Shown here piece by piece: positions 1 through 64,000 of a stretch of 64,000 nucleotides of DNA (the stretch's first letter is position 1; each line of letters starts with the position of its first letter). Origin of the DNA: Bacilli bacterium (GTDB lineage: Bacteria; Bacillota_I; Bacilli_A; RF39; UBA660); contig JAFQID010000026.1 of NCBI GenBank assembly GCA_017397685.1, positions 153 through 64,152 of the forward strand, given 5' to 3'. The notes beneath the pieces are model-generated. The model made no database searches and was not told where the DNA came from. It saw nothing but the letters and a program-made list of their open reading frames with translations. A program made the position numbers and the translations under genes.

Positions 1-141
1 TAAGCGGGAAGCCCTCTCCAAGATGAGTTTTCTCTATCTTTAAGATATAAGAACCCATGAAGACTACATGGTTGATAGGCTAGATGTGGAAGCATAGTGA
101 TATGTTGAGCTGACTAGTACTAATAGTTCGACAATTTAATC
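1..141 (+). rRNA. rrl: 23S rRNA, 3' terminal ~140 nt (partial; gene continues upstream of the window)
   Basis: TAAGCGGGAAGCC...GTTGATAGGC...GAGCTGACTAGTACTAATAG aligns by eye to the conserved 3' end of bacterial 23S rRNA. The 3' boundary is approximate. Confidence 0.85.
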
Positions 142-211
142 ATTTTAATAATTTGATAAAAATAATCACATTATCTTGTTTTGAGAGAACAATTATGTTA
201 TAATACTTTTG

Positions 212-311
212 CAGGTGACGATGGCAAAGTGGATACACCTCTTCCCATACCGAACAGAGAAGTTAAGCACTTTTACGGCGAAAATAGTGTAAGCGAAGAT
301 AGCAAGTCGCC
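212..311 (+). rRNA. rrf: 5S rRNA (short form, ~100 nt; ends approximate)
   Basis: Conserved CCCATACCGAACAGAGAAGTTAAGC segment. Terminal helix GGTGAC / GTCGCC. Followed by a T9 run. Lies ~70 nt after the 23S end. Confidence 0.85.
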
Positions 312-377
312 TTTTTTTTTGCTTTTATAATTGCTTTTTGTTTATTATTATTTTATATTATTTTATGGAGGAGTTAT

Positions 378-1433
378 ATGACTAAAGTTTATAATTTTAT
401 GAATGAAATGGATCAGGAAGTTATTAATTTCTTAGGTAGTGAGATTAAGAATGGAAAAATTGTTATTTTTCCTACTGAAACTGTTTATGGAATTGGTGCT
501 AATATTTTTGATCCTTTTGCTGTAGATAGAATTTTTGATTTTAAAGGAAGAGCTAATGATAATCCTTTAATTGTTCATATTTCTGATAAAATAATGCTTA
601 ATGATATTGTATTTCCTTATAGTGATGTTGAGAGAAAATTAATAGATGCTTTTATGCCCGGTCCATTTACTATTATTTTAAATAAGAGAGATTGTGTTAA
701 TAAATATGTTACTGGCGGATTAAATACTGTTGGAGTTAGAATGCCTTCTAATATAGTTGCTAGAAAGTTAATTAAAGCTGCGGGTGTACCTATTGCTGCT
801 CCTAGTGCTAATTTATCTGGTAAACCTAGTGGTACTAATATTGACGATGTTTATGATGAGTTTAATGGTAAGGTAGATTACATTATTGATTATGGTGATA
901 GTGATATCGGTCTCGAATCAACCGTTGTTAAAGTAATTGATGGTATTCCTGTAATATTAAGACCTGGAAAAATAACTCCTGAGGATATAATCGAGGTTGT
1001 TGGTGCTGTTAAGGTTCATGATACTGTATTAAAACCTGCTGATTTGAATGAGAAAGTTGAAAGTCCAGGAGTCAAATATAAACATTATGCACCAGAAGCT
1101 AAAACTTTACTTATTTATTCAGATTATTGTTCTTATTTTAAAGAGGCTATTAAAAATTATATTATCCCTAATACATGTATTATTGGTCCTGAGGAGTGGA
1201 AAAATGATTTTGACTGTAAATATTATGTTTCTTATGGTAGCGAAAACAATTTAAGTGAAATATCAAAAAAAATCTACAAATCAATTAGACTTGCAGATTC
1301 TTATAAACCCGATTTTATAATCATAGTTGGTGTTAGTGATAAAGGTGAAGGGTTAGCAATAATGAACAGATTGTTAAGAGCATCTAGTTATAATTTTGTT
1401 AATATTGATAAGTTTAGACAAAATAAGGTATAG
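378..1433 (+). CDS. tsaC: L-threonylcarbamoyladenylate synthase (Sua5/YwlC type, with C-terminal Sua5 domain)
   Basis: 351 aa. YrdC-fold motifs FPTETVYGIGAN and APSANLSGKPS, plus a C-terminal extension typical of Sua5. GGAGG RBS upstream. Confidence 0.85.
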   Translation: MTKVYNFMNEMDQEVINFLGSEIKNGKIVIFPTETVYGIGANIFDPFAVDRIFDFKGRANDNPLIVHISDKIMLNDIVFPYSDVERKLIDAFMPGPFTIILNKRDCVNKYVTGGLNTVGVRMPSNIVARKLIKAAGVPIAAPSANLSGKPSGTNIDDVYDEFNGKVDYIIDYGDSDIGLESTVVKVIDGIPVILRPGKITPEDIIEVVGAVKVHDTVLKPADLNEKVESPGVKYKHYAPEAKTLLIYSDYCSYFKEAIKNYIIPNTCIIGPEEWKNDFDCKYYVSYGSENNLSEISKKIYKSIRLADSYKPDFIIIVGVSDKGEGLAIMNRLLRASSYNFVNIDKFRQNKV

Positions 1434-1446
1434 TGTTATTTAGTAA

Positions 1447-1911
1447 TTATTTACTTATTATGTCTTTTTCTTTTAGATAATTATTTATATTATCGTTTGT
1501 AATATCTATTTTTGTATCTAATAATCTTTCTTTTTCTACTATAAATACATATGGTGTATATCCTGTATAATCTTTTAATTCATAAGTGTTTTTTAATATA
1601 TTTAAAGTATTTTTATCTAAATTGTCTATATTATAATAATATAAAGTTATATCATATTCATTTTTAATATTATAAAGATGTTTTTCAAGTTCTTTACATT
1701 TTTTTGAAGAACTCATGCATAGAACGGTTGTTACTTTTTTTGTTTTAGTGTCTATTAACCACTTTTTTGATTCTTCTGATAGTTCTTCTCTATTTAATTC
1801 TTCTGTTATTTTTTCTATTTCTTCTTTTTCTTGTTGTTTTTTAATTTCTTCTTGTGTTTGACAGTTCGTTAAAAATAATATGCATGATATACTTAATAAA
1901 AACTTCTTCAT
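1447..1911 (-). CDS. hypothetical lipoprotein
   Basis: 154 aa. N-terminal signal peptide with a lipobox-like LTNC. Glu/Lys-rich linker. No family recognised. Confidence 0.6.
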   Translation of the reverse strand: MKKFLLSISCILFLTNCQTQEEIKKQQEKEEIEKITEELNREELSEESKKWLIDTKTKKVTTVLCMSSSKKCKELEKHLYNIKNEYDITLYYYNIDNLDKNTLNILKNTYELKDYTGYTPYVFIVEKERLLDTKIDITNDNINNYLKEKDIISK

Positions 1912-1980
1912 TTTACTTCTCCTAATTTTATTATAATCAATTTTCTTGATATTTTCAATTCTATTTTATATAATTGAGTT

Positions 1981-3303
1981 ATGAAAAAAATAAGAAGAAA
2001 AAGAAAAATTAGGGTTTTTAGAGTAGTTATTGCTTTCTCATTATTTTTAACTATTTTATATGGTTTATTTTATTTTTTTATTAATAATGATAGTGGTAGT
2101 AGTTCTGAAAATGTTGATGATAGTATTGTTAATAATTTATATAAAGAATTAATTATTAGTGATAGAGAAAGTGATTCAAATATTATAAAAGATGTTTTGA
2201 CTAACGGCATGAATGCAATAGATTTTAAAAAAATATTGGATAGAAAAGCTATTTATATTACTACTAAAAATACTTATAAAACTATGAATTATGATTTTGA
2301 TAAAAAATTATCTTATAAAGATATAGAAGAGTATTTATATAATATGTCATCTAGTGATATTGTTATCTTAGAAAATATAGGTAAGTCTGTTGATGATAGA
2401 ATAATTTATGGTATTGAAGTTGGTAAAGGAGATAAGGTTTTATTTATTGATGGTAATATACATGCGGCTGAAGTTGGAGGAACATTATTTATTTTAAAAT
2501 TGTTAAATGATTTAGTTATTAATTATGAAGACAATGTCTCTGAAGTTAAGGAACTTTTAAATAATTATAAAATTGTAGCTATTCCATCTATCAATCCAGA
2601 TGGATATGAGTATGTTAATTTTGGAATTGATACAATTAGAAATAAGAATTTGTGGATTTATAAAAATAAGGATAACATTGATCAATTTAATTCTAAGTTT
2701 AATGCTAATGGGGTAGATTTAAATAGAAATTTTCCTACTCAAAATGGTGCGTTATTATTTGAAAGTGAAGAACTTATTAATAGTGTATCTTTAGAAAAAA
2801 CTACAAGTATTTATAAATATTACAGTGGTGATAGTTTAGCAAGTGAACCAGAAACACGGGCTTTTATGTATTATTTTATTAAGCATTATAAAAATATTCA
2901 TACTTATGTAAATATACATAGTCAGGGAAGAGTTTTATATGCTGGTAAGCCTAATTTAACAAGTGAGTTTAATTCTTTGTGTAAAAAAACTGCTCAAGAA
3001 ATAAGTAATATTACTAATTATACTGTTTATGGTACTGATTATGAAGAAGTTGGAGAGGGGAATGATGGTTCTGTAACGGATTTTGCTTCAGAACTTGCTC
3101 ATGGATTTAAGTTTAGTGAAAAAACAGGAAGATTATCATCCGATAAGCATATAGATAATTCATCTTTACTTAAATATAATTATTCAGTTATTACATTAGA
3201 GACTATGGATAGATATACTACGGATGTTAAATATTTTAAAGATGAGTGGATTTATAGAAATTTTAAAGATTTATTTATATCTTTGTTAAAAAATGATTAT
3301 TAA
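1981..3303 (+). CDS. membrane-anchored M14-family zinc carboxypeptidase
   Basis: 440 aa. N-terminal TM helix. M14 signatures IHAAEVGG, NPDGYEY, VDLNRNF and a downstream NIHSQG. Confidence 0.75.
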   Translation: MKKIRRKRKIRVFRVVIAFSLFLTILYGLFYFFINNDSGSSSENVDDSIVNNLYKELIISDRESDSNIIKDVLTNGMNAIDFKKILDRKAIYITTKNTYKTMNYDFDKKLSYKDIEEYLYNMSSSDIVILENIGKSVDDRIIYGIEVGKGDKVLFIDGNIHAAEVGGTLFILKLLNDLVINYEDNVSEVKELLNNYKIVAIPSINPDGYEYVNFGIDTIRNKNLWIYKNKDNIDQFNSKFNANGVDLNRNFPTQNGALLFESEELINSVSLEKTTSIYKYYSGDSLASEPETRAFMYYFIKHYKNIHTYVNIHSQGRVLYAGKPNLTSEFNSLCKKTAQEISNITNYTVYGTDYEEVGEGNDGSVTDFASELAHGFKFSEKTGRLSSDKHIDNSSLLKYNYSVITLETMDRYTTDVKYFKDEWIYRNFKDLFISLLKNDY

Positions 3304-3403
3304 AAGAACTTTTTATAAGGTTTCTTTTTTAATAAAAATATGATTGTGTTATAATATTATTTAGATATTTATTTATAAGTATTTATTAGTTGGAGGTTTT
3401 ATA

Positions 3404-3703
3404 ATGAATGATATATTTACTGAAGCAATGGTTGATAAGTTTGCTAATGATTTATTGATTGGTTTGTCTAGGGAAGAAAATAAGTTAGTACTTGATGAGT
3501 TTGAAGAAATTAGAAAAAATATTAATTTAATTAGTGAAATTGAAAATATTGAGTTAGTTGAACCTATGACTCATCCTTTTGATACTCCAGGTGTTGAACT
3601 AAGAGATGATGAAGTTAAAGAGTCAATTAGTATAGATGATGCTTTTTCTAATTGCGATGTTTTTGAAGGAAATGAAATTAAAGTACCAAAGGTGGTGGAA
3701 TAA
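3404..3703 (+). CDS. gatC: Asp/Glu-tRNA amidotransferase subunit C
   Basis: 99 aa, directly upstream of and overlapping gatA. Typical GatC size and acidic C-terminus. Operon order gatCAB. Confidence 0.85.
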   Translation: MNDIFTEAMVDKFANDLLIGLSREENKLVLDEFEEIRKNINLISEIENIELVEPMTHPFDTPGVELRDDEVKESISIDDAFSNCDVFEGNEIKVPKVVE

Positions 3704-5160
3704 TGGAATATATGAATAAAAATATTGTTGAAATACATGAAGCTTTAAAAACTGGTAAAGTTAGTGTAAAAAATTTAATCAATGAGTCTTTATTAAAGAG
3801 TAGGGAAGTACAAGAAAAATGTAATGCATTTGTAAGTATTTTAAATGATGCTAAAGAAGTAAATATAACTGATAATTTATTATCGGGCATACCTTATGGA
3901 ATTAAGGATAATTATTCTACTAAGGGTATTCTTACAACAGGTTCTTCTAATACTTTAAAAGATTATGTTCCATTTTTTAACGCTACGGTTATTGATAAAT
4001 TAAATGAATGTGGTGCGATTGGTGTTAATAAAACAGCACTTGATGAGTTTGGTATGGGGGGAACAGGTTTGAGTGCTCATACTGGTTATATAAGAAATCC
4101 TTGGGATGCAGAAAGAATGTGTGCTGGTTCTTCTTCTGGTTCAGCTGCGGCTGTTTCAAGTGGGGTATATCCTTATGCATTAGGAAGTGATACTGGAGAT
4201 TCTATAAGAAAACCAGCTGCATACTGTGGTATAGTTGGTTATAAACCTACTTATGGAATGATTTCGAGATTTGGTTTATTTGCTTATGCTTCTTCTCTTG
4301 ATCATTGTGGTGTTTTAACGAGATGTGTTGATGATGCGGCTATTGTTGTAGATGCAATTAAGGGAAAAGATAGTAAAGATATGACTTCTTGGGATAGCTC
4401 TAATATTAATCTTTTTAAAAATATTAATAATGAAATTTCCAATAAAAAGTTATGTTATATTAAAGAAATCTGTGATATTTCTTTTTATCCTAATCCAACA
4501 GATGAGTTAAGAAAACATTTGAGTAAGTTTAATGAAGTGATTGAAAAGGTTAAAGAACTTGGTTTTGAAGTAGTTGAGGAGAGTATAAACCAAAATCTTC
4601 TTAATGCTTTACCTGCCGTTTATGATGTCATTTCTTATGCGGAAGCTACTAGTAATTTGTCTAATTTAACAGGTATTATTTTTGGACCTAGGGGTGAAGG
4701 AAATAATATTAATGAAATAATGAAAGATTATAGAACTAAAGGTTTTTCATCATTAATTAAAAGAAGGTTTGTTATAGGTTCTTATGTTCTTCAAAAAGAA
4801 AATCAAGAGAAGTATTTTGTAAATGCTCAAAGAGTTAGAAGATTGCTTGTTAATGAGTGGAAAAAAATATTTGAAACTTATAGTGCGGTTATTTTACCGG
4901 TTTCGAGTGGTCCTGCTAAATATATTGATAAATCTAAAAATATTATCAGTGAAGGAACTAAAGTACTTGAAGAGCATTTACAAATAGGTGATTTTGGTGG
5001 TTTTCCATCTATAACTATTCCTTCTGGTTATGTTGATAATTTACCTGTAGGAATTAATATAACATGTGATATATTTAATGATGAGTTAGTTCTTCAGATT
5101 GCTAAAAAGATAGAGGGGAAATTAGGTCTTAAAAATATTATAGCTGGGGAGGTGAGATAG
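3703..5160 (+). CDS. gatA: Asp/Glu-tRNA amidotransferase subunit A
   Basis: 485 aa. Amidase signature GSSSGSAAAVSSG...GSDTGDSIRKPAAYCG. Confidence 0.92.
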   Translation: MEYMNKNIVEIHEALKTGKVSVKNLINESLLKSREVQEKCNAFVSILNDAKEVNITDNLLSGIPYGIKDNYSTKGILTTGSSNTLKDYVPFFNATVIDKLNECGAIGVNKTALDEFGMGGTGLSAHTGYIRNPWDAERMCAGSSSGSAAAVSSGVYPYALGSDTGDSIRKPAAYCGIVGYKPTYGMISRFGLFAYASSLDHCGVLTRCVDDAAIVVDAIKGKDSKDMTSWDSSNINLFKNINNEISNKKLCYIKEICDISFYPNPTDELRKHLSKFNEVIEKVKELGFEVVEESINQNLLNALPAVYDVISYAEATSNLSNLTGIIFGPRGEGNNINEIMKDYRTKGFSSLIKRRFVIGSYVLQKENQEKYFVNAQRVRRLLVNEWKKIFETYSAVILPVSSGPAKYIDKSKNIISEGTKVLEEHLQIGDFGGFPSITIPSGYVDNLPVGINITCDIFNDELVLQIAKKIEGKLGLKNIIAGEVR

Positions 5161-6585
5161 ATGGCTTTAAAAGCTGTTATTGGACTAGAGATGCATTGTG
5201 AGCTTAAAAGTAATTCTAAAGTTTTTTCTAGTAGTAAGAATTCCTATGAAAAGGATGCAAATGTTAATATATCCGCTATTGATCTTGCTTTTCCTGGAGT
5301 ACTTCCTGTTTTAAATAAGGAATGCGTGCGAAAGTCTTTAATGATGTCTATTGCTCTTAATTGTTCTTTACCTGAATATATTTATTTTGATAGAAAAAAT
5401 TATTATTATCCTGATTTACCTAAAGGTTATCAAATTACTCAAAGTCATGATCCTGTTGGAGTTGATGGTGAAGTTATAATTGAATGTAATAAAGAGGAAA
5501 GAAAAATTAAAATACATGATATACACCTAGAAGAAGATACTGCTAGTCTTGATCATGTTTTTGATAGTAGTTTTATTGATTATAATAGAGCAGGAGTTCC
5601 TTTACTTGAGTTGGTTACTGAGCCATGTATTTATTCTGCGGATGAGGCTGTAGCTTTTTTAGAGCATATTAAAAGAATATATCAATATTGTGATATTAGT
5701 GATGCCGATAGTAAAAAAGGTCAAATTAGATGTGATGTTAATGTTTCTATGATGGAGGAAGATGCTAAAGAACTTGGTACAAGGGTAGAGGTTAAGAATA
5801 TTAATTCTTTTAGTAGTGTATATGATGCTATTGTTTATGAAATCAATAGACAAAGTGAACTTATAAATAGTGGTAGAGGCGATGAAATTGTTCAAGAAAC
5901 TAGAAGGTTTGATGAAGAAAGTGGAACAACTAAAAGAATGAGAAGTAAAGAGGATGCGATTGATTATAAGTATTTTGTTGAACCTAATATTCCTAAGTAT
6001 AAAGTTTCAAAGGAATGGGTAGAAGAAATAAGTAGTTGTATTCCTGAACTTCCACTTGATAGAAAGAAAAGATATATTAAAGAGTATGGTCTTTCTGATT
6101 ATGATGCGAATATTATTATAAAAGAAAAAGATTATGCTGATTATTTTGAAAAATGTATAAGTTTAGGTATGGATGCGAAGGAAAGTGCTAACTGGATTAT
6201 TGTTAATATTCTTGCGTATATTAATAAACTTGATATAGGTATTAACGATTTGTTTATTACTCCTGAAAAACTTAAGGTTATTATAGATGCTAAGAAAAAA
6301 GGAGCTATTTCTAGTAAACAAGCTAAAGAAATTTTTGTTAAAGTTATAGAAGATAAAAAAGATCCAATAGAGTATATTAAAGATAATTCACAAATCTCTG
6401 ATAAAGAAGAACTTATTAAGATTATTGATGATATTCTTCTAAAAAGTGAGTCTCAAATTGAAGCTTATAAAGCTGGAAGAAGTAATTTGTTTGATTATTT
6501 TGTTGGTCAAGTTATGAAAAATACTCGTGGTAAAGCTAATCCTGTTATGACTAAAGAAATACTTAATGAAAAGTTAAATGGGTAA
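5161..6585 (+). CDS. gatB: Asp/Glu-tRNA amidotransferase subunit B
   Basis: 474 aa. N-terminal VIGLEMHCEL, DRKNYYYPDLPKGYQITQ, and a C-terminal YqeY-like tail. Confidence 0.92.
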   Translation: MALKAVIGLEMHCELKSNSKVFSSSKNSYEKDANVNISAIDLAFPGVLPVLNKECVRKSLMMSIALNCSLPEYIYFDRKNYYYPDLPKGYQITQSHDPVGVDGEVIIECNKEERKIKIHDIHLEEDTASLDHVFDSSFIDYNRAGVPLLELVTEPCIYSADEAVAFLEHIKRIYQYCDISDADSKKGQIRCDVNVSMMEEDAKELGTRVEVKNINSFSSVYDAIVYEINRQSELINSGRGDEIVQETRRFDEESGTTKRMRSKEDAIDYKYFVEPNIPKYKVSKEWVEEISSCIPELPLDRKKRYIKEYGLSDYDANIIIKEKDYADYFEKCISLGMDAKESANWIIVNILAYINKLDIGINDLFITPEKLKVIIDAKKKGAISSKQAKEIFVKVIEDKKDPIEYIKDNSQISDKEELIKIIDDILLKSESQIEAYKAGRSNLFDYFVGQVMKNTRGKANPVMTKEILNEKLNG

Positions 6586-6692
6586 TTTTATATGTATAAT
6601 TATTATAATATTGATTATTATAATAATTGTACTTTTTTTTATAAATTGACTTGAAATTACGAATATTTTTTGGTAGAATATTATTTGCTTAT

Positions 6693-6769
6693 GGCACCAT
6701 TGGTGAAGTGGTTAACACGGCAGATTGTGGTTCTGTTATGCGTCGGTTCGATCCCGACATGGTGTCCCA
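6693..6769 (+). tRNA. tRNA-His (anticodon GTG) with encoded G-1 and CCA
   Basis: Hand-folded cloverleaf. Acceptor GCACCAT/ATGGTGT, and G-1 pairs with C73. Anticodon stem GCAGA/TCTGT with loop TTGTGGT. T arm GTCGG-TTCGATC-CCGAC. Ends in CCA. Confidence 0.85.
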
Positions 6770-6776
6770 TTAGTGA
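6752..6776 (+). repeat. att core, left copy (TCCCGACATGGTGTCCCATTAGTGA)
   Basis: Identical 25-mer at 46571-46595. Covers the last 18 nt of tRNA-His plus 7 nt downstream. Confidence 0.9.
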
Positions 6777-6782
6777 AATGAA

Positions 6783-6808
6783 GTCCCTATTTTAGGGATT
6801 TTTTTTAT
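6783..6808 (+). terminator. phage-borne rho-independent terminator behind the reconstituted tRNA-His
   Basis: TCCCTA-ttt-TAGGGA hairpin followed by a T8 run. Confidence 0.6.
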
Positions 6809-6818
6809 GAATAAAGCA

Positions 6819-6847
6819 TTTTACCTCTTATTTACCTCTTATTTTTC
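6819..6847 (+). repeat. 29-bp direct repeat, left copy (2 x TTTACCTCTTA); candidate integrase arm-type site
   Basis: TTTTACCTCTTATTTACCTCTTATTTTTC is repeated exactly at 46445-46473. It overlaps the int stop codon. Confidence 0.55.
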
Positions 6848-7954
6848 TAAATTATTTATTACCTTTATTATATCATCAAGTTCATTTTTGAATAAATGAG
6901 TATATGTATCCAATGTTGTTGATATTTTGGAATGTCCTAAATATTTTGCTACTAAGGAAATACTTGCACCATTATTAATTAATAAGCTTGCACATGAATG
7001 TCTAAAATCATGTAGTCTAATATGTTTAACCTTTGCTTTTTTCTCACAATTGATTTGATGAAGACTTATCGTATTATCTACCAGTGGGTATATACCTCCA
7101 AAAACGAACCAGTTTTCATTAAAATTATCATATTTTTTGTATTCATTATACAATTTTATTAAATCTTCTGCTAATATATTAGGAATTGGCAACACTCTAT
7201 TACTTCCTTTAGTTTTAGTTGGCAATAGAATGAATTTTTCACCTTTTATTTTGTTTGTTACATTTTTGTTGATTGATAATTTTTTATTTTTAAAATCTAT
7301 ATCTATCCAAGTTAAGCCATTTGCTTCACCTTTTCTTAAACCACAATAATACAATATTTCAAAAAATGTTTTATACTTCAAAGATGTTTCCTCTTTAATA
7401 AATAATTTAAACTCCTCATATGTGTAAAATAACATTTCTTTTTTTAATTGATTGGGATTTTTAAAGTTAGTCATCTTATTTAATGTTATATTTAAATTAT
7501 TAAAGTTATAATATTTAACACCATAATTAAGAATTGCTCTTAATATTTTGTAAATTGTATTTTTATATTCTATACTATAATTCTTTTTTTCAACTTCTAT
7601 TTTCCATTGATTGAAGTGAGTTATAGAATAGTTATTTATTTTAATTTTGTATAAAGATTCAAAAAACTTTAATGATTTATTATAATTCATATATGTAGTT
7701 ATTTTAACTTTATCTTTTTGAAAATTAAGATAATCTTTGATTAGATCTTCTAATGTCATTTCGTTAGGGGATATTTTATCAGTTGTGGTTAATAAAAATA
7801 CTCTTTCTTGTTCTGTTGCTTCTCTTTTTGTTAGGTATAACTTTGAAACTTTTTGTTTTCTTTCGCCTTGTAGTGTTTCATAATAAGTTCTGTAATACCA
7901 ACTTCGTCCATCTTTTGTCCATTTGTTCTTATTTTTTTCTTGATATATTGCCAT
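6839..7954 (-). CDS. int: tyrosine recombinase / phage integrase
   Basis: 371 aa. C-terminal catalytic region GLRKGE...HDFRHSCASLL...LGHSKISTTLDTYTHL (R..HxxR..Y). An N-terminal SAM-like domain is plausible. Confidence 0.92.
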   Translation of the reverse strand: MAIYQEKNKNKWTKDGRSWYYRTYYETLQGERKQKVSKLYLTKREATEQERVFLLTTTDKISPNEMTLEDLIKDYLNFQKDKVKITTYMNYNKSLKFFESLYKIKINNYSITHFNQWKIEVEKKNYSIEYKNTIYKILRAILNYGVKYYNFNNLNITLNKMTNFKNPNQLKKEMLFYTYEEFKLFIKEETSLKYKTFFEILYYCGLRKGEANGLTWIDIDFKNKKLSINKNVTNKIKGEKFILLPTKTKGSNRVLPIPNILAEDLIKLYNEYKKYDNFNENWFVFGGIYPLVDNTISLHQINCEKKAKVKHIRLHDFRHSCASLLINNGASISLVAKYLGHSKISTTLDTYTHLFKNELDDIIKVINNLEK

Positions 7955-8104
7955 AATTTTAAACCTCCATTATTTACTTTTTTTCTTTATATTGCTATAA
8001 TAGAGATACATAAAAAGAGAAAAATACCTTATTCTGTTAGTTTGGTTTTTAATTTTTATGTACACTATATATAGTGTTGACTCTGTATTGGCGTACAGGG
8101 TCTT

Positions 8105-8416
8105 TTATATTTGTTCTAATAATAACTTTATATATCTATCAACTTCATCTTCATACTTTTCAATATTTAAAGCGAATAGGTCTTTGCATGACTGACATAA
8201 ATGACATAACTCAATATGTGCAAGTTCATGTAATATTGTTTTCTTTCTTTTATAATAAGAAAGATTTTTATTTATAAATATATTATAGATGCCGTTATAA
8301 CTAAATATAAAGCCATATATTAATTTAGGCAGTTCTATATAGTTAATATTAGCATCGTAATAATTTATTAATTCTTTTTCTGTTAATTCCCCCTTTAATA
8401 AACTTAATATATTCAT
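8105..8416 (-). CDS. ImmA/IrrE-family metallopeptidase (anti-repressor protease type)
   Basis: 103 aa. HELAHIELCH (HExxH) in the typical ImmA context. Sits in the lysogeny operon between the repressor and int. Confidence 0.7.
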   Translation of the reverse strand: MNILSLLKGELTEKELINYYDANINYIELPKLIYGFIFSYNGIYNIFINKNLSYYKRKKTILHELAHIELCHLCQSCKDLFALNIEKYEDEVDRYIKLLLEQI

Positions 8417-8464
8417 ACTTAATACTCCTTTTTTTCTTTTTATTAAGTATCTATACTAGCATAC

Positions 8465-8953
8465 TTATTTATTATAATAAAACAGTAAAGAGTCTGCTTT
8501 ATTATTTGACGAAACAGTTATTTTATTTTCACCTTGTTTTAATGGTATATTATCCATTTTTAATCGTGCCACAAAAGTATCAGTCTTATATATATCGTTC
8601 CAAATGAAATTATTTTCTTTATTATCTTTATCAACTTCTAAAGGAAACTCGTCATTTAAAATAGCAGTTATATTGCTGTAGCTATTATATAATTTTCCGC
8701 CTATACTCAAATAATTTATATCGTAATTTAATATACATTTATTTTCGCAAGCTATTATATCGGAAACTGTTGAATTATTATATTGTACAGTTATATGACT
8801 ATCATCTATGGCTAAAATCTCTTTGTCTTTATTAAAAAGGTAAAAAAATGAATTAGGTAACCATAAAAAAGACTGAGTAAAAATGCAGAATAATATGTAT
8901 ATACCAATAAATAAAATCAAATAATGTTTCAAAGAACGTTTTTTGTTATCCAT
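8465..8953 (-). CDS. single-pass membrane protein in the lysogeny operon (function unknown)
   Basis: Start moved to MDNKKRS, where ATGGATAA overlaps the repressor stop. One TM helix (YLILFIGIYILFCIF). Predicted extracytoplasmic beta-rich domain. Confidence 0.6.
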   Translation of the reverse strand: MDNKKRSLKHYLILFIGIYILFCIFTQSFLWLPNSFFYLFNKDKEILAIDDSHITVQYNNSTVSDIIACENKCILNYDINYLSIGGKLYNSYSNITAILNDEFPLEVDKDNKENNFIWNDIYKTDTFVARLKMDNIPLKQGENKITVSSNNKADSLLFYYNK

Positions 8954-9296
8954 TGCCTTGCTCCCTATCAATTTCTTTTTTCCTTTGTTCTATTATTGCT
9001 TTAATTATATTTTTATCACTTTCAGATAATATGTCTTTATGTTTATCAAATAGTAGATCAAATTCACTTAAGATGTTATTTTCTTTTATTCTTAAGTCTT
9101 TATCTACAAAATCTTGCACATTAACATTGAATATATCAGATAACCTTAACATATCTTCCATTGTGGGGTTTCTTTGCCCAAGTTCCCATTTTCCTATAGT
9201 AGAGTAGTCTTTGTTCATTCGATTAGCTAATTCGGATTGTGTCATGTTTAAATTATTTCTTAAAAACTTTAAATTACTTGAAAAAAAATTATTCAT
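8946..9296 (-). CDS. XRE-family HTH repressor (CI-like)
   Basis: 116 aa. HTH_3 motif LKFLRNNLNMTQSELANRMNKDYSTIGKWELGQRNP. Divergent from the cro-like gene. Confidence 0.85.
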   Translation of the reverse strand: MNNFFSSNLKFLRNNLNMTQSELANRMNKDYSTIGKWELGQRNPTMEDMLRLSDIFNVNVQDFVDKDLRIKENNILSEFDLLFDKHKDILSESDKNIIKAIIEQRKKEIDREQGNG

Positions 9297-9319
9297 AAAT
9301 ATTCCCCTTTCTTTATTTA

Positions 9320-9348
9320 ATTATACAGCAAAAAAGACAAATTGTCAA
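9320..9348 (-). promoter_or_regulatory. leftward promoter for the repressor operon (consensus TTGACA-17-TATAAT on the minus strand)
   Basis: On the minus strand, TTGACA (9348-9343), a 17-nt spacer, then TATAAT (9325-9320). The -35 overlaps operator copy 1. Confidence 0.65.
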
Positions 9349-9399
9349 AATAAAAAGGACAAATTGTCAAAAAAGTATTGACATAAGACAAATAGTCTT
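9336..9399. promoter_or_regulatory. three palindromic operator-like sites (GACAAATTGTC x2, GACAAATAGTC)
   Basis: Sites at 9336-9346, 9358-9368 and 9387-9397 (within AAGACAAATAGTCTT). The third lies between the -35 and -10 of the rightward promoter. Confidence 0.65.
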
Positions 9400-9406
9400 A
9401 TATAAT
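9378..9406 (+). promoter_or_regulatory. rightward early promoter (consensus TTGACA-17-TATAAT)
   Basis: TTGACA at 9378-9383, a 17-nt spacer, and TATAAT at 9401-9406, followed by an AGGAGG RBS and the cro-like gene. Confidence 0.7.
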
Positions 9407-9428
9407 GATTGCAGATAGGAGGAAAAAA

Positions 9429-9671
9429 ATGAACTCAACAAGTTTAATAAAAGGTTTTAGAGGTAAAAAACTTTATAGTCAAGAAAAAGTAGCTGAATTA
9501 TTGGGAATATCTAGACAAAGTTATAATGCTTTAGAAAATGATTTACTTCATAATGATTTTACATTGGTATTTAAATTATTACATGTTCTTGATTTAAGTG
9601 CTATAGATATTGATGAGTTTTTTAATGCTTTAAAACAAGACTATATGTCTTATCAAATTAAATCAGAATAG
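9429..9671 (+). CDS. XRE-family HTH protein (Cro-like)
   Basis: Start set at MNSTSLIKG, with AGGAGG 7 nt upstream. The track start at 9405 lies inside the -10 box. HTH motif YSQEKVAELLGISRQSYNALEN. Confidence 0.8.
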   Translation: MNSTSLIKGFRGKKLYSQEKVAELLGISRQSYNALENDLLHNDFTLVFKLLHVLDLSAIDIDEFFNALKQDYMSYQIKSE

Positions 9672-9682
9672 GAGATAAGAAT

Positions 9683-9862
9683 ATGAATGAAATAATATTC
9701 ATTATTATATTTACAATATTTTTGTTCTTTTTAGACATTTATCTTGTTATAAGAACAAAAAAAACTATTGGTTCTGATGTGGCAATAGCTCAGGGAATAT
9801 ATTTAGCAATAATATTTATTTTATGGATTTTATATTGCTTTTCTCATTTAGGTATATTGTAA
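9683..9862 (+). CDS. 59-aa two-TM peptide (not in the ORF track)
   Basis: ATG at 9683 after GGAG. Translation MNEIIFIIIFTIFLFFLDIYLVIRTKKTIGSDVAIAQGIYLAIIFILWILYCFSHLGIL. Its 3' end overlaps the convergent gene at 9816-10187. Confidence 0.4.
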   Translation: MNEIIFIIIFTIFLFFLDIYLVIRTKKTIGSDVAIAQGIYLAIIFILWILYCFSHLGIL

Positions 9863-10187
9863 GTTTCATAAGTTCTGAATTAATCTCTTTAATATTATTA
9901 CCATTTTCTACTAATGTTTTAATGTCTCCAATATAGTTGGAAGAAGTTTCATCGATATAAGGGATTAATATATTCAAAGCTTTATAAAAATTATTTATAT
10001 CGAAAACTAAAGAATCTGCTTCTAAGGTAGCATTTATAAAGTTATTTATAGCATCACGTTTAAATGTAGAATTAAGTTCAATATATTTAAGTTTAATCTC
10101 ATGCTTATTTCTTATAAGTTGAGAAATAGAGACTGAACCTATAGAAGCAACTAAAGTGATTAACGAACTCCATATAACATCAGACAT
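9816..10187 (-). CDS. antisense-oriented accessory gene in the early region; N-terminal TM, function unknown
   Basis: Start set at MSDVIW, with AAGGAG 8 nt upstream on the minus strand. It is the only minus-strand gene between cro and the lysis module. Confidence 0.55.
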   Translation of the reverse strand: MSDVIWSSLITLVASIGSVSISQLIRNKHEIKLKYIELNSTFKRDAINNFINATLEADSLVFDINNFYKALNILIPYIDETSSNYIGDIKTLVENGNNIKEINSELMKLTIYLNEKSNIKSIK

Positions 10188-10254
10188 AAAAATCACTCCT
10201 TTCTATAAGTAATTATAGCATAGGAGAAAAACTAACAGAATAAGGAGAAATAAA

Positions 10255-10512
10255 ATGAAACGTTTAAATGCTAGTGAAACACTAGACTTAATATCAAAAC
10301 AATGGGCGGGGACAAAAGATATACAAAAACTTGCCCAATGTGGAGAAAACAAAGCTCGACAAATAAAAGAGCATATAAAAAAGGAAATAGATAATTGGTT
10401 AATGCCAAGTAACGAAGTTCCTATGAGTAAATTAGTTGAATATCTAAAAATAGATATTAAATATTTAAAAAAAGTAGAAAGGAGTATGAAAAATGAAACT
10501 ATTGAGAATTAA
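10255..10512 (+). CDS. hypothetical early protein
   Basis: 85 aa. AAGGAG RBS. No motif recognised. Confidence 0.5.
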   Translation: MKRLNASETLDLISKQWAGTKDIQKLAQCGENKARQIKEHIKKEIDNWLMPSNEVPMSKLVEYLKIDIKYLKKVERSMKNETIEN

Positions 10513-10693
10513 GTTTGAAGTCATATTTGCGTTATTATTAGCACTAACTACAGGATTATTAATATGGTTCACTATTATGATCGAAAATAACTGGAAAATG
10601 TGGTTATTAGTAATAGCTTTTGCAGTTATGACAGTTTATACATATTACACATTAAAAATAGTTAGAAAAGAACTAATTAAATTATACAAATAA
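10493..10693 (+). CDS. small two-TM membrane protein
   Basis: 66 aa with two hydrophobic helices. Overlaps the upstream gene. Confidence 0.45.
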   Translation: MKLLRIKFEVIFALLLALTTGLLIWFTIMIENNWKMWLLVIAFAVMTVYTYYTLKIVRKELIKLYK

Positions 10694-10792
10694 AAAGAAA
10701 GAACTGCGTAATTCTTTCTACTAAAGATTATATCAAAAGTGGAAAGAAAAATCAATTTTAGGGGGTTAAAAATACTATATAAAGGAGCAAGA

Positions 10793-11461
10793 ATGAGCAA
10801 AGTAAAAAGTTATAGTATATACGAGGAATATTTTGAATTAATAACATTACTAACAGAAGAGGAACAAGCTTATTTACTATTAGCGATTAATAAGTATATG
10901 TTTTATGATGAAAAGCCTAATTTAAATGCTAATCAAATGAAGATTTTTAACAACTTAAAAAGACCTTTAGATAAGAGTAAAAATAAATCAAAATCAACAT
11001 CAAAAACAATTCAAAACGAAATCAAATTAAAATCAAATAAAAATCAAAACAAAATCAAAACAAGAACACATCAAGATGTTAATGTTATTGTTAATGATAA
11101 TGTATATGTTAATAAAGAAGATAGAGATAGGGGTATGGGGGAAGAGGAAGAAACAAATAACAACCTTTTCTTGCTAATGGAAGAGAACTTTGGAAGAACA
11201 TTTAGTTCTATTGAAATAGAAGAAATATCCAAATGGGAAGATACAGAACTTACAAGATACGCAATAGCACAAGCGGTACTTAATGGAAAAAGAAATATCA
11301 AATACATTTCACGAATACTCGAAAGTTATAAGTCAAAAGGTATTAAAACAATTTTTGAAGCTCAAAAAGATGATGAAGAGTTTAGAAACAAAAATAAACT
11401 TAAAGAAAAAGAAACCCCTCAAGAAATAGTAGCAAGATTAAAGAAAGAGGGAAGATTATGA
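10793..11461 (+). CDS. DnaD-domain replication initiation / replisome organiser protein
   Basis: Start set at MSKVKSY (AAGGAG RBS). C-terminal DnaD-like region FGRTFSSIEIEEISKWED...YAIAQAVLNGKRNIKYISRILESYKSKGIKT. Confidence 0.7.
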   Translation: MSKVKSYSIYEEYFELITLLTEEEQAYLLLAINKYMFYDEKPNLNANQMKIFNNLKRPLDKSKNKSKSTSKTIQNEIKLKSNKNQNKIKTRTHQDVNVIVNDNVYVNKEDRDRGMGEEEETNNNLFLLMEENFGRTFSSIEIEEISKWEDTELTRYAIAQAVLNGKRNIKYISRILESYKSKGIKTIFEAQKDDEEFRNKNKLKEKETPQEIVARLKKEGRL

Positions 11462-11982
11462 ATGAAGAAGAAGTAATAAAAATAATGCAAAGAATAAAAA
11501 ATAACTTTTCTCAGTTTAGAAGCGCAGAACAAAACGTTATTGAAGAATGGTGCAAGAGATTAAAAGACTATGATTTCGATGAAGTTATGAGAGAACTAGA
11601 GTCATATTTTGAATACGCAACTGAACCACCACTTATAAGTACTCTTACACAAAACTTAAAAAAGAAAACAGAACCAAAAGAACCAACAGGCATATTTATG
11701 TGTAATAGATGTCGCAAAAGATTTAGAAGTATTAAAGAGGCGGATGAGTGCGAAGAAAGAGATAAGTCTTTAAAATACATAATCAAAATGTGTGATGTAT
11801 TTGATATAAATCCGAACGAATATTTTAAACCTTATGCAACAAGATGTTCTCTAAAAGAAATAAATGACAATTACGAAACATTTATGCGAAGAGTATGTAA
11901 GGAGCAACAAAAAAATCCAAAACTACATGGACTTGAATTAGAGGGTTTAAGAATGTATTACAGGGAAGTGTTAGCAAAATGA
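11458..11982 (+). CDS. putative helicase loader (SPP1 G39P-like N-terminal domain) with a C-terminal Cys-rich region
   Basis: The N-terminus IKIMQRIKNNFSQFRSAEQNVIEEWCKRLKDYDFDEVMRELESYF follows the G39P-family pattern as I remember it. It sits downstream of the DnaD-like gene. Confidence 0.5.
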   Translation: MNEEEVIKIMQRIKNNFSQFRSAEQNVIEEWCKRLKDYDFDEVMRELESYFEYATEPPLISTLTQNLKKKTEPKEPTGIFMCNRCRKRFRSIKEADECEERDKSLKYIIKMCDVFDINPNEYFKPYATRCSLKEINDNYETFMRRVCKEQQKNPKLHGLELEGLRMYYREVLAK

Positions 11983-12185
11983 CTTTCAAAGAAAAAGAAG
12001 AAAAATTAAGCACAGTATTTATTAGTTTAACAAAAAAGTGTGATACTTGCGGACACTCGATTATATTTACAACAAAAGTAGACATGAGGATATGTAGTTA
12101 TTGTGGTAATGCTGTTTTTAAAGATAAACAAACTGAGTTCAAATATAGAGTAAAAGAAAAGATTTATAAGGAGAAGAAAAAATGA
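11979..12185 (+). CDS. zinc-ribbon protein
   Basis: 68 aa. CDTCGH...CSYCGN pairs. Confidence 0.5.
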   Translation: MTFKEKEEKLSTVFISLTKKCDTCGHSIIFTTKVDMRICSYCGNAVFKDKQTEFKYRVKEKIYKEKKK

Positions 12186-12364
12186 TAGATGATTTTATAT
12201 CTGAATATGAAGAACTAATTTTAGAAGTATATAGTGTAGTAAATCCTGAAGAATATTATAGTGATTTTATGCTAGAAGATATAGACGATATAGAAAGTTT
12301 TATTTATGACTATATGCAAAATGAATATGAAAATTGGAGGTTAAGAAATGTTAAAAAGTTTTAA
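12182..12364 (+). CDS. hypothetical acidic protein
   Basis: 60 aa, translationally coupled with its neighbours. Confidence 0.4.
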   Translation: MIDDFISEYEELILEVYSVVNPEEYYSDFMLEDIDDIESFIYDYMQNEYENWRLRNVKKF

Positions 12365-12983
12365 TGAAATGAGAAAAATAGATTTATCTCAATATATAAA
12401 AAAAAGAGATAAGGCAGATTATTTAAATTGGGCAGTTGTTAAACAATTACTTCATGATAACGGGGCAGAAAAAGTATATTTTACACCAATGCAAAACGAA
12501 AATGGATCGAGTTTAATAAAAACGGATAAAGTTTTTACTGATAGTAACAGTAATACAAACCAAGTGTATGAAACTAGAATTAAAGTAGTAATAGATGAAT
12601 TGGAGTTTGAAATGCAAGGACCGGTTATGAATGGTGCAAACCCGGTCAAAGATAATTCAATGAGTCAGCAAAGATTATGGAATAGTCAAACAAGATTATT
12701 TGTTAAAGGTGTAGCTATATATACAGGATTAGGGTTTGATTTATGGTCTAGATTAGAAGCTGAAGAAGATGATGTTAATTCAAATGATGACTTATCTAAA
12801 CATGATATATCAAAAATTAAAGAAAGAGTACAAGAAATATATACATCAAAAATAAAATTAGGTTTAACTACAAAGGAAATAGCACAAAAATTAAATAAAA
12901 CTGAAGATGAGGTTAAGGCAATATTTAGTTATTTTGATACATTAAATAATTTTGAAAGAGATTTGTCTAATCTAAAAAAATGA
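12348..12983 (+). CDS. Sak / DUF1071-type Rad52-like single-strand annealing protein
   Basis: ADYLNWAVVKQLL, EMQGPVMNGANPV and VAIYTGLGFDLW match the remembered DUF1071/Sak pattern (LSYLSWAWAW..., LPVMDGANK..., GLGLYLY). Confidence 0.7.
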   Translation: MLKSFNEMRKIDLSQYIKKRDKADYLNWAVVKQLLHDNGAEKVYFTPMQNENGSSLIKTDKVFTDSNSNTNQVYETRIKVVIDELEFEMQGPVMNGANPVKDNSMSQQRLWNSQTRLFVKGVAIYTGLGFDLWSRLEAEEDDVNSNDDLSKHDISKIKERVQEIYTSKIKLGLTTKEIAQKLNKTEDEVKAIFSYFDTLNNFERDLSNLKK

Positions 12984-13552
12984 TAGCTACTAATGATAGA
13001 AGTTATTATATAGGCGCAAGTGACACCAAATATGTAATTGGAAATTGGAAAACAAAAACATTCGAAAATTGGTGGTTGGAAAAATTAGGAATAAGAAAAA
13101 ATCATTTTCAAAATAAATATACTCTTGCTGGAACTAATTATGAACATAAAATATTGGATTTCATCGATTCAGAAAAAAAGGATCTACAAGTAATAAAAGG
13201 TAGATTAAGAGTAAATATAGATGGTTTTACAAAAGGAAAAATACAAGAAGTAAAAACTTACAATTACGAAAAAGGGTTTAATTTAAGTAAAGATTATATA
13301 AATCAATGTCAAATTGAAATGTATGCCTTTGATACAACAGATTGTGAAATAGTTGCGTACGGATTAGAGGAAAAAGATTATGATAACTACTTCAGAAACA
13401 TAGACGAAAAAAGATTAAGCAAATATCAAATTGAATATGATAAAGACTTTGTTAACATCACATATTTACCTAGATATAACTATTTAGAGAAGTGTTTAGA
13501 AAAAGGATCATTTCCTACGGAGGAAGAATATGAAACTTACAGGAAAAATTGA
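12980..13552 (+). CDS. YqaJ-like PD-(D/E)XK recombination exonuclease (putative)
   Basis: N-terminal YYIGASDTKYVIG resembles the YqaJ motif. Partner position next to the annealing protein. Confidence 0.5.
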   Translation: MIATNDRSYYIGASDTKYVIGNWKTKTFENWWLEKLGIRKNHFQNKYTLAGTNYEHKILDFIDSEKKDLQVIKGRLRVNIDGFTKGKIQEVKTYNYEKGFNLSKDYINQCQIEMYAFDTTDCEIVAYGLEEKDYDNYFRNIDEKRLSKYQIEYDKDFVNITYLPRYNYLEKCLEKGSFPTEEEYETYRKN

Positions 13553-14009
13553 AAAGTTAATGCAAGAAGTGATTCCTGCATTAATGAGTCAAAAGAAAGA
13601 TAAAGTTTACGAATTAGAAATAAAAGTTAAGCGAGAAAAAAGAAAGTTAAATCAAAATGATAAGTTTTACAAGTTCCAAAATGAACTTGCAGAAGTTTTA
13701 GGAACATCAAATGAAGAATTGCACTTTGAACTTTTAAAAAGATATAGTCCTGTGATACTTGCTACACTTCCTAGTTCAGTTAATCCTAGAGGTTACTTTA
13801 AATACTATGAAGAATATAAACGAGGAATAGCTAAAGGAAATGAGTTTATAAGTTACAAAGTTTATAAACCTAGTTCAGAAATGGATACCAAAGAGTTTGC
13901 GAGACTTCTTACAGGATTACTTGATGAATGTAGAGAAGTAGGGATAGAAACTATGAGCAAAGAAGAATTAGAAAGTCTTTTAAGGAGTGCTAATGAAATA
14001 TCACAATAA
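13530..14009 (+). CDS. NinB/Orf-family recombination mediator
   Basis: KREKRKLNQNDKFYKF and SSEMDTKEFARLLTGLLDECREVGIE parallel lambda Orf (ERNRSLDQNRKLWAC; TSRMRVGEFAELLELIQAFGTERGVK). Confidence 0.6.
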   Translation: MKLTGKIEKLMQEVIPALMSQKKDKVYELEIKVKREKRKLNQNDKFYKFQNELAEVLGTSNEELHFELLKRYSPVILATLPSSVNPRGYFKYYEEYKRGIAKGNEFISYKVYKPSSEMDTKEFARLLTGLLDECREVGIETMSKEELESLLRSANEISQ

Positions 14010-14088
14010 AAAAGTAATTGTAAATGGGATAAAGTTTGATTCTAAAAAAGAAGGAGATATAAATGGAGGAAAGAAAATATATATTTGA
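13993..14088 (+). pseudogene. 31-codon remnant of a DUF1064-type gene (putative Holliday-junction resolvase family)
   Basis: AGGAG RBS, then MKYHNKKVIVNGIKFDSKKEGD, matching the conserved DUF1064 N-terminus (KYnnKK..idGikFDSKkE). It terminates after 31 codons and overlaps the next gene. Confidence 0.45.
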
Positions 14089-14497
14089 ACCAACTACTTT
14101 AGAAACGCGTAGAGAGTCATATGACAGCGTAAATATAGATTTAAGGCAAGAACAAGTATTAGAAATACTAACTAAACCTATGAGCGCTAAAGAAGTTGCT
14201 GTAGAAATGTTTAAAAAGGGATACACTCAAAACGAAGATAGAAACAATGCAGCACCTAGATTACATGAACTTGAAAACTTAGGTAAAGTTGAAATTATAG
14301 GGAAAGAAAAATGTCAATATTCAGGAAAGACAGTTTCAGTTTATCAAAAAAAAGAAAACAGTGTTTCTATGGATAAATACAAAGAATTGTTAAATAAGTT
14401 TGACAATTTAAAATGTGTTGAGGCTTATAGTCAAACAAGAATAAAAGAATTAAAAAAAGAAAATGAAATGTTAAGAAAGGAATTATTAAAAAAATGA
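14063..14497 (+). CDS. putative winged-helix DNA-binding protein with a C-terminal coiled coil
   Basis: 144 aa. QEQVLEILTKPMSAKEVAVEMFKKGY...RLHELENLGKVEIIG resembles MarR/wHTH. Confidence 0.45.
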   Translation: MEERKYIFEPTTLETRRESYDSVNIDLRQEQVLEILTKPMSAKEVAVEMFKKGYTQNEDRNNAAPRLHELENLGKVEIIGKEKCQYSGKTVSVYQKKENSVSMDKYKELLNKFDNLKCVEAYSQTRIKELKKENEMLRKELLKK

Positions 14498-14931
14498 ACA
14501 AGGTAGTCTTAATCGGAAGAATATCTAATGATTTAAAATTAAATGTAATAGGAGAAAAGAAAACATCAACAATACAATTTAGTTTAGCAGTAAATAGAAA
14601 TTACAAAAACAAAGATGGAAAGTATGACACAGATTTTATTAACTGTGTTGCATTTGGAAATATAGCAGATTTTATAAATAAATATTTTAAAAAAGGTGAT
14701 GAACTAGCGGTTGAGGGTAGAGTTCAAACTAGAACTTATGAAAAAGATGGAAATAAAAAGTATATAACTGAAATTATGGCTGAACACGTTGAGTTTACAT
14801 ATGGATCTAAATCAAATGATAATCAAATAAACAAAACTGAAGAAATTAATGATATTCCATCAAATTATAAAACAGATTACGAAGAGTCATCAAACGAATT
14901 TGCTTTAGATGATAAAGATTTACCATGGTGA
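14494..14931 (+). CDS. ssb: single-stranded DNA-binding protein
   Basis: 145 aa. OB-fold N-terminus MNKVVLIGRISNDLKL...FINCVAFG...AVEGRVQTRTYE. Acidic tail DDKDLPW. Confidence 0.88.
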   Translation: MNKVVLIGRISNDLKLNVIGEKKTSTIQFSLAVNRNYKNKDGKYDTDFINCVAFGNIADFINKYFKKGDELAVEGRVQTRTYEKDGNKKYITEIMAEHVEFTYGSKSNDNQINKTEEINDIPSNYKTDYEESSNEFALDDKDLPW

Positions 14932-14938
14932 GGTATCT

Positions 14939-15154
14939 ATGTTTAAGTACATTAAATATAAAAGAAAATTAGAACACTTGGAAGAAGAAATTAAAGATTT
15001 AAAAGCTGAAAATTATGACTTAATAGAAAAATTAAAAAAAGAAAAAGAGAGAAGTGAAGCTGAAAGAAATGCGATTAAGATAATAAGAAATCTATCAAGT
15101 GCTAAAAAAAGAGAATTAGGAATAATAGGAGGTAAAAATGAAACTATTTTATAA
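14939..15154 (+). CDS. hypothetical coiled-coil protein
   Basis: Start set at MFKYIKY (GGTGAGG RBS). Heptad-rich. Confidence 0.4.
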   Translation: MFKYIKYKRKLEHLEEEIKDLKAENYDLIEKLKKEKERSEAERNAIKIIRNLSSAKKRELGIIGGKNETIL

Positions 15155-15572
15155 AAAAGACTATTTAGAAAAAGTATTAGAAGTCGCACAATTAGATAAA
15201 CAAATAAAAGAACAAAACTTATTTATAGCACAATTAAAAGACAACTTAAATTATAAAAGAGAATTATTAGAAAGAGAAACAAGAGTGAGTAATGAACTTA
15301 ATGAAGAACTTTTAAAATCATCAGAAGAATTAAAAAAAGTGTTAGGTGCTAAAGGTGGACTTACTAAAGAAAACAATAAACTTAAAAATATAGTAGAAGA
15401 ATTAAAAAAGGAAAATCAAGATTTAAAAATTAAATTAGAAGAAAGCATGACTGATAAATATCTTGTTAAAAAAATACCTAGTGGAAAGACACCAAACACA
15501 ATAAAAACTAAAGTATCATCACCTATGAAGTCGAGTGTAAGAAAATATATGCGAGAGGAGTTTGAAAATTGA
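15138..15572 (+). CDS. hypothetical coiled-coil protein
   Basis: 144 aa, Lys/Glu heptads. Confidence 0.4.
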   Translation: MKLFYKKDYLEKVLEVAQLDKQIKEQNLFIAQLKDNLNYKRELLERETRVSNELNEELLKSSEELKKVLGAKGGLTKENNKLKNIVEELKKENQDLKIKLEESMTDKYLVKKIPSGKTPNTIKTKVSSPMKSSVRKYMREEFEN

Positions 15573-15814
15573 AAAATGATTTAAGTAGCCTTAATGATTA
15601 TCTATTTGAAGAATTAGAAAGACTAAATGATGATGAAGAATTAGAGGGGGAAAAACTAGAAAAAGAATTAAAAAGAGCTAAAGCAATTGGAAATATAAGT
15701 ACAGCAATTGTTAATAATGCAAAAGTTATATTGGATGCAAGAAAGTTTGCAGAAGAAAATGGATTTGCAAGTACTAATGAAGTTTTAAGACTAAAGGATA
15801 GTTCTAATGATTAG
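15569..15814 (+). CDS. hypothetical protein
   Basis: 81 aa, coupled to its neighbours. Confidence 0.4.
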   Translation: MKNDLSSLNDYLFEELERLNDDEELEGEKLEKELKRAKAIGNISTAIVNNAKVILDARKFAEENGFASTNEVLRLKDSSND

Positions 15815-16628
15815 AAAATGGGATTCTGAAAAAATAGAATATTTAAAACAAATATGTCCTGGAAGAAATGAAAAAGAAATTGCAGATATGATAAATAAAA
15901 AGTTTAACACTACATTTACTAAATCAGCAATTAATTCAATCAAAAGCAAACATAATATAAAATCTAAAAAAGTTGTTAGAGTATATACAGATGAAGTAGT
16001 AGAGTTTATTATAAATAATTATCAAGGAAAAGATAATATTGAATTGGCTGAATTAGTAAATAAACAATTCAATTTAAATGTTAATGTTGCTTCTATCTGC
16101 AATTTCAAGGCAAATATTAAGAGAAGAAAAGGAATTAATCTAAATACTGGAATCAATAGAGGATGTATTAAAAAAGGCAATATTCCAATGAATAAAGGTA
16201 AAAAATGGAGTGAATATATGTCCGAAGAGGGAATGAAAAACTCATCTAAAACCTGGTATAAAAAAGGAAATATATCAAGTAATGCAGATCCAATTGGTAC
16301 AGAAAAAATAAAATATTCAAAAAGCAATAAAGATGATGGATACATATATATAAAAGTATGTGATGGTAAAAAACAAAAAAACTGGATTCCAAAACACAGA
16401 CTCATATATGAACAACATTATGGAAAAATACCAGCAGGACATAAGGTAATATTTGCAGATGGTAATAAAGAAAACTTTGATATTGATAATTTAATTTTAG
16501 TTAAAAATAGTGAAGAATTAATTATGAATAGAAGAAAATTAATATTTGATAATAAAGAATTAACAAAGACAGGAGCAAATATTGCAAAAGTATTAAATAA
16601 AGCATATGAAAGACAAAAAGGATTATGA
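15807..16628 (+). CDS. HNH_3-type homing-endonuclease-like protein with two N-terminal HTH-like repeats
   Basis: C-terminal KHRLIYEQHYGKIPAGHKVIFADGNKENFDIDNLILV matches the HNH_3 pattern, except Phe sits where the motif His is expected. Confidence 0.6.
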   Translation: MIRKWDSEKIEYLKQICPGRNEKEIADMINKKFNTTFTKSAINSIKSKHNIKSKKVVRVYTDEVVEFIINNYQGKDNIELAELVNKQFNLNVNVASICNFKANIKRRKGINLNTGINRGCIKKGNIPMNKGKKWSEYMSEEGMKNSSKTWYKKGNISSNADPIGTEKIKYSKSNKDDGYIYIKVCDGKKQKNWIPKHRLIYEQHYGKIPAGHKVIFADGNKENFDIDNLILVKNSEELIMNRRKLIFDNKELTKTGANIAKVLNKAYERQKGL

Positions 16629-16788
16629 GCAACTATATTATGATACTTTGTATGAATTAAAAAAGACAAAAGAAAAATTAGTTGCTCTTGAAGAAGAATT
16701 AGAACTATTAAAAAAATATAAAAAGAATAAAATTGTTAGTTTTATATATCAAGAATTAAAAAATAGAAAATGGGAAAAGGGTGAGTAA
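16606..16788 (+). CDS. hypothetical protein
   Basis: 60 aa coiled-coil ORF. Confidence 0.35.
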   Translation: MKDKKDYEQLYYDTLYELKKTKEKLVALEEELELLKKYKKNKIVSFIYQELKNRKWEKGE

Positions 16789-17002
16789 GATGAACTTAAA
16801 AGATATTGATGAGGGAATGTATATACAAATATATACTGACAATGATATATACCAAGTTTATTCAAGTTATGGAAATTTATATATTAATTTTAGAGGTGAG
16901 GAAAGAACACTTAAAAGTTTTGGCAAATTACTTTATAAAGTTTATACTTTTGAAGAAATAGAAAATATAGGTACTAGAATTTTAAAAGAAAGTGGTGAGT
17001 AA
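16781..17002 (+). CDS. hypothetical protein
   Basis: 73 aa. Confidence 0.4.
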   Translation: MSKMNLKDIDEGMYIQIYTDNDIYQVYSSYGNLYINFRGEERTLKSFGKLLYKVYTFEEIENIGTRILKESGE

Positions 17003-17004
17003 TA

Positions 17005-17409
17005 ATGCGTTTATGGAGTTATCAGTTAATACCAGTTTTGCCAAATAAAATGCTAGTATCACAATGGCGTGAGTGTATTGCTATTAAAAGGCAATGGGAA
17101 AAAGGAACATTGAAACATAGGTTGGTTAGTTATGTTATGAATTATGATAAGTTTACTTTTGAAATGTATGTTTTTATTCTTTTAAAAGAAATGGAAAAAA
17201 GAAATATAAATTTTCAAGGTAAATACTTAAATGAAATAGTTGATTTTTGTTCAAATAGAGAAAGATTTACAACTTATAATTATTATCCAGAACACAACGA
17301 CAGATACCTAAAACAATGCTTGTATAATTTACAGGAAAAAGCAGATAGAGGTATTATTACAAAAGAAGAATGGCAAAAGATAGAAGATAAGTTTGGAGGT
17401 TATTTATAA
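17005..17409 (+). CDS. TIGR02328-like / pyrimidine-dimer DNA glycosylase-like protein (tentative)
   Basis: N-terminal MRLWSYQLIPVLPNKMLVSQWRECIAI resembles the MRLW..LI..LP...L..QhRE pattern of that family. Confidence 0.4.
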   Translation: MRLWSYQLIPVLPNKMLVSQWRECIAIKRQWEKGTLKHRLVSYVMNYDKFTFEMYVFILLKEMEKRNINFQGKYLNEIVDFCSNRERFTTYNYYPEHNDRYLKQCLYNLQEKADRGIITKEEWQKIEDKFGGYL

Positions 17410-17672
17410 TGGATTTTAGCAATAAAAAAGCAATAGATTTTTTTGGAGAAGAAATTGTTGACAAACTAGAACAACAACATCAAGACAACTATCCTACTTT
17501 TTATCAAAGAATAGATTTTAATTTATGGCAATATGGAAGTAGTGGTTATTATATTGTTCCTTTTAAAGATAAAATGTATAAGGTTAAAGTTGAAGATAAT
17601 GTTCTTAAAAATCCACTTTATATAAATCAAATTGTAAACTGGGAAGAATATGAAATAAGTTTGGAGGGGTAA
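17409..17672 (+). CDS. hypothetical protein
   Basis: 87 aa. Confidence 0.4.
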   Translation: MDFSNKKAIDFFGEEIVDKLEQQHQDNYPTFYQRIDFNLWQYGSSGYYIVPFKDKMYKVKVEDNVLKNPLYINQIVNWEEYEISLEG

Positions 17673-17673
17673 T

Positions 17674-17886
17674 GTGAAAATAATAAAACAGGGAAAACCT
17701 TATAGAAAACATAAATGTTCAAAATGTAAGACTATTTATGCTTATCATATAAAAGATGATGTTATTGGAGAAAATATGTTGTATTGTCCGATATGTAAAA
17801 ATTATATGGATTTTATAATATTTGATAAAAAGATAACATACGAAAAATACCAAGAAATAAATAAAAATGAGTTTATTAATAAATAG
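17674..17886 (+). CDS. zinc-ribbon protein
   Basis: 70 aa. GTG start after GGAGGGG. CSKCKT...CPICKN. Confidence 0.45.
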   Translation: MKIIKQGKPYRKHKCSKCKTIYAYHIKDDVIGENMLYCPICKNYMDFIIFDKKITYEKYQEINKNEFINK

Positions 17887-18020
17887 AAAGGTTTGGAGGG
17901 GTAATGTGAGTGAAAAGGAAATATTAATATTTATTGCAATTTATATTACTGTTTATCCAATTATTATAGCAATAATAAATAATAATAATGATAAAAATAA
18001 ATAGAAAGGTTTGTGAGGTT

Positions 18021-18350
18021 ATGAAAGATATAAAATTGAACCCAAAACCAATGTTTTATGCTTGTGTTTTGGAAGGTTTAAGAAAAATAGCAAAAGAAAA
18101 TGGTTATGCACTAGCAATACATGGGAGTTGTGCAAGTGATTTAGATTTAATAGCAGTTAGATGGAATGATACATTTTCTACTCCAAATGAGTTAGCAAAA
18201 TGTTTTATAAATGAATTATCAAATTATGCTTTTGATAAATCTGAATTTGAAGAATTGACGACCCCTGAACATAGATATAAAAATCAAATACATTATACTA
18301 TTCCTATAATTGCCGATTGGTATATAGATTTAACTGTTATAGAAGATTAA
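18021..18350 (+). CDS. small protein with a nucleotidyltransferase-like hG[GS]...DxD motif (tentative)
   Basis: Start set at MKDIKLN. GYALAIHGSCASDLDLIAV resembles a minimal Pol-beta-superfamily NTase signature. Confidence 0.35.
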   Translation: MKDIKLNPKPMFYACVLEGLRKIAKENGYALAIHGSCASDLDLIAVRWNDTFSTPNELAKCFINELSNYAFDKSEFEELTTPEHRYKNQIHYTIPIIADWYIDLTVIED

Positions 18351-18362
18351 ATAATTTAGAAG

Positions 18363-18701
18363 ATGATGATTGTGAATGAAAATAAAATAATGGATAAAAT
18401 TAATAAAAACTTAAAAATTATAGATAATTTATTAATAGAAAATGGGTTTTATAAATATATTAGCAAAGTTGTTAATATAGAAGATGGAATAAGTCAACTA
18501 TATGACAATTTGAAACAATTACAACAAGAAAATGCACGATTGAAAGATAAAATGAAAGAATTACAACAAAGAATAGATAAAGCAATAGAATATATAGAAA
18601 ACAATACCTATTCAAGTGTAAGTACAATGAAAACAACTCTACATTTACAAAATGAAGAACTATACGATTTATTAGAAATATTAAAAGGTGGTAATAAATG
18701 A
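18363..18701 (+). CDS. hypothetical coiled-coil protein
   Basis: 112 aa. Confidence 0.4.
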   Translation: MMIVNENKIMDKINKNLKIIDNLLIENGFYKYISKVVNIEDGISQLYDNLKQLQQENARLKDKMKELQQRIDKAIEYIENNTYSSVSTMKTTLHLQNEELYDLLEILKGGNK

Positions 18702-18916
18702 CTAAAAAAGAATTAGAAAAACCATTTTATTTAATTGCACAATATTGGTTAGGCAATTTAGAAGGGTTTATAAAAATAGGAGACAACAAAGAAGAAATAA
18801 CTAAATTATTTAAAGATAAATATATGAGTACAGAAGGACACGATTTTGGAGTAACAGAAGAAAGTTATCAACTATTAGAAGTAAATGCAAAGGAAATATT
18901 AGGAGATAAAGAATGA
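18698..18916 (+). CDS. hypothetical protein
   Basis: 72 aa. Confidence 0.4.
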   Translation: MTKKELEKPFYLIAQYWLGNLEGFIKIGDNKEEITKLFKDKYMSTEGHDFGVTEESYQLLEVNAKEILGDKE

Positions 18917-19371
18917 AAAAAATAAATAATATAAAAGAAATGTATGAATATCTTGACACCATAAATGATATTAATGATATGAGATATGATGATTGCAAAA
19001 TACATAGTTACCTAAATGATGAAACATATAAAAAAATATTAGATGAAGTATTAAAACTAAAAGAAAAGCCAAAAAGAGTAATAGATGTTGGTAGCAACAT
19101 GAACCAATATGCTTATATGTTTGAAAATAAAGGAATTGATTATATAGGGATAGATTTATGGAATGCAAATAGATTTATGAAACCTTATGAAAACGAACAT
19201 ACAAAATTTATAGGTGCTAGATATGAAGATATAGCAGATTGGTTTAAAGATGATGTAATCATTAGTTGTTTATGTATAGGATATTTAGTTAAGCAAGAAG
19301 ATGTAAAAGCAAAACATTTAATAACAAATGAATTAGTAAATCATGACTACAAAGCAAAATTATGGTGGTAG
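18913..19371 (+). CDS. short FkbM-like SAM-methyltransferase-like protein (tentative)
   Basis: RVIDVGSNMNQYAYMF...GIDYIGIDL resembles FkbM motif I (DVGAN.G.y). At 152 aa it is short for an active enzyme. Confidence 0.3.
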   Translation: MKKINNIKEMYEYLDTINDINDMRYDDCKIHSYLNDETYKKILDEVLKLKEKPKRVIDVGSNMNQYAYMFENKGIDYIGIDLWNANRFMKPYENEHTKFIGARYEDIADWFKDDVIISCLCIGYLVKQEDVKAKHLITNELVNHDYKAKLWW

Positions 19372-19381
19372 GAGATAAAGA

Positions 19382-19666
19382 ATGAGTATAAGTAAAGAAA
19401 AAGGACTATATTATCAAGAAAAGTGGGAAGAACTACAAAACAAGTTTGCAAATATAGAAATGAAACAAGAAATAGAAAAATTACAACAAGAAAACCAAAA
19501 ACTAACACGTATCATAGAAGAATTAGAGAAGTGGTTAGAAGAAAAGAAAAAAGATAGCGAAACTGATAGAACATATATAAACGGAATGTGTTTTATAGGA
19601 CGAAACGAAGCGATATATAGTGGTGTTTTAGACAAACTCAAACAATTACAAGAGGAGAGTAAATGA
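19382..19666 (+). CDS. hypothetical coiled-coil protein
   Basis: 94 aa. Confidence 0.4.
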   Translation: MSISKEKGLYYQEKWEELQNKFANIEMKQEIEKLQQENQKLTRIIEELEKWLEEKKKDSETDRTYINGMCFIGRNEAIYSGVLDKLKQLQEESK

Positions 19667-20076
19667 AATTAGAAGTAGGAATGTATGTAAGAACTAAAAA
19701 TGGTTCAATAGATAAAATAATTGATACAACAGAAGAATGGTACGAATTAGAAGGTGATGAAGATGAGAAACCTTATAAAATATATAAATTAAATCATTAT
19801 TATTATGATGATGAATTTGATGAAGATACAAAGTGGTTTTTAGAAAGATTTTTTGTTAAAGCAAGTCATAACATTATAGATATTTTAGAAGTTGGAGATT
19901 ATGTTAATGGATATTATGTAACAACTGGGAGTAAAAGTGGTGGTTGTTCTTTGGGAAGTATTTATATAGCAGAAATAGATGGATTAGGTTTACATAAAAA
20001 ATTATACGAAAAAGATATTAAATCAATAGTAACAAAAGAACAATTTGAAGTAATGCAATATAAGGTAGGTGAATAA
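19663..20076 (+). CDS. hypothetical protein
   Basis: 137 aa. Confidence 0.4.
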   Translation: MKLEVGMYVRTKNGSIDKIIDTTEEWYELEGDEDEKPYKIYKLNHYYYDDEFDEDTKWFLERFFVKASHNIIDILEVGDYVNGYYVTTGSKSGGCSLGSIYIAEIDGLGLHKKLYEKDIKSIVTKEQFEVMQYKVGE

Positions 20077-20077
20077 T

Positions 20078-20359
20078 ATGGCAACAAAGTTTAAAGAATA
20101 TGAACCAAGATATATGTTTGAAGAATTGGGATATGAATATAAGTTTGTTGATGGTAAAGAAAATAATTGTGAAAATGTAATTATTTATACACATAAAAAA
20201 CAAGGAATTAAGATTCAATTTAATTTACTAAATCAATTAATATATTTTGAAATAGAAAATAAGTTTAAAGATTATGACAAAATAGGAATGTTTATAACAA
20301 AAGAATTGTTAATGGCTATTAATAAACAAAAAGAAGAACTGGGGTGGGATAATGAATGA
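20078..20359 (+). CDS. hypothetical protein, paralog of 20965-21198
   Basis: Start set at MATKFKEY. Shares MFEELGYE... and the C-terminal ...LMAINKQKEELGWDNE with the paralog (MLEELNY...LQAINKQTEELGWEE). Confidence 0.45.
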   Translation: MATKFKEYEPRYMFEELGYEYKFVDGKENNCENVIIYTHKKQGIKIQFNLLNQLIYFEIENKFKDYDKIGMFITKELLMAINKQKEELGWDNE

Positions 20360-20630
20360 AAAAATAAAATATACACCTCAAGGATTCAGTTATATAGATA
20401 TAACAATATTTGATTGTTTATCCTGGGGAGGATTAGGAATATGTGATGGCTGTGGTAAACCTCATAAAGAATTAAAACTAATATATGTATTACATGATAC
20501 ATATTGTAATAAATGTTTTGATACCTGGTTAAAAAGGTCAGCTAAATATTCTAAAGAAGATATTGAATATGATCTAGAAATACAAAAAGAAAATCATATT
20601 CAATGGTACAAGTATCATGGGGTAATCTAG
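20352..20630 (+). CDS. Cys-rich (zinc-binding?) protein
   Basis: 92 aa. CDGCGKPH...CNKCFD. Confidence 0.4.
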   Translation: MNEKIKYTPQGFSYIDITIFDCLSWGGLGICDGCGKPHKELKLIYVLHDTYCNKCFDTWLKRSAKYSKEDIEYDLEIQKENHIQWYKYHGVI

Positions 20631-20734
20631 ATGAGAGTAAAACATGCAAGTGGTAGGCATACAGTTAATAAAATAAACTATTGTCCTATGTGCGGTAAAA
20701 AGTTAGATATACTAAAAGATAAAATGGAGGAAGA

Positions 20735-20968
20735 ATGAATGAAGATATATTAAAAGAAGAAATAGCAATGTTAGAAAGCAATAATAGGGCTATGCAAGAA
20801 GAAATGGCTAGAACATGGGAAAAATACGATAAAGTTATAAACAACTGGAACGAATTAAAAAATTGGTTAATAAAAAAGATGAATGAATATGTAACTTATC
20901 AAGGAGATTTAAGTTCTATATATGAAGAAGTATTTGATAAAGTTAAAGAAATAGAGGAAGAAGAATGA
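20735..20968 (+). CDS. hypothetical protein
   Basis: 77 aa. Confidence 0.4.
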   Translation: MNEDILKEEIAMLESNNRAMQEEMARTWEKYDKVINNWNELKNWLIKKMNEYVTYQGDLSSIYEEVFDKVKEIEEEE

Positions 20969-21198
20969 CAGCAAAAGAAATGCTTGAAGAATTAAATTAT
21001 TTTCAAAGTGGTGAGGATTTTGAAGATGAATTAGTTTACAATTTACATAGCCAAGACATTGAGAATTATAGGTATATAAGTTTTCATAAAACATTTAAAT
21101 ATATAGAAATGGATGATTGGACAGGAACTTTTCAATTATCTATGAAAGAACTTCAAGCCATAAATAAACAAACAGAAGAATTAGGATGGGAAGAATAA
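20965..21198 (+). CDS. hypothetical protein, paralog of 20078-20359
   Basis: See 20078-20359. Confidence 0.45.
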   Translation: MTAKEMLEELNYFQSGEDFEDELVYNLHSQDIENYRYISFHKTFKYIEMDDWTGTFQLSMKELQAINKQTEELGWEE

Positions 21199-21495
21199 AT
21201 GCAAGAAGAAAAACTATTAAAAATAATAAATCATTATGGAGTTATACCACAGTTAAAACATTTTCAAAGTGAAGTATTTGAATTAACAGAAGCAATTATT
21301 GATTATAGATATGTAGAAGTTTATAAAGGTAGTCCTGCGGAAAAATACCACAAAGAACATATAGCAGAAGAAATTGCAGATGTAGAAGTAATGTTATTAC
21401 AATTTAAAGAATACTATCATATCAACGGAAATGATATTTTAAAAATTATGAATGAAAAGATAGATAGACAACTTAAAAGACTGGAGAAAGAATGA
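21199..21495 (+). CDS. MazG-like nucleotide pyrophosphohydrolase (small, all-alpha NTP-PPase)
   Basis: 98 aa. EVFELTEAI...HIAEEIADVEVMLLQ shows the EExxE/D-type MazG helices. Confidence 0.55.
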   Translation: MQEEKLLKIINHYGVIPQLKHFQSEVFELTEAIIDYRYVEVYKGSPAEKYHKEHIAEEIADVEVMLLQFKEYYHINGNDILKIMNEKIDRQLKRLEKE

Positions 21496-21655
21496 ATAAA
21501 GAAGATTATGCACAATTTCATTTGTTGTTGGCAAAATTAAAATATGAATTATCAATATGTATGTATGAAACTGATAATAAAGATTATAGAGACGAAATAG
21601 AAAGACATATAAAATCAATAGATGATTTAATGCTAGTGTTTTTATTGGAGGGATA

Positions 21656-22063
21656 ATGTTAGGTCATTTAACAATTAAAGAAGCTAGAAATGAAATAACT
21701 AAATTAGAAAACGAATTAGATTTATATTTAACTAAGAAGAAAATTAATTTTGAAAAAACACAACCAGGAAGTCCTAAAATGAATGATATTTTAACAAGTA
21801 AAACTGGAATGATATTTGATAAGTTCACTCATTACATAATTAAGGACAGTGAATATGATTCTAAAATATATAGTTTACAAGAAAGCATTAATGCATATCA
21901 AAAATATGTTATAGAAGAAATGAAAAGAATATCTGAAAATGGTGGAAGTGAATTAATAGTTTATTATAGAGATGAACTTAAACTTAAATGGGAAGAAATA
22001 GTTAAACTTACACATTATTCGTTGAGACAATGCCATAATCTATATAATCAAGCAAAAAAGTAA
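21656..22063 (+). CDS. putative late-gene transcription regulator (region-4/HTH-like C-terminus; tentative)
   Basis: 135 aa. Last gene before the non-coding leader and the packaging genes. The C-terminus WEEIVKLTHYSLRQCHNLYNQAKK is HTH-like. Confidence 0.3.
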   Translation: MLGHLTIKEARNEITKLENELDLYLTKKKINFEKTQPGSPKMNDILTSKTGMIFDKFTHYIIKDSEYDSKIYSLQESINAYQKYVIEEMKRISENGGSELIVYYRDELKLKWEEIVKLTHYSLRQCHNLYNQAKK

Positions 22064-22321
22064 ACATTGCACACTTTTGCACATTTGAGTATGGTAAAAT
22101 GGTATTGTGGAAAAATACACACAGGACATAGGACAACCTCCTGACAACACTGTCTTATAGGCAGTGTACTGATATTTATAAAATGCTATAGGCGGTTTTA
22201 CTCGAGAAGTGACGAAAGTTGGATAGAAGTATTTCTGTCTATATCACGATAGAGAATAAACCTAGTATTCCGCTTATCTAGGGAGCAAATATAAATGTTA
22301 GTACAGTGCTTTTAAGCCAAT

Positions 22322-22353
22322 AAAGAACACGTCTGATAGGTGTTCTTTTATTA
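22322..22353 (+). terminator. strong intrinsic terminator immediately upstream of the late operon
   Basis: AAAGAACAC (22322-22330), a 9-nt loop, GTGTTCTTT (22340-22348), then TATT. The HNH ATG lies 15 nt downstream. Confidence 0.7.
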
Positions 22354-22365
22354 TGGAGATAATAT

Positions 22366-22692
22366 ATGTCAAAAAAGTTAGAAGAATTAAAAAAAGAAAT
22401 GATACAAGTATATGGAACTAGATGTTGGATAACTTTAAACAAAGTAAACAGATTAACAGCACATCACATTATACCTGTACGTGATAAAGGTGAAACAAGA
22501 TGGGAAAATATAGCTTTACTTTCAAATGATAGTCATATATATCTAAACTACATAGAAAGAATAGCACCATGTGTAGCATATGATCTAAATTGTTTGTTTT
22601 ATGAACTAAATAGAACCTATGCACCACCAACGGTAGATTATGAAGAAGAAGTAAAAAGAGTATTAAGGAGAGTTAATTATAATGACAGATAA
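22366..22692 (+). CDS. terminase-associated HNH endonuclease
   Basis: 108 aa. RLTAHHIIPVRDKGETRWENIALLSNDSHIYLN (HNH). Directly upstream of terS/terL. Confidence 0.75.
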   Translation: MSKKLEELKKEMIQVYGTRCWITLNKVNRLTAHHIIPVRDKGETRWENIALLSNDSHIYLNYIERIAPCVAYDLNCLFYELNRTYAPPTVDYEEEVKRVLRRVNYNDR

Positions 22693-22879
22693 ACAACTTA
22701 AAAAGAAAAGTAAAGTAGAAGAATATAGAAATGAAATAGATGAAGCGAAAGAAAAAGCAATGTATAAGTTTTATGAAAAAAGAAGGCTAAGAGAGGTGAT
22801 AAAGAATGAGTTTGACTCCAAAGCAAGAAAGATTTATACAAAATATCGTAAGTGGAATGAGTCAAAGGCAAGCGTATAA
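22682..22879 (+). CDS. possible small basic protein (doubtful; overlaps terS by 74 nt)
   Basis: ORF-track entry, Lys/Arg-rich. Its ATG lies 11 nt inside the HNH 3' end. Confidence 0.3.
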   Translation: MTDKQLKKKSKVEEYRNEIDEAKEKAMYKFYEKRRLREVIKNEFDSKARKIYTKYRKWNESKASV

Positions 22880-23252
22880 AGAAGCATTTGGAGCAGAATA
22901 TGATGATGATGCGATAGATAGTAACGCAAGTACATTATTTAATTCTACAAAGATACAACAAAGGTATAAAGAAATTATTAACAAACTAGAAGAAGAAACA
23001 ATTATGACGGCGAAACAAAGAATGAAGTGGTTGTCTGATGTTATAAATGGTAATATCAAAGAAAAAACAGCTATATTAAAAACTGATGCTGATGGTAATA
23101 GTAAATTGGTTGAACAAGAGTTTCCATCAAAACTAGATACTAAAATAAAAGCGTTAGATACTCTTAATAAAATGGACGGAGAATATATTACTAAAATAGA
23201 AGGGGAAATAGGAGTAACAACTATAAGAGTAAATATAGAAGATGAAGAATGA
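22806..23252 (+). CDS. terS: terminase small subunit
   Basis: 148 aa. MSLTPKQERFIQNIVSGMSQRQAYKEAFG is the typical Terminase_2-type N-terminal HTH. Confidence 0.8.
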   Translation: MSLTPKQERFIQNIVSGMSQRQAYKEAFGAEYDDDAIDSNASTLFNSTKIQQRYKEIINKLEEETIMTAKQRMKWLSDVINGNIKEKTAILKTDADGNSKLVEQEFPSKLDTKIKALDTLNKMDGEYITKIEGEIGVTTIRVNIEDEE

Positions 23253-24714
23253 AATAAATATTAGTATAAGTAAAAAAGTATTCAACAAAGCATTTATTCA
23301 TTTGTTAGAATGCATTAAAAGATATTTAATTTTATATGGGGGTGCAGGAAGTGGTAAAAGTTATTTTATATGTGAAAGATATTTGTATAAATTATTAAAA
23401 AATAAAACTTGTAATTTACTTGTGGTTCGTAAAACTGGGAAAAGCAACAGAGATAGTACTTATGCACTATTCAAACAAATAATAAGCAAGTGGAAACTGA
23501 ATAAATATTTTAAAATTAACGAAAGTGATTTAAGAATAAAATGTTTGCTTAATGGTAATGAAATAGTATTTGCTGGACTTGATGATGTTGAAAAGTTAAA
23601 ATCTATTACGTTTAGCAAAGGAGAACTTACTGATGTATGGATAGAAGAAGCATCAGAAATACTTGAGAGTGATTTTAATCAACTTGATGTTCGTTTAAGA
23701 GGCAAAGGAACGCAAAAACAAATAGTTATAAGTTTTAACCCAATAGATATAAATCACTGGCTCAAAAAAAGGTTCTTTGATATTAAAAGTGATAATGTTG
23801 AAGTAATGCATTCAACATATCTAAACAATGACTTTTTAGATGATGATTATAAAGAATTGCTAGAAAGTTATAAAAATACAGATCCTTATTATTACGATGT
23901 GTATTGTTTAGGTAACTGGGGAGTGTTAGGTAAAACTGTGTTTGATGCTAAAAAATTACAGGAAAGATTACAAAATATACCTAAACCATTAAAGATTGGG
24001 TATTTTTCTTATGATTATGATGGAATAAAAATAAGTGATATAAAATGGGTAAATGATAAGAATGGATATATAAATATATATCAAGTACCAAATGTACCTA
24101 AAATAACTAAGTATTGTATTGGTTGTGATACCGCTGGTGATGGTTCAGATTACTTCACAGCACACGTACTCAACGCAGAAACGGGAGAGCAAGTAGCAAC
24201 ACTTAAGCAACAATTTGATGCAGACCAATATGCGAAACAAATATATTGCTTAGGAATGTATTATAAAGAAGCTCTAGTTGGAATAGAAGCTAATTTTGAT
24301 AGCTTTCCTATAATGGAACTTCAAAGACTAGGATATACAAACCAGTACGTAAGAGAAGCAGTAGATACATATACAGGAAAGACGGAAAAAAGGTTTGGAT
24401 TTAAAACGACTTCATTAACAAGACCGACAATAATATCTAAACTAATAGAAATAGTTAGAGAACATACAGAAGTTATTAATGATAGAGATACAATAGAAGA
24501 ATTATTAACAATAGTAAGAAATGAAAAAGGTCGAATAGAAGCACCTGATGGCGGACATGACGACCAAATGATGGGACTTGCAATAGCTCATCATATAAGA
24601 GAACAAGTAGTATTTGATACTGAACCTATAGAGGTGCATTCACAATATAGATTCAATATAGAAAAAATAAATGAGACAAATAATGATTATGGAGAGGAAA
24701 TAGTAATAGTATAG
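23242..24714 (+). CDS. terL: terminase large subunit (PBSX/XtmB-like)
   Basis: 490 aa. Walker A YGGAGSGKS, Walker B-like VWIEEASE, and a C-terminal RNaseH-like nuclease (GCDTAGDGSDY...GGHDDQMMG). Confidence 0.9.
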   Translation: MKNEINISISKKVFNKAFIHLLECIKRYLILYGGAGSGKSYFICERYLYKLLKNKTCNLLVVRKTGKSNRDSTYALFKQIISKWKLNKYFKINESDLRIKCLLNGNEIVFAGLDDVEKLKSITFSKGELTDVWIEEASEILESDFNQLDVRLRGKGTQKQIVISFNPIDINHWLKKRFFDIKSDNVEVMHSTYLNNDFLDDDYKELLESYKNTDPYYYDVYCLGNWGVLGKTVFDAKKLQERLQNIPKPLKIGYFSYDYDGIKISDIKWVNDKNGYINIYQVPNVPKITKYCIGCDTAGDGSDYFTAHVLNAETGEQVATLKQQFDADQYAKQIYCLGMYYKEALVGIEANFDSFPIMELQRLGYTNQYVREAVDTYTGKTEKRFGFKTTSLTRPTIISKLIEIVREHTEVINDRDTIEELLTIVRNEKGRIEAPDGGHDDQMMGLAIAHHIREQVVFDTEPIEVHSQYRFNIEKINETNNDYGEEIVIV

Positions 24715-24720
24715 AAAGAT

Positions 24721-24897
24721 ATGAGCAAAACAGAACCGACAAAAATATGCATGTTAAAGTGTCTTAAATGTGCGAATGTTCAGACAATAAGAAGAAGAAA
24801 ATCAAGATTAAAGAAAGATGGACATATAAAACATTTATGGTGTTGGAAATGCAAAGAAAGAACAAAACATTTAGAAGAAAAAGAAAAGGAGGAATAA
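24721..24897 (+). CDS. 58-aa zinc-ribbon protein (not in the ORF track)
   Basis: MSKTEPTKICMLKCLKCANVQTIRRRKSRLKKDGHIKHLWCWKCKERTKHLEEKEKEE. CxxC...CxxC, very basic. Confidence 0.45.
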   Translation: MSKTEPTKICMLKCLKCANVQTIRRRKSRLKKDGHIKHLWCWKCKERTKHLEEKEKEE

Positions 24898-25023
24898 AAT
24901 GAAAAAAAGAATTTTAAGAGAGTATTTAAAAAATAGAGGAGTAAAAGCAAAATCAACAATAGAGGAACCTTCTTCAGTTAAAACAAAAGAAATTAAAACT
25001 AAAAAAAAGAAGAGTGATAAATA

Positions 25024-25293
25024 ATGAATATAACAATAATTATATTTATAGCAGGCTTAATTGTGTTTACAAGCATATCTAATATGATATGTTTTTTTCT
25101 TGGTGCAAAAATAAGACAAAAAGTAGATAAAGGAGAAACATTAAAACTTCCTACAATAAATCCTATTGAAATATATAGAGAACATCAAGAAAGAAAAGAA
25201 GTCGATAAAGAGAAAGAAAAACTAGACATTATATTAAGCAATATCGAAAAATACGATGGTACTTCTAAAGGACAAGAAGATGTACCTAGTTAG
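25024..25293 (+). CDS. small membrane protein
   Basis: 89 aa. N-terminal TM helix. Confidence 0.45.
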   Translation: MNITIIIFIAGLIVFTSISNMICFFLGAKIRQKVDKGETLKLPTINPIEIYREHQERKEVDKEKEKLDIILSNIEKYDGTSKGQEDVPS

Positions 25294-25303
25294 GAGGTGA
25301 GTG

Positions 25304-27043
25304 ATGGATAAAAAAGAAATAGAAGAAACTCCTATATGGACTTTATATGAAAAAGGAAGAAATTATCATAGATTAACGGGTATTTATGTAGATACTGACA
25401 AAAATTATAGAATGTACAATGGCAACCAATGGGGAGAGGCGAAACTTGGCGATGTTGAACCTGTACAAAAGAACTTTATAAAACCGATAGTTAAATATAA
25501 AGTAGGAGTAGTACATGATAATCATTATGGTATAGTTTATTCGAGCCGTAATTTTGAAAATAAAGAATTTAGACCTCAAGGTGAAAAGATATGCGAAATG
25601 CTTAATTTGAAAGCATCTCGTATATGGGAAAAAGATAAGATGGATTTCAAAGGTAGAAGAATTACAAAAGATGCTGCAATAAACGATGAAGGTATTATGT
25701 ATGTCAATTATGATAAAGAAAATCAAATGCCTTTAAATGAAATACTGAAAAAGGTTGATGTATATTATGGCAACGAAAACGATGATGACATACAAGCGCA
25801 ACCGTATATTCTTACAAGAAAACGTGTACCAGTATCTATTGCAAAAGAAATAGCAGAAAAAGAAGGACTTGCTAAAGATAAATTAGATATGATCGTTGGA
25901 GATAATGACAACTTTGAAGAATCAGGTGAAGCTGCTAAAGATGAACTAGATAATATGGTAACTATAATAACTAAAATGTACAAATCAAAAGGGACTGTAC
26001 ATTTTTCTATGGCTACAAAATGGGTAGTGATTAAAGAAGATAAAGATAGTGGTCTTACATATTATCCACTTTCACATATGAACTGGGAAGAAAAAGAGGG
26101 ATCAGCAAGAGGTGAAGGTGAAGTTAGATACTTAACCTCAAACCAAATAGAAGTAAATAGAACCGAAGTAAGAAGAGTATTAACGGTTAAATACCAAGCG
26201 TATCCACAAAAAATAGTTAATATAGACAAAATAGTTAATCCATCAGCACTTAATCAAGTAGGTGGGAATATCAAGGTTAAAGGCGGTCAAAGTGTTGACG
26301 ATGTATCAAAAATCATAAGTACATTACCACCTGCGCAAATGAGTCCTGATGTTAAACAATTACAAGAAGATTTAATTCAAGTAACTAGAGATTTAGCAGG
26401 CGCTGGAGATATAGCCACAGGACAAGTTAATCCAGAAAGTGCAAGTGGTAGAGCAATTTTAGCAGTACAACAAGCATCACAAAGTCCAATGACTGAACAA
26501 AAGGAAACATATAAAAACTTCATAGAAGATTTAGCTAAGATATGGCTAGATATGTTTATTGTTTATAGTGATGAAGGGATGAAACTTGAAGAAGAAGTAG
26601 AAGATCCTAAAACAGGACAAAAAGTTATTCAAATAGTAAATATACCTCAAAGCGCATTAAGAGAATTACAAGCAGCAGTCAAGGTGGATATAACACCTAA
26701 AGGAGCATTTGATAAATATGCTCAAGAAATGAGCGTTGAAAATATGTTTCAAGCAGGACTATTTAATGCACAAAGATTACCTGAACTAAAAACGTATGTG
26801 AAACTTTTAGATGATGATTCAGTGATGCCAAAAGTAAAACTGGAAGATGCTGTTAAGACAATAGAAGAAGAACAAAGAAGAATAGCAATGATAGAAGCAG
26901 AAGCGCAAATAATGCAACAAAGAGCACAACAATTTTTGAATGAAGATCTTAGCGCTCAAGCGGAACAAGTATTAAATGCAGAACGAACAATAGCCGAAAA
27001 TGTTTCTAATAATGAAGTAAAAGAGGCTCCTATAGAAGAATAG
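25304..27043 (+). CDS. portal protein
   Basis: 579 aa from the ATG at 25304 (GGAGG RBS). Position between terL and the scaffold gene, with size and a C-terminal coiled-coil/acidic tail typical of portals. Confidence 0.7.
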   Translation: MDKKEIEETPIWTLYEKGRNYHRLTGIYVDTDKNYRMYNGNQWGEAKLGDVEPVQKNFIKPIVKYKVGVVHDNHYGIVYSSRNFENKEFRPQGEKICEMLNLKASRIWEKDKMDFKGRRITKDAAINDEGIMYVNYDKENQMPLNEILKKVDVYYGNENDDDIQAQPYILTRKRVPVSIAKEIAEKEGLAKDKLDMIVGDNDNFEESGEAAKDELDNMVTIITKMYKSKGTVHFSMATKWVVIKEDKDSGLTYYPLSHMNWEEKEGSARGEGEVRYLTSNQIEVNRTEVRRVLTVKYQAYPQKIVNIDKIVNPSALNQVGGNIKVKGGQSVDDVSKIISTLPPAQMSPDVKQLQEDLIQVTRDLAGAGDIATGQVNPESASGRAILAVQQASQSPMTEQKETYKNFIEDLAKIWLDMFIVYSDEGMKLEEEVEDPKTGQKVIQIVNIPQSALRELQAAVKVDITPKGAFDKYAQEMSVENMFQAGLFNAQRLPELKTYVKLLDDDSVMPKVKLEDAVKTIEEEQRRIAMIEAEAQIMQQRAQQFLNEDLSAQAEQVLNAERTIAENVSNNEVKEAPIEE

Positions 27044-27126
27044 GTGCTTTTTATTCGTCCAAGCCTTATGACATTAAAAGATGTGGAGTAGTCAAGCAAA
27101 GACGTAAAAATAGGAAGGAGAATGTT

Positions 27127-27921
27127 ATGGAAAATAACGAAGAACTTGTAACTAATGTTACTGAAAATGTAGAAGAAACTACAGAACAAACACAAGTAGT
27201 AGAAGAACCTACTATTGAAAAGGTTTATACAGAAGATGACTTTAATAACAAGTTAGATGAAGTGTTGCCTAAAAAAATTGCTCGTAAAGAAGCAAAAATC
27301 CGAAAAGAATATGAAAAAAAGTATGGCAAAATAGAAAACCTACTTAAAGCGGGACTGGGAGTTGAATCACTTGAAGAAGCAGAATCACAATTAAGTGATT
27401 TTTATTCTCAAAAGGGAGTTCAAATACCAACAGAAACGACATATTCAAGAAAGGATTTAGAAGTATTAGCTAAGGCAGAAGCAAATGAAATGATTGAAGC
27501 TTATGACTATAGCGAACTAGAAGAAGAAGCTAACAGACTTGCCAACATAGGCGTAGCAAATATGAGCGAAAGAGAAAGACTTGTATTTGAAAAAATTGGC
27601 GACTATCTAGTAAATGAAAAAAGCAAGCAAGAACTTGCGACAATAGGAGTTACAGAAAAAGACTTAAACGATAAAGAATATCTAGAGTTTAAGAAAAATC
27701 TTAATCCTAATATGTCTGAAAAAGACAAGTACGAAATGTATACAAAATATAGACCTAAGCCAGAGGTCGAAATAATAGGAAGTATGAAAAATAATATCAA
27801 TAAAGATACAGGTGTTAAGGATTTCTATACTAGAGATGAAGCAATGAAGTTTACGAAAGCTGATTTCGATAAAAATCCCGCTTTATTTAAAGCGGTAGAA
27901 AACTCAATGTCTAAATGGTAG
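27127..27921 (+). CDS. scaffolding protein (putative)
   Basis: 264 aa, acidic and helical, immediately upstream of the capsid gene. Confidence 0.55.
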   Translation: MENNEELVTNVTENVEETTEQTQVVEEPTIEKVYTEDDFNNKLDEVLPKKIARKEAKIRKEYEKKYGKIENLLKAGLGVESLEEAESQLSDFYSQKGVQIPTETTYSRKDLEVLAKAEANEMIEAYDYSELEEEANRLANIGVANMSERERLVFEKIGDYLVNEKSKQELATIGVTEKDLNDKEYLEFKKNLNPNMSEKDKYEMYTKYRPKPEVEIIGSMKNNINKDTGVKDFYTRDEAMKFTKADFDKNPALFKAVENSMSKW

Positions 27922-27952
27922 TACTTCCAAATAATGAAAGGAAGGGATAAAA

Positions 27953-28759
27953 ATGGCAGTAAGTAATTTTATACAGACTATATGGTCTAAAAAGATTCAA
28001 GATGACCTAGAGTTAAAAACAAAGTTAGTAGCAAACTGTTTAAGAAGCTACGAGGGAGATTGTAAATATGCACAATCTGTAAAAATCTTAGGAGTAGGAG
28101 AGCCAACAATCGGTAAATATACTGGTGCTGAAATCACTATCGAAGAGATGAGTGATAAAGGTCAAACATTAACTATCGACCAAGCAAACTTTTTTGCATT
28201 CTATGTTGATGATGTTAATGTGGCTCAAAGCGTTCCAGGATTAAAAGAAGAATATCAAAGAAAGGCTGTACACGGTTTAGCAGTTGCTAGAGATACATAT
28301 GTTGCTAATCTAATCAAAGGTGCTACTAATTCAACAACTGCAACAGCATTAACTCAAGAAGCAGTTAAAGAGGCTATTGACGGTGCTATAGTTGCTCTAA
28401 GAGAGAGAAACTTTGATGAAGAGGGCGTAATTGAAATTACACCAGCAGTTTATAATGTGTTTAAAAATGAATTAATCACATTATCAACTAACAACCCAGA
28501 ATACATTAAGAAAGGTATCGTAGGTATGTATGACGGCATGGAAGTATGTATGTCTAATAACATGGCTAAAGATGATACTCATGTATATTGTGATGTTAGA
28601 GGTAAAAAGGCTATTGCTTTCGCTGGTCAAATCAATGAAGTTGAAGCATTAAGAGCAGAGAAAGTATTTAAAGATATCATCAGAGGTCTTGACACATTCG
28701 GTGCTAAAGTTATTGATGAAAACAGAATACAAACAGTTAAAGTACCTTTAACAGCTTAA
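27953..28759 (+). CDS. major capsid protein
   Basis: 268 aa. N-terminal FIQTIWSKKIQDDLELKTKLVANCLRSYEGD...VKILGVGEPTIGKY fits a common capsid-family pattern. A strong terminator follows and the codon usage is GC-richer. Confidence 0.7.
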   Translation: MAVSNFIQTIWSKKIQDDLELKTKLVANCLRSYEGDCKYAQSVKILGVGEPTIGKYTGAEITIEEMSDKGQTLTIDQANFFAFYVDDVNVAQSVPGLKEEYQRKAVHGLAVARDTYVANLIKGATNSTTATALTQEAVKEAIDGAIVALRERNFDEEGVIEITPAVYNVFKNELITLSTNNPEYIKKGIVGMYDGMEVCMSNNMAKDDTHVYCDVRGKKAIAFAGQINEVEALRAEKVFKDIIRGLDTFGAKVIDENRIQTVKVPLTA

Positions 28760-28763
28760 TTAT

Positions 28764-28790
28764 AGGTCGCAAAAAAAGCGACCTTTTTTA
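28764..28790 (+). terminator. intrinsic terminator after the capsid gene
   Basis: AGGTCGC-aaaaaaa-GCGACCT followed by TTTTT. Confidence 0.75.
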
Positions 28791-28854
28791 TCGTATATGA
28801 ACTAGCGTGAAAAGTGGTGCAATTCCACTTCGTACGACCAATTAAGGAGGATAA

Positions 28855-29166
28855 ATGAAAAAATTTATAAAAAAACCAAGTATAGATATGTACGTGGGTA
28901 TAAAAGTAACAAAGGATACAGATATTACATTTGAGAATGAAACAGTAAAGCAAACAATAAAAGATTTAGAACTTCATTCTATAACAAAGATAGATGGAGC
29001 AGGATATAAAAGTATATACGACACTTATGTCAATCTAAATGAAGGAGATGTTCTTATATTTGAAGAAGAAAGTAGAGGATATATAAAACCAATTGAAGAG
29101 TTTATGACTATAACAGAGGCACTAGAAGAACTAGAAAATATAAAAAGTTTAGATGTGGAGGTGTAA
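28855..29166 (+). CDS. hypothetical virion-module protein
   Basis: 103 aa. AAGGAGG RBS. Confidence 0.5.
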   Translation: MKKFIKKPSIDMYVGIKVTKDTDITFENETVKQTIKDLELHSITKIDGAGYKSIYDTYVNLNEGDVLIFEEESRGYIKPIEEFMTITEALEELENIKSLDVEV

Positions 29167-29167
29167 T

Positions 29168-29545
29168 ATGTTTAAAATCGACAAAACAAGTAAACAAATA
29201 AGTCTTACTAGAGGTGATGTTGCTCAAATTGAAGTATCAGCATTAAACGAGGACGGAACAGACTATACTTTTAATGAGGGCGATATTATAAGATTTAAAG
29301 TAATTAAAAGAAAAGAATGTAATAGTGTTGAATTACAAAAAGATGTAGAGGTAAACGAGGCTGGAACAATAGTTAATATATCTTTAACAAGTGAAGATAC
29401 TAAGATAGGTGGGCTTATAAATAAACCGGTTAAATATTGGTATGAAGTAGAAGTTAATCCTGAAACAAATTGTCAAACTATAATTGGCTATGATGAGGAC
29501 GGGGAAAAAATATTTATGTTGTATCCGGAGGGCTCTGAAGAATGA
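29168..29545 (+). CDS. hypothetical beta-rich virion-module protein
   Basis: Start set at MFKIDKT (GGAGG RBS). 125 aa. Confidence 0.5.
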   Translation: MFKIDKTSKQISLTRGDVAQIEVSALNEDGTDYTFNEGDIIRFKVIKRKECNSVELQKDVEVNEAGTIVNISLTSEDTKIGGLINKPVKYWYEVEVNPETNCQTIIGYDEDGEKIFMLYPEGSEE

Positions 29546-30669
29546 TAGAAGCAAAAGAAAGTTTAATAGGTAATATAAACGCTTCTGATTCATTACAAGG
29601 TAGTTTAAATAAGGCAATAGAATATGTATCTCCAACGACTCAAGAAAAGAGTATTACACCTACAAAAGAGACTCAAGAGGTTGTTCCTGACGAGGGTATA
29701 TTTGCTTTATCAAAAGTAATAGTTGAGGCTGTTTCAAACGAAATAGATGAAAACATAAAACCAGAAAACATAAAAGAAGGTGTGTCGATTTTAGGAGTAG
29801 AAGGAAGTTTTGTTGGTGGTAGTGGTAAATATGCTCCTAGAAGTTTATCATTTTATTACTATTCTGGCACGGAGCTTGATTATGAACTTACCAATGTTGA
29901 TACAAGCAATTTAACTACAACGCAATATATGTTTGCAAATTGTAGTAATTTACTAAGTGTAGATTTGTCTAAACTAGACACTAGCAACGTGACGAATATG
30001 GGTTTGATGTTTACACAATGTAGAGCATTAACCAAAATTGATTTAAGACCTTTAAATACTAGCAAAGTTAAAAGTATGGGTAATATGTTTAGTTATTGTT
30101 CTGGTTTAACGGAAGTAAACTTTGATGGTATAGACACTAGTAGTTTGACAGGTGCTTGTATGAACCAAATGTTTGGCTATTGTTCGTCTTTAAAAGAAAT
30201 TGATATGAGCAGTTTTAATACCAGTGAAGCAGATTCGTTAAGCAGTTTGTTTTCTGGTTGTACTTCGTTAGAACATATCGATGTAAGTAGTTTTAATACC
30301 AGTAATGTGACTAATATGAGTTATGTATTTAATAATTGTAGTTCGTTAACTACATTAGACATAAGTAATTTTGATGCTAGTAAAGTTGTTAATCTTAATA
30401 GTATGTTTGCTAACTGCACATCACTTGCTAATTTAACTTTTATGAATAATTTGGGTAAAGGTTATACAAGAACGTCTTCAAATTACAGTCAATACACTCT
30501 TAATTTGTCGGCTTGTCCTTTAACACACGATAGTTTAATGGATGTGATAAATAAATTATACACTTTAGGAAATTATGAACAGTCACTTGTACTTGGTGCT
30601 GATAATTTATCAAAACTAACTGCTGATGAAATTGCAATAGCAACAAATAAAAACTGGAATGTTTCTTGA
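29542..30669 (+). CDS. structural-module protein with BspA/DUF285-type leucine-rich repeats
   Basis: 375 aa. About 8 tandem ~25-aa units of the type (D/N)TSxVTNMxxMFxxCxxLxxxDxSxF, e.g. LDTSNVTNMGLMFTQCRALTKIDLRPLNTSKVKSMGNMFSYCSGLTEVNF. Confidence 0.7.
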   Translation: MIEAKESLIGNINASDSLQGSLNKAIEYVSPTTQEKSITPTKETQEVVPDEGIFALSKVIVEAVSNEIDENIKPENIKEGVSILGVEGSFVGGSGKYAPRSLSFYYYSGTELDYELTNVDTSNLTTTQYMFANCSNLLSVDLSKLDTSNVTNMGLMFTQCRALTKIDLRPLNTSKVKSMGNMFSYCSGLTEVNFDGIDTSSLTGACMNQMFGYCSSLKEIDMSSFNTSEADSLSSLFSGCTSLEHIDVSSFNTSNVTNMSYVFNNCSSLTTLDISNFDASKVVNLNSMFANCTSLANLTFMNNLGKGYTRTSSNYSQYTLNLSACPLTHDSLMDVINKLYTLGNYEQSLVLGADNLSKLTADEIAIATNKNWNVS

Positions 30670-30682
30670 TAAGGAGGGAAAG

Positions 30683-30901
30683 ATGAAATTATTTGATTAT
30701 ACAGAACCAAAAATGATAGTTGCTGATAAGGGCAAACACATAAGAAGTGTTAATGATGTATATATTGAAGAACATTATGACGACGAGGGCAATTTGGTAG
30801 AAGAACACTTCCCATATTATTCAACAACTATATTCGTGCCTGATAGCACTACTGAAAAAGATATGTATGAAATGTATATAGAAGAACAAATAGAAGAATA
30901 G
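30683..30901 (+). CDS. hypothetical protein
   Basis: Start set at MKLFDY (AAGGAGGG RBS). 72 aa. Confidence 0.45.
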   Translation: MKLFDYTEPKMIVADKGKHIRSVNDVYIEEHYDDEGNLVEEHFPYYSTTIFVPDSTTEKDMYEMYIEEQIEE

Positions 30902-30911
30902 GAGGTAATAT

Positions 30912-31454
30912 ATGAAATTGTTAGAAATGAAAAAGAAAGTTTTAGCACTCATTGAGGAAATAGATGATACACAAACAAGTTTAACAAACGATCCAGATAT
31001 AGAGGCTAAACTTCCTTATGTCATTAATCAAATTATCTTTGAACTCGCAAGATTTAAAAAGATACCTGAATATGTAGAGCAAGAAGTAAAAGAGGGCACT
31101 ACTTTTGATTTAAAAGATTTAGATAACTTTTACCAATTGCAAATCGTAAGAGGTATAAAATATGATTTTTTGACAGAAACACTGATAAGGTTTTTGGAAA
31201 ATGGCACTGCCGAAATATCATATTATAAATACCCGCAACGAATAGATATTAATACTCCTGACACATATGAATTTGATTTGTCTGAAGATGCATTAGAGAT
31301 TGCTGTATATGGAATAGCAGCAGATTTATTAAAAAGTGATATATCGAATAATAATGGTATAATTTACGCTAATAGATATAAGGAATTGATGCAAACATTA
31401 GATCCGAGATATCAACTAGGGGTAATAGAAATAACAGATGGAATAGAATTATAG
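30912..31454 (+). CDS. putative head-tail adaptor
   Basis: 180 aa. Assigned only by position (P22 gp4-like slot) and helical character. Confidence 0.35.
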   Translation: MKLLEMKKKVLALIEEIDDTQTSLTNDPDIEAKLPYVINQIIFELARFKKIPEYVEQEVKEGTTFDLKDLDNFYQLQIVRGIKYDFLTETLIRFLENGTAEISYYKYPQRIDINTPDTYEFDLSEDALEIAVYGIAADLLKSDISNNNGIIYANRYKELMQTLDPRYQLGVIEITDGIEL

Positions 31455-31465
31455 GAGGCTGATAA

Positions 31466-33190
31466 ATGGCAAACACGATTAGTGGAACATTAATTACAAG
31501 AAATTATACAGACTTTAGAGGAGTTGACTTCACAGATGAAGAAGTATCACTTATGAGAAGCCCAGATAGTTTAAATATGTGGAAAGATTATAAAAAATTA
31601 GGTAAAAGCATAGAAACACGTCCAAAGATGAGATTATTCAAGGAATATGATAATACCATTTTTGGACTATTTTTTTATAAAGTAGGAACTAATGAAATGT
31701 TAATCGTTCATTCAGGTACAAAACTTTATAAGGAACAAGAAGGAATAAAAGAAGAACTATATACAGGTATGAAACCTGCCAAAAGTTATTCATTTGTATA
31801 TAATAATATTTTATATATAAAAGACGGAATAAATTATTTGAAATATGATGGAGAAACATTGTCAAGTGCAGAAGAAGATGCATTTGTTCCTACAACTACT
31901 ATAAGTAGATCACCTAATGGTGGTGGTACAACCTATCAAGATATAAATATGTTAAGCCCATATAGGAGAAATAGTTTTGTAGGTGATGGTGAGTCAAGAG
32001 ACTATCACTTGGATACAACTGGGCTAGATGTGGGAGAAAATACTGTAACTGTGACAATAAATGATGTGCTAATGGTTGAAGGTACTGACTTTTCTGTCAA
32101 TAGAGAGACAGGTGTAGTTACATTTAATTCAATACCACCAAAACCTTTAACAGATGGGCAAGATAATGTTTTTATAACATTCAAAAAGACAGTTGATGGT
32201 TATGCGGATAGGATAAAAAAATGCACTCTACTTACAGTATTTGATAATAGGGTGTTTTTTAGTGGGAATCAAGATTATCCTAATGTTGTATGGCATAGTA
32301 GTTTAAATGATCCTTCTTATTGTAGCGACTTAGATTATTACAATGAAGGATTAGACCTTTCACCGGTTAAAAGTATGGTGGCGGGTAATAATGCACTATG
32401 GGTATTTAAAGAACCCAGCCAAGCAAATACGACAGTGTTTTATCATAATCCAACAATTGATTCTACATACGGTAAAGTATATCCAAGTTCACATTCAAGC
32501 ATTTCAACTGGTTGTATAGCTACTGGAATCAATTTCAATGATGATATAGTGTTCTTTAGTGATAGAGGAATGGAAGCAATAAATGGAGATGTTACGACAG
32601 AACAGGTGCTTGCACATAGAAGTTCTTTAGTAGATAGTAAACTAGTTACTGAAGAAAAATATAAAGATATGATTCTTGAAGAATATGCTGGATATTTATT
32701 AGTAATTATAGAAAATAAAGTTTATTTAGCGGATAGTAGAGCGATGTTCACAAATGGCGACCATAATGAATATGAATGGTTTTACTGGGAATTAGAAGAA
32801 AAAATTACAATAACTAAAGTTAAAGATGGTGTTTTATATTTAGGTACAGAAAAAGGGATTTTTGTTTTAGATGATGTTTCAAATGAAAGAGAAGTAGAAT
32901 CCTATTGGATAACTCCACTAGATGAGTTTAAATATCCTCATTATCAAAAAACTACTAATAAAAGAGGGTCTGTAACTGATATAAAAGGAAATAATATAAC
33001 TATATCAACAAAATTAAATAATAGTGAATTTACCGAAATAGTAACTCATAATCAAATCAATGGTTATGTAGTAAATCGAATAAAAAAGAAAAAATGGAAA
33101 TCAATACAGTTAAAGTTTAGTTCGAATTTACCATTTGAACTACGTTCAACAACACTAGAAGCATATGTTGGTGGATATATAAAAAGATGA
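31466..33190 (+). CDS. putative tail hub / nozzle protein
   Basis: 574 aa, beta-rich. Assigned by position (P22 gp10-like slot). No motif certain. Confidence 0.35.
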   Translation: MANTISGTLITRNYTDFRGVDFTDEEVSLMRSPDSLNMWKDYKKLGKSIETRPKMRLFKEYDNTIFGLFFYKVGTNEMLIVHSGTKLYKEQEGIKEELYTGMKPAKSYSFVYNNILYIKDGINYLKYDGETLSSAEEDAFVPTTTISRSPNGGGTTYQDINMLSPYRRNSFVGDGESRDYHLDTTGLDVGENTVTVTINDVLMVEGTDFSVNRETGVVTFNSIPPKPLTDGQDNVFITFKKTVDGYADRIKKCTLLTVFDNRVFFSGNQDYPNVVWHSSLNDPSYCSDLDYYNEGLDLSPVKSMVAGNNALWVFKEPSQANTTVFYHNPTIDSTYGKVYPSSHSSISTGCIATGINFNDDIVFFSDRGMEAINGDVTTEQVLAHRSSLVDSKLVTEEKYKDMILEEYAGYLLVIIENKVYLADSRAMFTNGDHNEYEWFYWELEEKITITKVKDGVLYLGTEKGIFVLDDVSNEREVESYWITPLDEFKYPHYQKTTNKRGSVTDIKGNNITISTKLNNSEFTEIVTHNQINGYVVNRIKKKKWKSIQLKFSSNLPFELRSTTLEAYVGGYIKR

Positions 33191-33202
33191 AAGGAGTAAT
33201 AA

Positions 33203-34270
33203 ATGGCGACAACAAATTCATATGTAAATTACGATGATGAAAGATTTACCGATGTTAAAGCGAAAGAACAACAAAAAATAACTGAATCTGATACTCATTA
33301 CAATAATATGATAAATCAAAGTGATAATTATTATCAAAGCCAAATAGATGCTACAAAAGATTATGCAGAGACTCAGAAACAAATACAACAGGAACAAACG
33401 GATTTTGCAATAGAACAAATAGAACAACAAAAAGAACAAGCAGAGAAAGATTATACGAAAGAACAAAAAGGAGCATATGTTGATTGGCAAAAACAATCTA
33501 ATCAATATGGTGCAACCGCAGAACAATTTGCTTCAAATGGACTTTTAAATACAGGTTATAGTGAGAGTTCTCAAGTAAGTATGTATAATACTTATCAAAA
33601 TAGAGTATCAACTGCGAGAGAAAGTTTTAACAACGCCGTTTTAAATTATAACAATAGTATAAAGGAAGCTAGACTTGCTAATAATAGTGCACTTGCTGAA
33701 ATTGCATATAATGCACTTCAAGCACAATTAGAACTCTCTTTGCAAGGATTCCAATATAAAAATACTTTACTTCAAGCACAATTAGATGCAAAAAGACAAA
33801 TTGAGTCTGATTATTATAACAGATGGGAAAATGTTCTTAATCAAATCAATTTAGAAAAACAAACGGCTATGGAAGAAGAGCAAAGGGCAAAAGAACAAGC
33901 AAGATGGGAAGCGGAGATGGCATATCAAAAAGAAAGAGATAAAATAGCGGATCAACAATGGCAAAAAGAATATAATTTAGCTAAAAAATCTTCTAGTTCG
34001 AGCAGGTCTTATAGTAGTGGCGGTGGTTCTTCAAGTAGTGCATCAATAAAAAAACCATCAACTAAAGAAAAAATATACAAAGCTAACAGCACGGCTAAAT
34101 TGAGTACTACTGCTGCAGGAAAGTTTGTAAATGATAATATAACTTCAATAGTTATAAAAAATGGAGGAATTACTGAGTCTCAACTAGTTTCAGCTCTAAA
34201 CAAAGGTAAAGAACAAGGACTTTTGACAAATGATGATATTAATAAGGTTCTACTTACATTTGGTTTGTAA
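33203..34270 (+). CDS. Gln-rich coiled-coil virion protein with a Ser/Gly linker
   Basis: 355 aa. Long Q/E heptads, then SSSSSRSYSSGGGSSSSAS, then a small C-terminal domain. Confidence 0.5.
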   Translation: MATTNSYVNYDDERFTDVKAKEQQKITESDTHYNNMINQSDNYYQSQIDATKDYAETQKQIQQEQTDFAIEQIEQQKEQAEKDYTKEQKGAYVDWQKQSNQYGATAEQFASNGLLNTGYSESSQVSMYNTYQNRVSTARESFNNAVLNYNNSIKEARLANNSALAEIAYNALQAQLELSLQGFQYKNTLLQAQLDAKRQIESDYYNRWENVLNQINLEKQTAMEEEQRAKEQARWEAEMAYQKERDKIADQQWQKEYNLAKKSSSSSRSYSSGGGSSSSASIKKPSTKEKIYKANSTAKLSTTAAGKFVNDNITSIVIKNGGITESQLVSALNKGKEQGLLTNDDINKVLLTFGL

Positions 34271-34286
34271 TGATTAGGAGGATAAA

Positions 34287-37200
34287 ATGAGTTCAATACG
34301 GAAAAAACTAGGGTTACCTGAATTAGAAGAAAATGATTCTTCACGCATTAGGAAGAACTTCAACTTGCAACCTTTAAAAGAAAAAAGTAATGAAAAAATT
34401 ACAACTTTAGAAAGAATATTTAAATCGAAAAATACTATTGATGAACCTGAAATAAATAGCAATTTAGAGACTTTAGAAAGTTTAAAAAAACGAAAAGAAC
34501 AAATATTACAAGAATTGCCGAAACATAAAAAAGAAAACAAAGATTTATGGTGGAGTGAAGGCAGAAGTTTTTTAGGAAACATAGGTAATGCTTTGTACAA
34601 CTTAATAGACCCAAAATATGAAGAAAAAAAATATATAGAAGATGAACACTATTATGCTTTAGAAAAAGAATTGAACGAAATAAATAACCAAATTGATAAT
34701 TATAATGTTAATAACAAAAATTATTCGTCAGGTTTCATTGGAGGAGTAGAAAAAGCAAATGATACTTTCGTAGGAAATATAAGGACTGCTACAAAAGGTA
34801 TAGAGAGTACAACAAAAAAGATTTTGGGTCAAACTCCTAGTAAAGAAATGGTTGATTTAAGCTTAGAAGAAAAATTAGCACAAAAAGCTAAAAATGAGTC
34901 AACTGGAGTTGGAAGTGTTGCTTTAGATGTGTGGGGCGGAATTGCAAGAATGGTTCCGCAAATGGCTATAGGCAATCCAACAGGTTCAACAATAATGGGA
35001 TTTGCAAATTATGGCGGTGGTGCTTATAATGAGGCAATTAACGATGGTTATACTGATGAACAAGCTACAAAATATGGATTAGCTATAGGAACTACCGAAA
35101 TGGCTATGACTAAGGTTTTAGGTAGTTTTAGTAATATATATGGAAAGAATAAATTAGGACAAGCTTCTCAAAAAATAATTGATAAGTTCATACCTAAGTT
35201 AATTTCTAATAAACAAATACGAAATATACTATCTCAAATGATTAGCGAAGGTGGAGAAGAGTTTGTTCAAGAATATGTTGAGAACATTGTTAAAGATACA
35301 TTACTTGACGAAAAAGGTTTATTAAAATCTTCTTGGAAAAATATTACTAACGAAGAAAATCTATCAAATGCATTATACTCAGGATTTATTGGTAGTTTAA
35401 CAGGTGGAATAATGTCTGCACCTACTGAAGTAAGTAAATATAATTATGAAAAAAATACAGGAAGAAATGCAGAAACTGGATTATCTATAAACGAACAAAA
35501 AGTATTTGATACAGAAGTGAAAAATAGAATTGATGAACTTCAAAAAAATGGTGAAAAACTATCTAAAAAACAAATAACCGAGATAGAAAATCAAGTTGAA
35601 AGTGATTTGAAAAGAGGAAATATCACACTCGATACAATAGAAAGCATATTGGGCGGAGAAAAATATAATGATTATAAAAAAATAAATGATAGAAAAGACT
35701 TTTTAGAATCAAAAATAAAAGAACTAGAGAATAAGAAAATCACAGAAACAACAGTGAAAGATAACGAAACATTACAAAATTATAGAAAAGAATTATCTGA
35801 ATTAGATATAGATAATGTTAAAAACAAATTAAGTACAGAAGTAGATAACTTAACTCAAGAAGATTATTATTTAAGAGAAAGTTATAATAACAAAACTAGA
35901 AGAAGTCAAAAATATGCTGCAGATGTAAGTAAATATGACGTTAAACAACAAGCCACTATTCAAAAAGCAATAGATAGTGGTATTTTAAATGATACAAATC
36001 AAACCCATGATTTTGTAGATTTAGTTGCAAAATTATCAGCTGATAAGGGAGTAGAGTTTGATTTTACAAATAATGAAAAACTTAAAAATAGTGAGTTTTC
36101 TATTAAAGATAAAGTTGTTAATGGATATGTTAAAGGCAATACTATAGGTTTAAATATAGACTCTAACAAAGCATTAAATAAAGTTGTAGGACATGAAATA
36201 ACACATGTACTAGAAGGTACTGATTTATATTCAGAATTACAACAAGCGGTAAAAGAATACGCAACTACAAAAGGAGAATATGATGCTCGCTTAAAAGATT
36301 TAACAGAGTTATACAAAAATATAAAAGATGCTAACATAGAAAATGAATTAACTGCCGATTTAGTTGGAGATTATATATTTACAGATACTGACTTTATAAA
36401 AAACTTATCTGCAACAAAGCCTAATTTATTTCAAAAAATATATAATGAAATAAAATATTTATATAAATTAGCAACAGCAGGAAGTAAAGAAGCAAGACAA
36501 CTAGAAAAAGTTAAAAAGACTTTTGAAGATGCTTATAAAAATAATAACCCGCAAAGTAACGAAAATACTAAATATCATATAAGTGAAACACTTTCTAATG
36601 AAATAGATCAAGTTCTTGATGGAAGTTATAATAGCAGTAATCAAGTTAAAGCAAGAAATTATACACCTAAAATATTAGTAGATAATGGTGTTACTGATTT
36701 GCCAATGCTAATGACAGCAAAGCATATAAGAACAACTGTACTTAGTGAGAATGAAGCAAGGGAAAAAGGATATATAATTAACAAAAAAGACCATTATCAC
36801 GGATTAGGTAAAGAAACATTAATGAAAGTAATAGATAGTTTAGACGCGCCTTTGGAAATATATAAACAAACTGATAAAAATTATTTAGTTATAACAGAAA
36901 TTGCCGATAAAAAAGGGAAAAAAATAATTGTACCTATAGAAGTAAATGGGAAAGGCAATTATAACAATATTTATATAGATGAGAATCAAATAAAATCTGT
37001 TTATGGTCATAAAGATTTAGGAGGCTATTTAAATTATAATAATTTTGAAAAAATTTATTCAAAAAAAAGAACTGTTTTAAATGAAGGGGTAAAATCCCAC
37101 GACATTAACAGTTCAATTTCTAATAATATACCACAAAACACTAAAAATGTCAAGGATACATCATCTACTAAATATTCTATTAAGAATAAAGAAAATAATA

Positions 37201-40200
37201 CACAAAATCTTTCTTTATCTAATAAAAATGATATAGCACCTATAAATCCTAATCTAACTTATGGAAAAGATATAAAACTACAAGTAGAAGAAGCAATAGC
37301 ACCTATAAAAGAGACAATAGATAATTTATCAAAACAAGTAGAAACTATATCACAAGATATAGCACCTGTAAAAAAAGCAGAGATTATGCAGAACACTGCA
37401 GAAGATACTGCAGAAAATGTAATAGAAAAAGAAAATACTCAAGAAAGTGCCAAACTTTTAGATTCAAGACCTTTAAAACAAAGAAAAAGTGCTTCTGAAC
37501 AAGCAAAAAAACTTTATCAAATGTTAGTGGATAAAGGTAAATATGTATCTGACCTTGCTAAAAAAACCAATAATCCTGAACTTTATGCAAAATACGATCA
37601 AATGGGTACTGCAAGAGGAACTGCTGAATATTCAATAGCAGTAGGTCAAGTTGATAATAATGGTAAAATAATAGGAAAGAGTCTTATTGATATATGGCAG
37701 CCTATTACTGAAAGCGGTAAAGAGTTTGATTTTAGTATGTATTTATTACACAAACATAATATAGATAGATATGCGCAGGGTAAACCTGTATTTGGCGAAG
37801 ATATAACAAGTGAAATATCACAAGAAGAAGTTAGTAAATATGAACAAAAAAATCCTGGGTTTATAAAGTGGTCTAAAGATATAAATACATATAACAAAAA
37901 TCTATTACAAAATATGGTTGATGCAGGTCTAACAAGTGAAGAAAGTCAGAAGTATTACAATGATACTTATTCTAATTATGTAAGAATATATAGAGATATG
38001 ACAGGAAACAATCCTATTACTATGTATAATGGAAAACTTAAAGTTAATAATCCTATAAAAACTGCTAAAGGTGGAAATCAAGATATACAACCTCTTAAAG
38101 ATAGTATGGCACAGCACACTTTAGATGTAACAAATGCTATAAGGAGAAATCAATTCGGTTTAGAGTTATACAATACTTTAGGAGAAGGTGAAAATGTAAC
38201 AGAGTATGGAGAAGATATAATAGCAAAAAACAAAGATGGTTCTTATACATTTACTGTGTTTGATAAAGGTCAACCTGTTAAATTAACTATAGATGAAGGA
38301 TTATATGAAAGTATTAAACCAACTGCGAAAGCAAATTGGGAAGATACAATAATAACAAAAGGAACAAATAAATTACTTCAATTTCAAAGAGGTTTGATTA
38401 CTGATAAAAATCCATTATTTTTAGTGAGAAACTTCTTTAAAGATTTAGGAGATGCTCCCCTTAATTCTAAATATGGTAGTAAGTTTTTTAAAAACTTTGT
38501 TAAAGCGTATAATGAAATTGCGACAAATGGAGAATATGCACAACTTTATAAAGCTATGGGTGGTTATCAACAATCATATTTTGATAACGATAAAGGTTTA
38601 AAAATGCCTTCACAAAAAGTTAGTGCTAAGTTTGTTCAAAAAATACAAAGTCTTAATCACGCTGTAGAAATGGCACCTCGACTTGCCGAGTTTATATCAT
38701 CTATTGAATCAGGGGATAGTGTACAAACAGCAATGTATAATGCTGCTGAAATTACAACAAACTTTAAAAGAGGTGGAGAAACTACAAAAAAAGTTAATAA
38801 ATATTTTTCTAATTTTCTAAATGCATCTGTTCAAGGATTTGATAAACAATTTAGAAACTTTACAGGACAAAATGGAGCAAAAGGATATATTAATTTATTA
38901 CTTAAAGCTACAGCATTTGGAATAGCTCCTTCATTATTGAATCATTTATTATTAGAAGATGATGAAGAATATGAGGAACTTCCAGATTATATAAAAGACA
39001 ACTATTATTTATTTAAAACAAATGATGAAGGAGACTTTATTAGAATACCTAAAGGAAGGGTTGTAAGTGTGTTTGGAAATGCTGCAAGAAGAACAATTGA
39101 ATATGCAAATGGAGATAAAAAAGCCTTTAAAGGTTATTTATCTAATGTAGCAACAAATGTAGCACCTAATAATCCGCTAGAAAGTAACGTTTTATCTACT
39201 TTTACTCAAGTGGCAACGAATAAGTCGTGGAATAAAAGTGATATAGTACCTCAAAGATTACAGAACTTACCTGCGGCAGAACAATTTGATGAAAAAACAG
39301 ATGAAATATCTAAGTGGATAGGTAGAACATTTAATATAAGCCCTAAAAAAGTTAATTATATATTAGATCAATATAGCGGAGTATTTGGTGATGTTTTCTT
39401 GCCTATGATGACACCACAAGCAGAACAAAATCCATTCACTAGCGCTTTTACTGTTAATAGCACTACAACAAATAAATATAGTAGTGAGTTTTATGATGTC
39501 AAAGATGAATTAACTGAAAAATCTAATTCAGTAAATGCAACTAACGAGGATATACTAAAAACAAAATATATGAACTCTGTACAAACTGAAATGAATGAAT
39601 TATACAAGGAAAAACGTGAAATACAAATGTCTAATATGACAGATGAAGAAAAACGTAAAGAAGTTAAAAAAATACAAAGTTATATCAACCAAATAGCAGA
39701 AGAAGCGTTAAATAATTATGAAAGTGTTAAAGTATATTCTAACTATAGCAAAATAGCTGATAAAGAGTTTTATATTGGGTCTGATGGAGAGTGGACAAAA
39801 GTCAAAACTGAGGATATGTACGACCTAGAAGATTTGAATATGAACGATGAAGATAAAAACAATTATTTTAAAGCTAAAAATAATATTTCTAACATTAAAA
39901 AAGATATAAGTTCGGAAGATAGAAAAAGTTTTATAATAAATGAAGTTATAAATAGCAATTTAAATGATGAACAAAAAGCCTACCTATATGATAAATACTA
40001 TGCTAGTACAGATAAATTAAATATAGTTGTTAAAAGTGGTATCGGTATGGACGAATATTTAGTTTTAGAAGCTCAGAACTTTCAAGCAGATAAATATCCA
40101 AATGGTAAAACCGTTACAGGTAGCAAAAAAAATAAAGTTTTTAATTACATCAATTCTACTAATTTGGGCTTTGAACAGAAAGTTATTTTAGCTAAAATGT

Positions 40201-40340
40201 ATTATCCATCTTATGATGAATATAACTACGATATTATAAATTATCTAAATGATAATGAAAACATTACTTATGATGATATGAAGAATATTTTAGAAACCTT
40301 AGGCTTCAAAGTTAAAGGAAACAACATAACGTGGGATTAA
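34287..40340 (+). CDS. 2017-aa virion protein: candidate ejected/polyvalent protein with an HExxH zincin motif and a MuF_C/PBECR-like module
   Basis: AGGAGG RBS. Gly-rich hydrophobic segments. VVGHEITHVLEG (HEITH at 36192-36206). HYHGLGKETLMKVIDSLDAPLEIYK...NYLVITEIADKKGKKIIVPIEVN. Confidence 0.6.
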   Translation: MSSIRKKLGLPELEENDSSRIRKNFNLQPLKEKSNEKITTLERIFKSKNTIDEPEINSNLETLESLKKRKEQILQELPKHKKENKDLWWSEGRSFLGNIGNALYNLIDPKYEEKKYIEDEHYYALEKELNEINNQIDNYNVNNKNYSSGFIGGVEKANDTFVGNIRTATKGIESTTKKILGQTPSKEMVDLSLEEKLAQKAKNESTGVGSVALDVWGGIARMVPQMAIGNPTGSTIMGFANYGGGAYNEAINDGYTDEQATKYGLAIGTTEMAMTKVLGSFSNIYGKNKLGQASQKIIDKFIPKLISNKQIRNILSQMISEGGEEFVQEYVENIVKDTLLDEKGLLKSSWKNITNEENLSNALYSGFIGSLTGGIMSAPTEVSKYNYEKNTGRNAETGLSINEQKVFDTEVKNRIDELQKNGEKLSKKQITEIENQVESDLKRGNITLDTIESILGGEKYNDYKKINDRKDFLESKIKELENKKITETTVKDNETLQNYRKELSELDIDNVKNKLSTEVDNLTQEDYYLRESYNNKTRRSQKYAADVSKYDVKQQATIQKAIDSGILNDTNQTHDFVDLVAKLSADKGVEFDFTNNEKLKNSEFSIKDKVVNGYVKGNTIGLNIDSNKALNKVVGHEITHVLEGTDLYSELQQAVKEYATTKGEYDARLKDLTELYKNIKDANIENELTADLVGDYIFTDTDFIKNLSATKPNLFQKIYNEIKYLYKLATAGSKEARQLEKVKKTFEDAYKNNNPQSNENTKYHISETLSNEIDQVLDGSYNSSNQVKARNYTPKILVDNGVTDLPMLMTAKHIRTTVLSENEAREKGYIINKKDHYHGLGKETLMKVIDSLDAPLEIYKQTDKNYLVITEIADKKGKKIIVPIEVNGKGNYNNIYIDENQIKSVYGHKDLGGYLNYNNFEKIYSKKRTVLNEGVKSHDINSSISNNIPQNTKNVKDTSSTKYSIKNKENNTQNLSLSNKNDIAPINPNLTYGKDIKLQVEEAIAPIKETIDNLSKQVETISQDIAPVKKAEIMQNTAEDTAENVIEKENTQESAKLLDSRPLKQRKSASEQAKKLYQMLVDKGKYVSDLAKKTNNPELYAKYDQMGTARGTAEYSIAVGQVDNNGKIIGKSLIDIWQPITESGKEFDFSMYLLHKHNIDRYAQGKPVFGEDITSEISQEEVSKYEQKNPGFIKWSKDINTYNKNLLQNMVDAGLTSEESQKYYNDTYSNYVRIYRDMTGNNPITMYNGKLKVNNPIKTAKGGNQDIQPLKDSMAQHTLDVTNAIRRNQFGLELYNTLGEGENVTEYGEDIIAKNKDGSYTFTVFDKGQPVKLTIDEGLYESIKPTAKANWEDTIITKGTNKLLQFQRGLITDKNPLFLVRNFFKDLGDAPLNSKYGSKFFKNFVKAYNEIATNGEYAQLYKAMGGYQQSYFDNDKGLKMPSQKVSAKFVQKIQSLNHAVEMAPRLAEFISSIESGDSVQTAMYNAAEITTNFKRGGETTKKVNKYFSNFLNASVQGFDKQFRNFTGQNGAKGYINLLLKATAFGIAPSLLNHLLLEDDEEYEELPDYIKDNYYLFKTNDEGDFIRIPKGRVVSVFGNAARRTIEYANGDKKAFKGYLSNVATNVAPNNPLESNVLSTFTQVATNKSWNKSDIVPQRLQNLPAAEQFDEKTDEISKWIGRTFNISPKKVNYILDQYSGVFGDVFLPMMTPQAEQNPFTSAFTVNSTTTNKYSSEFYDVKDELTEKSNSVNATNEDILKTKYMNSVQTEMNELYKEKREIQMSNMTDEEKRKEVKKIQSYINQIAEEALNNYESVKVYSNYSKIADKEFYIGSDGEWTKVKTEDMYDLEDLNMNDEDKNNYFKAKNNISNIKKDISSEDRKSFIINEVINSNLNDEQKAYLYDKYYASTDKLNIVVKSGIGMDEYLVLEAQNFQADKYPNGKTVTGSKKNKVFNYINSTNLGFEQKVILAKMYYPSYDEYNYDIINYLNDNENITYDDMKNILETLGFKVKGNNITWD

Positions 40341-40351
40341 AGGAGGTGTGA

Positions 40352-42334
40352 ATGAAACAAGATTTAAATGGAGTAAGAACTGCACAAGATATTGAAAGAA
40401 AATATGATTTAAGCTCTATTGCAGGAATAAAAAAAGCTGTAGAACTTAATGAAAACACGATTACAAAAGTAGAACAAGAGACCTCTAATTTATTAGAATC
40501 ACTAATAATAAACCTTGAAGGGATAGTGCTTAATGGTGCTATCTCTTTATGGTTTTATTCAGGTGTACCTTCAATGAAAAGTGAACCTGAGATAAATTGG
40601 ACTACAGAAGAACAAAGAACAGAACATTTAAACGATTTATATTACGATAGGGAAACAGGAAACGTTTATAAATATGTGTTTGATAGTGAATATAAATGGG
40701 AAAAACAATTAGATGGCAAATTAATTGAAAGTATGGCTTTAACAAATGCTTCAATAGATACTTCAGACCACGAAAGACAAGTGTTTTTTGAACAAACTCC
40801 AACACCACCATATTCCAATGGTGATTGGTATATTAACGAAAATGGTGACCTGTATATATGTCAAATCTCAAAAGATGAAACGGAAAGTTATAACAAAAAT
40901 GATTTTATAATTTCTTCACAATATACCTATAATACGAATGCTAATCACAAAGGAAATGTATTAACTGTTTTAAGTGGTAGAGTAACTATGGTAGAGGTGG
41001 GTGAAGAAGAACTACGATCTAGCATAAAGGAAACAGTGAATGATTTAAGAACAGCAGAAACTCTAATAAAGCAAAATGTTGAAAATATAAGCTTGTTAGC
41101 CGAAAAAGTAGTAGAAGTTTCTAATACAGTTTCAGGAATGAGTTCTATTCAATTAACTAGTTGTAATGAAGGTCTTTTATATTATTTATCTATAAAAGGT
41201 GAAATTGGACTGTTAGATCCTCCTGAAATTATTCTACAATTAACTAATAATAACGGAACTGAAGAATATGTACTGCCTATTAATTATTTAAATGTCTTAA
41301 ATGATATTTCAGATGAGTTTAGAATAGAAAACGGTAGAACTTCAATTATAAGGAACATTGAAATTGATGATGAAGGCAATAAAACTGTTGCTTCTGAGCC
41401 TATAATAGAGATCTACGATAATATAGATATATATCTAGCAAATGGAGTTAATACCTTGACTTTGGTGACTCCAAACAATTTAAATATTTCTGCTACTTAT
41501 TTACTAGATACCATATATACGGATAATTTCGCTACACATGTTCAAGTATCTAGTGAAATACAAAACTCGGCACAAGAAATTATGCTGAATGTTCAACAAA
41601 TTGAAACATCTTTTGAAGGGCAAATAACGAATACAAATCAATTGATAATGAATGTTCAAAATGGAATGACGAACACTTTTACAACTAGCGGTGGTAATAA
41701 TTTGTTAAGAAATACAGATTTAGCTGAAGAAACAAATGAAGGATATGTTAGTTGGAGTGGTAGTTTAAATAAACAAGATAACGTTGAAGCGGTAAATGGC
41801 ATTTCAATATTGCTTCAAAATGGAAGTGCTACACAAATAGATGAAGTTCCAAATGGTCAATATGTTTTAGGTTTTAATTATAACAAACTATTAGAATTAA
41901 GCACTGGATCTATTTTAATAAACGGAACTGAATATGTGTTAGAAGATTACGGAACTTTTGAACAAATATTTGAAGTTACTACAAACTCAATTAATATTGA
42001 GTTTAAAAGTGACGCCAATAATTCATATGAGATTTATGATTTAAGAGCAAACGTAGGAAGTGTGTTGTTACCTTATTCACAAAATCCTAACGAAATTAGA
42101 AGTAACACTGTAACTATTGGTGAGGGAATTAGAATAAAAAGTGATATACAAAATACTGAAACAACTATTGATGCAGATGGGCAAAGAGTTATAAACGCCT
42201 CAACAAAAGAAATTGTTCAACAATCAACTGATGAGGGTGGCTGGTTTAAAAAAATTGTAGTAGAAGGGGATAGTGAAATCACAGGACTTTCAATTAAAAG
42301 AGTAGGAAGGCAGGTGCATATTAATGGATTGTAA
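40352..42334 (+). CDS. tail fibre / receptor-binding protein (putative)
   Basis: 660 aa. AAGGAGG RBS. Coiled-coil N-terminus followed by a beta-rich C-terminus. Position upstream of the lysis genes. Confidence 0.5.
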   Translation: MKQDLNGVRTAQDIERKYDLSSIAGIKKAVELNENTITKVEQETSNLLESLIINLEGIVLNGAISLWFYSGVPSMKSEPEINWTTEEQRTEHLNDLYYDRETGNVYKYVFDSEYKWEKQLDGKLIESMALTNASIDTSDHERQVFFEQTPTPPYSNGDWYINENGDLYICQISKDETESYNKNDFIISSQYTYNTNANHKGNVLTVLSGRVTMVEVGEEELRSSIKETVNDLRTAETLIKQNVENISLLAEKVVEVSNTVSGMSSIQLTSCNEGLLYYLSIKGEIGLLDPPEIILQLTNNNGTEEYVLPINYLNVLNDISDEFRIENGRTSIIRNIEIDDEGNKTVASEPIIEIYDNIDIYLANGVNTLTLVTPNNLNISATYLLDTIYTDNFATHVQVSSEIQNSAQEIMLNVQQIETSFEGQITNTNQLIMNVQNGMTNTFTTSGGNNLLRNTDLAEETNEGYVSWSGSLNKQDNVEAVNGISILLQNGSATQIDEVPNGQYVLGFNYNKLLELSTGSILINGTEYVLEDYGTFEQIFEVTTNSINIEFKSDANNSYEIYDLRANVGSVLLPYSQNPNEIRSNTVTIGEGIRIKSDIQNTETTIDADGQRVINASTKEIVQQSTDEGGWFKKIVVEGDSEITGLSIKRVGRQVHINGL

Positions 42335-42335
42335 A

Positions 42336-44582
42336 ATGAAATTAAATATACAATTATTTGCTGCAAGTAAAACTCAAACAAAGACTATACAAGATAGTTA
42401 CGGAAACGACTATAAAGTTACAATACAAATAAATGAAACTTTACCAAGCGATTATTTAACTTCAAACATTTCAACTTTGAGCGGTTCAGTTAAAGTATCC
42501 AATACTGGTAGTGGCGGAGCATATTCTTCTAGTAAAGATATGTCCGCAACTATTACTTTCAAAAATGATAATTCAAGTGGAACGCAAATATCAAAAAAAA
42601 GCGGAAGTACGGCTTTTAACTTTGACGGTTCAGCTACAAAAACAGCAACGCCTTTAACGTTTAGTGGAATAAGTGTGTCTCATAATGATGATGGTTCGAA
42701 AACAGTTTACTACACTATGACTTTAAAAGTTAGCACGACTAGTTTGGCTCAAACAGTTTCAATGACTGGAACTATTGTTTTGACTGATATTCCACGTGGA
42801 AGCAAAATAAATAATACTACTTTCGATATAGAAAAAAGCAATACTTTACAGATTACAAAGTACGTTAGCCTTTATTATGATAAACTGCAAATGTTTACTC
42901 TTGATGATAATAATTCAGAAATACTCGTGGATATGTTTTTGGATGTTGAAAATGGACAAAGCATAACTGTTAGCAACTCTAAAAAAAGTGTTTATTATAA
43001 TGCGAATAAAAACAGACAAAATACAAAAATAATTTTAAAATTAACAACTTATGCTGATAACACAATGGCAACTGTTATTGGAACTGACACAAAAGAATAT
43101 GATAACAAAATTACAACACCACCAACTTTTACCGATTTTGATTTTTCTGATATAAACACAAAAACAACTTCTTTAACTGGTGACACATCAATTATTGTCA
43201 AAGGCTATTCAAATGTAAAAGTGGATATTCCAACAAGCAAGAAAGCGGTTGCAAATAAAGAAGCAACTATAAAAAATTATAATGTCAATGGTACATTGAA
43301 AGCATATGCTGACCCATTTAGTTATACGATTAACAATTTTGACGCAACGGAGTTAATTGTTTATGCGATTGATAGCAGAAACTTGCCTACAAGAGTATCG
43401 AAACCAGTTAATTTAAAAAACTATACAAAGGTAGTTAAATTAAATAATGAAGCCGAACGTGAAGGTGGAGTAGGAAGTCAAGTTACTTTTGATTTAAGTG
43501 GAACTTATTGGAATGATACATTTGGTGCTGTTCAAAATGATTTGACCGCAACTTATAGATTTAAACAAACTGACGGGACATGGCAAACAGGTGAAAGTGA
43601 AATAATCTTAACTAAAAATGGCAAAAACTATTCGTTTAGTGGTGTTTTAAAAGGTGATGCTGAGGATTTAGGATTCGATATAGCAAACTCTTACAACGTA
43701 GAAATTATAGTGCAAGATAAACTATCGAGTGTAACTTTTGCTTATTTAATAGGTGCTTCACAACCAGCGATTGCTATTTTAAAAAACAATGTGGCTTTAG
43801 GTGGAGTATATGATGAAAGTATAAATAAAAAAAGTCAAATATACGATGCTTTCATAAAAAATGCAGATTTAGTCGTGAGTAATATTAAAAGCAAAAATCT
43901 ATTAATGTTATCTAACCCTCTCGCGATTACATTGCGCAAAGAAATAGTTGGAGATTTTGAAGCGGGTACTTACACATTGAGCGTTAGCGACATTCAAAGT
44001 TCTGGCACTAGTGCTGATTATTTGTTTTTATTCGTAGGCTATTCTAGTGAAGAATATTATGTTTACTTGCGACAAGATAGACTGTCTTACACATTTGACT
44101 TACCTTGGAACGCTGAAAAATTAGTAATTTATTCACAACATGGTTATTCTGATTCTGTAGATATTACTACAACTTTTGAAGATATTATGTTGGAAAAAGG
44201 AAATGAAGCAACTTCTTATAGTTCTTTCAAAGACTTTGTAATTGAATCAGGTGAAAACGAAAATGGCACTTGGGAAAAGTGGGCTAGTGGCAAGATGATG
44301 TGTTATGGAAATAAAACAATAGAAGAAGGAGTTGCGTGTACTACAAATTGGGGTGAGCTGTATCAAGGAACTGTAAGTAATTTAATAACTTATCCTCAAG
44401 TTTTTAAAGAAGTAAAACATGTCGAAATAACAGCAATTCCTACAACGTCCGCAGCGTTTTGGATAATGATGGCTTCAAGACAATATTTGACTACTGGATA
44501 TTCAGCAATATATTTCATGCGACCAACATCAGCGACTGTTTATCCATTTATTAGTTGGTTAGCAATAGGCAAATGGAAATAG
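42336..44582 (+). CDS. tail fibre/spike-like protein with an N-terminal L27/Prp-type cleavage motif
   Basis: Begins MKLNIQLFA-ASK (an alternative in-frame ATG lies at 42324). 748 aa, Thr/Ser-rich and beta-rich. Confidence 0.55.
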   Translation: MKLNIQLFAASKTQTKTIQDSYGNDYKVTIQINETLPSDYLTSNISTLSGSVKVSNTGSGGAYSSSKDMSATITFKNDNSSGTQISKKSGSTAFNFDGSATKTATPLTFSGISVSHNDDGSKTVYYTMTLKVSTTSLAQTVSMTGTIVLTDIPRGSKINNTTFDIEKSNTLQITKYVSLYYDKLQMFTLDDNNSEILVDMFLDVENGQSITVSNSKKSVYYNANKNRQNTKIILKLTTYADNTMATVIGTDTKEYDNKITTPPTFTDFDFSDINTKTTSLTGDTSIIVKGYSNVKVDIPTSKKAVANKEATIKNYNVNGTLKAYADPFSYTINNFDATELIVYAIDSRNLPTRVSKPVNLKNYTKVVKLNNEAEREGGVGSQVTFDLSGTYWNDTFGAVQNDLTATYRFKQTDGTWQTGESEIILTKNGKNYSFSGVLKGDAEDLGFDIANSYNVEIIVQDKLSSVTFAYLIGASQPAIAILKNNVALGGVYDESINKKSQIYDAFIKNADLVVSNIKSKNLLMLSNPLAITLRKEIVGDFEAGTYTLSVSDIQSSGTSADYLFLFVGYSSEEYYVYLRQDRLSYTFDLPWNAEKLVIYSQHGYSDSVDITTTFEDIMLEKGNEATSYSSFKDFVIESGENENGTWEKWASGKMMCYGNKTIEEGVACTTNWGELYQGTVSNLITYPQVFKEVKHVEITAIPTTSAAFWIMMASRQYLTTGYSAIYFMRPTSATVYPFISWLAIGKWK

Positions 44583-44595
44583 AAAGGAGAATAAA

Positions 44596-44874
44596 ATGCT
44601 GGAAATTATAAAAACGTACTGGGTTCAAATTGTGTTTTGTGTTAGTACAATAATTGCCTTAATAAAAATCTGTAAGTTTTCCGTCGAAGGTATAAAGTGT
44701 AGTTTAAGAAATGACATTTTAAGTATTTACGATAGGTGTAAGAACGAAAAAGCGATTACTCATTATCAACTAGAGAGCTTGAAATATTCATCGCAATTAT
44801 ATTTCAAATTAAAAGGCAATTCTTTTGTCCAAGAAATAGTTGATAGAGTTAAAGAGTTTGATTTAAAAGATTAA
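44596..44874 (+). CDS. small N-terminally anchored membrane protein (lysis-cassette associated)
   Basis: 92 aa. One TM helix (VQIVFCVSTIIALIKI). Confidence 0.45.
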   Translation: MLEIIKTYWVQIVFCVSTIIALIKICKFSVEGIKCSLRNDILSIYDRCKNEKAITHYQLESLKYSSQLYFKLKGNSFVQEIVDRVKEFDLKD

Positions 44875-44886
44875 TAGGAGGATGAA

Positions 44887-45207
44887 ATGGATATAGAATT
44901 AGTAAAACAAATTATAATAGTTGCTATTGCTTCAAGTATCATAAGTACGGCAATAGTTCAAAAAGTTAAAGAACAATTAAAGAGCAAAAAATGGCTCTTT
45001 TTTGTTGGTTTGGTGGTTAGTATAGGAATAGGTATAGCTTTTGCTTCAAGTTTCTCAGAACTATCGCTATTGAGTTCAGTATGGGTAGGAATAGTGTCTT
45101 GGATAGGAGCTGATGCAATTTATAAAGCGTTTGAAGATAAGATATTTAAATCTTTTTCTAATATAGACAATGCTAAAACTATTGTAATAGAAAGAGATGA
45201 TGAATAA
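44887..45207 (+). CDS. holin (putative, 3 TM)
   Basis: 106 aa. Three hydrophobic helices and a charged C-terminus. Immediately upstream of and abutting the endolysin. Confidence 0.65.
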   Translation: MDIELVKQIIIVAIASSIISTAIVQKVKEQLKSKKWLFFVGLVVSIGIGIAFASSFSELSLLSSVWVGIVSWIGADAIYKAFEDKIFKSFSNIDNAKTIVIERDDE

Positions 45208-46055
45208 TGGCAACATATAAAGCATTAACCGAAGAAAATTGTAAGGATTTTAAAAACTTTAAATATAGTGAGTTTAAGTGTAAGTGCAAAGGAAAATATT
45301 GTAAAGGATATCCTGTACCATTTAGTTATCAATTAGCATCGCATTTGCAAAAAATACGAGATAATTTCAAAAAGCCAGTAATAATAACGAGCCCTTTAAG
45401 ATGTAAACAACATAATAAAAACTCTGGAGGAACTTCAAATTCACCACACATGAAAGGATGGGCAGTAGATTTTTATATAAATGGAGTTTCATATGATAAA
45501 TTATATTCATATGTTAAAAAACTTCCATATTACAGTTATGCTTATCGTGTAAAGAAAAATCAAAATGTGATACATTACTCGATTACTCCACCAAGTGAAA
45601 TACAGGTTGTTTCTACAGTTAAAAGAGATGAGTTTAAAAATCAGTTAAAAGTATTAGCTGATGAACTTAGAGTAAGAACTGGTGCTAGTACGAATGCATC
45701 TATTGTAGGGGTTGCGAAGAAAAATTGTATTTATAATTATTTTGAAACAAAAAAAGATAGTAAATATACATGGTATAGAATAGCCGATAAGCAATGGGTA
45801 GCAAATAATGGAAAGTATCTCACAGTGTATTCAAAAACGGAAGGAGAAGATGAAAAAGTGATAGCGGAACTTCAAAAACAAGTTCAAGAATTAACTGATA
45901 AAAATGTTTTGTTAGAAAAAACAAATCAAGAACTTCAAACTCAAATAAAAGAAAAAGAAACAAATGAATATAAAAGTATTTATAAATGTGCAGAAGATGG
46001 AGACTACAATATTAAAATTAAAATGTATAAAGATGAAGAATTATATATAAAATAA
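45207..46055 (+). CDS. endolysin: M15A-type zinc peptidase + SH3b-like domain + C-terminal coiled coil
   Basis: SPLRCKQHNKNSGGTSNSPHMKGWAVDF is the Peptidase_M15A pattern. LRVRTGASTNASIVGVAKKN...YTWYRIADKQWV is SH3b-like. ELQKQVQELTDKNVLLEKTNQELQTQIKEKE is the coiled coil. Confidence 0.8.
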   Translation: MATYKALTEENCKDFKNFKYSEFKCKCKGKYCKGYPVPFSYQLASHLQKIRDNFKKPVIITSPLRCKQHNKNSGGTSNSPHMKGWAVDFYINGVSYDKLYSYVKKLPYYSYAYRVKKNQNVIHYSITPPSEIQVVSTVKRDEFKNQLKVLADELRVRTGASTNASIVGVAKKNCIYNYFETKKDSKYTWYRIADKQWVANNGKYLTVYSKTEGEDEKVIAELQKQVQELTDKNVLLEKTNQELQTQIKEKETNEYKSIYKCAEDGDYNIKIKMYKDEELYIK

Positions 46056-46078
46056 GGACAAAAAGATGTTATAATATA

Positions 46079-46122
46079 AAAGAACTAATGGTGAGGTTAT
46101 CAACTATTAGTTCTTTTTTTTT
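46079..46122. terminator. bidirectional intrinsic terminator between the endolysin and the convergent HNH gene
   Basis: AGAACTAAT (46081-46089) pairs with ATTAGTTCT (46106-46114), followed by T9. Confidence 0.7.
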
Positions 46123-46444
46123 ATTTCTTATAATATAAATCTTCTTCATTCCAATAGTCATATTGACTTTGAAGATACTCTTTAATAATCTTACCAATTT
46201 GTTCTCTTTCTTCTTTTGTACCAAAATCATACGTCCTATGACATTTATTAGGCGTTAGTTCAGTACATAAAGTTACCACATTTTCTTCAATACCTTTACC
46301 TCCTTTAGCACGGCTTATATAATGTGCATTTGGCATAACATTTTGGTTATAACCACATACAATACAACAATGATTATCTCGCTCCCATACTTTGTTTTTA
46401 ACAGACTGTGGAATATCTGTTGCTTTACTTCTTTTTGTTTTCAT
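46121..46444 (-). CDS. small HNH-family nuclease, accessory gene at the prophage right end
   Basis: 107 aa. VWERDNHCCIVCGYNQNVMPNAHYISRAKGGKGIEENVVTLCTELTPNKCHR (Cys4/HNH-like). Confidence 0.65.
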   Translation of the reverse strand: MKTKRSKATDIPQSVKNKVWERDNHCCIVCGYNQNVMPNAHYISRAKGGKGIEENVVTLCTELTPNKCHRTYDFGTKEEREQIGKIIKEYLQSQYDYWNEEDLYYKK

Positions 46445-46473
46445 TTTTACCTCTTATTTACCTCTTATTTTTC
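46445..46473 (+). repeat. 29-bp direct repeat, right copy; candidate integrase arm-type site
   Basis: Identical to 6819-6847. Lies 98 bp from the right att core. Confidence 0.55.
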
Positions 46474-46570
46474 CAAAATCTAATATTTTGAAAGTGGTTA
46501 TATAAGAGTAGAAATGCCTTATTTAGTGGGGAAATCACATTTAAAATTGTTTAAAACAACATATCCTTAG

Positions 46571-46595
46571 TCCCGACATGGTGTCCCATTAGTGA
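46571..46595 (+). repeat. att core, right copy
   Basis: Identical to 6752-6776. Confidence 0.9.
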
Positions 46596-46599
46596 TAAT

Positions 46600-46622
46600 A
46601 AACCCTTTTTAGGGTTTTTTGT
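46600..46622. terminator. original chromosomal terminator of tRNA-His (also serves the convergent ligD-like gene)
   Basis: AAACCCT-tttt-AGGGTTT followed by a T run. Confidence 0.65.
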
Positions 46623-46637
46623 TTGTTTTAAATTATA

Positions 46638-48029
46638 TTATTCATATAAATCTATCCATGGATCTTTTCTTTTTAATCTTTTTATTGCTTCTTCAATTGT
46701 TATTTGATTAGGGGCTATTTTATCTAGTTCACTCCATTTTATTGGCATAGATACTGAACATTTTTCTTTTAATCTTATAGAGTATGGCGCTACACTTGTT
46801 GCTCCTTTTGTATTTCTTATCCAATCAATAAATATTTTGTCTTTTCTTTTTTCTTTTCTAATATTACTAGTATATTTATCAGGCCATCTTTGTTCCATTA
46901 ATTTAGCAATATTTTTTGCAATTTTTTGAAATTCTTTCCAGTCAACATTATTTATTTTTACTATTATGTGATATCCTTTTCCACCACTTGTTTTTAAGTA
47001 TGATTTTAATGAAAAACTATCTAGAATACTTTTTAAGTCTTTTACACCTTCTCTTATTTTTTTTAAATTCATTTTTTCATCTGGATCAAGATCAAATACC
47101 ATCATATCTGGTTTTTCTAATTTTTTTGCTTTACTTCCCCATATGTGGAATTCAAAACTATTCATTTGAACTTCTGAGATTAATCCTGATTCATTTTTTA
47201 TATAATAGTAGTCATTTCTTATATTTTTGCTTTTTGTTAGATTTATTTTGCCAATGCCTTTATTTTTTGTATCAAAATGTTTTTTGAAGAACTTTTCTTT
47301 TTTAATTCCAGAAGGGCATCTTATTGTACTTATTATTCTTTCTTCTATGAGGGGTAGCATTCTTGATGCAACTTTTTGATAATATTTTACTATATCAATT
47401 TTTGTAATTTTTGGATTATCATATATTATTTTATTCGGATTAGATATTTTTATTTCATTTATTATATTTGTATCTTTTTGTGATTTTATATTATTTTTTA
47501 TTTCATTCATTGTTAATCCACTTTTAATGCTTGTTTTAATGTTTTTGATATTTTTATATCCTTTTATATTATCTTTTTCTTTTATGAGTAACCAATTATT
47601 ATCTTTAAAATGGATTAAAGACCAAGCTCCTTTTAATCTTTTTCCTTTTAAAATAAATTTTATGGTACCGTTATTGAAGTTTGGTTTTGATGTATTTGTA
47701 GGTTGCCAGTAACCTTTATCCCAAATCATTACTGTTCCAGCACCATATTCTCCTTTTGGAATATTTCCTTCAAAATTTTTATAGCTTAAGGGATGATCTT
47801 CAACTTTTACAGCTAGTCTTTTATCATTAGTGTTATATGATGGTCCTTTTGGTATTGCCCAACTTTTTAATGTACCATTATATTCTAATCTTAAATCATA
47901 ATGGTCTTTTGTTGCGATGTGATGTTGAACTACGAATAAAAGTTTTTTTGATGGTTTTTCTTTTATACCTATGGGTTCTTTTGTTATATTAAAATTTCTT
48001 TTTTTATTATATTCTTTTAAATTATTCAT
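46638..48029 (-). CDS. LigD-like protein: 3'-phosphoesterase domain + primase-polymerase domain, no ligase domain
   Basis: 463 aa. The N-terminus FVVQHHIATKDHYDLRLEYNGTLKSWAIPKGPS...EGNIPKGEYGAGTVMIWDKG is LigD-PE. The C-terminus FDLDPDE...LKTSGGKGYHIIV...DWIRNTKGATSVAPYSIR is LigD-Pol. Confidence 0.8.
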   Translation of the reverse strand: MNNLKEYNKKRNFNITKEPIGIKEKPSKKLLFVVQHHIATKDHYDLRLEYNGTLKSWAIPKGPSYNTNDKRLAVKVEDHPLSYKNFEGNIPKGEYGAGTVMIWDKGYWQPTNTSKPNFNNGTIKFILKGKRLKGAWSLIHFKDNNWLLIKEKDNIKGYKNIKNIKTSIKSGLTMNEIKNNIKSQKDTNIINEIKISNPNKIIYDNPKITKIDIVKYYQKVASRMLPLIEERIISTIRCPSGIKKEKFFKKHFDTKNKGIGKINLTKSKNIRNDYYYIKNESGLISEVQMNSFEFHIWGSKAKKLEKPDMMVFDLDPDEKMNLKKIREGVKDLKSILDSFSLKSYLKTSGGKGYHIIVKINNVDWKEFQKIAKNIAKLMEQRWPDKYTSNIRKEKRKDKIFIDWIRNTKGATSVAPYSIRLKEKCSVSMPIKWSELDKIAPNQITIEEAIKRLKRKDPWIDLYE

Positions 48030-48163
48030 ATTTTATTCCTCTAATATTAGTTTGTTTATTATGTAATGAATTATACTTTTGTGAAATTTAATTGATATTA
48101 AGTTTTTTTGTTAAATAAATAATTATATTTTGATATAATATTTTTATTATGATAGAGGTTAGT

Positions 48164-48838
48164 ATGAATAGGATAAAATTAAAAGATAGAGTTCTACCTA
48201 AATATAGTAGGGGAGAAGAAATTGCTAATATGGTTAGTCATATTGTTGGTGGTGCTATTGGAATTGTGGCGCTTGTTTTATGTGTGGTTTTTGCGGCAAT
48301 TAATGATAATACTTATGGAGTTGTTAGTGGTAGTATTTTTGGTGCTTGTATGATTTTGCTTTATACTATTTCTAGTATATATCATGGTCTTAGGCCTGAT
48401 CTTAGTGCTAAAAAAGTTTTTCAAGTGCTCGATCACTGTGCTATATATCTTTTGATTGCTGGAACGTATACACCAATTGTTTTGTGTGCGGTTAGGGAAT
48501 ATAATGCATTACTTGGATGGAGTATGTTTGGAGTTATTTGGGGACTTGCGATTATAGGTATTGTATTTAATTCTATTGATTTGAAAAAATTTAAAAAGTT
48601 TTCTATGATAAGTTATATTGCAATGGGATGGTGTACGATTATTCTTGCGGATAAAATGATTGAGTTGTTAACCAAAAATGGTACTATTTTACTTATTGCT
48701 GGTGGTGTATTTTATACTATTGGGGCTATATTATATGGTATAGGTTCTAAAAGAAAATATTTTCATAGTGTTTTTCATATTTTTGTTATATTTGGTAGCT
48801 TATGTCATTTTTTATGTATTTTATTTTATGTGATGTAA
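48164..48838 (+). CDS. hemolysin-III / PAQR family membrane protein
   Basis: 7-TM pattern with EEIANMVSH..., YHGL, LDHCAIYLLIAGTYTP, and HSVFHIFV near the C-terminus. An alternative start lies at 48149. Confidence 0.8.
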   Translation: MNRIKLKDRVLPKYSRGEEIANMVSHIVGGAIGIVALVLCVVFAAINDNTYGVVSGSIFGACMILLYTISSIYHGLRPDLSAKKVFQVLDHCAIYLLIAGTYTPIVLCAVREYNALLGWSMFGVIWGLAIIGIVFNSIDLKKFKKFSMISYIAMGWCTIILADKMIELLTKNGTILLIAGGVFYTIGAILYGIGSKRKYFHSVFHIFVIFGSLCHFLCILFYVM

Positions 48839-48962
48839 AAAGCATAAAAGTGAAATTATTATGAACTTGATTGACTTTGTTTGTTTATAAAATTATAATT
48901 GTATTTGTCTATAAAGATGAATACTATTTCTTTTTGAAAATATATTTATTTGGAGGTTAATT

Positions 48963-50717
48963 ATGTTTAAGTTAATAAGAAAGTTAAATAAAAAAGATTG
49001 TTTATACGCTTTTATATGTTTAATATTTGTTTCTATTCAGGTTTGGCTTGATTTAAAACTTCCTGATTATATGACTAATATTACTAATTTGCTTACTACT
49101 AGTGGTTTAGTTAAAGATATATTAGAGCAAGGTTTTTATATGCTTTTATGTGCTTTTTTTAGTTTGGTTAGTGCTTTTATTACTGGTTATTTTGCATCTT
49201 ATTTATCGGCTAGTTTTTCAAAAAGGCTTAGAAGTGATGTTTATGATAAAATAATGGATTTTAATATGGAGGAAATTAAGTCGTTTTCTACTAGTAGTTT
49301 AATTACAAGGACTACTAATGATGTTGCTCAAGTGCAAATGTTTTTGTCTATGGGACTTCAAGTAATGATTAAGGCACCTATACTTGCTGTTTGGGCTATC
49401 TTAAAAATATTAGGTAAGGGATGGCAATGGTCTTTGATAACTTTTGGTGCGGTTATTCTTTTATTTATCACTATTTTGATTGTTGTTTTATTTGCACTTC
49501 CTAAGTTTAAGATTATTCAAAAGCTTACTGATAATTTAAATAGGATAACTAGAGAGTCTTTGACAGGAATAAGGGTTATTAGGGCTTTTAATGCTGATGA
49601 TTATCAAGAGGAAAAGTTTGAAAAAGCAAATGATAAGCTTTCTAAAACGCATTTATTTACTGGAAGAATTATGTCAATTATGAATCCTGTTATGAGTCTT
49701 GTTATGTCGGGATTAAGTTTAGCAATATATTTTGTTGGGGCAATTTTAATTAATAATGCTGATATTTCTATTAAGTTTGATTTATTTAGTAATATGGTTG
49801 TTTTTGTTTCGTATGCGATGCAGGTTGTGATGGCGTTTATGATGCTTACAATGATATTTATTATTTATCCAAGGGCTAGTGTTTCGGCTGATAGAATACT
49901 TGAGGTTTTAAATTGTAATCCTAAAGTGAAAGATGGAAAGTTTGATGGAGAGACTAAACTAAAAGGAGCATTAGAGTTTAAAAATGTTAGTTTTAAATAT
50001 CCGGATGCTGATGAGTATGTTATAAAGAATGTGAGTTTTAAAGTTAAAAGTGGTGAAACTATTGCTTTTGTTGGCTTAACTGGTAGTGGTAAGAGTACTC
50101 TTATTAATTTAATTCCAAGATTTTATGATGTAACTGATGGTGAGATTTTAATTGATGGAGTTAATGTAAAAGATTATAAGCTAGAATGTTTATATAATAA
50201 AATTGGTTATGCTCCTCAAAAAGCTTCTCTTTTTAGTGGAACTATTAAAAGTAATATAGCTTTTGGAGAAGGTAATGTTATTTTTGATAATAATATAACT
50301 ATAGAAGCGATTAGGGTAGCACAAGGTGAAGAGTTTGTAGAGGCTCTACCAAATAAATATGATTCTAGAGTTGCTCAGGGTGGTAGTAATTTTTCTGGTG
50401 GTCAAAAGCAAAGATTATCTATTGCTAGAGCTATTGCGAGAAATCCTGAAATATTTATTTTTGATGATAGTTTTTCTGCGCTTGATTATAAGACAGATTT
50501 AAATCTTAGAAAGGCATTAAATGAGTATACTTCTAATTCTACTTGTGTTATTGTTGCACAAAGGATAGGAACTATTATGAATGCTGATAAAATAGTTGTA
50601 ATTGATAATGGTGAGGTTAAGATGATAGGCAGTCATAAGGAATTATTAAAAAAATGTGATATTTATAGAGAAATTGCTTATTCACAGCTTTCTAAGGAGG
50701 AACTTGAGAATGCATAA
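48963..50717 (+). CDS. ABC exporter, fused permease/ATPase (heterodimer partner 1)
   Basis: 584 aa. 6-TM domain. Walker A GLTGSGKST, signature FSGGQKQR, Walker B IFIFDDSFSALD. Confidence 0.88.
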   Translation: MFKLIRKLNKKDCLYAFICLIFVSIQVWLDLKLPDYMTNITNLLTTSGLVKDILEQGFYMLLCAFFSLVSAFITGYFASYLSASFSKRLRSDVYDKIMDFNMEEIKSFSTSSLITRTTNDVAQVQMFLSMGLQVMIKAPILAVWAILKILGKGWQWSLITFGAVILLFITILIVVLFALPKFKIIQKLTDNLNRITRESLTGIRVIRAFNADDYQEEKFEKANDKLSKTHLFTGRIMSIMNPVMSLVMSGLSLAIYFVGAILINNADISIKFDLFSNMVVFVSYAMQVVMAFMMLTMIFIIYPRASVSADRILEVLNCNPKVKDGKFDGETKLKGALEFKNVSFKYPDADEYVIKNVSFKVKSGETIAFVGLTGSGKSTLINLIPRFYDVTDGEILIDGVNVKDYKLECLYNKIGYAPQKASLFSGTIKSNIAFGEGNVIFDNNITIEAIRVAQGEEFVEALPNKYDSRVAQGGSNFSGGQKQRLSIARAIARNPEIFIFDDSFSALDYKTDLNLRKALNEYTSNSTCVIVAQRIGTIMNADKIVVIDNGEVKMIGSHKELLKKCDIYREIAYSQLSKEELENA

Positions 50718-52488
50718 TAGAAATAGAAAAAATGAAAAGGCTAAGGATTTTAAAAAATCTATTATAAATTTATTTAATTATTGTAAAAGTTATAAGGTAC
50801 TTTTAATTGTTGCTTTTAGTTTATCTATTATTTCTTCAATATTTTCTATAATTGGTCCTGATAAACTTAAAGATATGACTAATGTTATTATCGAAGGCGT
50901 TATTACTGGAATAAATATGGATAAAGTAAAGGAAATTGCTTTGTTTTTGTTATTTATTTATTTAATAGGTGCATTTTGTGGTTATTTTCAAGGATTTATT
51001 ATGGTAGGTGTTACTCAAAAGGTTACTAAAAGACTTAGAAATGATATATCTATTAAAATTAATAAGCTTCCACTTAAATATTTCGATACTACTAGTTATG
51101 GAGATATTTTGTCAAGGGTAGTTAATGATGTGGATACTATTGGTCAAACTATGAGACAAAGTATATCTGGTTTTATTAGTAATGTTACTTTATTAGTTGG
51201 CTGTATTATTATGATGTTTTATACTAACTTTATTATGGCTATTACTGCGATTATAAGTTCTTTAATTGGTTTTTGTTTTATGATATTTATTTTAGGTAAA
51301 AGTCAAAAATATTTTGTTAATATTCAAAAAAGTGTTGGAGATCTTAATGGTCATATTGAAGAAATTTATTCTAATCAAAGTGTTGTAAGAGTATATAATG
51401 CTGTAGATAGTTCTAAGAAGGATTTTAATAGAATTAATAATGAACTTTTTGAAGCGGTTAGAAAAGGACAATTTTTATCTGGTCTTATGATGCCTATTAT
51501 GAACTTTGTAGGTAATTTTGGTTATGTTGCGGTATGTGTTGTAGGAGCAATTTTAGTGATTAATACTAATATGGATTTTGGTGTTATTGTTGCGTTTATG
51601 CTTTATGTTAGATTATTTACAGGTCCGCTTAATCAAATAGCGCAGAGTATGAATAGTATTCAATCTGCGGCTGCGGCGGGAGAGAGAGTATTTGAGTTTT
51701 TAGAAGAGGAAGAACTTGCAAGTGAAGATAATATTACTGAAAGATTACTTAGAAAAGATGCTAGGGGTAATATAATTTTTGATAATGTTAAGTTTGGTTA
51801 TAATGATGATAAATTAGTAATAAAAGGATTTAGTGCGAGTATTAAATCTGGTAATAAGGTAGCGATTGTTGGGCCAACTGGTTCTGGAAAAACTACTATG
51901 GTTAATCTTCTTATGAAGTTTTATGATATTAAGTCTGGAGATATTATTATAGATGGAAAATCTATTAAGAGTTTATCAAGAGAAAATGTTCATGATTTAT
52001 TTTGTATGGTTCTTCAAGATACTTGGGTATTTAATGGAACTGTAAAAGAAAATATCAAATATAATAATGAACAAATTTCAGATGAAGAGGTTGTTAATGC
52101 TTGCAGAGTAGTGGGTCTTGATCATTTTATAAGAACTTTACCTAATAATTATGATACGGTTATTAATGATAATGAAAGTATATCAGCTGGTCAAAAGCAA
52201 TTATTAACTATAGCAAGAGCATCTCTTGAAGATTGTCCATTTTTAATACTTGATGAAGCAACTAGTAATGTTGATACTAGAACTGAGGAATTAGTTCAAA
52301 TTGCGATGGATAAACTTACTGAAGGAAGAACTTCATTTATTATTGCGCATAGGTTATCAACAATTAAAAATGCAGATTTAATTTTGGTTATGAAAGATGG
52401 AAATATTATAGAGCAGGGTAATCATGAAGAATTGATCAAAAAAAATGGGTTTTATGCTGAACTTTATAATTCACAATTTCAAAACTAG
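50710..52488 (+). CDS. ABC exporter, fused permease/ATPase (heterodimer partner 2)
   Basis: Start moved to MHNRNRK, overlapping the partner stop. Walker A GPTGSGKTT, signature ISAGQKQL, Walker B LILDEATSNVD. Confidence 0.88.
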   Translation: MHNRNRKNEKAKDFKKSIINLFNYCKSYKVLLIVAFSLSIISSIFSIIGPDKLKDMTNVIIEGVITGINMDKVKEIALFLLFIYLIGAFCGYFQGFIMVGVTQKVTKRLRNDISIKINKLPLKYFDTTSYGDILSRVVNDVDTIGQTMRQSISGFISNVTLLVGCIIMMFYTNFIMAITAIISSLIGFCFMIFILGKSQKYFVNIQKSVGDLNGHIEEIYSNQSVVRVYNAVDSSKKDFNRINNELFEAVRKGQFLSGLMMPIMNFVGNFGYVAVCVVGAILVINTNMDFGVIVAFMLYVRLFTGPLNQIAQSMNSIQSAAAAGERVFEFLEEEELASEDNITERLLRKDARGNIIFDNVKFGYNDDKLVIKGFSASIKSGNKVAIVGPTGSGKTTMVNLLMKFYDIKSGDIIIDGKSIKSLSRENVHDLFCMVLQDTWVFNGTVKENIKYNNEQISDEEVVNACRVVGLDHFIRTLPNNYDTVINDNESISAGQKQLLTIARASLEDCPFLILDEATSNVDTRTEELVQIAMDKLTEGRTSFIIAHRLSTIKNADLILVMKDGNIIEQGNHEELIKKNGFYAELYNSQFQN

Positions 52489-52543
52489 ATTACAAAACTA
52501 TTATCTATTTGATAGTAGTTTTTGTTTGTTGTATAATTTAAGT

Positions 52544-53224
52544 ATGAGAAATATAATTGATATGTTAAATGATAGTAAAGATGTTGTATATAAAAGTTTT
52601 AACAGTAAACTTATTCCTAATATTGATAAGGACGGGATTATTGGAGTAAGGGTTCCTGATATTAGAAAGATTGCTAAAAAAGTTAATAATTTAGGAATTG
52701 GTGATGAGTTTTTGAATGATTTACCTCATAGTTTTTTTGAGGAAAATATGGTTCATGCGATTTTGTTAAATGATTTACATGATATTGAAACTTTAATTAA
52801 TTATCTTGATAAGTTTTTGCCTTTTGTTGATAACTGGGCTGTATGCGATATTATTAAGCCGAGGATTTTTAAAAAGTATCCTGATAAAGTTTTTGATAAG
52901 ATTAATGAGTGGGTTAATAGTAAGAATGAATATACTGTTAGATTTGGAGTTGTTTGTTTGCTTAATTTTTTTCTTGATGATTTGTTTACTGATAAAATTA
53001 ATGATATAGTTGTTAATATTCATAGAGAAGAGTATTATATTAATATGGCTATTGCTTGGTATTTTAGTTATGCTTTAATTAAACAATATGAAAGTACAAT
53101 TAAGATATTTGAAAATAGGGTTTTAGATAAATGGGTGCATAATAAATCTATTACCAAGGCTATTGAAAGTTATAGGGTTAGTGAAGAAGTCAAAAATTAT
53201 TTAAAAGGTTTAAGGATTAAGTAG
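52544..53224 (+). CDS. DNA alkylation repair protein (AlkD/AlkC-like HEAT-repeat family)
   Basis: Start moved to MRNIIDML. GVRVPDIRKIAKK...VDNWAVCD...VRFGVVCLL...INMAIAWYFSYALIK fits the family pattern. Confidence 0.7.
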   Translation: MRNIIDMLNDSKDVVYKSFNSKLIPNIDKDGIIGVRVPDIRKIAKKVNNLGIGDEFLNDLPHSFFEENMVHAILLNDLHDIETLINYLDKFLPFVDNWAVCDIIKPRIFKKYPDKVFDKINEWVNSKNEYTVRFGVVCLLNFFLDDLFTDKINDIVVNIHREEYYINMAIAWYFSYALIKQYESTIKIFENRVLDKWVHNKSITKAIESYRVSEEVKNYLKGLRIK

Positions 53225-53232
53225 GTGAAGTG

Positions 53233-53895
53233 ATGATTTATAGAAGTATTGAAGAAATGAAAGAAAAGAATAAAGACAATAGAAATGATGTTAGAAATGA
53301 ATATAATGTTTCTAGAGAAAAAGATAATAAAAAATTTAGAAGAATATTTTTCGGAGTTATTTTTTCTTTGTTATTTTTTATAGTTTTTGTGAAGATATTT
53401 TTTGGCGAGATTCTTATACCTTATGGTGTAACTTTTAATGGAAGTAAGTTATATAAAGTGTATGTTAATGATTCTCATATAACTGTAGGTTATGAAAGTA
53501 AGCATAAAATTCCAATTATTCCATTTAGTTTATTTTTACAAACTAGTGATTTTGGCAGTTATTTTGGTTCTAATTATGGTTCTAATGATGTAGAGATATA
53601 TTTAGGGGATAAGTTTGTTTTAGATGTTCAAGCTTATGAGTGTTTTGCTAAAGTGAAGGATGTTAAAAAAATGAAAGTTAAGTGTTCTTCTGATGTAAGG
53701 ATTCTTGAAGAAGTAGATGGTAATTATGATTTAGAAATTATTAAGCTTGATAAAAAAAATGTATATAAATATTCTAATGATTTTAAAAATGATATAGGTG
53801 AGTATTTTGATGAGAAGGGGCGTTATGTTGTTTATATAAATGATAGAAATAGACGTACTCATACTCAGGTATATTTTTATGTTGATGTTGTTTGA
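53233..53895 (+). CDS. single-pass membrane protein, function unknown
   Basis: One TM helix (IFFGVIFSLLFFIVFVKIFF). Beta-rich ectodomain containing VNDSHITVGY. Confidence 0.55.
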   Translation: MIYRSIEEMKEKNKDNRNDVRNEYNVSREKDNKKFRRIFFGVIFSLLFFIVFVKIFFGEILIPYGVTFNGSKLYKVYVNDSHITVGYESKHKIPIIPFSLFLQTSDFGSYFGSNYGSNDVEIYLGDKFVLDVQAYECFAKVKDVKKMKVKCSSDVRILEEVDGNYDLEIIKLDKKNVYKYSNDFKNDIGEYFDEKGRYVVYINDRNRRTHTQVYFYVDVV

Positions 53896-53933
53896 TTGTT
53901 GATAAGTTTGTGGTTATTAACAATGGAAAGGTT

Positions 53934-54446
53934 ATGATGGGAAATAAAATAAGAGATTTTTTTGATTATATTTGTAATTTTGAATATGGTTGGCAAGATA
54001 AATACGGAAATATGCATGATAGAATAGATAAAAGTTATTATGATATTTTTGTGTTTAGAAGTGTTTTTGATGTTAAAAAAAGTAATGTTGGGGTTTGCTG
54101 GGAAATAGTAGAGATTGAAAGAGAGTTTTTTAATAATAATGATATAAATCATAAAATTATATTTGTTTTATATAATGATATTGGTTATCATAGTCATACG
54201 TTTAGTGTTTATGAGTATATGGGGAAGTATTATTGGTTTGAGGCAGTACTTAAAGATTACAAGGGTATATATGAGTTTAATAGTTTAAATGAACTACTTG
54301 ATAATGTTAAAGATAATTTTAAATATATAAAACTTAGTGAAAAGTATGATAAAAATAAAATAGAGTTTTATGAATATGAAAAGCCTTTGGATATATCTTC
54401 ATGTCAAGATTTTTATGATTATTGTATGAAATCAAAAAGATTATAG
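53934..54446 (+). CDS. hypothetical protein (possible papain-like Cys/His fold; tentative)
   Basis: Start set at the MMGNKIRD ATG (the track start is TTG). GVCWEIVE...YHSHTFSVYE hints at a Cys-His pair. Confidence 0.4.
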   Translation: MMGNKIRDFFDYICNFEYGWQDKYGNMHDRIDKSYYDIFVFRSVFDVKKSNVGVCWEIVEIEREFFNNNDINHKIIFVLYNDIGYHSHTFSVYEYMGKYYWFEAVLKDYKGIYEFNSLNELLDNVKDNFKYIKLSEKYDKNKIEFYEYEKPLDISSCQDFYDYCMKSKRL

Positions 54447-54483
54447 TAGATATTTTATTTTAAATATGTTAAAATATAGTAGA

Positions 54484-54680
54484 TTTAACGGGGAAGGAAA
54501 GAGATAATATTACTTTTACAAGAGAGTTAGTGGTTGGTGAGAACTAATTAAAGGTATATTTGAAGATGGTTCTGGAGTTAAAACGCGTTACTTGCGTTAT
54601 AAGTAAGAGATGATTAAAATCATGAATTAAGGTGGTACCACGGCAAGAAGTCGTCCTTTGTTTATGGTTTTTTATTTTTA
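54484..54680 (+). promoter_or_regulatory. T-box riboswitch leader (Met specifier) controlling metG
   Basis: AGAGA box (AAGAGAGTTAGTGG). Candidate specifier GAAG-ATG-G with ATG at 54566-54568. T-box core AATTAAGGTGGTACCACGG at ~54625-54643. U-rich tract before the RBS. Confidence 0.75.
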
Positions 54681-54691
54681 AGGAGGAAAGT

Positions 54692-56215
54692 ATGGAAAAA
54701 AAGAAATTTTATTTAACAACACCTATTTATTATCCAAGTGCGGAGTTTCATATAGGACATTGTTATACAACTATTATTGCTGATAGTATTGCAAGATATA
54801 AAAGACTATCTGGATTTGATGTGTTTTTTCAAACTGGTACTGATGAACATGGTCAAAAGATTGAAAGAAAAGCTATGGATGCGGGAGTAAGTCCTAAAGA
54901 GTATGTTGATAAGATTATTTTGAATGCTAAGGATTTATGGAAGTCTCTAGGAATATCTTATGATTATTTTATTAGAACATCTGATGAGGATCATAAAAAA
55001 AGAGTTCAAGAAATATTTAAAAAGATGTATGATAGTGGAGATATTTATAAGAGTGAGTATAAAGGTCTTTATTGTACACCATGTGAATCTTTTTGGACTG
55101 AGGCTCAACTTGTAGATGGTAAGTGTCCAGATTGTGGTAGAGATGTTGAGGAGGCACATGAGGAAGCATATTTCTTTAAACTTTCTAAATATCAAAAGAA
55201 GTTAGAAGAGTTTTATGAAGCTAATCCTAATTTTTTACTTCCATTATCTAGAAAGAATGAAATGATTAACAATTTTATTAAACCAGGACTTGATGATTTA
55301 TGTGTGTCAAGAACATCATTTACTTGGGGAATACCTGTAAGTTTTGATGAAAAACATGTTGTTTATGTTTGGGTTGATGCTTTATCAAATTATATTACTT
55401 CTCTTGGTTATCCAGAAGAAAGTGAAATGTTTAAAAAGTTTTGGCCTGCTGACTTACATTTAGTAGGTAAAGAAATTGTTAGATTTCATGCGATTATATG
55501 GCCTGCGATGCTTATGAGTCTTGGTATTGAACTTCCTAAGTGTGTGTTTGGTCATGGATGGTTAATTATTGATGGAGGTAAGATATCTAAGTCAGTAGGT
55601 AATTATAAAGATCCAAGGGAATATATTAATGAATATGGAGTAGATGCGGTTAGATATTTTGCTTTACGTGAAGTTCCTTTTGGTAATGATGGTAATTTCT
55701 CTGAGGATGCTTTGATCGCTAGAACTAATGCTGATCTTGTAAATAATCTTGGTAACCTTGTTAATAGAACTATTGCGATGGTTAATAAATATTTTGATGG
55801 AATTGTTAGTAATCCTGGGGTTAAAGAGGATGTTGATGACGCTTTAGTTGTATATGCGAATGAACTTAAAAAATTAGTTGATAATAAGATGAATAGTTAT
55901 AAAGTAAATGAAGCTCTTGAAGATATTTTTGAACTTTTAAAAAGAGCAAATAAATATATTGATGAGACTACTCCTTGGATTTTAGCTAAGGATGAAACAA
56001 AGAAAGATAGACTTGCGAGTGTATTATATAATTTACTTGAAAGTATAAGAATAGCATCTGTTTTATTAAGAGCATTTATACCTAGTACTAGTGATAAGAT
56101 ATTTAATATGCTTAATACTAGTAAAATAGATTTTGAGTCTCTTAGTTTTGGAAACTTAGAAACTGAAATTAAACTTAATGAGTCTGAAATATTATTTAAT
56201 AGAATTGAAAAATAA
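54692..56215 (+). CDS. metG: methionyl-tRNA synthetase (short form, no C-terminal tRNA-binding domain)
   Basis: Start at MEKKKFY (AGGAGG RBS). HIGH variant (EFHIGH), zinc knuckles CTPCESFW...CPDCGR, and KMSKS variant KISKS. Confidence 0.92.
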   Translation: MEKKKFYLTTPIYYPSAEFHIGHCYTTIIADSIARYKRLSGFDVFFQTGTDEHGQKIERKAMDAGVSPKEYVDKIILNAKDLWKSLGISYDYFIRTSDEDHKKRVQEIFKKMYDSGDIYKSEYKGLYCTPCESFWTEAQLVDGKCPDCGRDVEEAHEEAYFFKLSKYQKKLEEFYEANPNFLLPLSRKNEMINNFIKPGLDDLCVSRTSFTWGIPVSFDEKHVVYVWVDALSNYITSLGYPEESEMFKKFWPADLHLVGKEIVRFHAIIWPAMLMSLGIELPKCVFGHGWLIIDGGKISKSVGNYKDPREYINEYGVDAVRYFALREVPFGNDGNFSEDALIARTNADLVNNLGNLVNRTIAMVNKYFDGIVSNPGVKEDVDDALVVYANELKKLVDNKMNSYKVNEALEDIFELLKRANKYIDETTPWILAKDETKKDRLASVLYNLLESIRIASVLLRAFIPSTSDKIFNMLNTSKIDFESLSFGNLETEIKLNESEILFNRIEK

Positions 56216-56236
56216 ACACTTCGGTGTTTTTTTGTC
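56214..56236 (+). terminator. intrinsic terminator after metG
   Basis: AAACAC-ttcg-GTGTTT followed by a T run. Confidence 0.75.
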
Positions 56237-56281
56237 TTTAAAAATATAGATAATTATGATAAGATTATATTGTGATAATTT

Positions 56282-56680
56282 ATGGAATATGATAGGTTTT
56301 CTTTTAAAATTAATATAAAACAAAAAGTTGAGTATAATAAATTACTTTTAAAAGATGTTAATGATAATATTTTAGATAATTATGAAAGAATAATATATGG
56401 GGATAAGAGTGAATATGAAAAAGTTTGTTTAGAGTTGGAAACGATTTTAAGTTATTGTAAAAAAAGTGATGCTTTGATTGTTTTTTTAATTAATTATTTA
56501 TTAGATTATATTTATAAGAATAAAGAAATAGATAATAACAGTATAAACAGATTTAAACAATTAATTTGTGTATTAAATATACATTATGGTATGGATTATG
56601 GATTTTATAAAACTGTTAAATATTTAGATAATAATTCGTTGGAAATTATTATTTCAAAGATTAACAAGTATTTTTTATAA
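56282..56680 (+). CDS. hypothetical helical protein (cluster gene 1)
   Basis: 132 aa. No family recognised. Weak RBS. Confidence 0.45.
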   Translation: MEYDRFSFKINIKQKVEYNKLLLKDVNDNILDNYERIIYGDKSEYEKVCLELETILSYCKKSDALIVFLINYLLDYIYKNKEIDNNSINRFKQLICVLNIHYGMDYGFYKTVKYLDNNSLEIIISKINKYFL

Positions 56681-56702
56681 TCTTGAAGGGAGAAAAATAA
56701 AA

Positions 56703-58757
56703 ATGGAAAATTATAATAATAATGTAAATATTGAAAAATTTAAATATTTTTTAACAAGAAATATGGATTATTTAAATCTTGAAAAAACTAAAGTTGAGGA
56801 ATTTATTTTTTCTTTGAATTATTATGTTGAAAGGTTAAAAAATTTTATAGAAGATCCACAATCTATCGATGCTGATATGTTATTTGGAGATGATATGAGT
56901 TTTATTAGAGAAGAAATATCAAATTATAGTTTATCTATTGAATCTAAAATTTTCAGTAAAGCAAATTATACGAATCAAGTTGCATATGCTAAGTATTTGA
57001 TTTTTGCATTTACTAATCATATTATTCAACCATATAAGATTTGTAAACATATTATTTCTAAATGTTCTGAGGTTTTAGAAATAATTAAATATAAAGATAA
57101 TAAATTAGATTTTCCTATTGATAGTCAAGAAAAATATGATTTAATAGATGATGTAGTTAAATTTTTTTCTAGAAAAAAATTACTAGATTTAGATTTTGAT
57201 GAATTGGATTTTAAATTTAAATTTAATACTGTGCAATCTTTTATGTTAGAGTTGGCTTCTCTTGATTTAAATGCCAAAAAATATAGAGATAAATTATTTG
57301 AAGAAAAGAAGAGAAAAATTGCCAAAAGAAAAATAAGAAGAAATATTGAAAAACAAGTTATAGAAAAAGACCAAGATAAAAGTGAAATACAAATAATTGA
57401 TTTAGAAAAAGAAATTGAATATTTTAAAAATAAACTAGGTGATATTTTAATTAAATATAAAAATACAATTGATCATGATTATTCTGAAGATATTGATGAT
57501 GGATTTGAAATCATAAAAAATGAAAGTAGTGAAGAAAAAGATTATTTTTTATCTTCAAAGTTAGATGTATGTTTAGGAATTGTTATCAAAGATATTGAGT
57601 TTATGTTATCTAATAACTTTGAATTAACAAATGAATATTATTATAAATTGAAAAAGGCTTTTGATACGTGTGAGGTTCTTCTTCCTATTAAGGATTTTGA
57701 TATTGAGCATAATGACGAATTAAATAAAGCACAAGAATCGATTAATAATTTTTATAATTTAATAAGTGAAGAAGAAAGAAATATTCTTATTTCTATTTAT
57801 GAACATATATCTAATATTAATTTTGCATCTAGTGAAAATATGAATGATGAAAATACTAATATTTCATTTAATTCTGACGATATTATTGATGATGAAAATA
57901 ATATATATTCTTCTAATGAACAGTATAGGAAACAAGAAATGTTGATTAAAGATTTTATAAGTAATGTAAGTGGCATTAACACAAAGATTGATTATAATTT
58001 TTATAGAATGTATGAGTGTATTGTAAATAGTGAAAAATATTTAAAAGAGTATGATAGTGAAGTAGATTTAAATAATAGAAAATATTGTTTAAAAGAAATA
58101 AATCTTTTGATAAAGAATTATTCTGATTTACTAGAGATTAAACAAATTATTGAAACTAGAAATAATGTTAGAAATGATATTTATTATTTATATTTAGATG
58201 ATGGTGTCAGTAGTATGATTGAATATATATTGGATGATAAAAAACATATAAATATTGATAGAAATTTTAGCATTGTTAAAGGTCTTGTTAATAAGATTAG
58301 GAATTTAAGTGATGTAGATATTCATCGTATATCTGGGGAAGTTCTTGGTTCTTATAATAATGGAAGTGTTAGAAGAAATAGAGATGGTAATTATAGGATA
58401 ACTTTTATACATATAAATAGATTGGGAAAATTAAATATTGAATTAGAAAGAAGTTGTTATATTGTTATAGCCTGTGGGTTTAAAAAAGCGGATAAGACAA
58501 TATATGATTTTACTAAGAGTAGAAAAGTAACAAACGCACTTGAAGATTTATATATATATATAAAAAGAGAGAATGATAAAATAGATGCAGAGAATTTAAC
58601 TGAAGAAGAAAAGAAATCAAAAATCAAAAGTTTTATATCTGATATAGTTACTGCTAATAATAAAAAATTCGAAGAAGATTTTGAAACGGAGATAGAACAT
58701 CGTTTGAGAGGTGAGGATAATGACTGGGATGAAGAAACAGTTAATAGACAAATTTAG
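56703..58757 (+). CDS. 684-aa protein: long helical N-terminal region + C-terminal RelE/ParE-like domain (cluster gene 2)
   Basis: C-terminal ~aa 492-603: DIYYLYLDD...IEYILDD...IVKGLVNKIRNLSD...GEVLGSYNNGSVRRNRDGNYRITFIHINR...CYIVIACGFKKADKTIY follows the RelE/ParE layout (R.R.G.YRiiy.i ... vvil.ig.R...Y). Confidence 0.55.
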   Translation: MENYNNNVNIEKFKYFLTRNMDYLNLEKTKVEEFIFSLNYYVERLKNFIEDPQSIDADMLFGDDMSFIREEISNYSLSIESKIFSKANYTNQVAYAKYLIFAFTNHIIQPYKICKHIISKCSEVLEIIKYKDNKLDFPIDSQEKYDLIDDVVKFFSRKKLLDLDFDELDFKFKFNTVQSFMLELASLDLNAKKYRDKLFEEKKRKIAKRKIRRNIEKQVIEKDQDKSEIQIIDLEKEIEYFKNKLGDILIKYKNTIDHDYSEDIDDGFEIIKNESSEEKDYFLSSKLDVCLGIVIKDIEFMLSNNFELTNEYYYKLKKAFDTCEVLLPIKDFDIEHNDELNKAQESINNFYNLISEEERNILISIYEHISNINFASSENMNDENTNISFNSDDIIDDENNIYSSNEQYRKQEMLIKDFISNVSGINTKIDYNFYRMYECIVNSEKYLKEYDSEVDLNNRKYCLKEINLLIKNYSDLLEIKQIIETRNNVRNDIYYLYLDDGVSSMIEYILDDKKHINIDRNFSIVKGLVNKIRNLSDVDIHRISGEVLGSYNNGSVRRNRDGNYRITFIHINRLGKLNIELERSCYIVIACGFKKADKTIYDFTKSRKVTNALEDLYIYIKRENDKIDAENLTEEEKKSKIKSFISDIVTANNKKFEEDFETEIEHRLRGEDNDWDEETVNRQI

Positions 58758-60441
58758 ATTAATGCTTGCAGCTAATAGTAAATATTATGATATGTTTGAT
58801 GATTTAAATTATTTGTTATATAGTATAAAAGATGCTCCTTTTAATTTGATTGAAATAGAGAAAAAATATTTGCCTTATGTAGAGAATAATTTAAGTGATG
58901 GTGCAAAAGAGTTTGTTAAAGACACAAAAAGTGTACTTGATGTTTTTGAGAAAAGCAAATACTATGATTTGCCAAAAGAGGTTGTAAATAATATAGTTCA
59001 AAACGTTTATTTTTCTGAAGTAATGGAAAAACTTGATAGATTTTTATTACATTGCAGTCAAAGAGAAAAAATAGAAGAAGTTATTACTTATTTAGAAAAT
59101 TTAAAAGAAAATGAATATTTAGAAATTGAAAAAATTAAAATGATTTTAATTAATGATTTAAAATTTGACTGTAGAGTAAAAAGTGATATATTTTTATTAA
59201 TGCCTAAATATAATATATTTGTTAGTAAAAATATTGAGAATATGTATGATAAAGAGATGTTAGAGATAGATATTATATCCAATGAAGAACTTATAGATAT
59301 TTTTAAAGAATATGGTTATAATTTTTTGTTAGTTTCGGAGAAGATGAGGGAATATGCAAAAATATATGGTGATTTAGATAATATTCGTTATATGTTTGAA
59401 TTTTTTAAGGACAATAATGTCAAATTCAGTGAAAATGATGAGAAGTATTTATACATATTATTTAAGTCAGATGAAGTATGTATTAACAATTTAAAAAGCA
59501 TTTGTGATGATTATGGATTTGAATTAAATAGCTTGCTTAATAGAACACCTTCTGTATTCTGGGATAGTATTAAAAGAGATAAAGTTAATAGAAAACCTGG
59601 ACCTCCGAGACCTGGTGGTGATGAAGTTTCATTATCTGGTTCTAATGGGGATTTTAAAAAAAATGTTGAACTTATTAAATCTTTAGGATATCCTGTTAAA
59701 GAATCTTATGATAAGTGTTCATCTGTGTTTGTTTGTTCTTATAGGAAATTAAAAGGCAATGTAGATGATTTGATTAGATATGGAATTGATCCAAACAATT
59801 TTTCTAAAATTATAAAATTGACTGGATTAACAAGTAGTAATATATTAAATACTATAGATAGGTTTATAGAACTAGGAGAACTTGACTATTTGTTTGATAA
59901 TACTTCTAGGTTAGCTTTGGATTGTAATCATGTTATATTTCATAGACTTTATAAGGTTAAAAAGCATAATATGGAAAATCCAACGAACCCAATTGACTAT
60001 AAGAATATCTCTAAAACGGGTTCTATTAGTTATAAATCTTTTATTACTTCTTATCATGATACAACTTTAAAAATAAATAATGATAATAAAAATTTAGTAA
60101 ATAATTTTGTTGAACCTTGTGTTTTATTTGATGAAGATAAAGAAAAGGTTATAAGAGCTCTTGATGAAGGAAAAAATGATGACAAAGATCCTTTAGAAAT
60201 GTCAGATATTAAGTTTTTAGAAGAAAACTATAAAGTTAATGATTTAGTTTATAGTGTTTGTGGATTTACTTTTTCTAGGTTAAAAGTTCTAAGGTTATAT
60301 TCTTCTCTTGAAAATGTAGATATTGATTTAGATGATTTATTATTTTACTGTTTAACATATAATTCTATGTTAACTAAGGAAGATGTGGAAGTTATCAAAA
60401 ATGAAATTAATTTAAAAAGAAAAGGGGATTTATTATTATGA
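58720..60441 (+). CDS. ~570-aa protein with mTERF-like helical repeats (cluster gene 3)
   Basis: Start uncertain (GTG 58711, ATG 58720 or ATG 58729). Overlaps gene 2 by ~40 nt. Repeats such as NVELIKSLGYPVKESYDKCSSVF / NVDDLIRYGIDPNNFSKIIKLTGL / IDRFIELGELDYLFDNTSRL. Confidence 0.55.
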   Translation: MTGMKKQLIDKFRLMLAANSKYYDMFDDLNYLLYSIKDAPFNLIEIEKKYLPYVENNLSDGAKEFVKDTKSVLDVFEKSKYYDLPKEVVNNIVQNVYFSEVMEKLDRFLLHCSQREKIEEVITYLENLKENEYLEIEKIKMILINDLKFDCRVKSDIFLLMPKYNIFVSKNIENMYDKEMLEIDIISNEELIDIFKEYGYNFLLVSEKMREYAKIYGDLDNIRYMFEFFKDNNVKFSENDEKYLYILFKSDEVCINNLKSICDDYGFELNSLLNRTPSVFWDSIKRDKVNRKPGPPRPGGDEVSLSGSNGDFKKNVELIKSLGYPVKESYDKCSSVFVCSYRKLKGNVDDLIRYGIDPNNFSKIIKLTGLTSSNILNTIDRFIELGELDYLFDNTSRLALDCNHVIFHRLYKVKKHNMENPTNPIDYKNISKTGSISYKSFITSYHDTTLKINNDNKNLVNNFVEPCVLFDEDKEKVIRALDEGKNDDKDPLEMSDIKFLEENYKVNDLVYSVCGFTFSRLKVLRLYSSLENVDIDLDDLLFYCLTYNSMLTKEDVEVIKNEINLKRKGDLLL

Positions 60442-60731
60442 ATTTTTTAGATTTAGATAGTAATAGTCTATATGTTTATGATAAAATCAAAGAAATTTAT
60501 GGGGATGGATTTTTAAGTGATTTATATTTAAATAAGAGTAATATTAAAAGTGTTATTTCTTATTTAAAAAGTTTGGGTATTAAATGTATTAATGAATTAT
60601 TAATTTATAAAATAGATGTATTTTTTAAAGATGTTGATTTTTTAGAATGTGAGATTAAAAAATTCGATGTTAGTGAGTTTGTCAATTTAGTTAATGATGA
60701 TTATTTTATGATTGATAATTATTTATTTTAA
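60438..60731 (+). CDS. 97-aa protein with one or two mTERF-like repeat units (cluster gene 4)
   Basis: ATGA overlap with gene 3. IKSVISYLKSLGIKCINELLIYKIDVFF. Confidence 0.5.
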   Translation: MNFLDLDSNSLYVYDKIKEIYGDGFLSDLYLNKSNIKSVISYLKSLGIKCINELLIYKIDVFFKDVDFLECEIKKFDVSEFVNLVNDDYFMIDNYLF

Positions 60732-60793
60732 GTTTATTAAGAAAGTGGGATTTATTCTTGCTTTTTTTGTTTTTTATAGTTTATAATTGATGT

Positions 60794-61999
60794 ATGAAAA
60801 GAGTTAAAGAAGTAATATTGTTAATTGGATTATTTATTATAGTTATTATTTTAATTTTGTTATATTTCATTGGTAGATATAATTATAATAAGATTATGGA
60901 TAAAACAACTGAACTTTATAATGTGGTTAGTGAAAATAAAGTGGGTGTTTATTTTTATAAGAATGGTGTTTTGTTTGATGAAAATAATAATATAGTAAAT
61001 TCTTCAATATATTTTGATGCTGAGGGAAAGATAGGTAAGGATAAGTATGGGCATATATCTATTAATTTAAAGTATGGTGAAAAGTACATATGTAAGAGTG
61101 CTCTTGGAGATATTACATATTCTAAGAAATGTAATGGTTATGATATAGATGTAGAAATGGCAAGGAATAATTATCAAATATCTTTTAGTTTTAATAAGGA
61201 AGTTGATGGTTATAAAATTTCTAGTAATGATGATTTTGCTGGTGAGTTTTTGAAATTGAATATTGGTGATGAAAACTTTGTTCTTAATTTGAATCATGCT
61301 GGTACATATTTTATTTGGTTTAAGGATAAGTATGGTAATGTGAGTGATGGTATTAAATATAATGCTGAGTGTTTAAATGTAGTTAAGGAAAAGTATTCTA
61401 GTGATGTTTTATATTGTACTGGCTCTGTTGTTAATATTGGAGAAGAGAGTTTTATTGTTATTAGAGATGAAGGTGGGTTTGTTGATTTAATGAGTTATAA
61501 TGCTTTGGATGAGAAGATGGCTCATTGTAGTTTATCTAATGATGGAAGTTGTTATTATGTGAGTGATGATGATAAGTTTGAGTATAGTTGGGGTAATTCG
61601 AGTATTAATAAGTATTTGAATGATGTATATTTTTCTAATCTAAGTGATGAAATTAGAGGTATGATTGTTGAAAGGGATATTTGTAATAATTATTCTGGTG
61701 TTGGTGGATGTGATAATGGAGATGGATGTGGTGGATTTAAAAAAGAAGTTATTGAAGAGAATAACTGGGTATGTAGAGACTATGTTAAAAGTAAGATTAG
61801 ATTAATTTCATATGATGAATATGTGTATTTGATTGAGAATAGTAAAAATAAGATTACTTTTAATGATTATTTTCATATGATTAATTCTAGTAATGATAGT
61901 ATGAAGAATCTTAGTGTTTTATTTAATGGTGATGTTTATACTAAAGAGAAGAGTATAAATAAATTATCTGTAAGAACTGTTTTTACAATTAAAAAGTAA
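60794..61999 (+). CDS. membrane-anchored Cys-rich extracellular protein
   Basis: 401 aa. N-terminal TM helix. The C-terminal region (EYSWGNSSINKYLNDVYFSNLSDEIRGMIVERDI) resembles surface-protein domains common in Bacillota. Confidence 0.55.
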   Translation: MKRVKEVILLIGLFIIVIILILLYFIGRYNYNKIMDKTTELYNVVSENKVGVYFYKNGVLFDENNNIVNSSIYFDAEGKIGKDKYGHISINLKYGEKYICKSALGDITYSKKCNGYDIDVEMARNNYQISFSFNKEVDGYKISSNDDFAGEFLKLNIGDENFVLNLNHAGTYFIWFKDKYGNVSDGIKYNAECLNVVKEKYSSDVLYCTGSVVNIGEESFIVIRDEGGFVDLMSYNALDEKMAHCSLSNDGSCYYVSDDDKFEYSWGNSSINKYLNDVYFSNLSDEIRGMIVERDICNNYSGVGGCDNGDGCGGFKKEVIEENNWVCRDYVKSKIRLISYDEYVYLIENSKNKITFNDYFHMINSSNDSMKNLSVLFNGDVYTKEKSINKLSVRTVFTIKK

Positions 62000-62058
62000 T
62001 TGAAAAACAGTTTTTTGTATGTTAAAATTATACTAGTAATAGTAGAGGAGATTTTATT

Positions 62059-64000
62059 ATGGAAGAAAGATCTGAGTTTAGTAATGAAAATAATTTAAAA
62101 TATGATTCTTTTGAGGAAATTAAGAAAGATGTTAATGTTGATAATTATAAGGAAGAGGAAAGTAATAAGAAAAGAAGAAGAATTATTTTGCTTTTGTTAA
62201 TTTTGTTATTATTGTTGTTTATTTTTTTAGGTTATAAGTGTACTGGTGGTTGTTTGTTTTGTAATAATAAAATTACTATGAATATAGATATTGATGATGA
62301 TGGAGAGCCTGAGCTAAATTTAGATTTTGGTAGTGGTGAGTGTAAGGTAAATTGTACAAATGATAATAAAAAGCCTCAAATAAATGTTGATTTTGGTGAG
62401 GACAATATTCCGCATTTTAATATTGATGATGATGGAGATGGAAAAGCTGATAAGAATCTAATTAATCAAGATATTAATGGTGATGGAGTTTGTGATTTAA
62501 ACTGTGATACAGATGATGATGGATGGCCTGATGAGAATATCGATTTAAATGGTGATGGGAAATGCGATTTAAACTGTGATACTGATGGAAATGGAAGTTG
62601 TGATTTGAATTGTGATTTGAATGATGATGGAAAACCTGATACTAATATAGATTTTAATAATGATAAAGAACCACATTTTAATATTGATGATGATGGAGAT
62701 GGAAAGATAGAAAAAAATCCAACAAATCAAGATAAAGATAATGACGAAGTTTGCGATTTAAACTGTGATACTGATGATGATGGATGGCCTGATGAGAATA
62801 TTGATTTAGATGGCGATGGAAAATGCGATATTAATTGTGCTGGAAAATGTGATGTGAATTGTGACTTAGATGGCGATGGAAAGTGTGATCTAAATTGTGA
62901 TATGAATGGCGATGGAAAATGCGATTTAAATTGTGATTTGGATGGAGATGGAAAGCCTGATACTAATATTGATTATAATAATGATAAAGATCCACATTTT
63001 AATATTGATGATGATGGAGATGGAAAGGTAGATAAAAATCCAACAAATCAAGATAAAGATAAGGATGGAGTTTGCGATTTAAACTGCGATACTGATGATG
63101 ATGGATGGCCTGATGAGAATATTGATTTAGATGGGGATGGGAAATGCGATTTAAACTGTGATACTGATGGAAATGGAAGTTGTGATTTGAATTGTGATTT
63201 GAATGATGATGGAAAACCTGATACTAATATTGATTATAATGACGATAAAGAGCCACATTTTAATATTGATGATGATGGAGATGGTAAGATAGAAGAGAAT
63301 CCAACAAATCAAGATAAAAATAAAGATGGAGTATGCGATTTAAACTGTGATACTGATGATGATGGATGGCCTGATGAGAATATCGATTTAAATGGTGATG
63401 GGAAATGCGATTTAAACTGTGATACTGATGGTAATGGAAAGTGTGATTTGAATTGCGATTTAAATGATGATGGAAAACCTGATACTAATATTGATTATAA
63501 CGACGATAAAGAACCACATTTTAATATTGATGATGATGGAGATGGAAAGGTAGATGAAAATCCGACAAATCAAGATAAAAATAAAGATGGAGTATGCGAT
63601 TTAAATTGTGATACTAATGATGATGGATGGCCTGATAAAAATATCGATTTTAATGCTGATGGTGTATGTGATCAAAATTGTGATATCGATGTTTATGAAG
63701 GCGAAGAGTATGTGCTTAAGTTTTCAGATGGTTTAGATATGAATCAGCCTAATATTACTCCTGGATGGAAAGGTAGTAAAAATTTTACGATTACTAATAA
63801 AACTGATGAGGCTCAAACATTTAAGTTAGAATGGATAAATGTTACTAATACGTTTACTGAAGTTAATAATTTATATTATAAAATTACTAGGGATAATAAT
63901 GTTGTTAAAGATTCTCTTAGAACTCCGTATAATTCTGCGGTAATTCTTGATAATATTACTATACCTGCTTATAAAAGTTATGTTTATACTTTTGAGTTTG
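62059..64000 (+). CDS. large membrane-anchored surface protein with tandem thrombospondin-type-3-like Asp/Cys repeats (partial, runs off the window)
   Basis: Not in the ORF track because it is open-ended. AGAGGAG RBS and ATG at 62059. TM helix IILLLLILLLLLFIFL. Repeated DxDGDGKCDLNCD modules. A beta-rich domain begins ~63690. Confidence 0.75.
   Translation, partial: MEERSEFSNENNLKYDSFEEIKKDVNVDNYKEEESNKKRRRIILLLLILLLLLFIFLGYKCTGGCLFCNNKITMNIDIDDDGEPELNLDFGSGECKVNCTNDNKKPQINVDFGEDNIPHFNIDDDGDGKADKNLINQDINGDGVCDLNCDTDDDGWPDENIDLNGDGKCDLNCDTDGNGSCDLNCDLNDDGKPDTNIDFNNDKEPHFNIDDDGDGKIEKNPTNQDKDNDEVCDLNCDTDDDGWPDENIDLDGDGKCDINCAGKCDVNCDLDGDGKCDLNCDMNGDGKCDLNCDLDGDGKPDTNIDYNNDKDPHFNIDDDGDGKVDKNPTNQDKDKDGVCDLNCDTDDDGWPDENIDLDGDGKCDLNCDTDGNGSCDLNCDLNDDGKPDTNIDYNDDKEPHFNIDDDGDGKIEENPTNQDKNKDGVCDLNCDTDDDGWPDENIDLNGDGKCDLNCDTDGNGKCDLNCDLNDDGKPDTNIDYNDDKEPHFNIDDDGDGKVDENPTNQDKNKDGVCDLNCDTNDDGWPDKNIDFNADGVCDQNCDIDVYEGEEYVLKFSDGLDMNQPNITPGWKGSKNFTITNKTDEAQTFKLEWINVTNTFTEVNNLYYKITRDNNVVKDSLRTPYNSAVILDNITIPAYKSYVYTFEF
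62290..63700 (+). repeat. in-frame tandem DNA repeats, period 261 bp (one 321-bp unit), ~5 copies
   Basis: The marker CATTTTAATATTGATGATGATGGAGATGG recurs at 62413, 62674, 62995, 63256 and 63517. Units are near-identical at the nucleotide level. Confidence 0.9.

Follow-up and report, generated by a model that had tools for sequence, protein, structure and literature searches.

The gene at positions 34287-40340 is the largest ORF in the window (the whole 64,000-nucleotide stretch of DNA that was analyzed), as the preliminary description had it, and encodes a protein of 2017 amino acids. The sequence is identical to a protein deposited as hypothetical protein IJB83_02720 from a 'Bacilli bacterium' MAG. 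The gene is part of an integrated podovirus-like prophage of ~39.6 kb, and a free phage contig (L002) that is near-identical to the prophage has a length of 39,279 bp. The genes and features in and around the prophage are as follows:

6694-6769, tRNA-His
6819-46473, no strand, prophage limits, marked by a 29-bp direct repeat with copies at 6819-6847 and 46445-46473
6839-7954, minus strand, integrase
22806-34270, plus strand, upstream virion module
22806-23252, plus strand, TerS
23242-24714, plus strand, TerL
25301-27043, plus strand, portal, 58% identical to a portal carrying Pfam P22_portal
27127-27921, plus strand, probable scaffold, assigned from gene position only
27953-28759, plus strand, major capsid protein
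29542-30669, plus strand, LRR protein
30912-31454, plus strand, adaptor-like protein
31466-33190 and 33203-34270, plus strand, virion structural proteins
34276-34281, plus strand, ribosome-binding site AGGAGG upstream of the 2017-aa ORF
34287-40340, plus strand, whole gene of the 2017-aa polyvalent protein, ATG start, stop included
40352-46055, plus strand, downstream tail and lysis genes
40352-42334 and 42324-44582, plus strand, tail proteins
44887-45207, plus strand, holin
45207-46055, plus strand, endolysin

The gene is located between the head, adaptor and virion genes and the tail genes, and the portal is of the P22 type by homology, both in agreement with the podovirus ejection-protein slot originally proposed for it. 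Family searches gave no match for the scaffold candidate and a weak match to the SU10 adaptor. No match to tube, sheath, chaperone or tape-measure families was found in or around the gene. The protein contains no cysteine where ~16 would be expected, and cysteine is likewise absent from 106 of 223 large homologues.

Within the protein we distinguish the following features, all on the plus strand:

34464-35921, plus strand, N-module (aa 60-545), kept in ~100 of the 120 top homologues
34899-35021, plus strand, highly conserved, Gly-rich, moderately hydrophobic segment (aa 205-245)
35919-36551, plus strand, predicted gluzincin metallopeptidase module (aa ~545-755), from AF2 topology and conserved motifs
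36192-36206, plus strand, HEITH (aa 636-640), the HExxH zinc-binding/catalytic motif with H636, E637 and H640
36342-36359, plus strand, NELTAD (aa 686-691), the ExxxD motif with E687 and D691 invariant
36548-37215, plus strand, hypervariable cassette from DNA comparison, non-homologous DNA in two otherwise 98-99% identical phages
36567-36584, plus strand, linker motif 1, TKYHIS (aa 761-766), at the N-terminal cassette edge
36720-36725, 36798-36800 and 36996-36998, plus strand, candidate catalytic residues K812-H813, H838 and S904 of the MuF_C cassette
36780-37067, plus strand, MuF_C (aa 832-927), a PBECR-type, BECR-fold predicted RNase, Pfam PF18819 (E 1e-11 to 1e-13)
37080-37214, plus strand, disordered linker (aa 932-976; pLDDT <50, model residues 388-431)
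37167-37184, plus strand, linker motif 2, TKYSIK (aa 961-966)
37479-39776, plus strand, module B (aa ~1065-1830, ~770 aa), large, mostly helical and conserved
38883-38954, plus strand, most hydrophobic helix of the protein (aa 1533-1556; model helix 491-517 of module B)
38961-39419, plus strand, LPD38 (aa 1559-1711), Pfam PF18857 (E 6e-33, 115 bits against a cut-off of 27)
39804-40337, plus strand, C-terminal helical domain (aa ~1840-2017)

The peptides quoted in the preliminary description (the Gly-rich segment at aa 205-245, aa 1533-1555, HEITH, and a ~140-aa segment at aa 790-931) are all found where it placed them. The N-module matches 1105 representative clusters (E<=1e-3), nearly always at the N-terminus of proteins of 2000-3300 aa, and has no Pfam or PHROG family match. 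Its conserved core (~aa 165-400) contains the invariant MGFANYGGGAYNEA and is followed by a coiled-coil-like spacer (aa ~400-545). The Gly-rich segment within this core reaches a 19-residue Kyte-Doolittle maximum of 1.02 (aa 211-229). The highest 19-residue mean of the entire protein is 1.33 (aa 1538-1556), in a segment that includes YINLLLKATAFGIAPSLLNHLLL (aa 1533-1555; 38883-38951) and is modelled as a helix within a compact, confident fold. Both segments had been called membrane-insertion-like, a label that does not hold, as no 19-residue mean in the protein attains the usual cut-off of 1.6 for a transmembrane helix. The hydrophobic segments are too weak to support a membrane-channel role.

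The predicted zincin module is identified from its conserved motifs and predicted topology. Chance alone would give 0.01 occurrences of HExxH in this 2017-aa protein with only 16 histidines. Of the ~110 relatives whose alignment covers the motif, essentially all retain it, and one has HEITD. The downstream E687xxxD691 gives the signature of a gluzincin. In thermolysin/neprilysin-type gluzincins an ExxxD motif of this type provides the third zinc ligand, and NELTAD has parallels in the NExxSD of thermolysin and the ExxxD of M13. The AF2 model of the zincin and cassette together has a pLDDT of 88.5 (mostly >90 in the zincin module) and places a helix, three strands, the HExxH helix and the Glu helix in the canonical zincin order, with HEITH in helix 85-98 and NELTAD in helix 140-155 of the model. 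Pfam M48 and M13 matches recur among family members, all below the gathering scores (E 6e-4 to 0.15). The curated zincin profiles of Pfam, including the polyvalent MPTase model, gave no significant match to the module, a PDB profile search gave none, and Foldseek against the PDB returned nothing at E<=1e-3; the best fold match there, anthrax lethal factor, is not significant (E 0.08). The zincin proposed from the first inspection of the sequence is therefore supported in its motif and modelled topology but not by a profile or fold match.

The second recognizable enzymatic module, the MuF_C domain that had been proposed for this segment, scores 45-51 bits against a Pfam cut-off of 27.6, and MuF-C is classed as a PBECR family (Iyer et al. 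2017, PMC5512222). The folded cassette as a whole extends over about aa 767-931 and is modelled as helices followed by a 4-5-stranded sheet (pLDDT >90). A fold search with the two-domain model gave no BECR match. Among non-gap sequences H813 is conserved in 23/29, H838 in 29/35, and S/T904 in 30/35. A lysine before the histidine is a feature reported for colicin-like BECR domains, and the cassette retains the combination of Lys-His and Ser/Thr that an active BECR RNase would be expected to have. The literature searched contains no experimental demonstration of RNase activity for any PBECR family.

The slot occupied by this cassette (aa ~755-976 at the protein level) is exchanged between phages. 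The DNA of the sister phages L002 and L003 is 98-99% identical on either side of 36548-37215 and unrelated inside. Other family members carry ART, Pol-beta NTase, PBECR3/5, ParB, SprT or LPD3/23 domains in this position. The relatives P0002 and P0003 have an additional ~130-aa cassette flanked by '...NKENNTQ' and 'KYSIS-NQNDIAP'. The window protein lacks it and has a degenerate 'NLSLS-NKNDIAP' junction at this site.

Cassette borders are punctuated by the motif (T/V/I)-K-Y-S-(L/I)-S, and the swapped DNA begins and ends no more than about 30 nt from linker motifs. In the model, TKYHIS is preceded by a few residues of low confidence (212-217, aa 756-761), and the disordered linker on the other side of the cassette contains the conserved NNIPQNxKNVKDxSS-TKYSIK-NKENNTQ. 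The motif occurs 238 times compared with 33 expected from composition and is found almost only in zincin-bearing relatives. In a shuffling test on 99 representatives at <=50% identity, 81 occurrences lie downstream of HExxH where 6.25 are expected (13-fold enriched), and only 2 lie upstream. Cassette regions contain 1.18 motifs per 1000 aa in zincin-bearing and 0.08 in zincin-less relatives, a co-occurrence confounded by phylogeny, as the zincin-less relatives may be another clade. In the relative P0008 the motif is located exactly between zincin, MuF_C, Pol-beta and PBECR5. It is missing at some domain borders (P0017 has only two in a ~1700-aa cassette region, and P0005 has none). Among the prophage's other structural and lysis ORFs that were checked, none contains it. 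From these sequence patterns we propose that the motif marks the cleavage sites of the zincin protease.

The profile search for LPD domains suggested at the outset identified LPD38, a domain that Iyer et al. (2017, PMC5512222) describe as confined to phage-type polyvalent proteins and that here forms only the core of module B. With MuF_C and LPD38, both hallmarks of the phage polyvalent proteins of that study, above the Pfam cut-offs, the initial assignment to this class is well founded. The AF2 model of aa 1040-2017 (about 980 aa, module B and the C-terminal domain) has a pLDDT of 86.6 and a pTM of 0.75. A PDB fold search with this model found no relative (best E 0.89). In BFVD there are 72 matches at E<=1e-3 (TM about 0.6 over about 900 columns), including the PTXU04 polyvalent protein (rank 11, E 3e-23, TM 0.62) and some metagenomic relatives automatically labelled Siphoviridae or Myoviridae. 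Module B is common to gp20 of the Bacillus podophage Page, and is shared in both sequence and predicted fold with the polyvalent proteins of the podoviruses Page, PTXU04, BA3 and Alix. The C-terminal domain is kept even in relatives without a BLAST-detectable module B. Of the AlphaFold and Foldseek checks originally suggested, the models thus yielded a zincin topology, and the fold searches yielded neither a zincin at E<=1e-3 nor a BECR relative.

We consider it likely that 34287-40340 encodes a phage-type polyvalent protein acting through the packaging, cleavage and effector steps proposed here, and, as part of the same judgment, that the phage is temperate, short-tailed and of the P22-portal type with a low-GC Bacilli host. 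It is probably a virion-packaged protein that carries its own zinc protease and an exchangeable module predicted to be an RNase. Its architecture is that of a fixed chassis with a swappable payload; the chassis (the N-module at aa 60-545, the gluzincin-like module at aa 545-755, module B at aa 1065-1830, and the C-terminal domain) is retained across hundreds of related giant proteins. From the position of the gene, from virion proteomics on homologues that bear LPD38, and from the complete lack of cysteine, we infer that the protein would be loaded into the capsid at assembly and leave it by way of the portal and tail channel, either together with the DNA or before it. Packaging and ejection may be the task of module B, the N-module or both, and this would account for the finding that efficient infection requires the PTXU04 homologue (PTXU04_00025). 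The zincin could then cut at the disordered (T/V/I)-K-Y-S-(L/I)-S linkers that bracket each cassette, freeing an RNase-like module that, following Iyer et al., may attack host or defence RNA early in infection.

A less likely alternative retains the same architecture and virion delivery with a zincin that does not process its own polypeptide. The zincin would instead be an effector that cuts host proteins, host-directed cleavage being among the possible roles listed for MPTases (Iyer et al., PMC5512222), or would help to breach the thick Gram-positive cell wall, in line with the peptidoglycan degradation proposed for phi24B gp47 (bioRxiv 10.64898/2026.04.10.717836). The linker motifs would then be flexible linkers whose repeated coding sequence favours the gain, loss and exchange of cassettes by recombination. 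The swap boundaries close to the motifs and the missing P0002/P0003 cassette with its degenerate junction are as expected from such recombination, and several domain borders have no motif. However, a recombinational linker need not keep its amino acids across clusters of <=50% identity, nor be confined to zincin-bearing proteins. The zincin also belongs to the invariant chassis and not the variable payload, which fits a housekeeping role in processing better than that of an arms-race effector. With regard to wall breaching, HExxH with ExxxD is a gluzincin endopeptidase signature and not that of the usual phage wall peptidases (M15, M23), and the phage has a separate endolysin.

It is improbable that the protein is a structural tail or ejectosome component that delivers no effector, its 'enzymatic' domains being degenerate scaffolding and MuF_C binding RNA or DNA or assembling the head as Mu gpF does. 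The MuF-C of phage Mu itself is regarded as catalytically inactive (Iyer et al., PMC5512222), module B and the N-module have no recognizable enzymatic relatives, and the PTXU04 homologue is needed, as a structural protein would be. Against this, catalytic constellations are retained in both the zincin (H, E, H, E and D invariant) and MuF_C (K-H and S/T), and phages that are nearly identical differ in the content of the cassette slot, which in relatives holds ART, NTase or other PBECR domains, a signature of conflict effectors rather than scaffolding. A conventional tape-measure protein of a long-tailed phage, suggested by the largest gene of the structural module, its Gly-rich hydrophobic stretches and coiled-coil-like regions, and the Siphoviridae and Myoviridae labels in BFVD, was weighed from the start and is effectively refuted by the lack of any tape-measure, tube, sheath or chaperone match, the P22-type portal, the weak SU10-adaptor match, the presence of module B homologues in the isolated podoviruses Page, PTXU04, BA3 and Bcep22-like JC1, and the prediction of module B as compact and globular (pTM 0.75) instead of an extended helix.

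The preferred reading as a polyvalent protein places the gene in a class that has already been described (Iyer, Burroughs, Anand, de Souza & Aravind 2017, J Bacteriol; PMC5512222), of which it is a good new example and not a new kind of system. Like the proteins in that study, it is one giant polypeptide, with its gene among the late virion genes, and combines a zincin-like MPTase, a PBECR-clade MuF-C and LPD38, with mosaic, fast-changing payload domains. Fusions of MPTase and PBECR domains in virion-context proteins are a common theme there, so that the novelty claimed for a metallopeptidase with an RNase-like module was overstated. In contrast, the zincin identified here does not match the Pfam zincin models, including the polyvalent MPTase, the N-module and most of module B beyond the 189-aa LPD38 model fall outside the described domains, and no linker or cleavage motif is described by Iyer et al. 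Lethal factor, the best though non-significant fold match here, is the relative that those authors report for polyvalent MPTases.

The claimed novelty is overstated for a virion protein of a temperate phage as well, since the temperate, short-tailed, Stx-converting podovirus phi24B packages a 2811-aa protein, gp47, also reported with LPD38 and MuF-C (bioRxiv 10.64898/2026.04.10.717836). That study detected gp47 in abundance in virions but saw nothing of it in the cryo-EM map, and its authors propose an ejection protein packaged in the capsid. Unlike the protein described here, gp47 has additional LPD5 and LPD1 domains and comes from a phage of a Gram-negative host, and its MuF-C is called a 'metallopeptidase', whereas here peptidase and MuF_C are separate modules. 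A tblastn search with the 2017-aa protein (E<=1e-5) did not recover gp47, which limits the relationship to the level of domain families.

Escherichia phage PTXU04 gp25 (2198 aa) and the 'DarB-like' proteins JC1 gp69 and Bcep22 gp75 of Bcep22-like phages have the LPD38-centred module in common with our protein, in sequence and predicted fold, and JC1 gp69 is virion-associated by mass spectrometry (51 peptides). These proteins lack MuF_C and come from phages of Gram-negative hosts. Their N-terminal and payload regions differ: JC1 has a lytic transglycosylase, a methylase, a helicase and LPD3 there, and PTXU04 has no recognizable domain.

The N4 virion RNA polymerase and P1 DarB/DdrB are likewise very large capsid-packaged proteins delivered with the DNA, to which we detected no sequence or fold relationship. 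Both N4 vRNAP and DdrB have an MPTase domain and DdrB is proteolytically processed, while N4 vRNAP is packaged unprocessed, and both it and ArdC are transferred unprocessed despite their MPTase domains (Iyer et al., PMC5512222). These two cases speak against the cleavage step proposed here. The N4 and P1 payloads have polymerase or antirestriction functions and are not PBECR domains. Sequence and PDB fold searches revealed no homology to the ejection proteins of P22 (gp7, gp16, gp20) and T7 (gp14, gp15, gp16), which occupy the same genomic slot after the head-completion genes and before the tail fibre or spike genes and share the presumed exit route through the portal. However, there is one giant polypeptide here instead of three proteins, and it is without transmembrane-grade segments.

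Compared with the gluzincin endopeptidases (thermolysin M4, neprilysin M13, Ste24/HtpX M48, anthrax lethal factor M34), the module has both the HExxH helix and the downstream ExxxD helix, and its predicted core is alike in consisting of a helix and three strands followed by two helices. The 47-residue spacing between the motifs and the surrounding helical elaborations are specific to the family.

The giant protein is encoded by a single uninterrupted ORF of 2017 codons (34287–40340, plus strand), with a canonical AGGAGG located 5 nt before its ATG and 12 nt separating its stop codon from the start of the next gene. The preliminary description was accurate in identifying this as the largest ORF in the window and in the position of every peptide that it quoted. 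An identical protein has already been deposited as an unannotated hypothetical protein from a 'Bacilli bacterium' metagenome-assembled genome. The gene lies within an element of approximately 39.6 kb, bounded by a perfect 29-bp direct repeat that probably marks the attL and attR cores of a prophage. The main features are as follows.

Features of the prophage
6694–6769, tRNA-His, adjoining the integrase gene
6819–6847, left copy of the direct repeat, TTTTACCTCTTATTTACCTCTTATTTTTC
6839–7954, minus strand, tyrosine integrase
upstream of the giant gene, TerS, TerL, portal, probable scaffold (assigned by position only) and major capsid protein
also upstream, a BspA-type leucine-rich-repeat (LRR) protein, a weakly SU10-adaptor-like protein and two virion proteins
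34287–40340, plus strand, giant protein
downstream of the giant gene, two tail proteins, holin and endolysin
46445–46473, right copy of the direct repeat

The integrase and the repeats define the prophage, and the giant gene is found in its late, virion-gene neighbourhood, as is typical of the polyvalent class. A 39,279-bp contig represents a near-identical phage, and its size agrees with that of the element. A syntenic relative has a portal with the Pfam domain P22_portal, and the two portals share 58% identity. No tube, sheath, tape-measure or chaperone genes were identified in the prophage by Pfam and PHROGs searches of the gene and its neighbours. Given this last result, the att repeats and the P22-type portal homology, the element is a temperate phage of the short-tailed type, and the giant gene occupies the ejection-protein slot of P22-like phages. 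A tape-measure protein, the alternative that the preliminary description had set against its own reading, is rejected, as the same searches returned no tape-measure profile match and no adjacent tube or frameshifted chaperone genes.

Several other regions of the prophage differ from those of its closest relatives. The BspA-type LRR/DUF285 protein (29542–30669) is encoded within the head-tail module, and the 3' part of its gene together with the next small ORF (to approximately 30883) shows no homology at the DNA level to sister phages whose identity is otherwise 95–99%. This region is a second hypervariable spot, possibly encoding a decoration or adhesion protein. Further breaks in DNA identity to sister phages (otherwise 98%) occur at 43897–44561, the 3' end of the gene for a 752-aa tail protein, and at 45213–45618, the 5' half of the endolysin gene. 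The endolysin of one sister phage is a Peptidase_M23 and that of the other a Peptidase_M15_3, the latter having the same length as the endolysin in the window. The breaks in the tail-protein and endolysin genes indicate that receptor-binding and lysis modules are swapped as well. A 462-aa ORF directly outside the right att repeat (46638–48029, minus strand) has no PHROG match.

Homology searches yielded several hundred relatives of the giant protein, most of them 2000–3500 aa in length and many encoded on contigs of approximately 39–41 kb. BLAST coverage over these homologues divides the protein into the following modules.

Modules of the giant protein
aa 1–59, variable leader
aa 60–545, N-module
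aa 545–755, HExxH module
aa ~755–976, variable region, followed by a short conserved linker
aa ~1065–1830, module B, including LPD38
aa ~1840–2017, C-terminal domain

Only two Pfam domains exceed their thresholds, MuF_C (PF18819) at aa 832–927 and LPD38 (PF18857) at aa 1559–1711, the latter with 115–117 bits against a cut-off of 27. Eight sub-segments were searched against Pfam at E≤10, and nothing credible emerged for the N-module, the zincin, the linker region at aa 961–1140 or the C-terminal domain. Only chance-level matches, such as ferritin and annexin, were obtained in PDB sequence searches with the whole protein and with a profile of aa 545–975. PADLOC gave no match, and the sole PHROGs match is phrog_14770, an unannotated family, over module B.

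The N-module was matched by 1105 clusters at E≤1e-3 when all 1.84 billion representatives were scanned with HMMER. Nearly all of these matches are the N-terminal parts of proteins of 2000–3300 aa, and the invariant core is Gly-rich (MGFANYGGGAYNEA). A model of aa 1040–2017 is compact and mostly helical (pLDDT 86.6, pTM 0.75), and Foldseek identified no significant relative of module B in the PDB (best E 0.89). Among predicted viral structures there are 72 significant matches that extend over approximately 900 columns with a TM-score of about 0.6 and identities of 15–20%. These include the PTXU04 polyvalent protein and Ralstonia phage Alix, and other matches carry lytic transglycosylase, RelA/SpoT or methylase domains elsewhere in the protein. 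Both tblastn and BLASTP also tie module B to the giant proteins of the Bacillus podophages Page, Pony and Palmer, to Vibrio podophages, and to Thalassomonas BA3. From this conservation and the structure matches, the 189-aa Pfam LPD38 model covers no more than the best-conserved part of a far larger module.

Shorter versions of the protein were also found. A complete syntenic phage contig of approximately 41.8 kb (L005) encodes a 'minimal' version of 1630 aa at 10001–14893 (P0041), consisting of the N-module core, one PBECR3 cassette and module B, without the zincin module or the TKYS motif. Near its end the same contig encodes a solo PBECR3 protein of 152 aa. A second homology search (P0121–P0240) returned many relatives of the zincin/MuF_C region as proteins of 240–750 aa. 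We considered whether the giant gene is often split, but most of the short homologues come from short contigs and probably represent fragments. A few of them (P0122, P0127) are encoded on contigs of 48–164 kb and may be genuinely split genes or solo zincin+MuF_C proteins.

The HExxH module contains the sequence HEITH at aa 636–640 (nt 36192–36206), the sole HExxH in a protein that has only 16 histidines and in which 0.01 occurrences would be expected by chance. The motif is retained in essentially all of the approximately 110 relatives that align in this region, with HEITD found in one. Two further residues, E687 and D691, are invariant within 'NELTAD', located 47 residues past the HExxH. In an AlphaFold2 model of aa 545–975 (54-sequence alignment, mean pLDDT 88.5), the HExxH is within helix 85–98, where the model exceeds a pLDDT of 90, and the ExxxD is within helix 140–155. 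An HExxH followed by a downstream ExxxD helix is the signature of gluzincins, such as thermolysin (NExxSD) and neprilysin (ExxxD), and E687 is accordingly the predicted third zinc ligand. The elements of the model are ordered as a helix, three strands, the HExxH helix and the Glu-bearing helix, the same order as in the zincin core described by Iyer et al. 2017 (PMC5512222).

The preliminary description had proposed a zincin in this region. Conservation of the HExxH, E687 and D691 and the topology of the model support that proposal, but neither a curated profile nor a significant fold match accompanies it. No Pfam zincin family was matched by the giant protein at E≤10, and the PDB profile search was likewise negative; sub-threshold matches centred on the HExxH helix were found among 54 relatives, to Peptidase_M48 in 14 and to M13 in 5. 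A Foldseek search of the PDB with the combined zincin+MuF_C model returned no match at E≤1e-3. Anthrax lethal factor, the relative found by HHpred for polyvalent metallopeptidases (MPTases; Iyer et al. 2017, PMC5512222), is at ranks 1, 3, 13, 15 and 25 of that search (E 0.08–1.0, probability 0.06–0.35), matches that are suggestive but not significant. Judging from sequence conservation and the model, residues 545–755 are probably a genuine, active gluzincin of a clade for which there is no current profile.

The region following the zincin is a hypervariable slot, and the exchange of cassettes within it is recent. Two phage contigs from other samples, L002 and L003, share 98–99% DNA identity with the window from 30883 to 36539/36547 and again from 37216 on. 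Between these points they carry approximately 1000 bp unrelated to the 668 bp of the window. The protein encoded in the window carries a single cassette, MuF_C. In one homologue (P0002) a divergent MuF_C-like cassette is accompanied by a second cassette of approximately 130 aa, and in another (P0003) the same second cassette accompanies an unrelated cassette of approximately 170 aa. More distant relatives have ART-PolyVal, Pol-beta nucleotidyltransferase, PBECR3, PBECR5, ParB, SprT-like, LPD3 or LPD23 domains in this region. The protein is thus organized as a chassis of conserved modules with exchangeable cassettes.

The assignment of the window cassette to MuF_C/PBECR in the preliminary description is correct (PF18819, 44.9–51.2 bits against a cut-off of 27.6). 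MuF-C belongs to the PBECR families, a group of predicted phage RNases with the BECR fold (Iyer et al. 2017, PMC5512222). The cassette is confidently modelled as helices followed by a sheet of four to five strands, with K812-H813 in the N-terminal helix (helix 267–274), H838 in HYHGLG, and S904 (IKSVYG) in the terminal strands. Across 35 diverse cassette homologues, position 813 is His in 23 of 29 non-gap sequences, position 838 is His in 29/35, and position 904 is Ser or Thr in 30/35. Active PBECRs are told apart from the MuF-C of phage Mu itself, which is inactive, by a His together with a Ser/Thr (Iyer et al. 2017, PMC5512222), and the window cassette therefore retains the configuration that these authors take for active PBECRs. 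A Lys before the His has also been reported in colicin-like BECR domains. Helices followed by such a sheet are in keeping with the BECR fold. There was no BECR structure in the top 50 Foldseek matches of the two-domain model, in which the zincin and the cassette were searched jointly. RNase activity of PBECRs, MuF_C included, is a prediction, and no experimental study of it was found in the literature searched.

The borders of the cassettes coincide with a short motif, (D/G/N)-(T/V/I)-K-Y-S-(L/I)-S-(E/D), although some domain borders do not have it. The window contains two copies, TKYHIS at aa 761–766 and TKYSIK at aa 961–966, the second within a 45-residue stretch that is modelled with pLDDT <50 and yet is conserved in sequence (NNIPQNxKNVKDxSSTKYSI...NTQ). 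In one homologue (P0008) three copies are found exactly at the zincin/MuF_C/Pol-beta/PBECR5 borders. The 500 collected proteins contain 238 occurrences of the motif versus 33 expected from composition, in a comparison of phylogenetically non-independent sequences. Among 99 representatives from different 50%-identity clusters, 81 motifs are located downstream of the HExxH, compared with 6.25 after shuffling, and only 2 are located upstream (62,014 residues). The density of the motif in cassette regions is 1.18 per 1000 aa in zincin-bearing proteins versus 0.08 per 1000 aa in module-B proteins that lack the zincin, close to the 0.04 per 1000 aa expected from composition. Among the latter proteins is the complete version of 1630 aa encoded at the same locus in the syntenic phage. 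The other structural and lysis ORFs of the prophage that were checked all lack the motif.

MPTases have been proposed to release domains by autoproteolysis, with no site described (Iyer et al. 2017, PMC5512222). Our proposal, which has less than even odds, is that the conserved, disordered (T/V/I)-K-Y-S-(L/I)-S-(E/D) linkers bracketing the cassettes are cleavage sites of the protein's own gluzincin and that the gene encodes a virion-packaged polyprotein. It is also plausible that the repeated linkers serve in recombination of the cassettes, instead of or besides cleavage; the window has a degenerate 'NLSLS' where the cassette of the sister phages ends in 'KYSIS', as might be left by recombination at a linker. 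If the linkers are cleaved, the exchange of a cassette between phages would automatically give a correctly processed new weapon, and phage polyvalent proteins would have, in this motif, their first defined processing code.

The composition of the giant protein is also unusual. It contains no cysteine, compared with approximately 16 expected from the 0.81% Cys of the neighbouring virion genes. Cysteine is likewise absent from 106 of 223 homologues longer than 1900 aa, and the median Cys fraction is 0.03%. Total avoidance of cysteine is consistent with unfolded passage through a narrow channel. Both Gly-rich, hydrophobic segments are conserved, and the second forms a helix within the compact model of module B. 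The preliminary description had suggested that they insert into membranes. However, their Kyte-Doolittle maxima of 1.02 (first segment) and 1.33 (second) are below the threshold for a transmembrane-grade helix (19-residue mean ≥1.6), which no segment of the protein reaches. Hydropathy thus does not support membrane insertion, although the protein may refold after ejection and could conceivably insert in that state.

Related proteins provide precedents for delivery with the virion. In virion mass spectrometry, the LPD38 protein gp69 of phage JC1 has the second-highest score, and PTXU04_00025 is needed for efficient infection. The phi24B protein gp47 is abundant in virions and invisible in the reconstruction, and the authors assign it as an ejection protein (bioRxiv 10.64898/2026.04.10.717836). 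By analogy with these homologues, the giant protein would be packaged in the capsid and ejected with the DNA into the host. The fixed chassis would carry plug-in effectors, each with its own release site; the zincin would cut at the TKYS linkers and so free the PBECR module, which would then cleave RNA early in infection.

Polyvalent proteins are frequent in phage genomes and constitute a large reservoir of predicted counter-defence enzymes, and to our knowledge almost none has been studied experimentally. The locus described here bears on how multi-enzyme chains of 2000–3500 residues are packaged, ejected and activated. It is a compact and tractable example, with one payload cassette, an intact-looking protease, two clearly placed candidate cleavage motifs, and naturally occurring sister phages in which essentially the cassette alone is different. 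With these properties the self-processing hypothesis of Iyer et al. becomes directly testable.

In its testable features the giant protein conforms to the definition of phage-type polyvalent proteins (Iyer et al. 2017, PMC5512222), with at least two unrelated conflict or effector domains in one chain (MuF_C and LPD38 above Pfam cut-offs, in addition to the zincin signature). LPD38, the virion-gene neighbourhood and the P22-type portal homology all support the earlier suggestion of a polyvalent protein in the ejection slot. The novelty then claimed for a virion protein combining a metallopeptidase with an RNase-like module was overstated. Iyer et al. 2017 (PMC5512222) describe MPTase-PBECR fusions as a theme, and phi24B gp47 is a temperate-phage protein, found in virions, that has been reported with MuF-C and LPD38 (bioRxiv 10.64898/2026.04.10.717836), so the combination is already known at the level of the class. 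What is added here is a gluzincin clade outside Pfam that has an HExxH...ExxxD signature and forms an invariant part of the chassis, and a candidate processing and recombination motif by which self-processing can be tested. A further addition is that LPD38 is recognized as the central part of a far more extensive fold, which has no relative among solved structures and recurs in essential or virion-borne proteins; module B as a whole is shared with the essential PTXU04 protein, and with the virion-borne JC1 and phi24B proteins at the level of the LPD38 domain only. No direct tblastn link between the giant protein and phi24B gp47 was found at E≤1e-5. The phi24B preprint refers to a 'Muf-C metallopeptidase domain' in gp47 (bioRxiv 10.64898/2026.04.10.717836). 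However, MuF-C as defined by Pfam and by Iyer et al. (PMC5512222) is a predicted RNase of the BECR type rather than a peptidase, and in the giant protein the two are separate modules.

Follow-up and report, generated by a model that had tools for sequence, protein, structure and literature searches.

A rare four-gene operon in a swappable chromosomal slot of gut Bacilli encodes a large protein that resembles RelE in predicted fold and motif

The question raised by this locus is what could be done by four tightly packed genes which lie just after metG in the window (the whole stretch of 64,000 nucleotides that was analyzed), whose products had been assigned to no standard family and the largest of which had been likened to a RelE/ParE toxin. 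The four ORFs of the initial annotation were found in place, with products of 132, 684, 573 and 97 aa (g1 to g4, Table 1). The third can be read either from a GTG at 58711 (576 aa) or from an ATG at 58720 (573 aa), both ending at 60441; the ATG is preceded by GAGGTGAGG and is the start chosen by public gene callers. The proposal of a tightly coupled, co-translated unit was borne out by the overlap of g2 and g3 (38 nt) and by the ATGA common to g3 and g4. The Shine-Dalgarno sequences of g2 and g4 are good, and none is obvious for g1. In independent loci, homologues of all four ORFs keep both the gene order and the close packing seen here (HMM E-values 1e-18 to 1e-200), which is more than chance would give. 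Judged from these comparisons, g1 to g4 are real genes.

Table 1. Positions in the window of the genes, domains and boundaries of the operon.
Feature	Position	Strand	Description and basis
metG terminator-like hairpin and U-run	56207..56240	+	Left boundary of the variable cassette; RNA fold and identity break
g1	56282..56680	+	132-aa helical protein, optional operon member; ORF and homologues
g2	56703..58757	+	684 aa; ORF with AAGGGAG Shine-Dalgarno
g2, RelE/ParE-like domain (residues 489-606)	58167..58520	+	AlphaFold topology, Foldseek, hhalign; basic, pI 9.1
g2, C-terminal tail (residues 607-684)	58521..58757	+	Predicted helical hairpin (607-669), then low-confidence end; acidic, pI 4.65
g3, N-terminal module (about 200 aa)	58720..59319	+	Stand-alone gene elsewhere; 38-nt overlap with g2
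g3, C-terminal helical part	59320..60441	+	Alignments A2 and A6, conserved motifs
g4	60438..60731	+	97-aa acidic helical protein; ATGA shared with g3 stop
Terminator-like hairpin and U-run after g4	60739..60775	+	Right cassette boundary; RNA fold and identity resumption

Searches of Pfam, NCBIfam, PHROG, PADLOC and PDB sequences gave no match for any of the four proteins, and in none of them does hydrophobicity reach the level of a transmembrane segment (maximum KD19 1.1), in agreement with the earlier view that they lack family, transmembrane and signal features. The check for defence systems that had been suggested gave no support: no defence-system model of PADLOC-DB v2 was matched by any of the four proteins, the best E-values (0.016 and 0.037) corresponding to unrelated models. 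Neither were antitoxin families (RHH, HTH, Phd/YefM and similar) matched by g1, g3 or g4.

Concerning g2, the AlphaFold2 model (mean pLDDT 79) predicts for residues 489-606 a RelE-type topology, beta-alpha-alpha-alpha-beta-beta-beta-alpha, in keeping with the compact beta-alpha-alpha-beta-beta-beta(-alpha) fold of RelE. With the whole 684-aa model as the Foldseek query, the sole specific hit was RelE1 of M. tuberculosis (9g12_B, probability 0.90, E 0.64, TM 0.62, rmsd 4.3). The hhalign comparison of the g2 family with E. coli RelE gave a score of 20.5 versus 10.5 ± 2.0 for shuffles, none of 200 reaching it, over a short alignment of 28 columns with a probability of 8%. This alignment sets the family motif RxGxYR(I/V)xY...CY(I/V)VxxGxK in register with E. 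coli RelE, and the same register was obtained with the RelE-like protein of Thermus (2khe), whose score was reached by 4 of 200 shuffles. In it, g2 R565 is paired with RelE R61 and K594 with R81, and when the register is extended, R558 comes to lie opposite K54 and Y601 opposite Y87. Four residues are invariant throughout the family (R557, R565, G592 and K594), two more almost so (R558 and Y586), and Y601 is mostly conserved; counterparts of the RelE-type active-site set (E. coli K54, R61, R81 and Y87) are thus conserved in register. On the other side, RelE/ParE/HigB/YoeB/Gp49-type profiles of Pfam and NCBIfam were not matched by full g2, by its C-terminal domain or by 15 family members at E-values up to 10, nor did PDB sequence-profile searches return any such match. 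As judged from the model and the alignments, the resemblance to RelE holds solely at the level of predicted fold and of motif. The initial annotation had placed such a domain at the very end of g2: the domain is sustained by topology, the single RelE1 hit and motif register, while its terminal placement is corrected by a 78-aa tail and its recognition by sequence profiles failed.

The tail that follows the RelE-like domain is predicted with good confidence in its first part (the block-mean pLDDT is 90-94 over residues 601-660, drops to 62 in the block 661-670 and is under 50 from residue 669 onward), and a motif (I/L)SxEEK...NNxxF is conserved in it across the family. It is acidic overall and may possibly be a neutralizing element acting in cis. 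Conservation in the g2 family is highest in the C-terminal domain and the N-terminal region is variable, as in effector-plus-sensor proteins. It counts against a toxin role that g2, at 82 kDa, has large elements on either side of the RelE-like domain, an arrangement that is hard to reconcile with access to the ribosomal A site.

The products of g3 and g4 had been described as mTERF-like repeat proteins, a label that found no support and that we do not adopt. What they have in common with mTERF helical-repeat proteins is a helical character, a '...(Y/L)G(Y/I)...' motif that recurs, and an internal repeat that is only weakly marked (g3 residues 186-275 versus 305-362, hhalign P 4e-4), but g3 matches neither PF02536 nor any mTERF entry in PDB profile searches, and only one of six g4 homologues reaches an E-value of 0.022 with the mTERF profile. 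The predicted model of g3 is poor (pLDDT 52.7), and Foldseek returned nothing with it. The two parts of g3 behave differently among relatives. The N-terminal module is a stand-alone gene of 194-203 aa after g2 in three loci (L004, L092 and L105) and adjoins nearly every examined g2 that bears the RelE-like domain. The C-terminal part, with the conserved motifs FKxYGY, DRFIELGE, SRLK..R and TYNS (alignments A2 and A6), co-occurs with g4 in every case, g4 homologues of 93-100 aa coming after every long g3.

Outside the window, three genomic contexts carry the complete g1-g2-g3-g4 operon and five more carry a reduced operon, consisting of g2, g3 and g4 or of g2 with just the N-terminal 200 aa of g3; the operon with its gene overlaps is conserved in at least eight independent loci. 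Homologues of g1 lie immediately upstream of those of g2 in L092, L102, L103 and L104 (HMM E 1e-18 to 1e-55), and g1 is absent from L004, L085 and L094. When 1.84 billion representative proteins were searched with the g2 profile, no more than 16 relatives were recovered. No homologue was present near metG in 80 related species, and in 14 related species the slot after metG is empty or otherwise filled. In a near-identical strain (L004), left and right flanks 99.2% and 96.5% identical enclose a two-gene version with a truncated g3, without g1 or g4, and with a g2 only 37% identical. DNA identity with the left flank ends at 56216, within the metG hairpin (core 56214-56229, -6.6 kcal/mol, z -2.1), and is resumed on the right at 60749, within the hairpin after g4 (60739-60767, -9.4 kcal/mol, z -3.2); both hairpins were overlooked by a generic terminator scan because their stems are GC-poor. 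The segment 56217-60748 is best explained as a self-contained accessory operon of the chromosome. Relative to a sister strain, the operon shows 31 nt and 16 aa changes, while metG shows 10 nt changes and none in its protein; the genes of the operon are intact and under moderate constraint. The operon is very rare, comes from uncultured gut Bacilli and occupies a swappable genome slot. As to its expression, the promoter put forward upstream of g1 (TTGTCT-17-TATGAT, 56232-56260) does exist as a match but carries no weight, since in DNA as rich in AT as this, matches of this type are hardly more frequent than in shuffles (62 observed versus 49 ± 6).

The reading that we favor, tentatively and at somewhat less than even odds, is that of a chromosomal, lineage-restricted module, of the toxin-antitoxin or abortive-infection-like kind, with a multidomain RelE-family effector. 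In such a module g2 would be the effector, its basic RelE-family domain probably being an RNA-cleaving or a ribosome/RNA-binding toxin domain. One or both of two elements would hold this domain in check, the acidic tail and the g3 N-terminal module, whose translation is coupled to that of g2 and which is the one partner seen beside nearly all domain-bearing g2 proteins. The C-terminal part of g3 and g4, which come and go together, probably form one helical unit with a regulating or sensing role, for instance through nucleic-acid binding, and g1 would be an optional accessory. We infer in this scheme the toxicity, the direction of neutralization and any trigger, such as phage. A more ambitious version, which we consider unlikely, would see in the locus a new immune or conflict system of gut Bacilli made up of several proteins. 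In it, g2 would be a RelE-type RNase that is tethered and autoinhibited, and its licensing would fall to helical-repeat partners (g3 and g4) that sense invader nucleic acid or protein, highly divergent alleles being kept in the population by recombination at a chromosomal hotspot beside metG. The conflict-system idea already advanced for this cluster is supported indirectly by the cassette behavior (a 37%-identical allele between flanks 96-99% identical, absence from the site in 80 species, rarity); the genomic surroundings provided no links to defence islands, phages or mobile elements.

Those surroundings are among the grounds for a non-toxic alternative, namely a fast-evolving, lineage-specific cytoplasmic complex for RNA, ribosome or cell-cycle biology, in which the RelE-fold domain would be co-opted as an RNA- or ribosome-binding module with helical scaffold partners. 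Neighbors in other genomes are mostly housekeeping genes: division and envelope genes recur (ftsA-ftsZ in L089, a PBP in L085/L086, with MraY and FtsW in L086, MurJ and FemAB in L103/L104), as do translation and RNA genes (metG, leuS, rpsO, nusA-infB-rbfA-truB and an RNB-domain RNase R-like gene); sequence reading adds gpr and a SpoIIP-like gene in L095-L101 to the first group and rnc-like and RNase J-like genes to the second. In genomes as small as these, however, housekeeping neighbors are expected by chance, and several of these contexts are not independent of one another. The cassette has neither an integrase nor a transposase as a direct neighbor, and no homologues were found in phage, plasmid or viral-contig collections. 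Moreover, in one genus (L095-L101) the g3-g4 pair stands behind a 260-270-aa helical protein without RelE-like domain, and synteny of this arrangement is kept across two species of the genus. This speaks against a simple mobile defence cassette and means that g3 and g4 cannot be an antitoxin only. The mostly helical proteins, devoid of enzyme motifs outside the RelE-like domain, would also suit a scaffold. Against such a complex stand the patchy and rare distribution (16 representatives, none at this site in 80 related species), the substitution within one species by a 37%-identical allele of different composition, and the fact that the invariant residues of g2 are the counterparts of the RelE catalytic set. 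On balance, we regard it as improbable.

Much less credible still is the view that the locus encodes an LXG-like polymorphic toxin secreted by a type VIIb system, with g1 as small helical targeting partner, g2 as secreted RelE-fold nuclease toxin and g3/g4 as immunity proteins. Polymorphic toxins are known to include BECR/RelE-fold toxin domains, and the LXG/T7SSb loci of Bacillota share with this one a variable locus with hypervariable alleles and the gene order, in which a small helical protein precedes a large helical one with a toxin-like domain and then its partners. In addition, the same metG slot of a related species (L015) holds an EssC-like FHA plus FtsK/SpoIIIE ATPase and small helical ORFs read as WXG100-like, the one tested giving a weak Pfam WXG100 match (E 0.0018, below the gathering score); T7SSb-type genes therefore occur in the group. 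Nevertheless, neither g1 nor g2 has an LXG or WXG100 profile match, the toxin-like domain is not at the C-terminus of g2, conservation is reversed with respect to polymorphic toxins, in that the C-terminal domain is the constant part and the N-terminus the variable one, a length of 570-610 aa would be unusual for immunity proteins, and T7SS genes were noticed neither beside the cassette within the window nor among the genes tabulated for the other loci shown.

Returning to the favored toxin-antitoxin-like module, its relation to known systems is partial. With the RelBE/HigBA type II modules it shares a toxin domain that agrees in core motif and in predicted topology, the basic and Tyr residues aligned with K54/R61/R81/Y87, the overlapping genes and a toxin-first order like that of higBA. 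It differs from them in the size of g2 (684 aa versus about 95 for the toxin), in having four genes rather than two, and in lacking both profile-level homology and an RHH, HTH or Phd-type antitoxin. Multidomain or fused RelE/ParE (BECR-fold) toxins, and multi-gene operons with them, including those of the ptuXYZ type, have been described (Gerdes 2025, PMC11980606). The likeness to the latter lies in a RelE-type domain within a larger protein, a packed multi-gene operon, a proposed conflict or defence role, and a tail after the toxin domain that might neutralize it in cis, as in toxin-antitoxin fusions. In contrast, those toxins were found through Pfam BECR matches and g2 gives none, the partners here are helical proteins of 573 and 97 aa rather than an ATPase, a nuclease or a recognized antitoxin, and the N-terminal extension of g2, about 490 helical residues, has no counterpart.

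If g2 were an active RelE-type toxin, the RelE/ParE superfamily would be extended by a new architecture, a helical protein of about 80 kDa that holds its toxin domain internally and is accompanied by large helical partners, which current profiles miss entirely, and uncultured small-genome gut Bacilli would be seen to carry private conflict systems. If the operon were not a toxin system, it would be a lineage-specific complex, of narrower interest. The sharp allele swap between nearly identical flanks is itself a clean natural case of cassette exchange at a chromosomal hotspot.

The initial annotation, which had described a unit of four co-directional ORFs (g1 to g4), was confirmed; the positions of these genes and of neighbouring features are collected in the first table. 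The start of g3 lies within the end of g2, with an overlap of 38 nt and with GAGGTGAGG preceding its ATG, and the g3 stop and the g4 start have ATGA in common, so the proposed coupling of the genes was borne out. Shine-Dalgarno sequences were found for g2 (AAGGGAG) and g4 (AAGGGG). A hairpin with a U-run occurs 3′ of metG (z −2.1) and another 3′ of g4 (z −3.2), and therefore the cluster is bounded on both sides. It is flanked 5′ by a T-box leader and metG, and 3′ by the gene of a membrane-anchored DUF6273 protein. The promoter proposed earlier is present as a 9/12 match, but such matches are barely enriched (62 vs 49 ± 6 in shuffles). All four proteins are acidic overall and, in agreement with the absence of transmembrane helices claimed from the beginning, their hydrophobic segments are below transmembrane strength.

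Positions of the four cluster genes and of other features (window coordinates unless a locus is named)
Feature	Position	Strand	Remarks
23S rRNA gene 3′ end, then 5S rRNA gene	1-315		
Prophage	6694-46055		~39 kb
tRNA-His	6694-6769		beside prophage
Tyrosine integrase	6839-7954	-	prophage
Large terminase subunit	23242-24714		prophage
2017-aa ORF	34287-40340		prophage; tape-measure size
Endolysin	45207-46055		prophage
Two overlapping ORFs	53230-54446		221 and 184 aa
T-box leader	54482-54661		Rfam RF00230, 97 bits
metG starts	GTG 54632; ATG 54692		longest ORF; probable actual start
g1	56282-56680	+	132 aa
g2	56703-58757	+	684 aa
g3	58720-60441	+	573 aa from ATG; ORF opens at GTG 58711
g4	60438-60731	+	97 aa
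Membrane-anchored protein	62059-64000		673 aa; runs on in L001 to 17378
Long tandem DNA repeats	62410-63685		in the 673-aa protein gene
Transposase pair, methyltransferase, helicase	L001 17479-22055		past window 3′ end
Variable slot of a related species	L015 6774-13951		
72-aa ORF	L089 4582-4800		between g2-like gene and g3

DNA identical to the window was found in ENA and Logan metagenome assemblies, a 140-kb scaffold among them. At NCBI, g1, g2 and g4 correspond to MBQ4263157, MBQ4263158 and MBQ4263160, each a 'hypothetical protein' of a 'Bacilli bacterium' MAG, and locus tags IJB83_02795-02810 cover g1–g4. The closest MetG proteins among the GTDB species representatives returned were only 80% identical, their hosts being uncultured gut 'Bacilli', 'Tenericutes' and 'Clostridium sp. 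CAG' MAGs. None of the four proteins matched a family in Pfam, NCBIfam, PHROGs or PADLOC, the last suggested in the initial annotation, and family scans were equally empty for the relatives of the g2 C-terminal domain and for the g4 homologues. A match of g4 to phrog_4140 (E 1e-4) was dropped because the other five homologues do not show it. PDB sequence and profile searches with g2, g3, g4 and the g2 C-terminal domain returned nothing specific, and profile-profile tests detected no kinship among the N-terminal parts of g2 and g3, g1, g4 and a 260-aa protein of L095/L096, two loci of congeneric species. Literature searches on DUF7763, and on mTERF together with toxin-antitoxin systems in prokaryotes, found nothing.

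Word-indexed searches of 5.8 billion proteins yielded two relatives of g2 and four of g3, and an exhaustive HMMER search of 1.84 billion representatives with a g2 profile yielded 16 proteins; a third search, with a profile of seven g3 sequences, added no members. No homologue occurred in the phage records, plasmids and IMG/VR contigs searched. An apparently 'stand-alone' RelE-like protein of 138 aa (P0013) was rejected: preceded by an in-frame stop on a contig of 1.8 kb, it derives from a long g2, as a fragment or pseudogene, and so provides no evidence for monodomain relatives. Spurious ORFs or pseudogenes were likewise rejected as an explanation of the cluster, since its reading frames are uninterrupted and their conservation extends to divergent loci. 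The genes g1–g4 are real and form a conserved yet very rare operon, of a family without annotation that is confined to uncultured organisms.

The architectures of the loci, assigned by HMM scoring of gene contexts, are listed in the second table. Two co-occurrence rules follow from them: the N-terminal ~200 aa of g3 (g3N) stand alongside nearly every g2 that bears the C-terminal domain, and the remainder of g3 (g3C) and g4 are gained or lost jointly. The gene junctions, overlaps or gaps of 1–3 nt, are conserved throughout. The 72-aa ORF of L089, where the cluster version is linked to ftsA-ftsZ, has no family match and is possibly antitoxin-like.

Gene content of the cluster loci
Architecture	Loci
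g1-g2-g3-g4	window, L102, L103, L104
g2-g3-g4	L085, L094; L091 partial
g1-g2-g3N (203 aa)	L092
g2-g3N (194-200 aa)	L004, L105
493-aa g2-like protein with degenerate C-terminal motif + 72-aa ORF + g3 + g4	L089
260-270-aa helical protein without RelE-like domain + g3 + g4	L095-L101

Comparison with a nearly identical strain (L004) revealed a striking allele replacement in this unannotated family, for which the key homology, to RelE, is weak. The DNA of both strains is 99.2% identical through the end of metG (56216) and 96.5% from 60749 on, whereas between these positions it is 65–68% identical or unalignable. The alternative allele encodes a g2 that is 37% identical and a 200-aa version of g3 that is 52% identical, and it lacks g1 and g4. 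Relative to the sister strain L107, g1–g4 accumulated 31 nucleotide and 16 amino-acid changes versus 10 and 0 in metG, which as a rough estimate puts them under moderate purifying selection, with metG more strongly constrained. In L095/L096 the cluster is syntenic, with identities of 41%, 57% and 65% versus 65–96% in the flanks. Four related species have an empty slot between metG and the DUF6273 gene, and another seven or eight carry three genes there, interpreted as coding for a TraX-like membrane protein, a PadR-like regulator and a protein of 435–456 aa (reduced content in one of these species, L016). In L015 the slot holds a 1554-aa EssC-like ATPase with Pfam-confirmed FHA and FtsK/SpoIIIE domains, one ORF read as YukD-like and six small helical ORFs read as WXG100-like, of which the one tested gave a weak Pfam WXG100 match; this content is read as a type VIIb-secretion-like fragment. 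The site is thus a hotspot of changing gene content, and none of 80 related species has a g1–g4 homologue less than 10 kb from metG.

The AlphaFold2 model of g2, from 16 sequences, reached a mean pLDDT of 79. Residues 8–487 are modelled as helical, including a very basic long helix (174–232, pI 9.85) preceded by a conserved NxLNLxALKxRD motif. Residues 489–606 form a basic domain (pI 9.1) of predicted order beta-alpha-alpha-alpha-beta-beta-beta-alpha, and the acidic tail (607–684, pI 4.65) begins with a confident helical hairpin (607–669). Foldseek searches of g2 gave nothing at E ≤ 1e-3 in PDB, where the sole specific match was M. tuberculosis RelE1 (9g12_B, prob 0.90, target-normalised TM 0.62, E 0.64) and the remainder were generic helical bundles; viral structures gave non-specific helical matches only. 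With hhalign, the domain family aligned to E. coli RelE (sequence verified against 4V7K) with P 0.004 and a probability of 8%, pairing RxGxYRIxYI...CYxVxxGxK with LRSSGYRLVYQ...VVFVISVGKR. The score of 20.5 was reached by none of 200 shuffles (10.5 ± 2.0); the Thermus RelE-like protein 2khe gave the same register and was matched by 4 of 200 shuffles. This register places the invariant R565 and K594 on RelE R61 and R81, the near-invariant R558 on K54, and Y601, which is mostly conserved, on Y87. RelE-ribosome structures have established the functional role of these four RelE residues. No Pfam, NCBIfam or PDB sequence profile recognises the domain. A RelE/ParE-like fold is therefore probable, and catalytic activity is possible.

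Concerning g3, the AlphaFold2 model from four sequences (pLDDT 52.7) was too poor for use, and Foldseek on it came back empty. Aromatic residues, Gly and Leu make up most of its conserved positions, to which come the motifs FKxYGY, DRFIELGE, SRLK..R and TYNS; no enzyme-like motif is apparent, and the protein has a weak internal repeat (P 4e-4). The initial interpretation is supported in part: the RelE-like call is tentatively right, while the mTERF-like label of g3 and g4 found no support in Pfam and PDB profile searches.

The most conserved element of the operon is the RelE-like domain, which keeps the equivalents of the RelE catalytic residues; g2 varies at its N-terminus, and the partner genes are coupled at the level of translation. 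Among described systems, those nearest to it are multidomain or fused BECR-fold toxins and ptuXYZ-type operons (Gerdes, PMC11980606), a study that left many multidomain BECR proteins unanalysed because no antitoxin was identifiable or the families were too small. The operon may best be grouped with multidomain RelE-family toxin operons, with a minority chance of its being a new kind of system. In such an operon, g2 could be an autoinhibited effector neutralised by the N-terminal module of g3 and/or by its own acidic tail, and g3C plus g4 might together serve in regulation or sensing. A role in defence would be plausible.

A lineage-specific cellular complex is sustained by five points that also weigh against the toxin proposal: homology at the profile level is lacking, a RelE fusion of 82 kDa would be hard to accommodate in the ribosomal A site, neither mobile elements nor phages are associated with the operon, syntenic g3-g4 clusters occur without the RelE-like domain, and housekeeping neighbours (cell division, envelope, translation) recur. 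However, the operon is patchy, rare and cassette-like, which speaks for an accessory function of the conflict type rather than for a housekeeping complex, and we consider a cellular complex of this kind unlikely. A locus for a secreted toxin of the T7SSb LXG type is less likely still, because the LXG domain was undetected and the conservation pattern is reversed.

Some observations on the surroundings may be added. The longest metG ORF overlaps the T-box leader directly upstream, and translation probably starts at the later ATG. The two overlapping ORFs just 5′ of this leader are without a Pfam match; just a few related species (L016, L018, L023) have homologues, at different positions. The prophage is integrated beside tRNA-His and ends ~10 kb upstream of the cluster. 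On the other side, the 673-aa protein consists of Asp-rich 'DxDxDGxxD'-type repeats that look calcium-binding, and the tandem repeats of its DNA are 82–91% identical to each other. Further on, ~6–8 kb downstream of the cluster in the contig extending past the window (L001), an IS3-type transposase pair (HTH_21/rve) is followed by N6_N4 methyltransferase and ResIII helicase genes that resemble a type III restriction-modification system.
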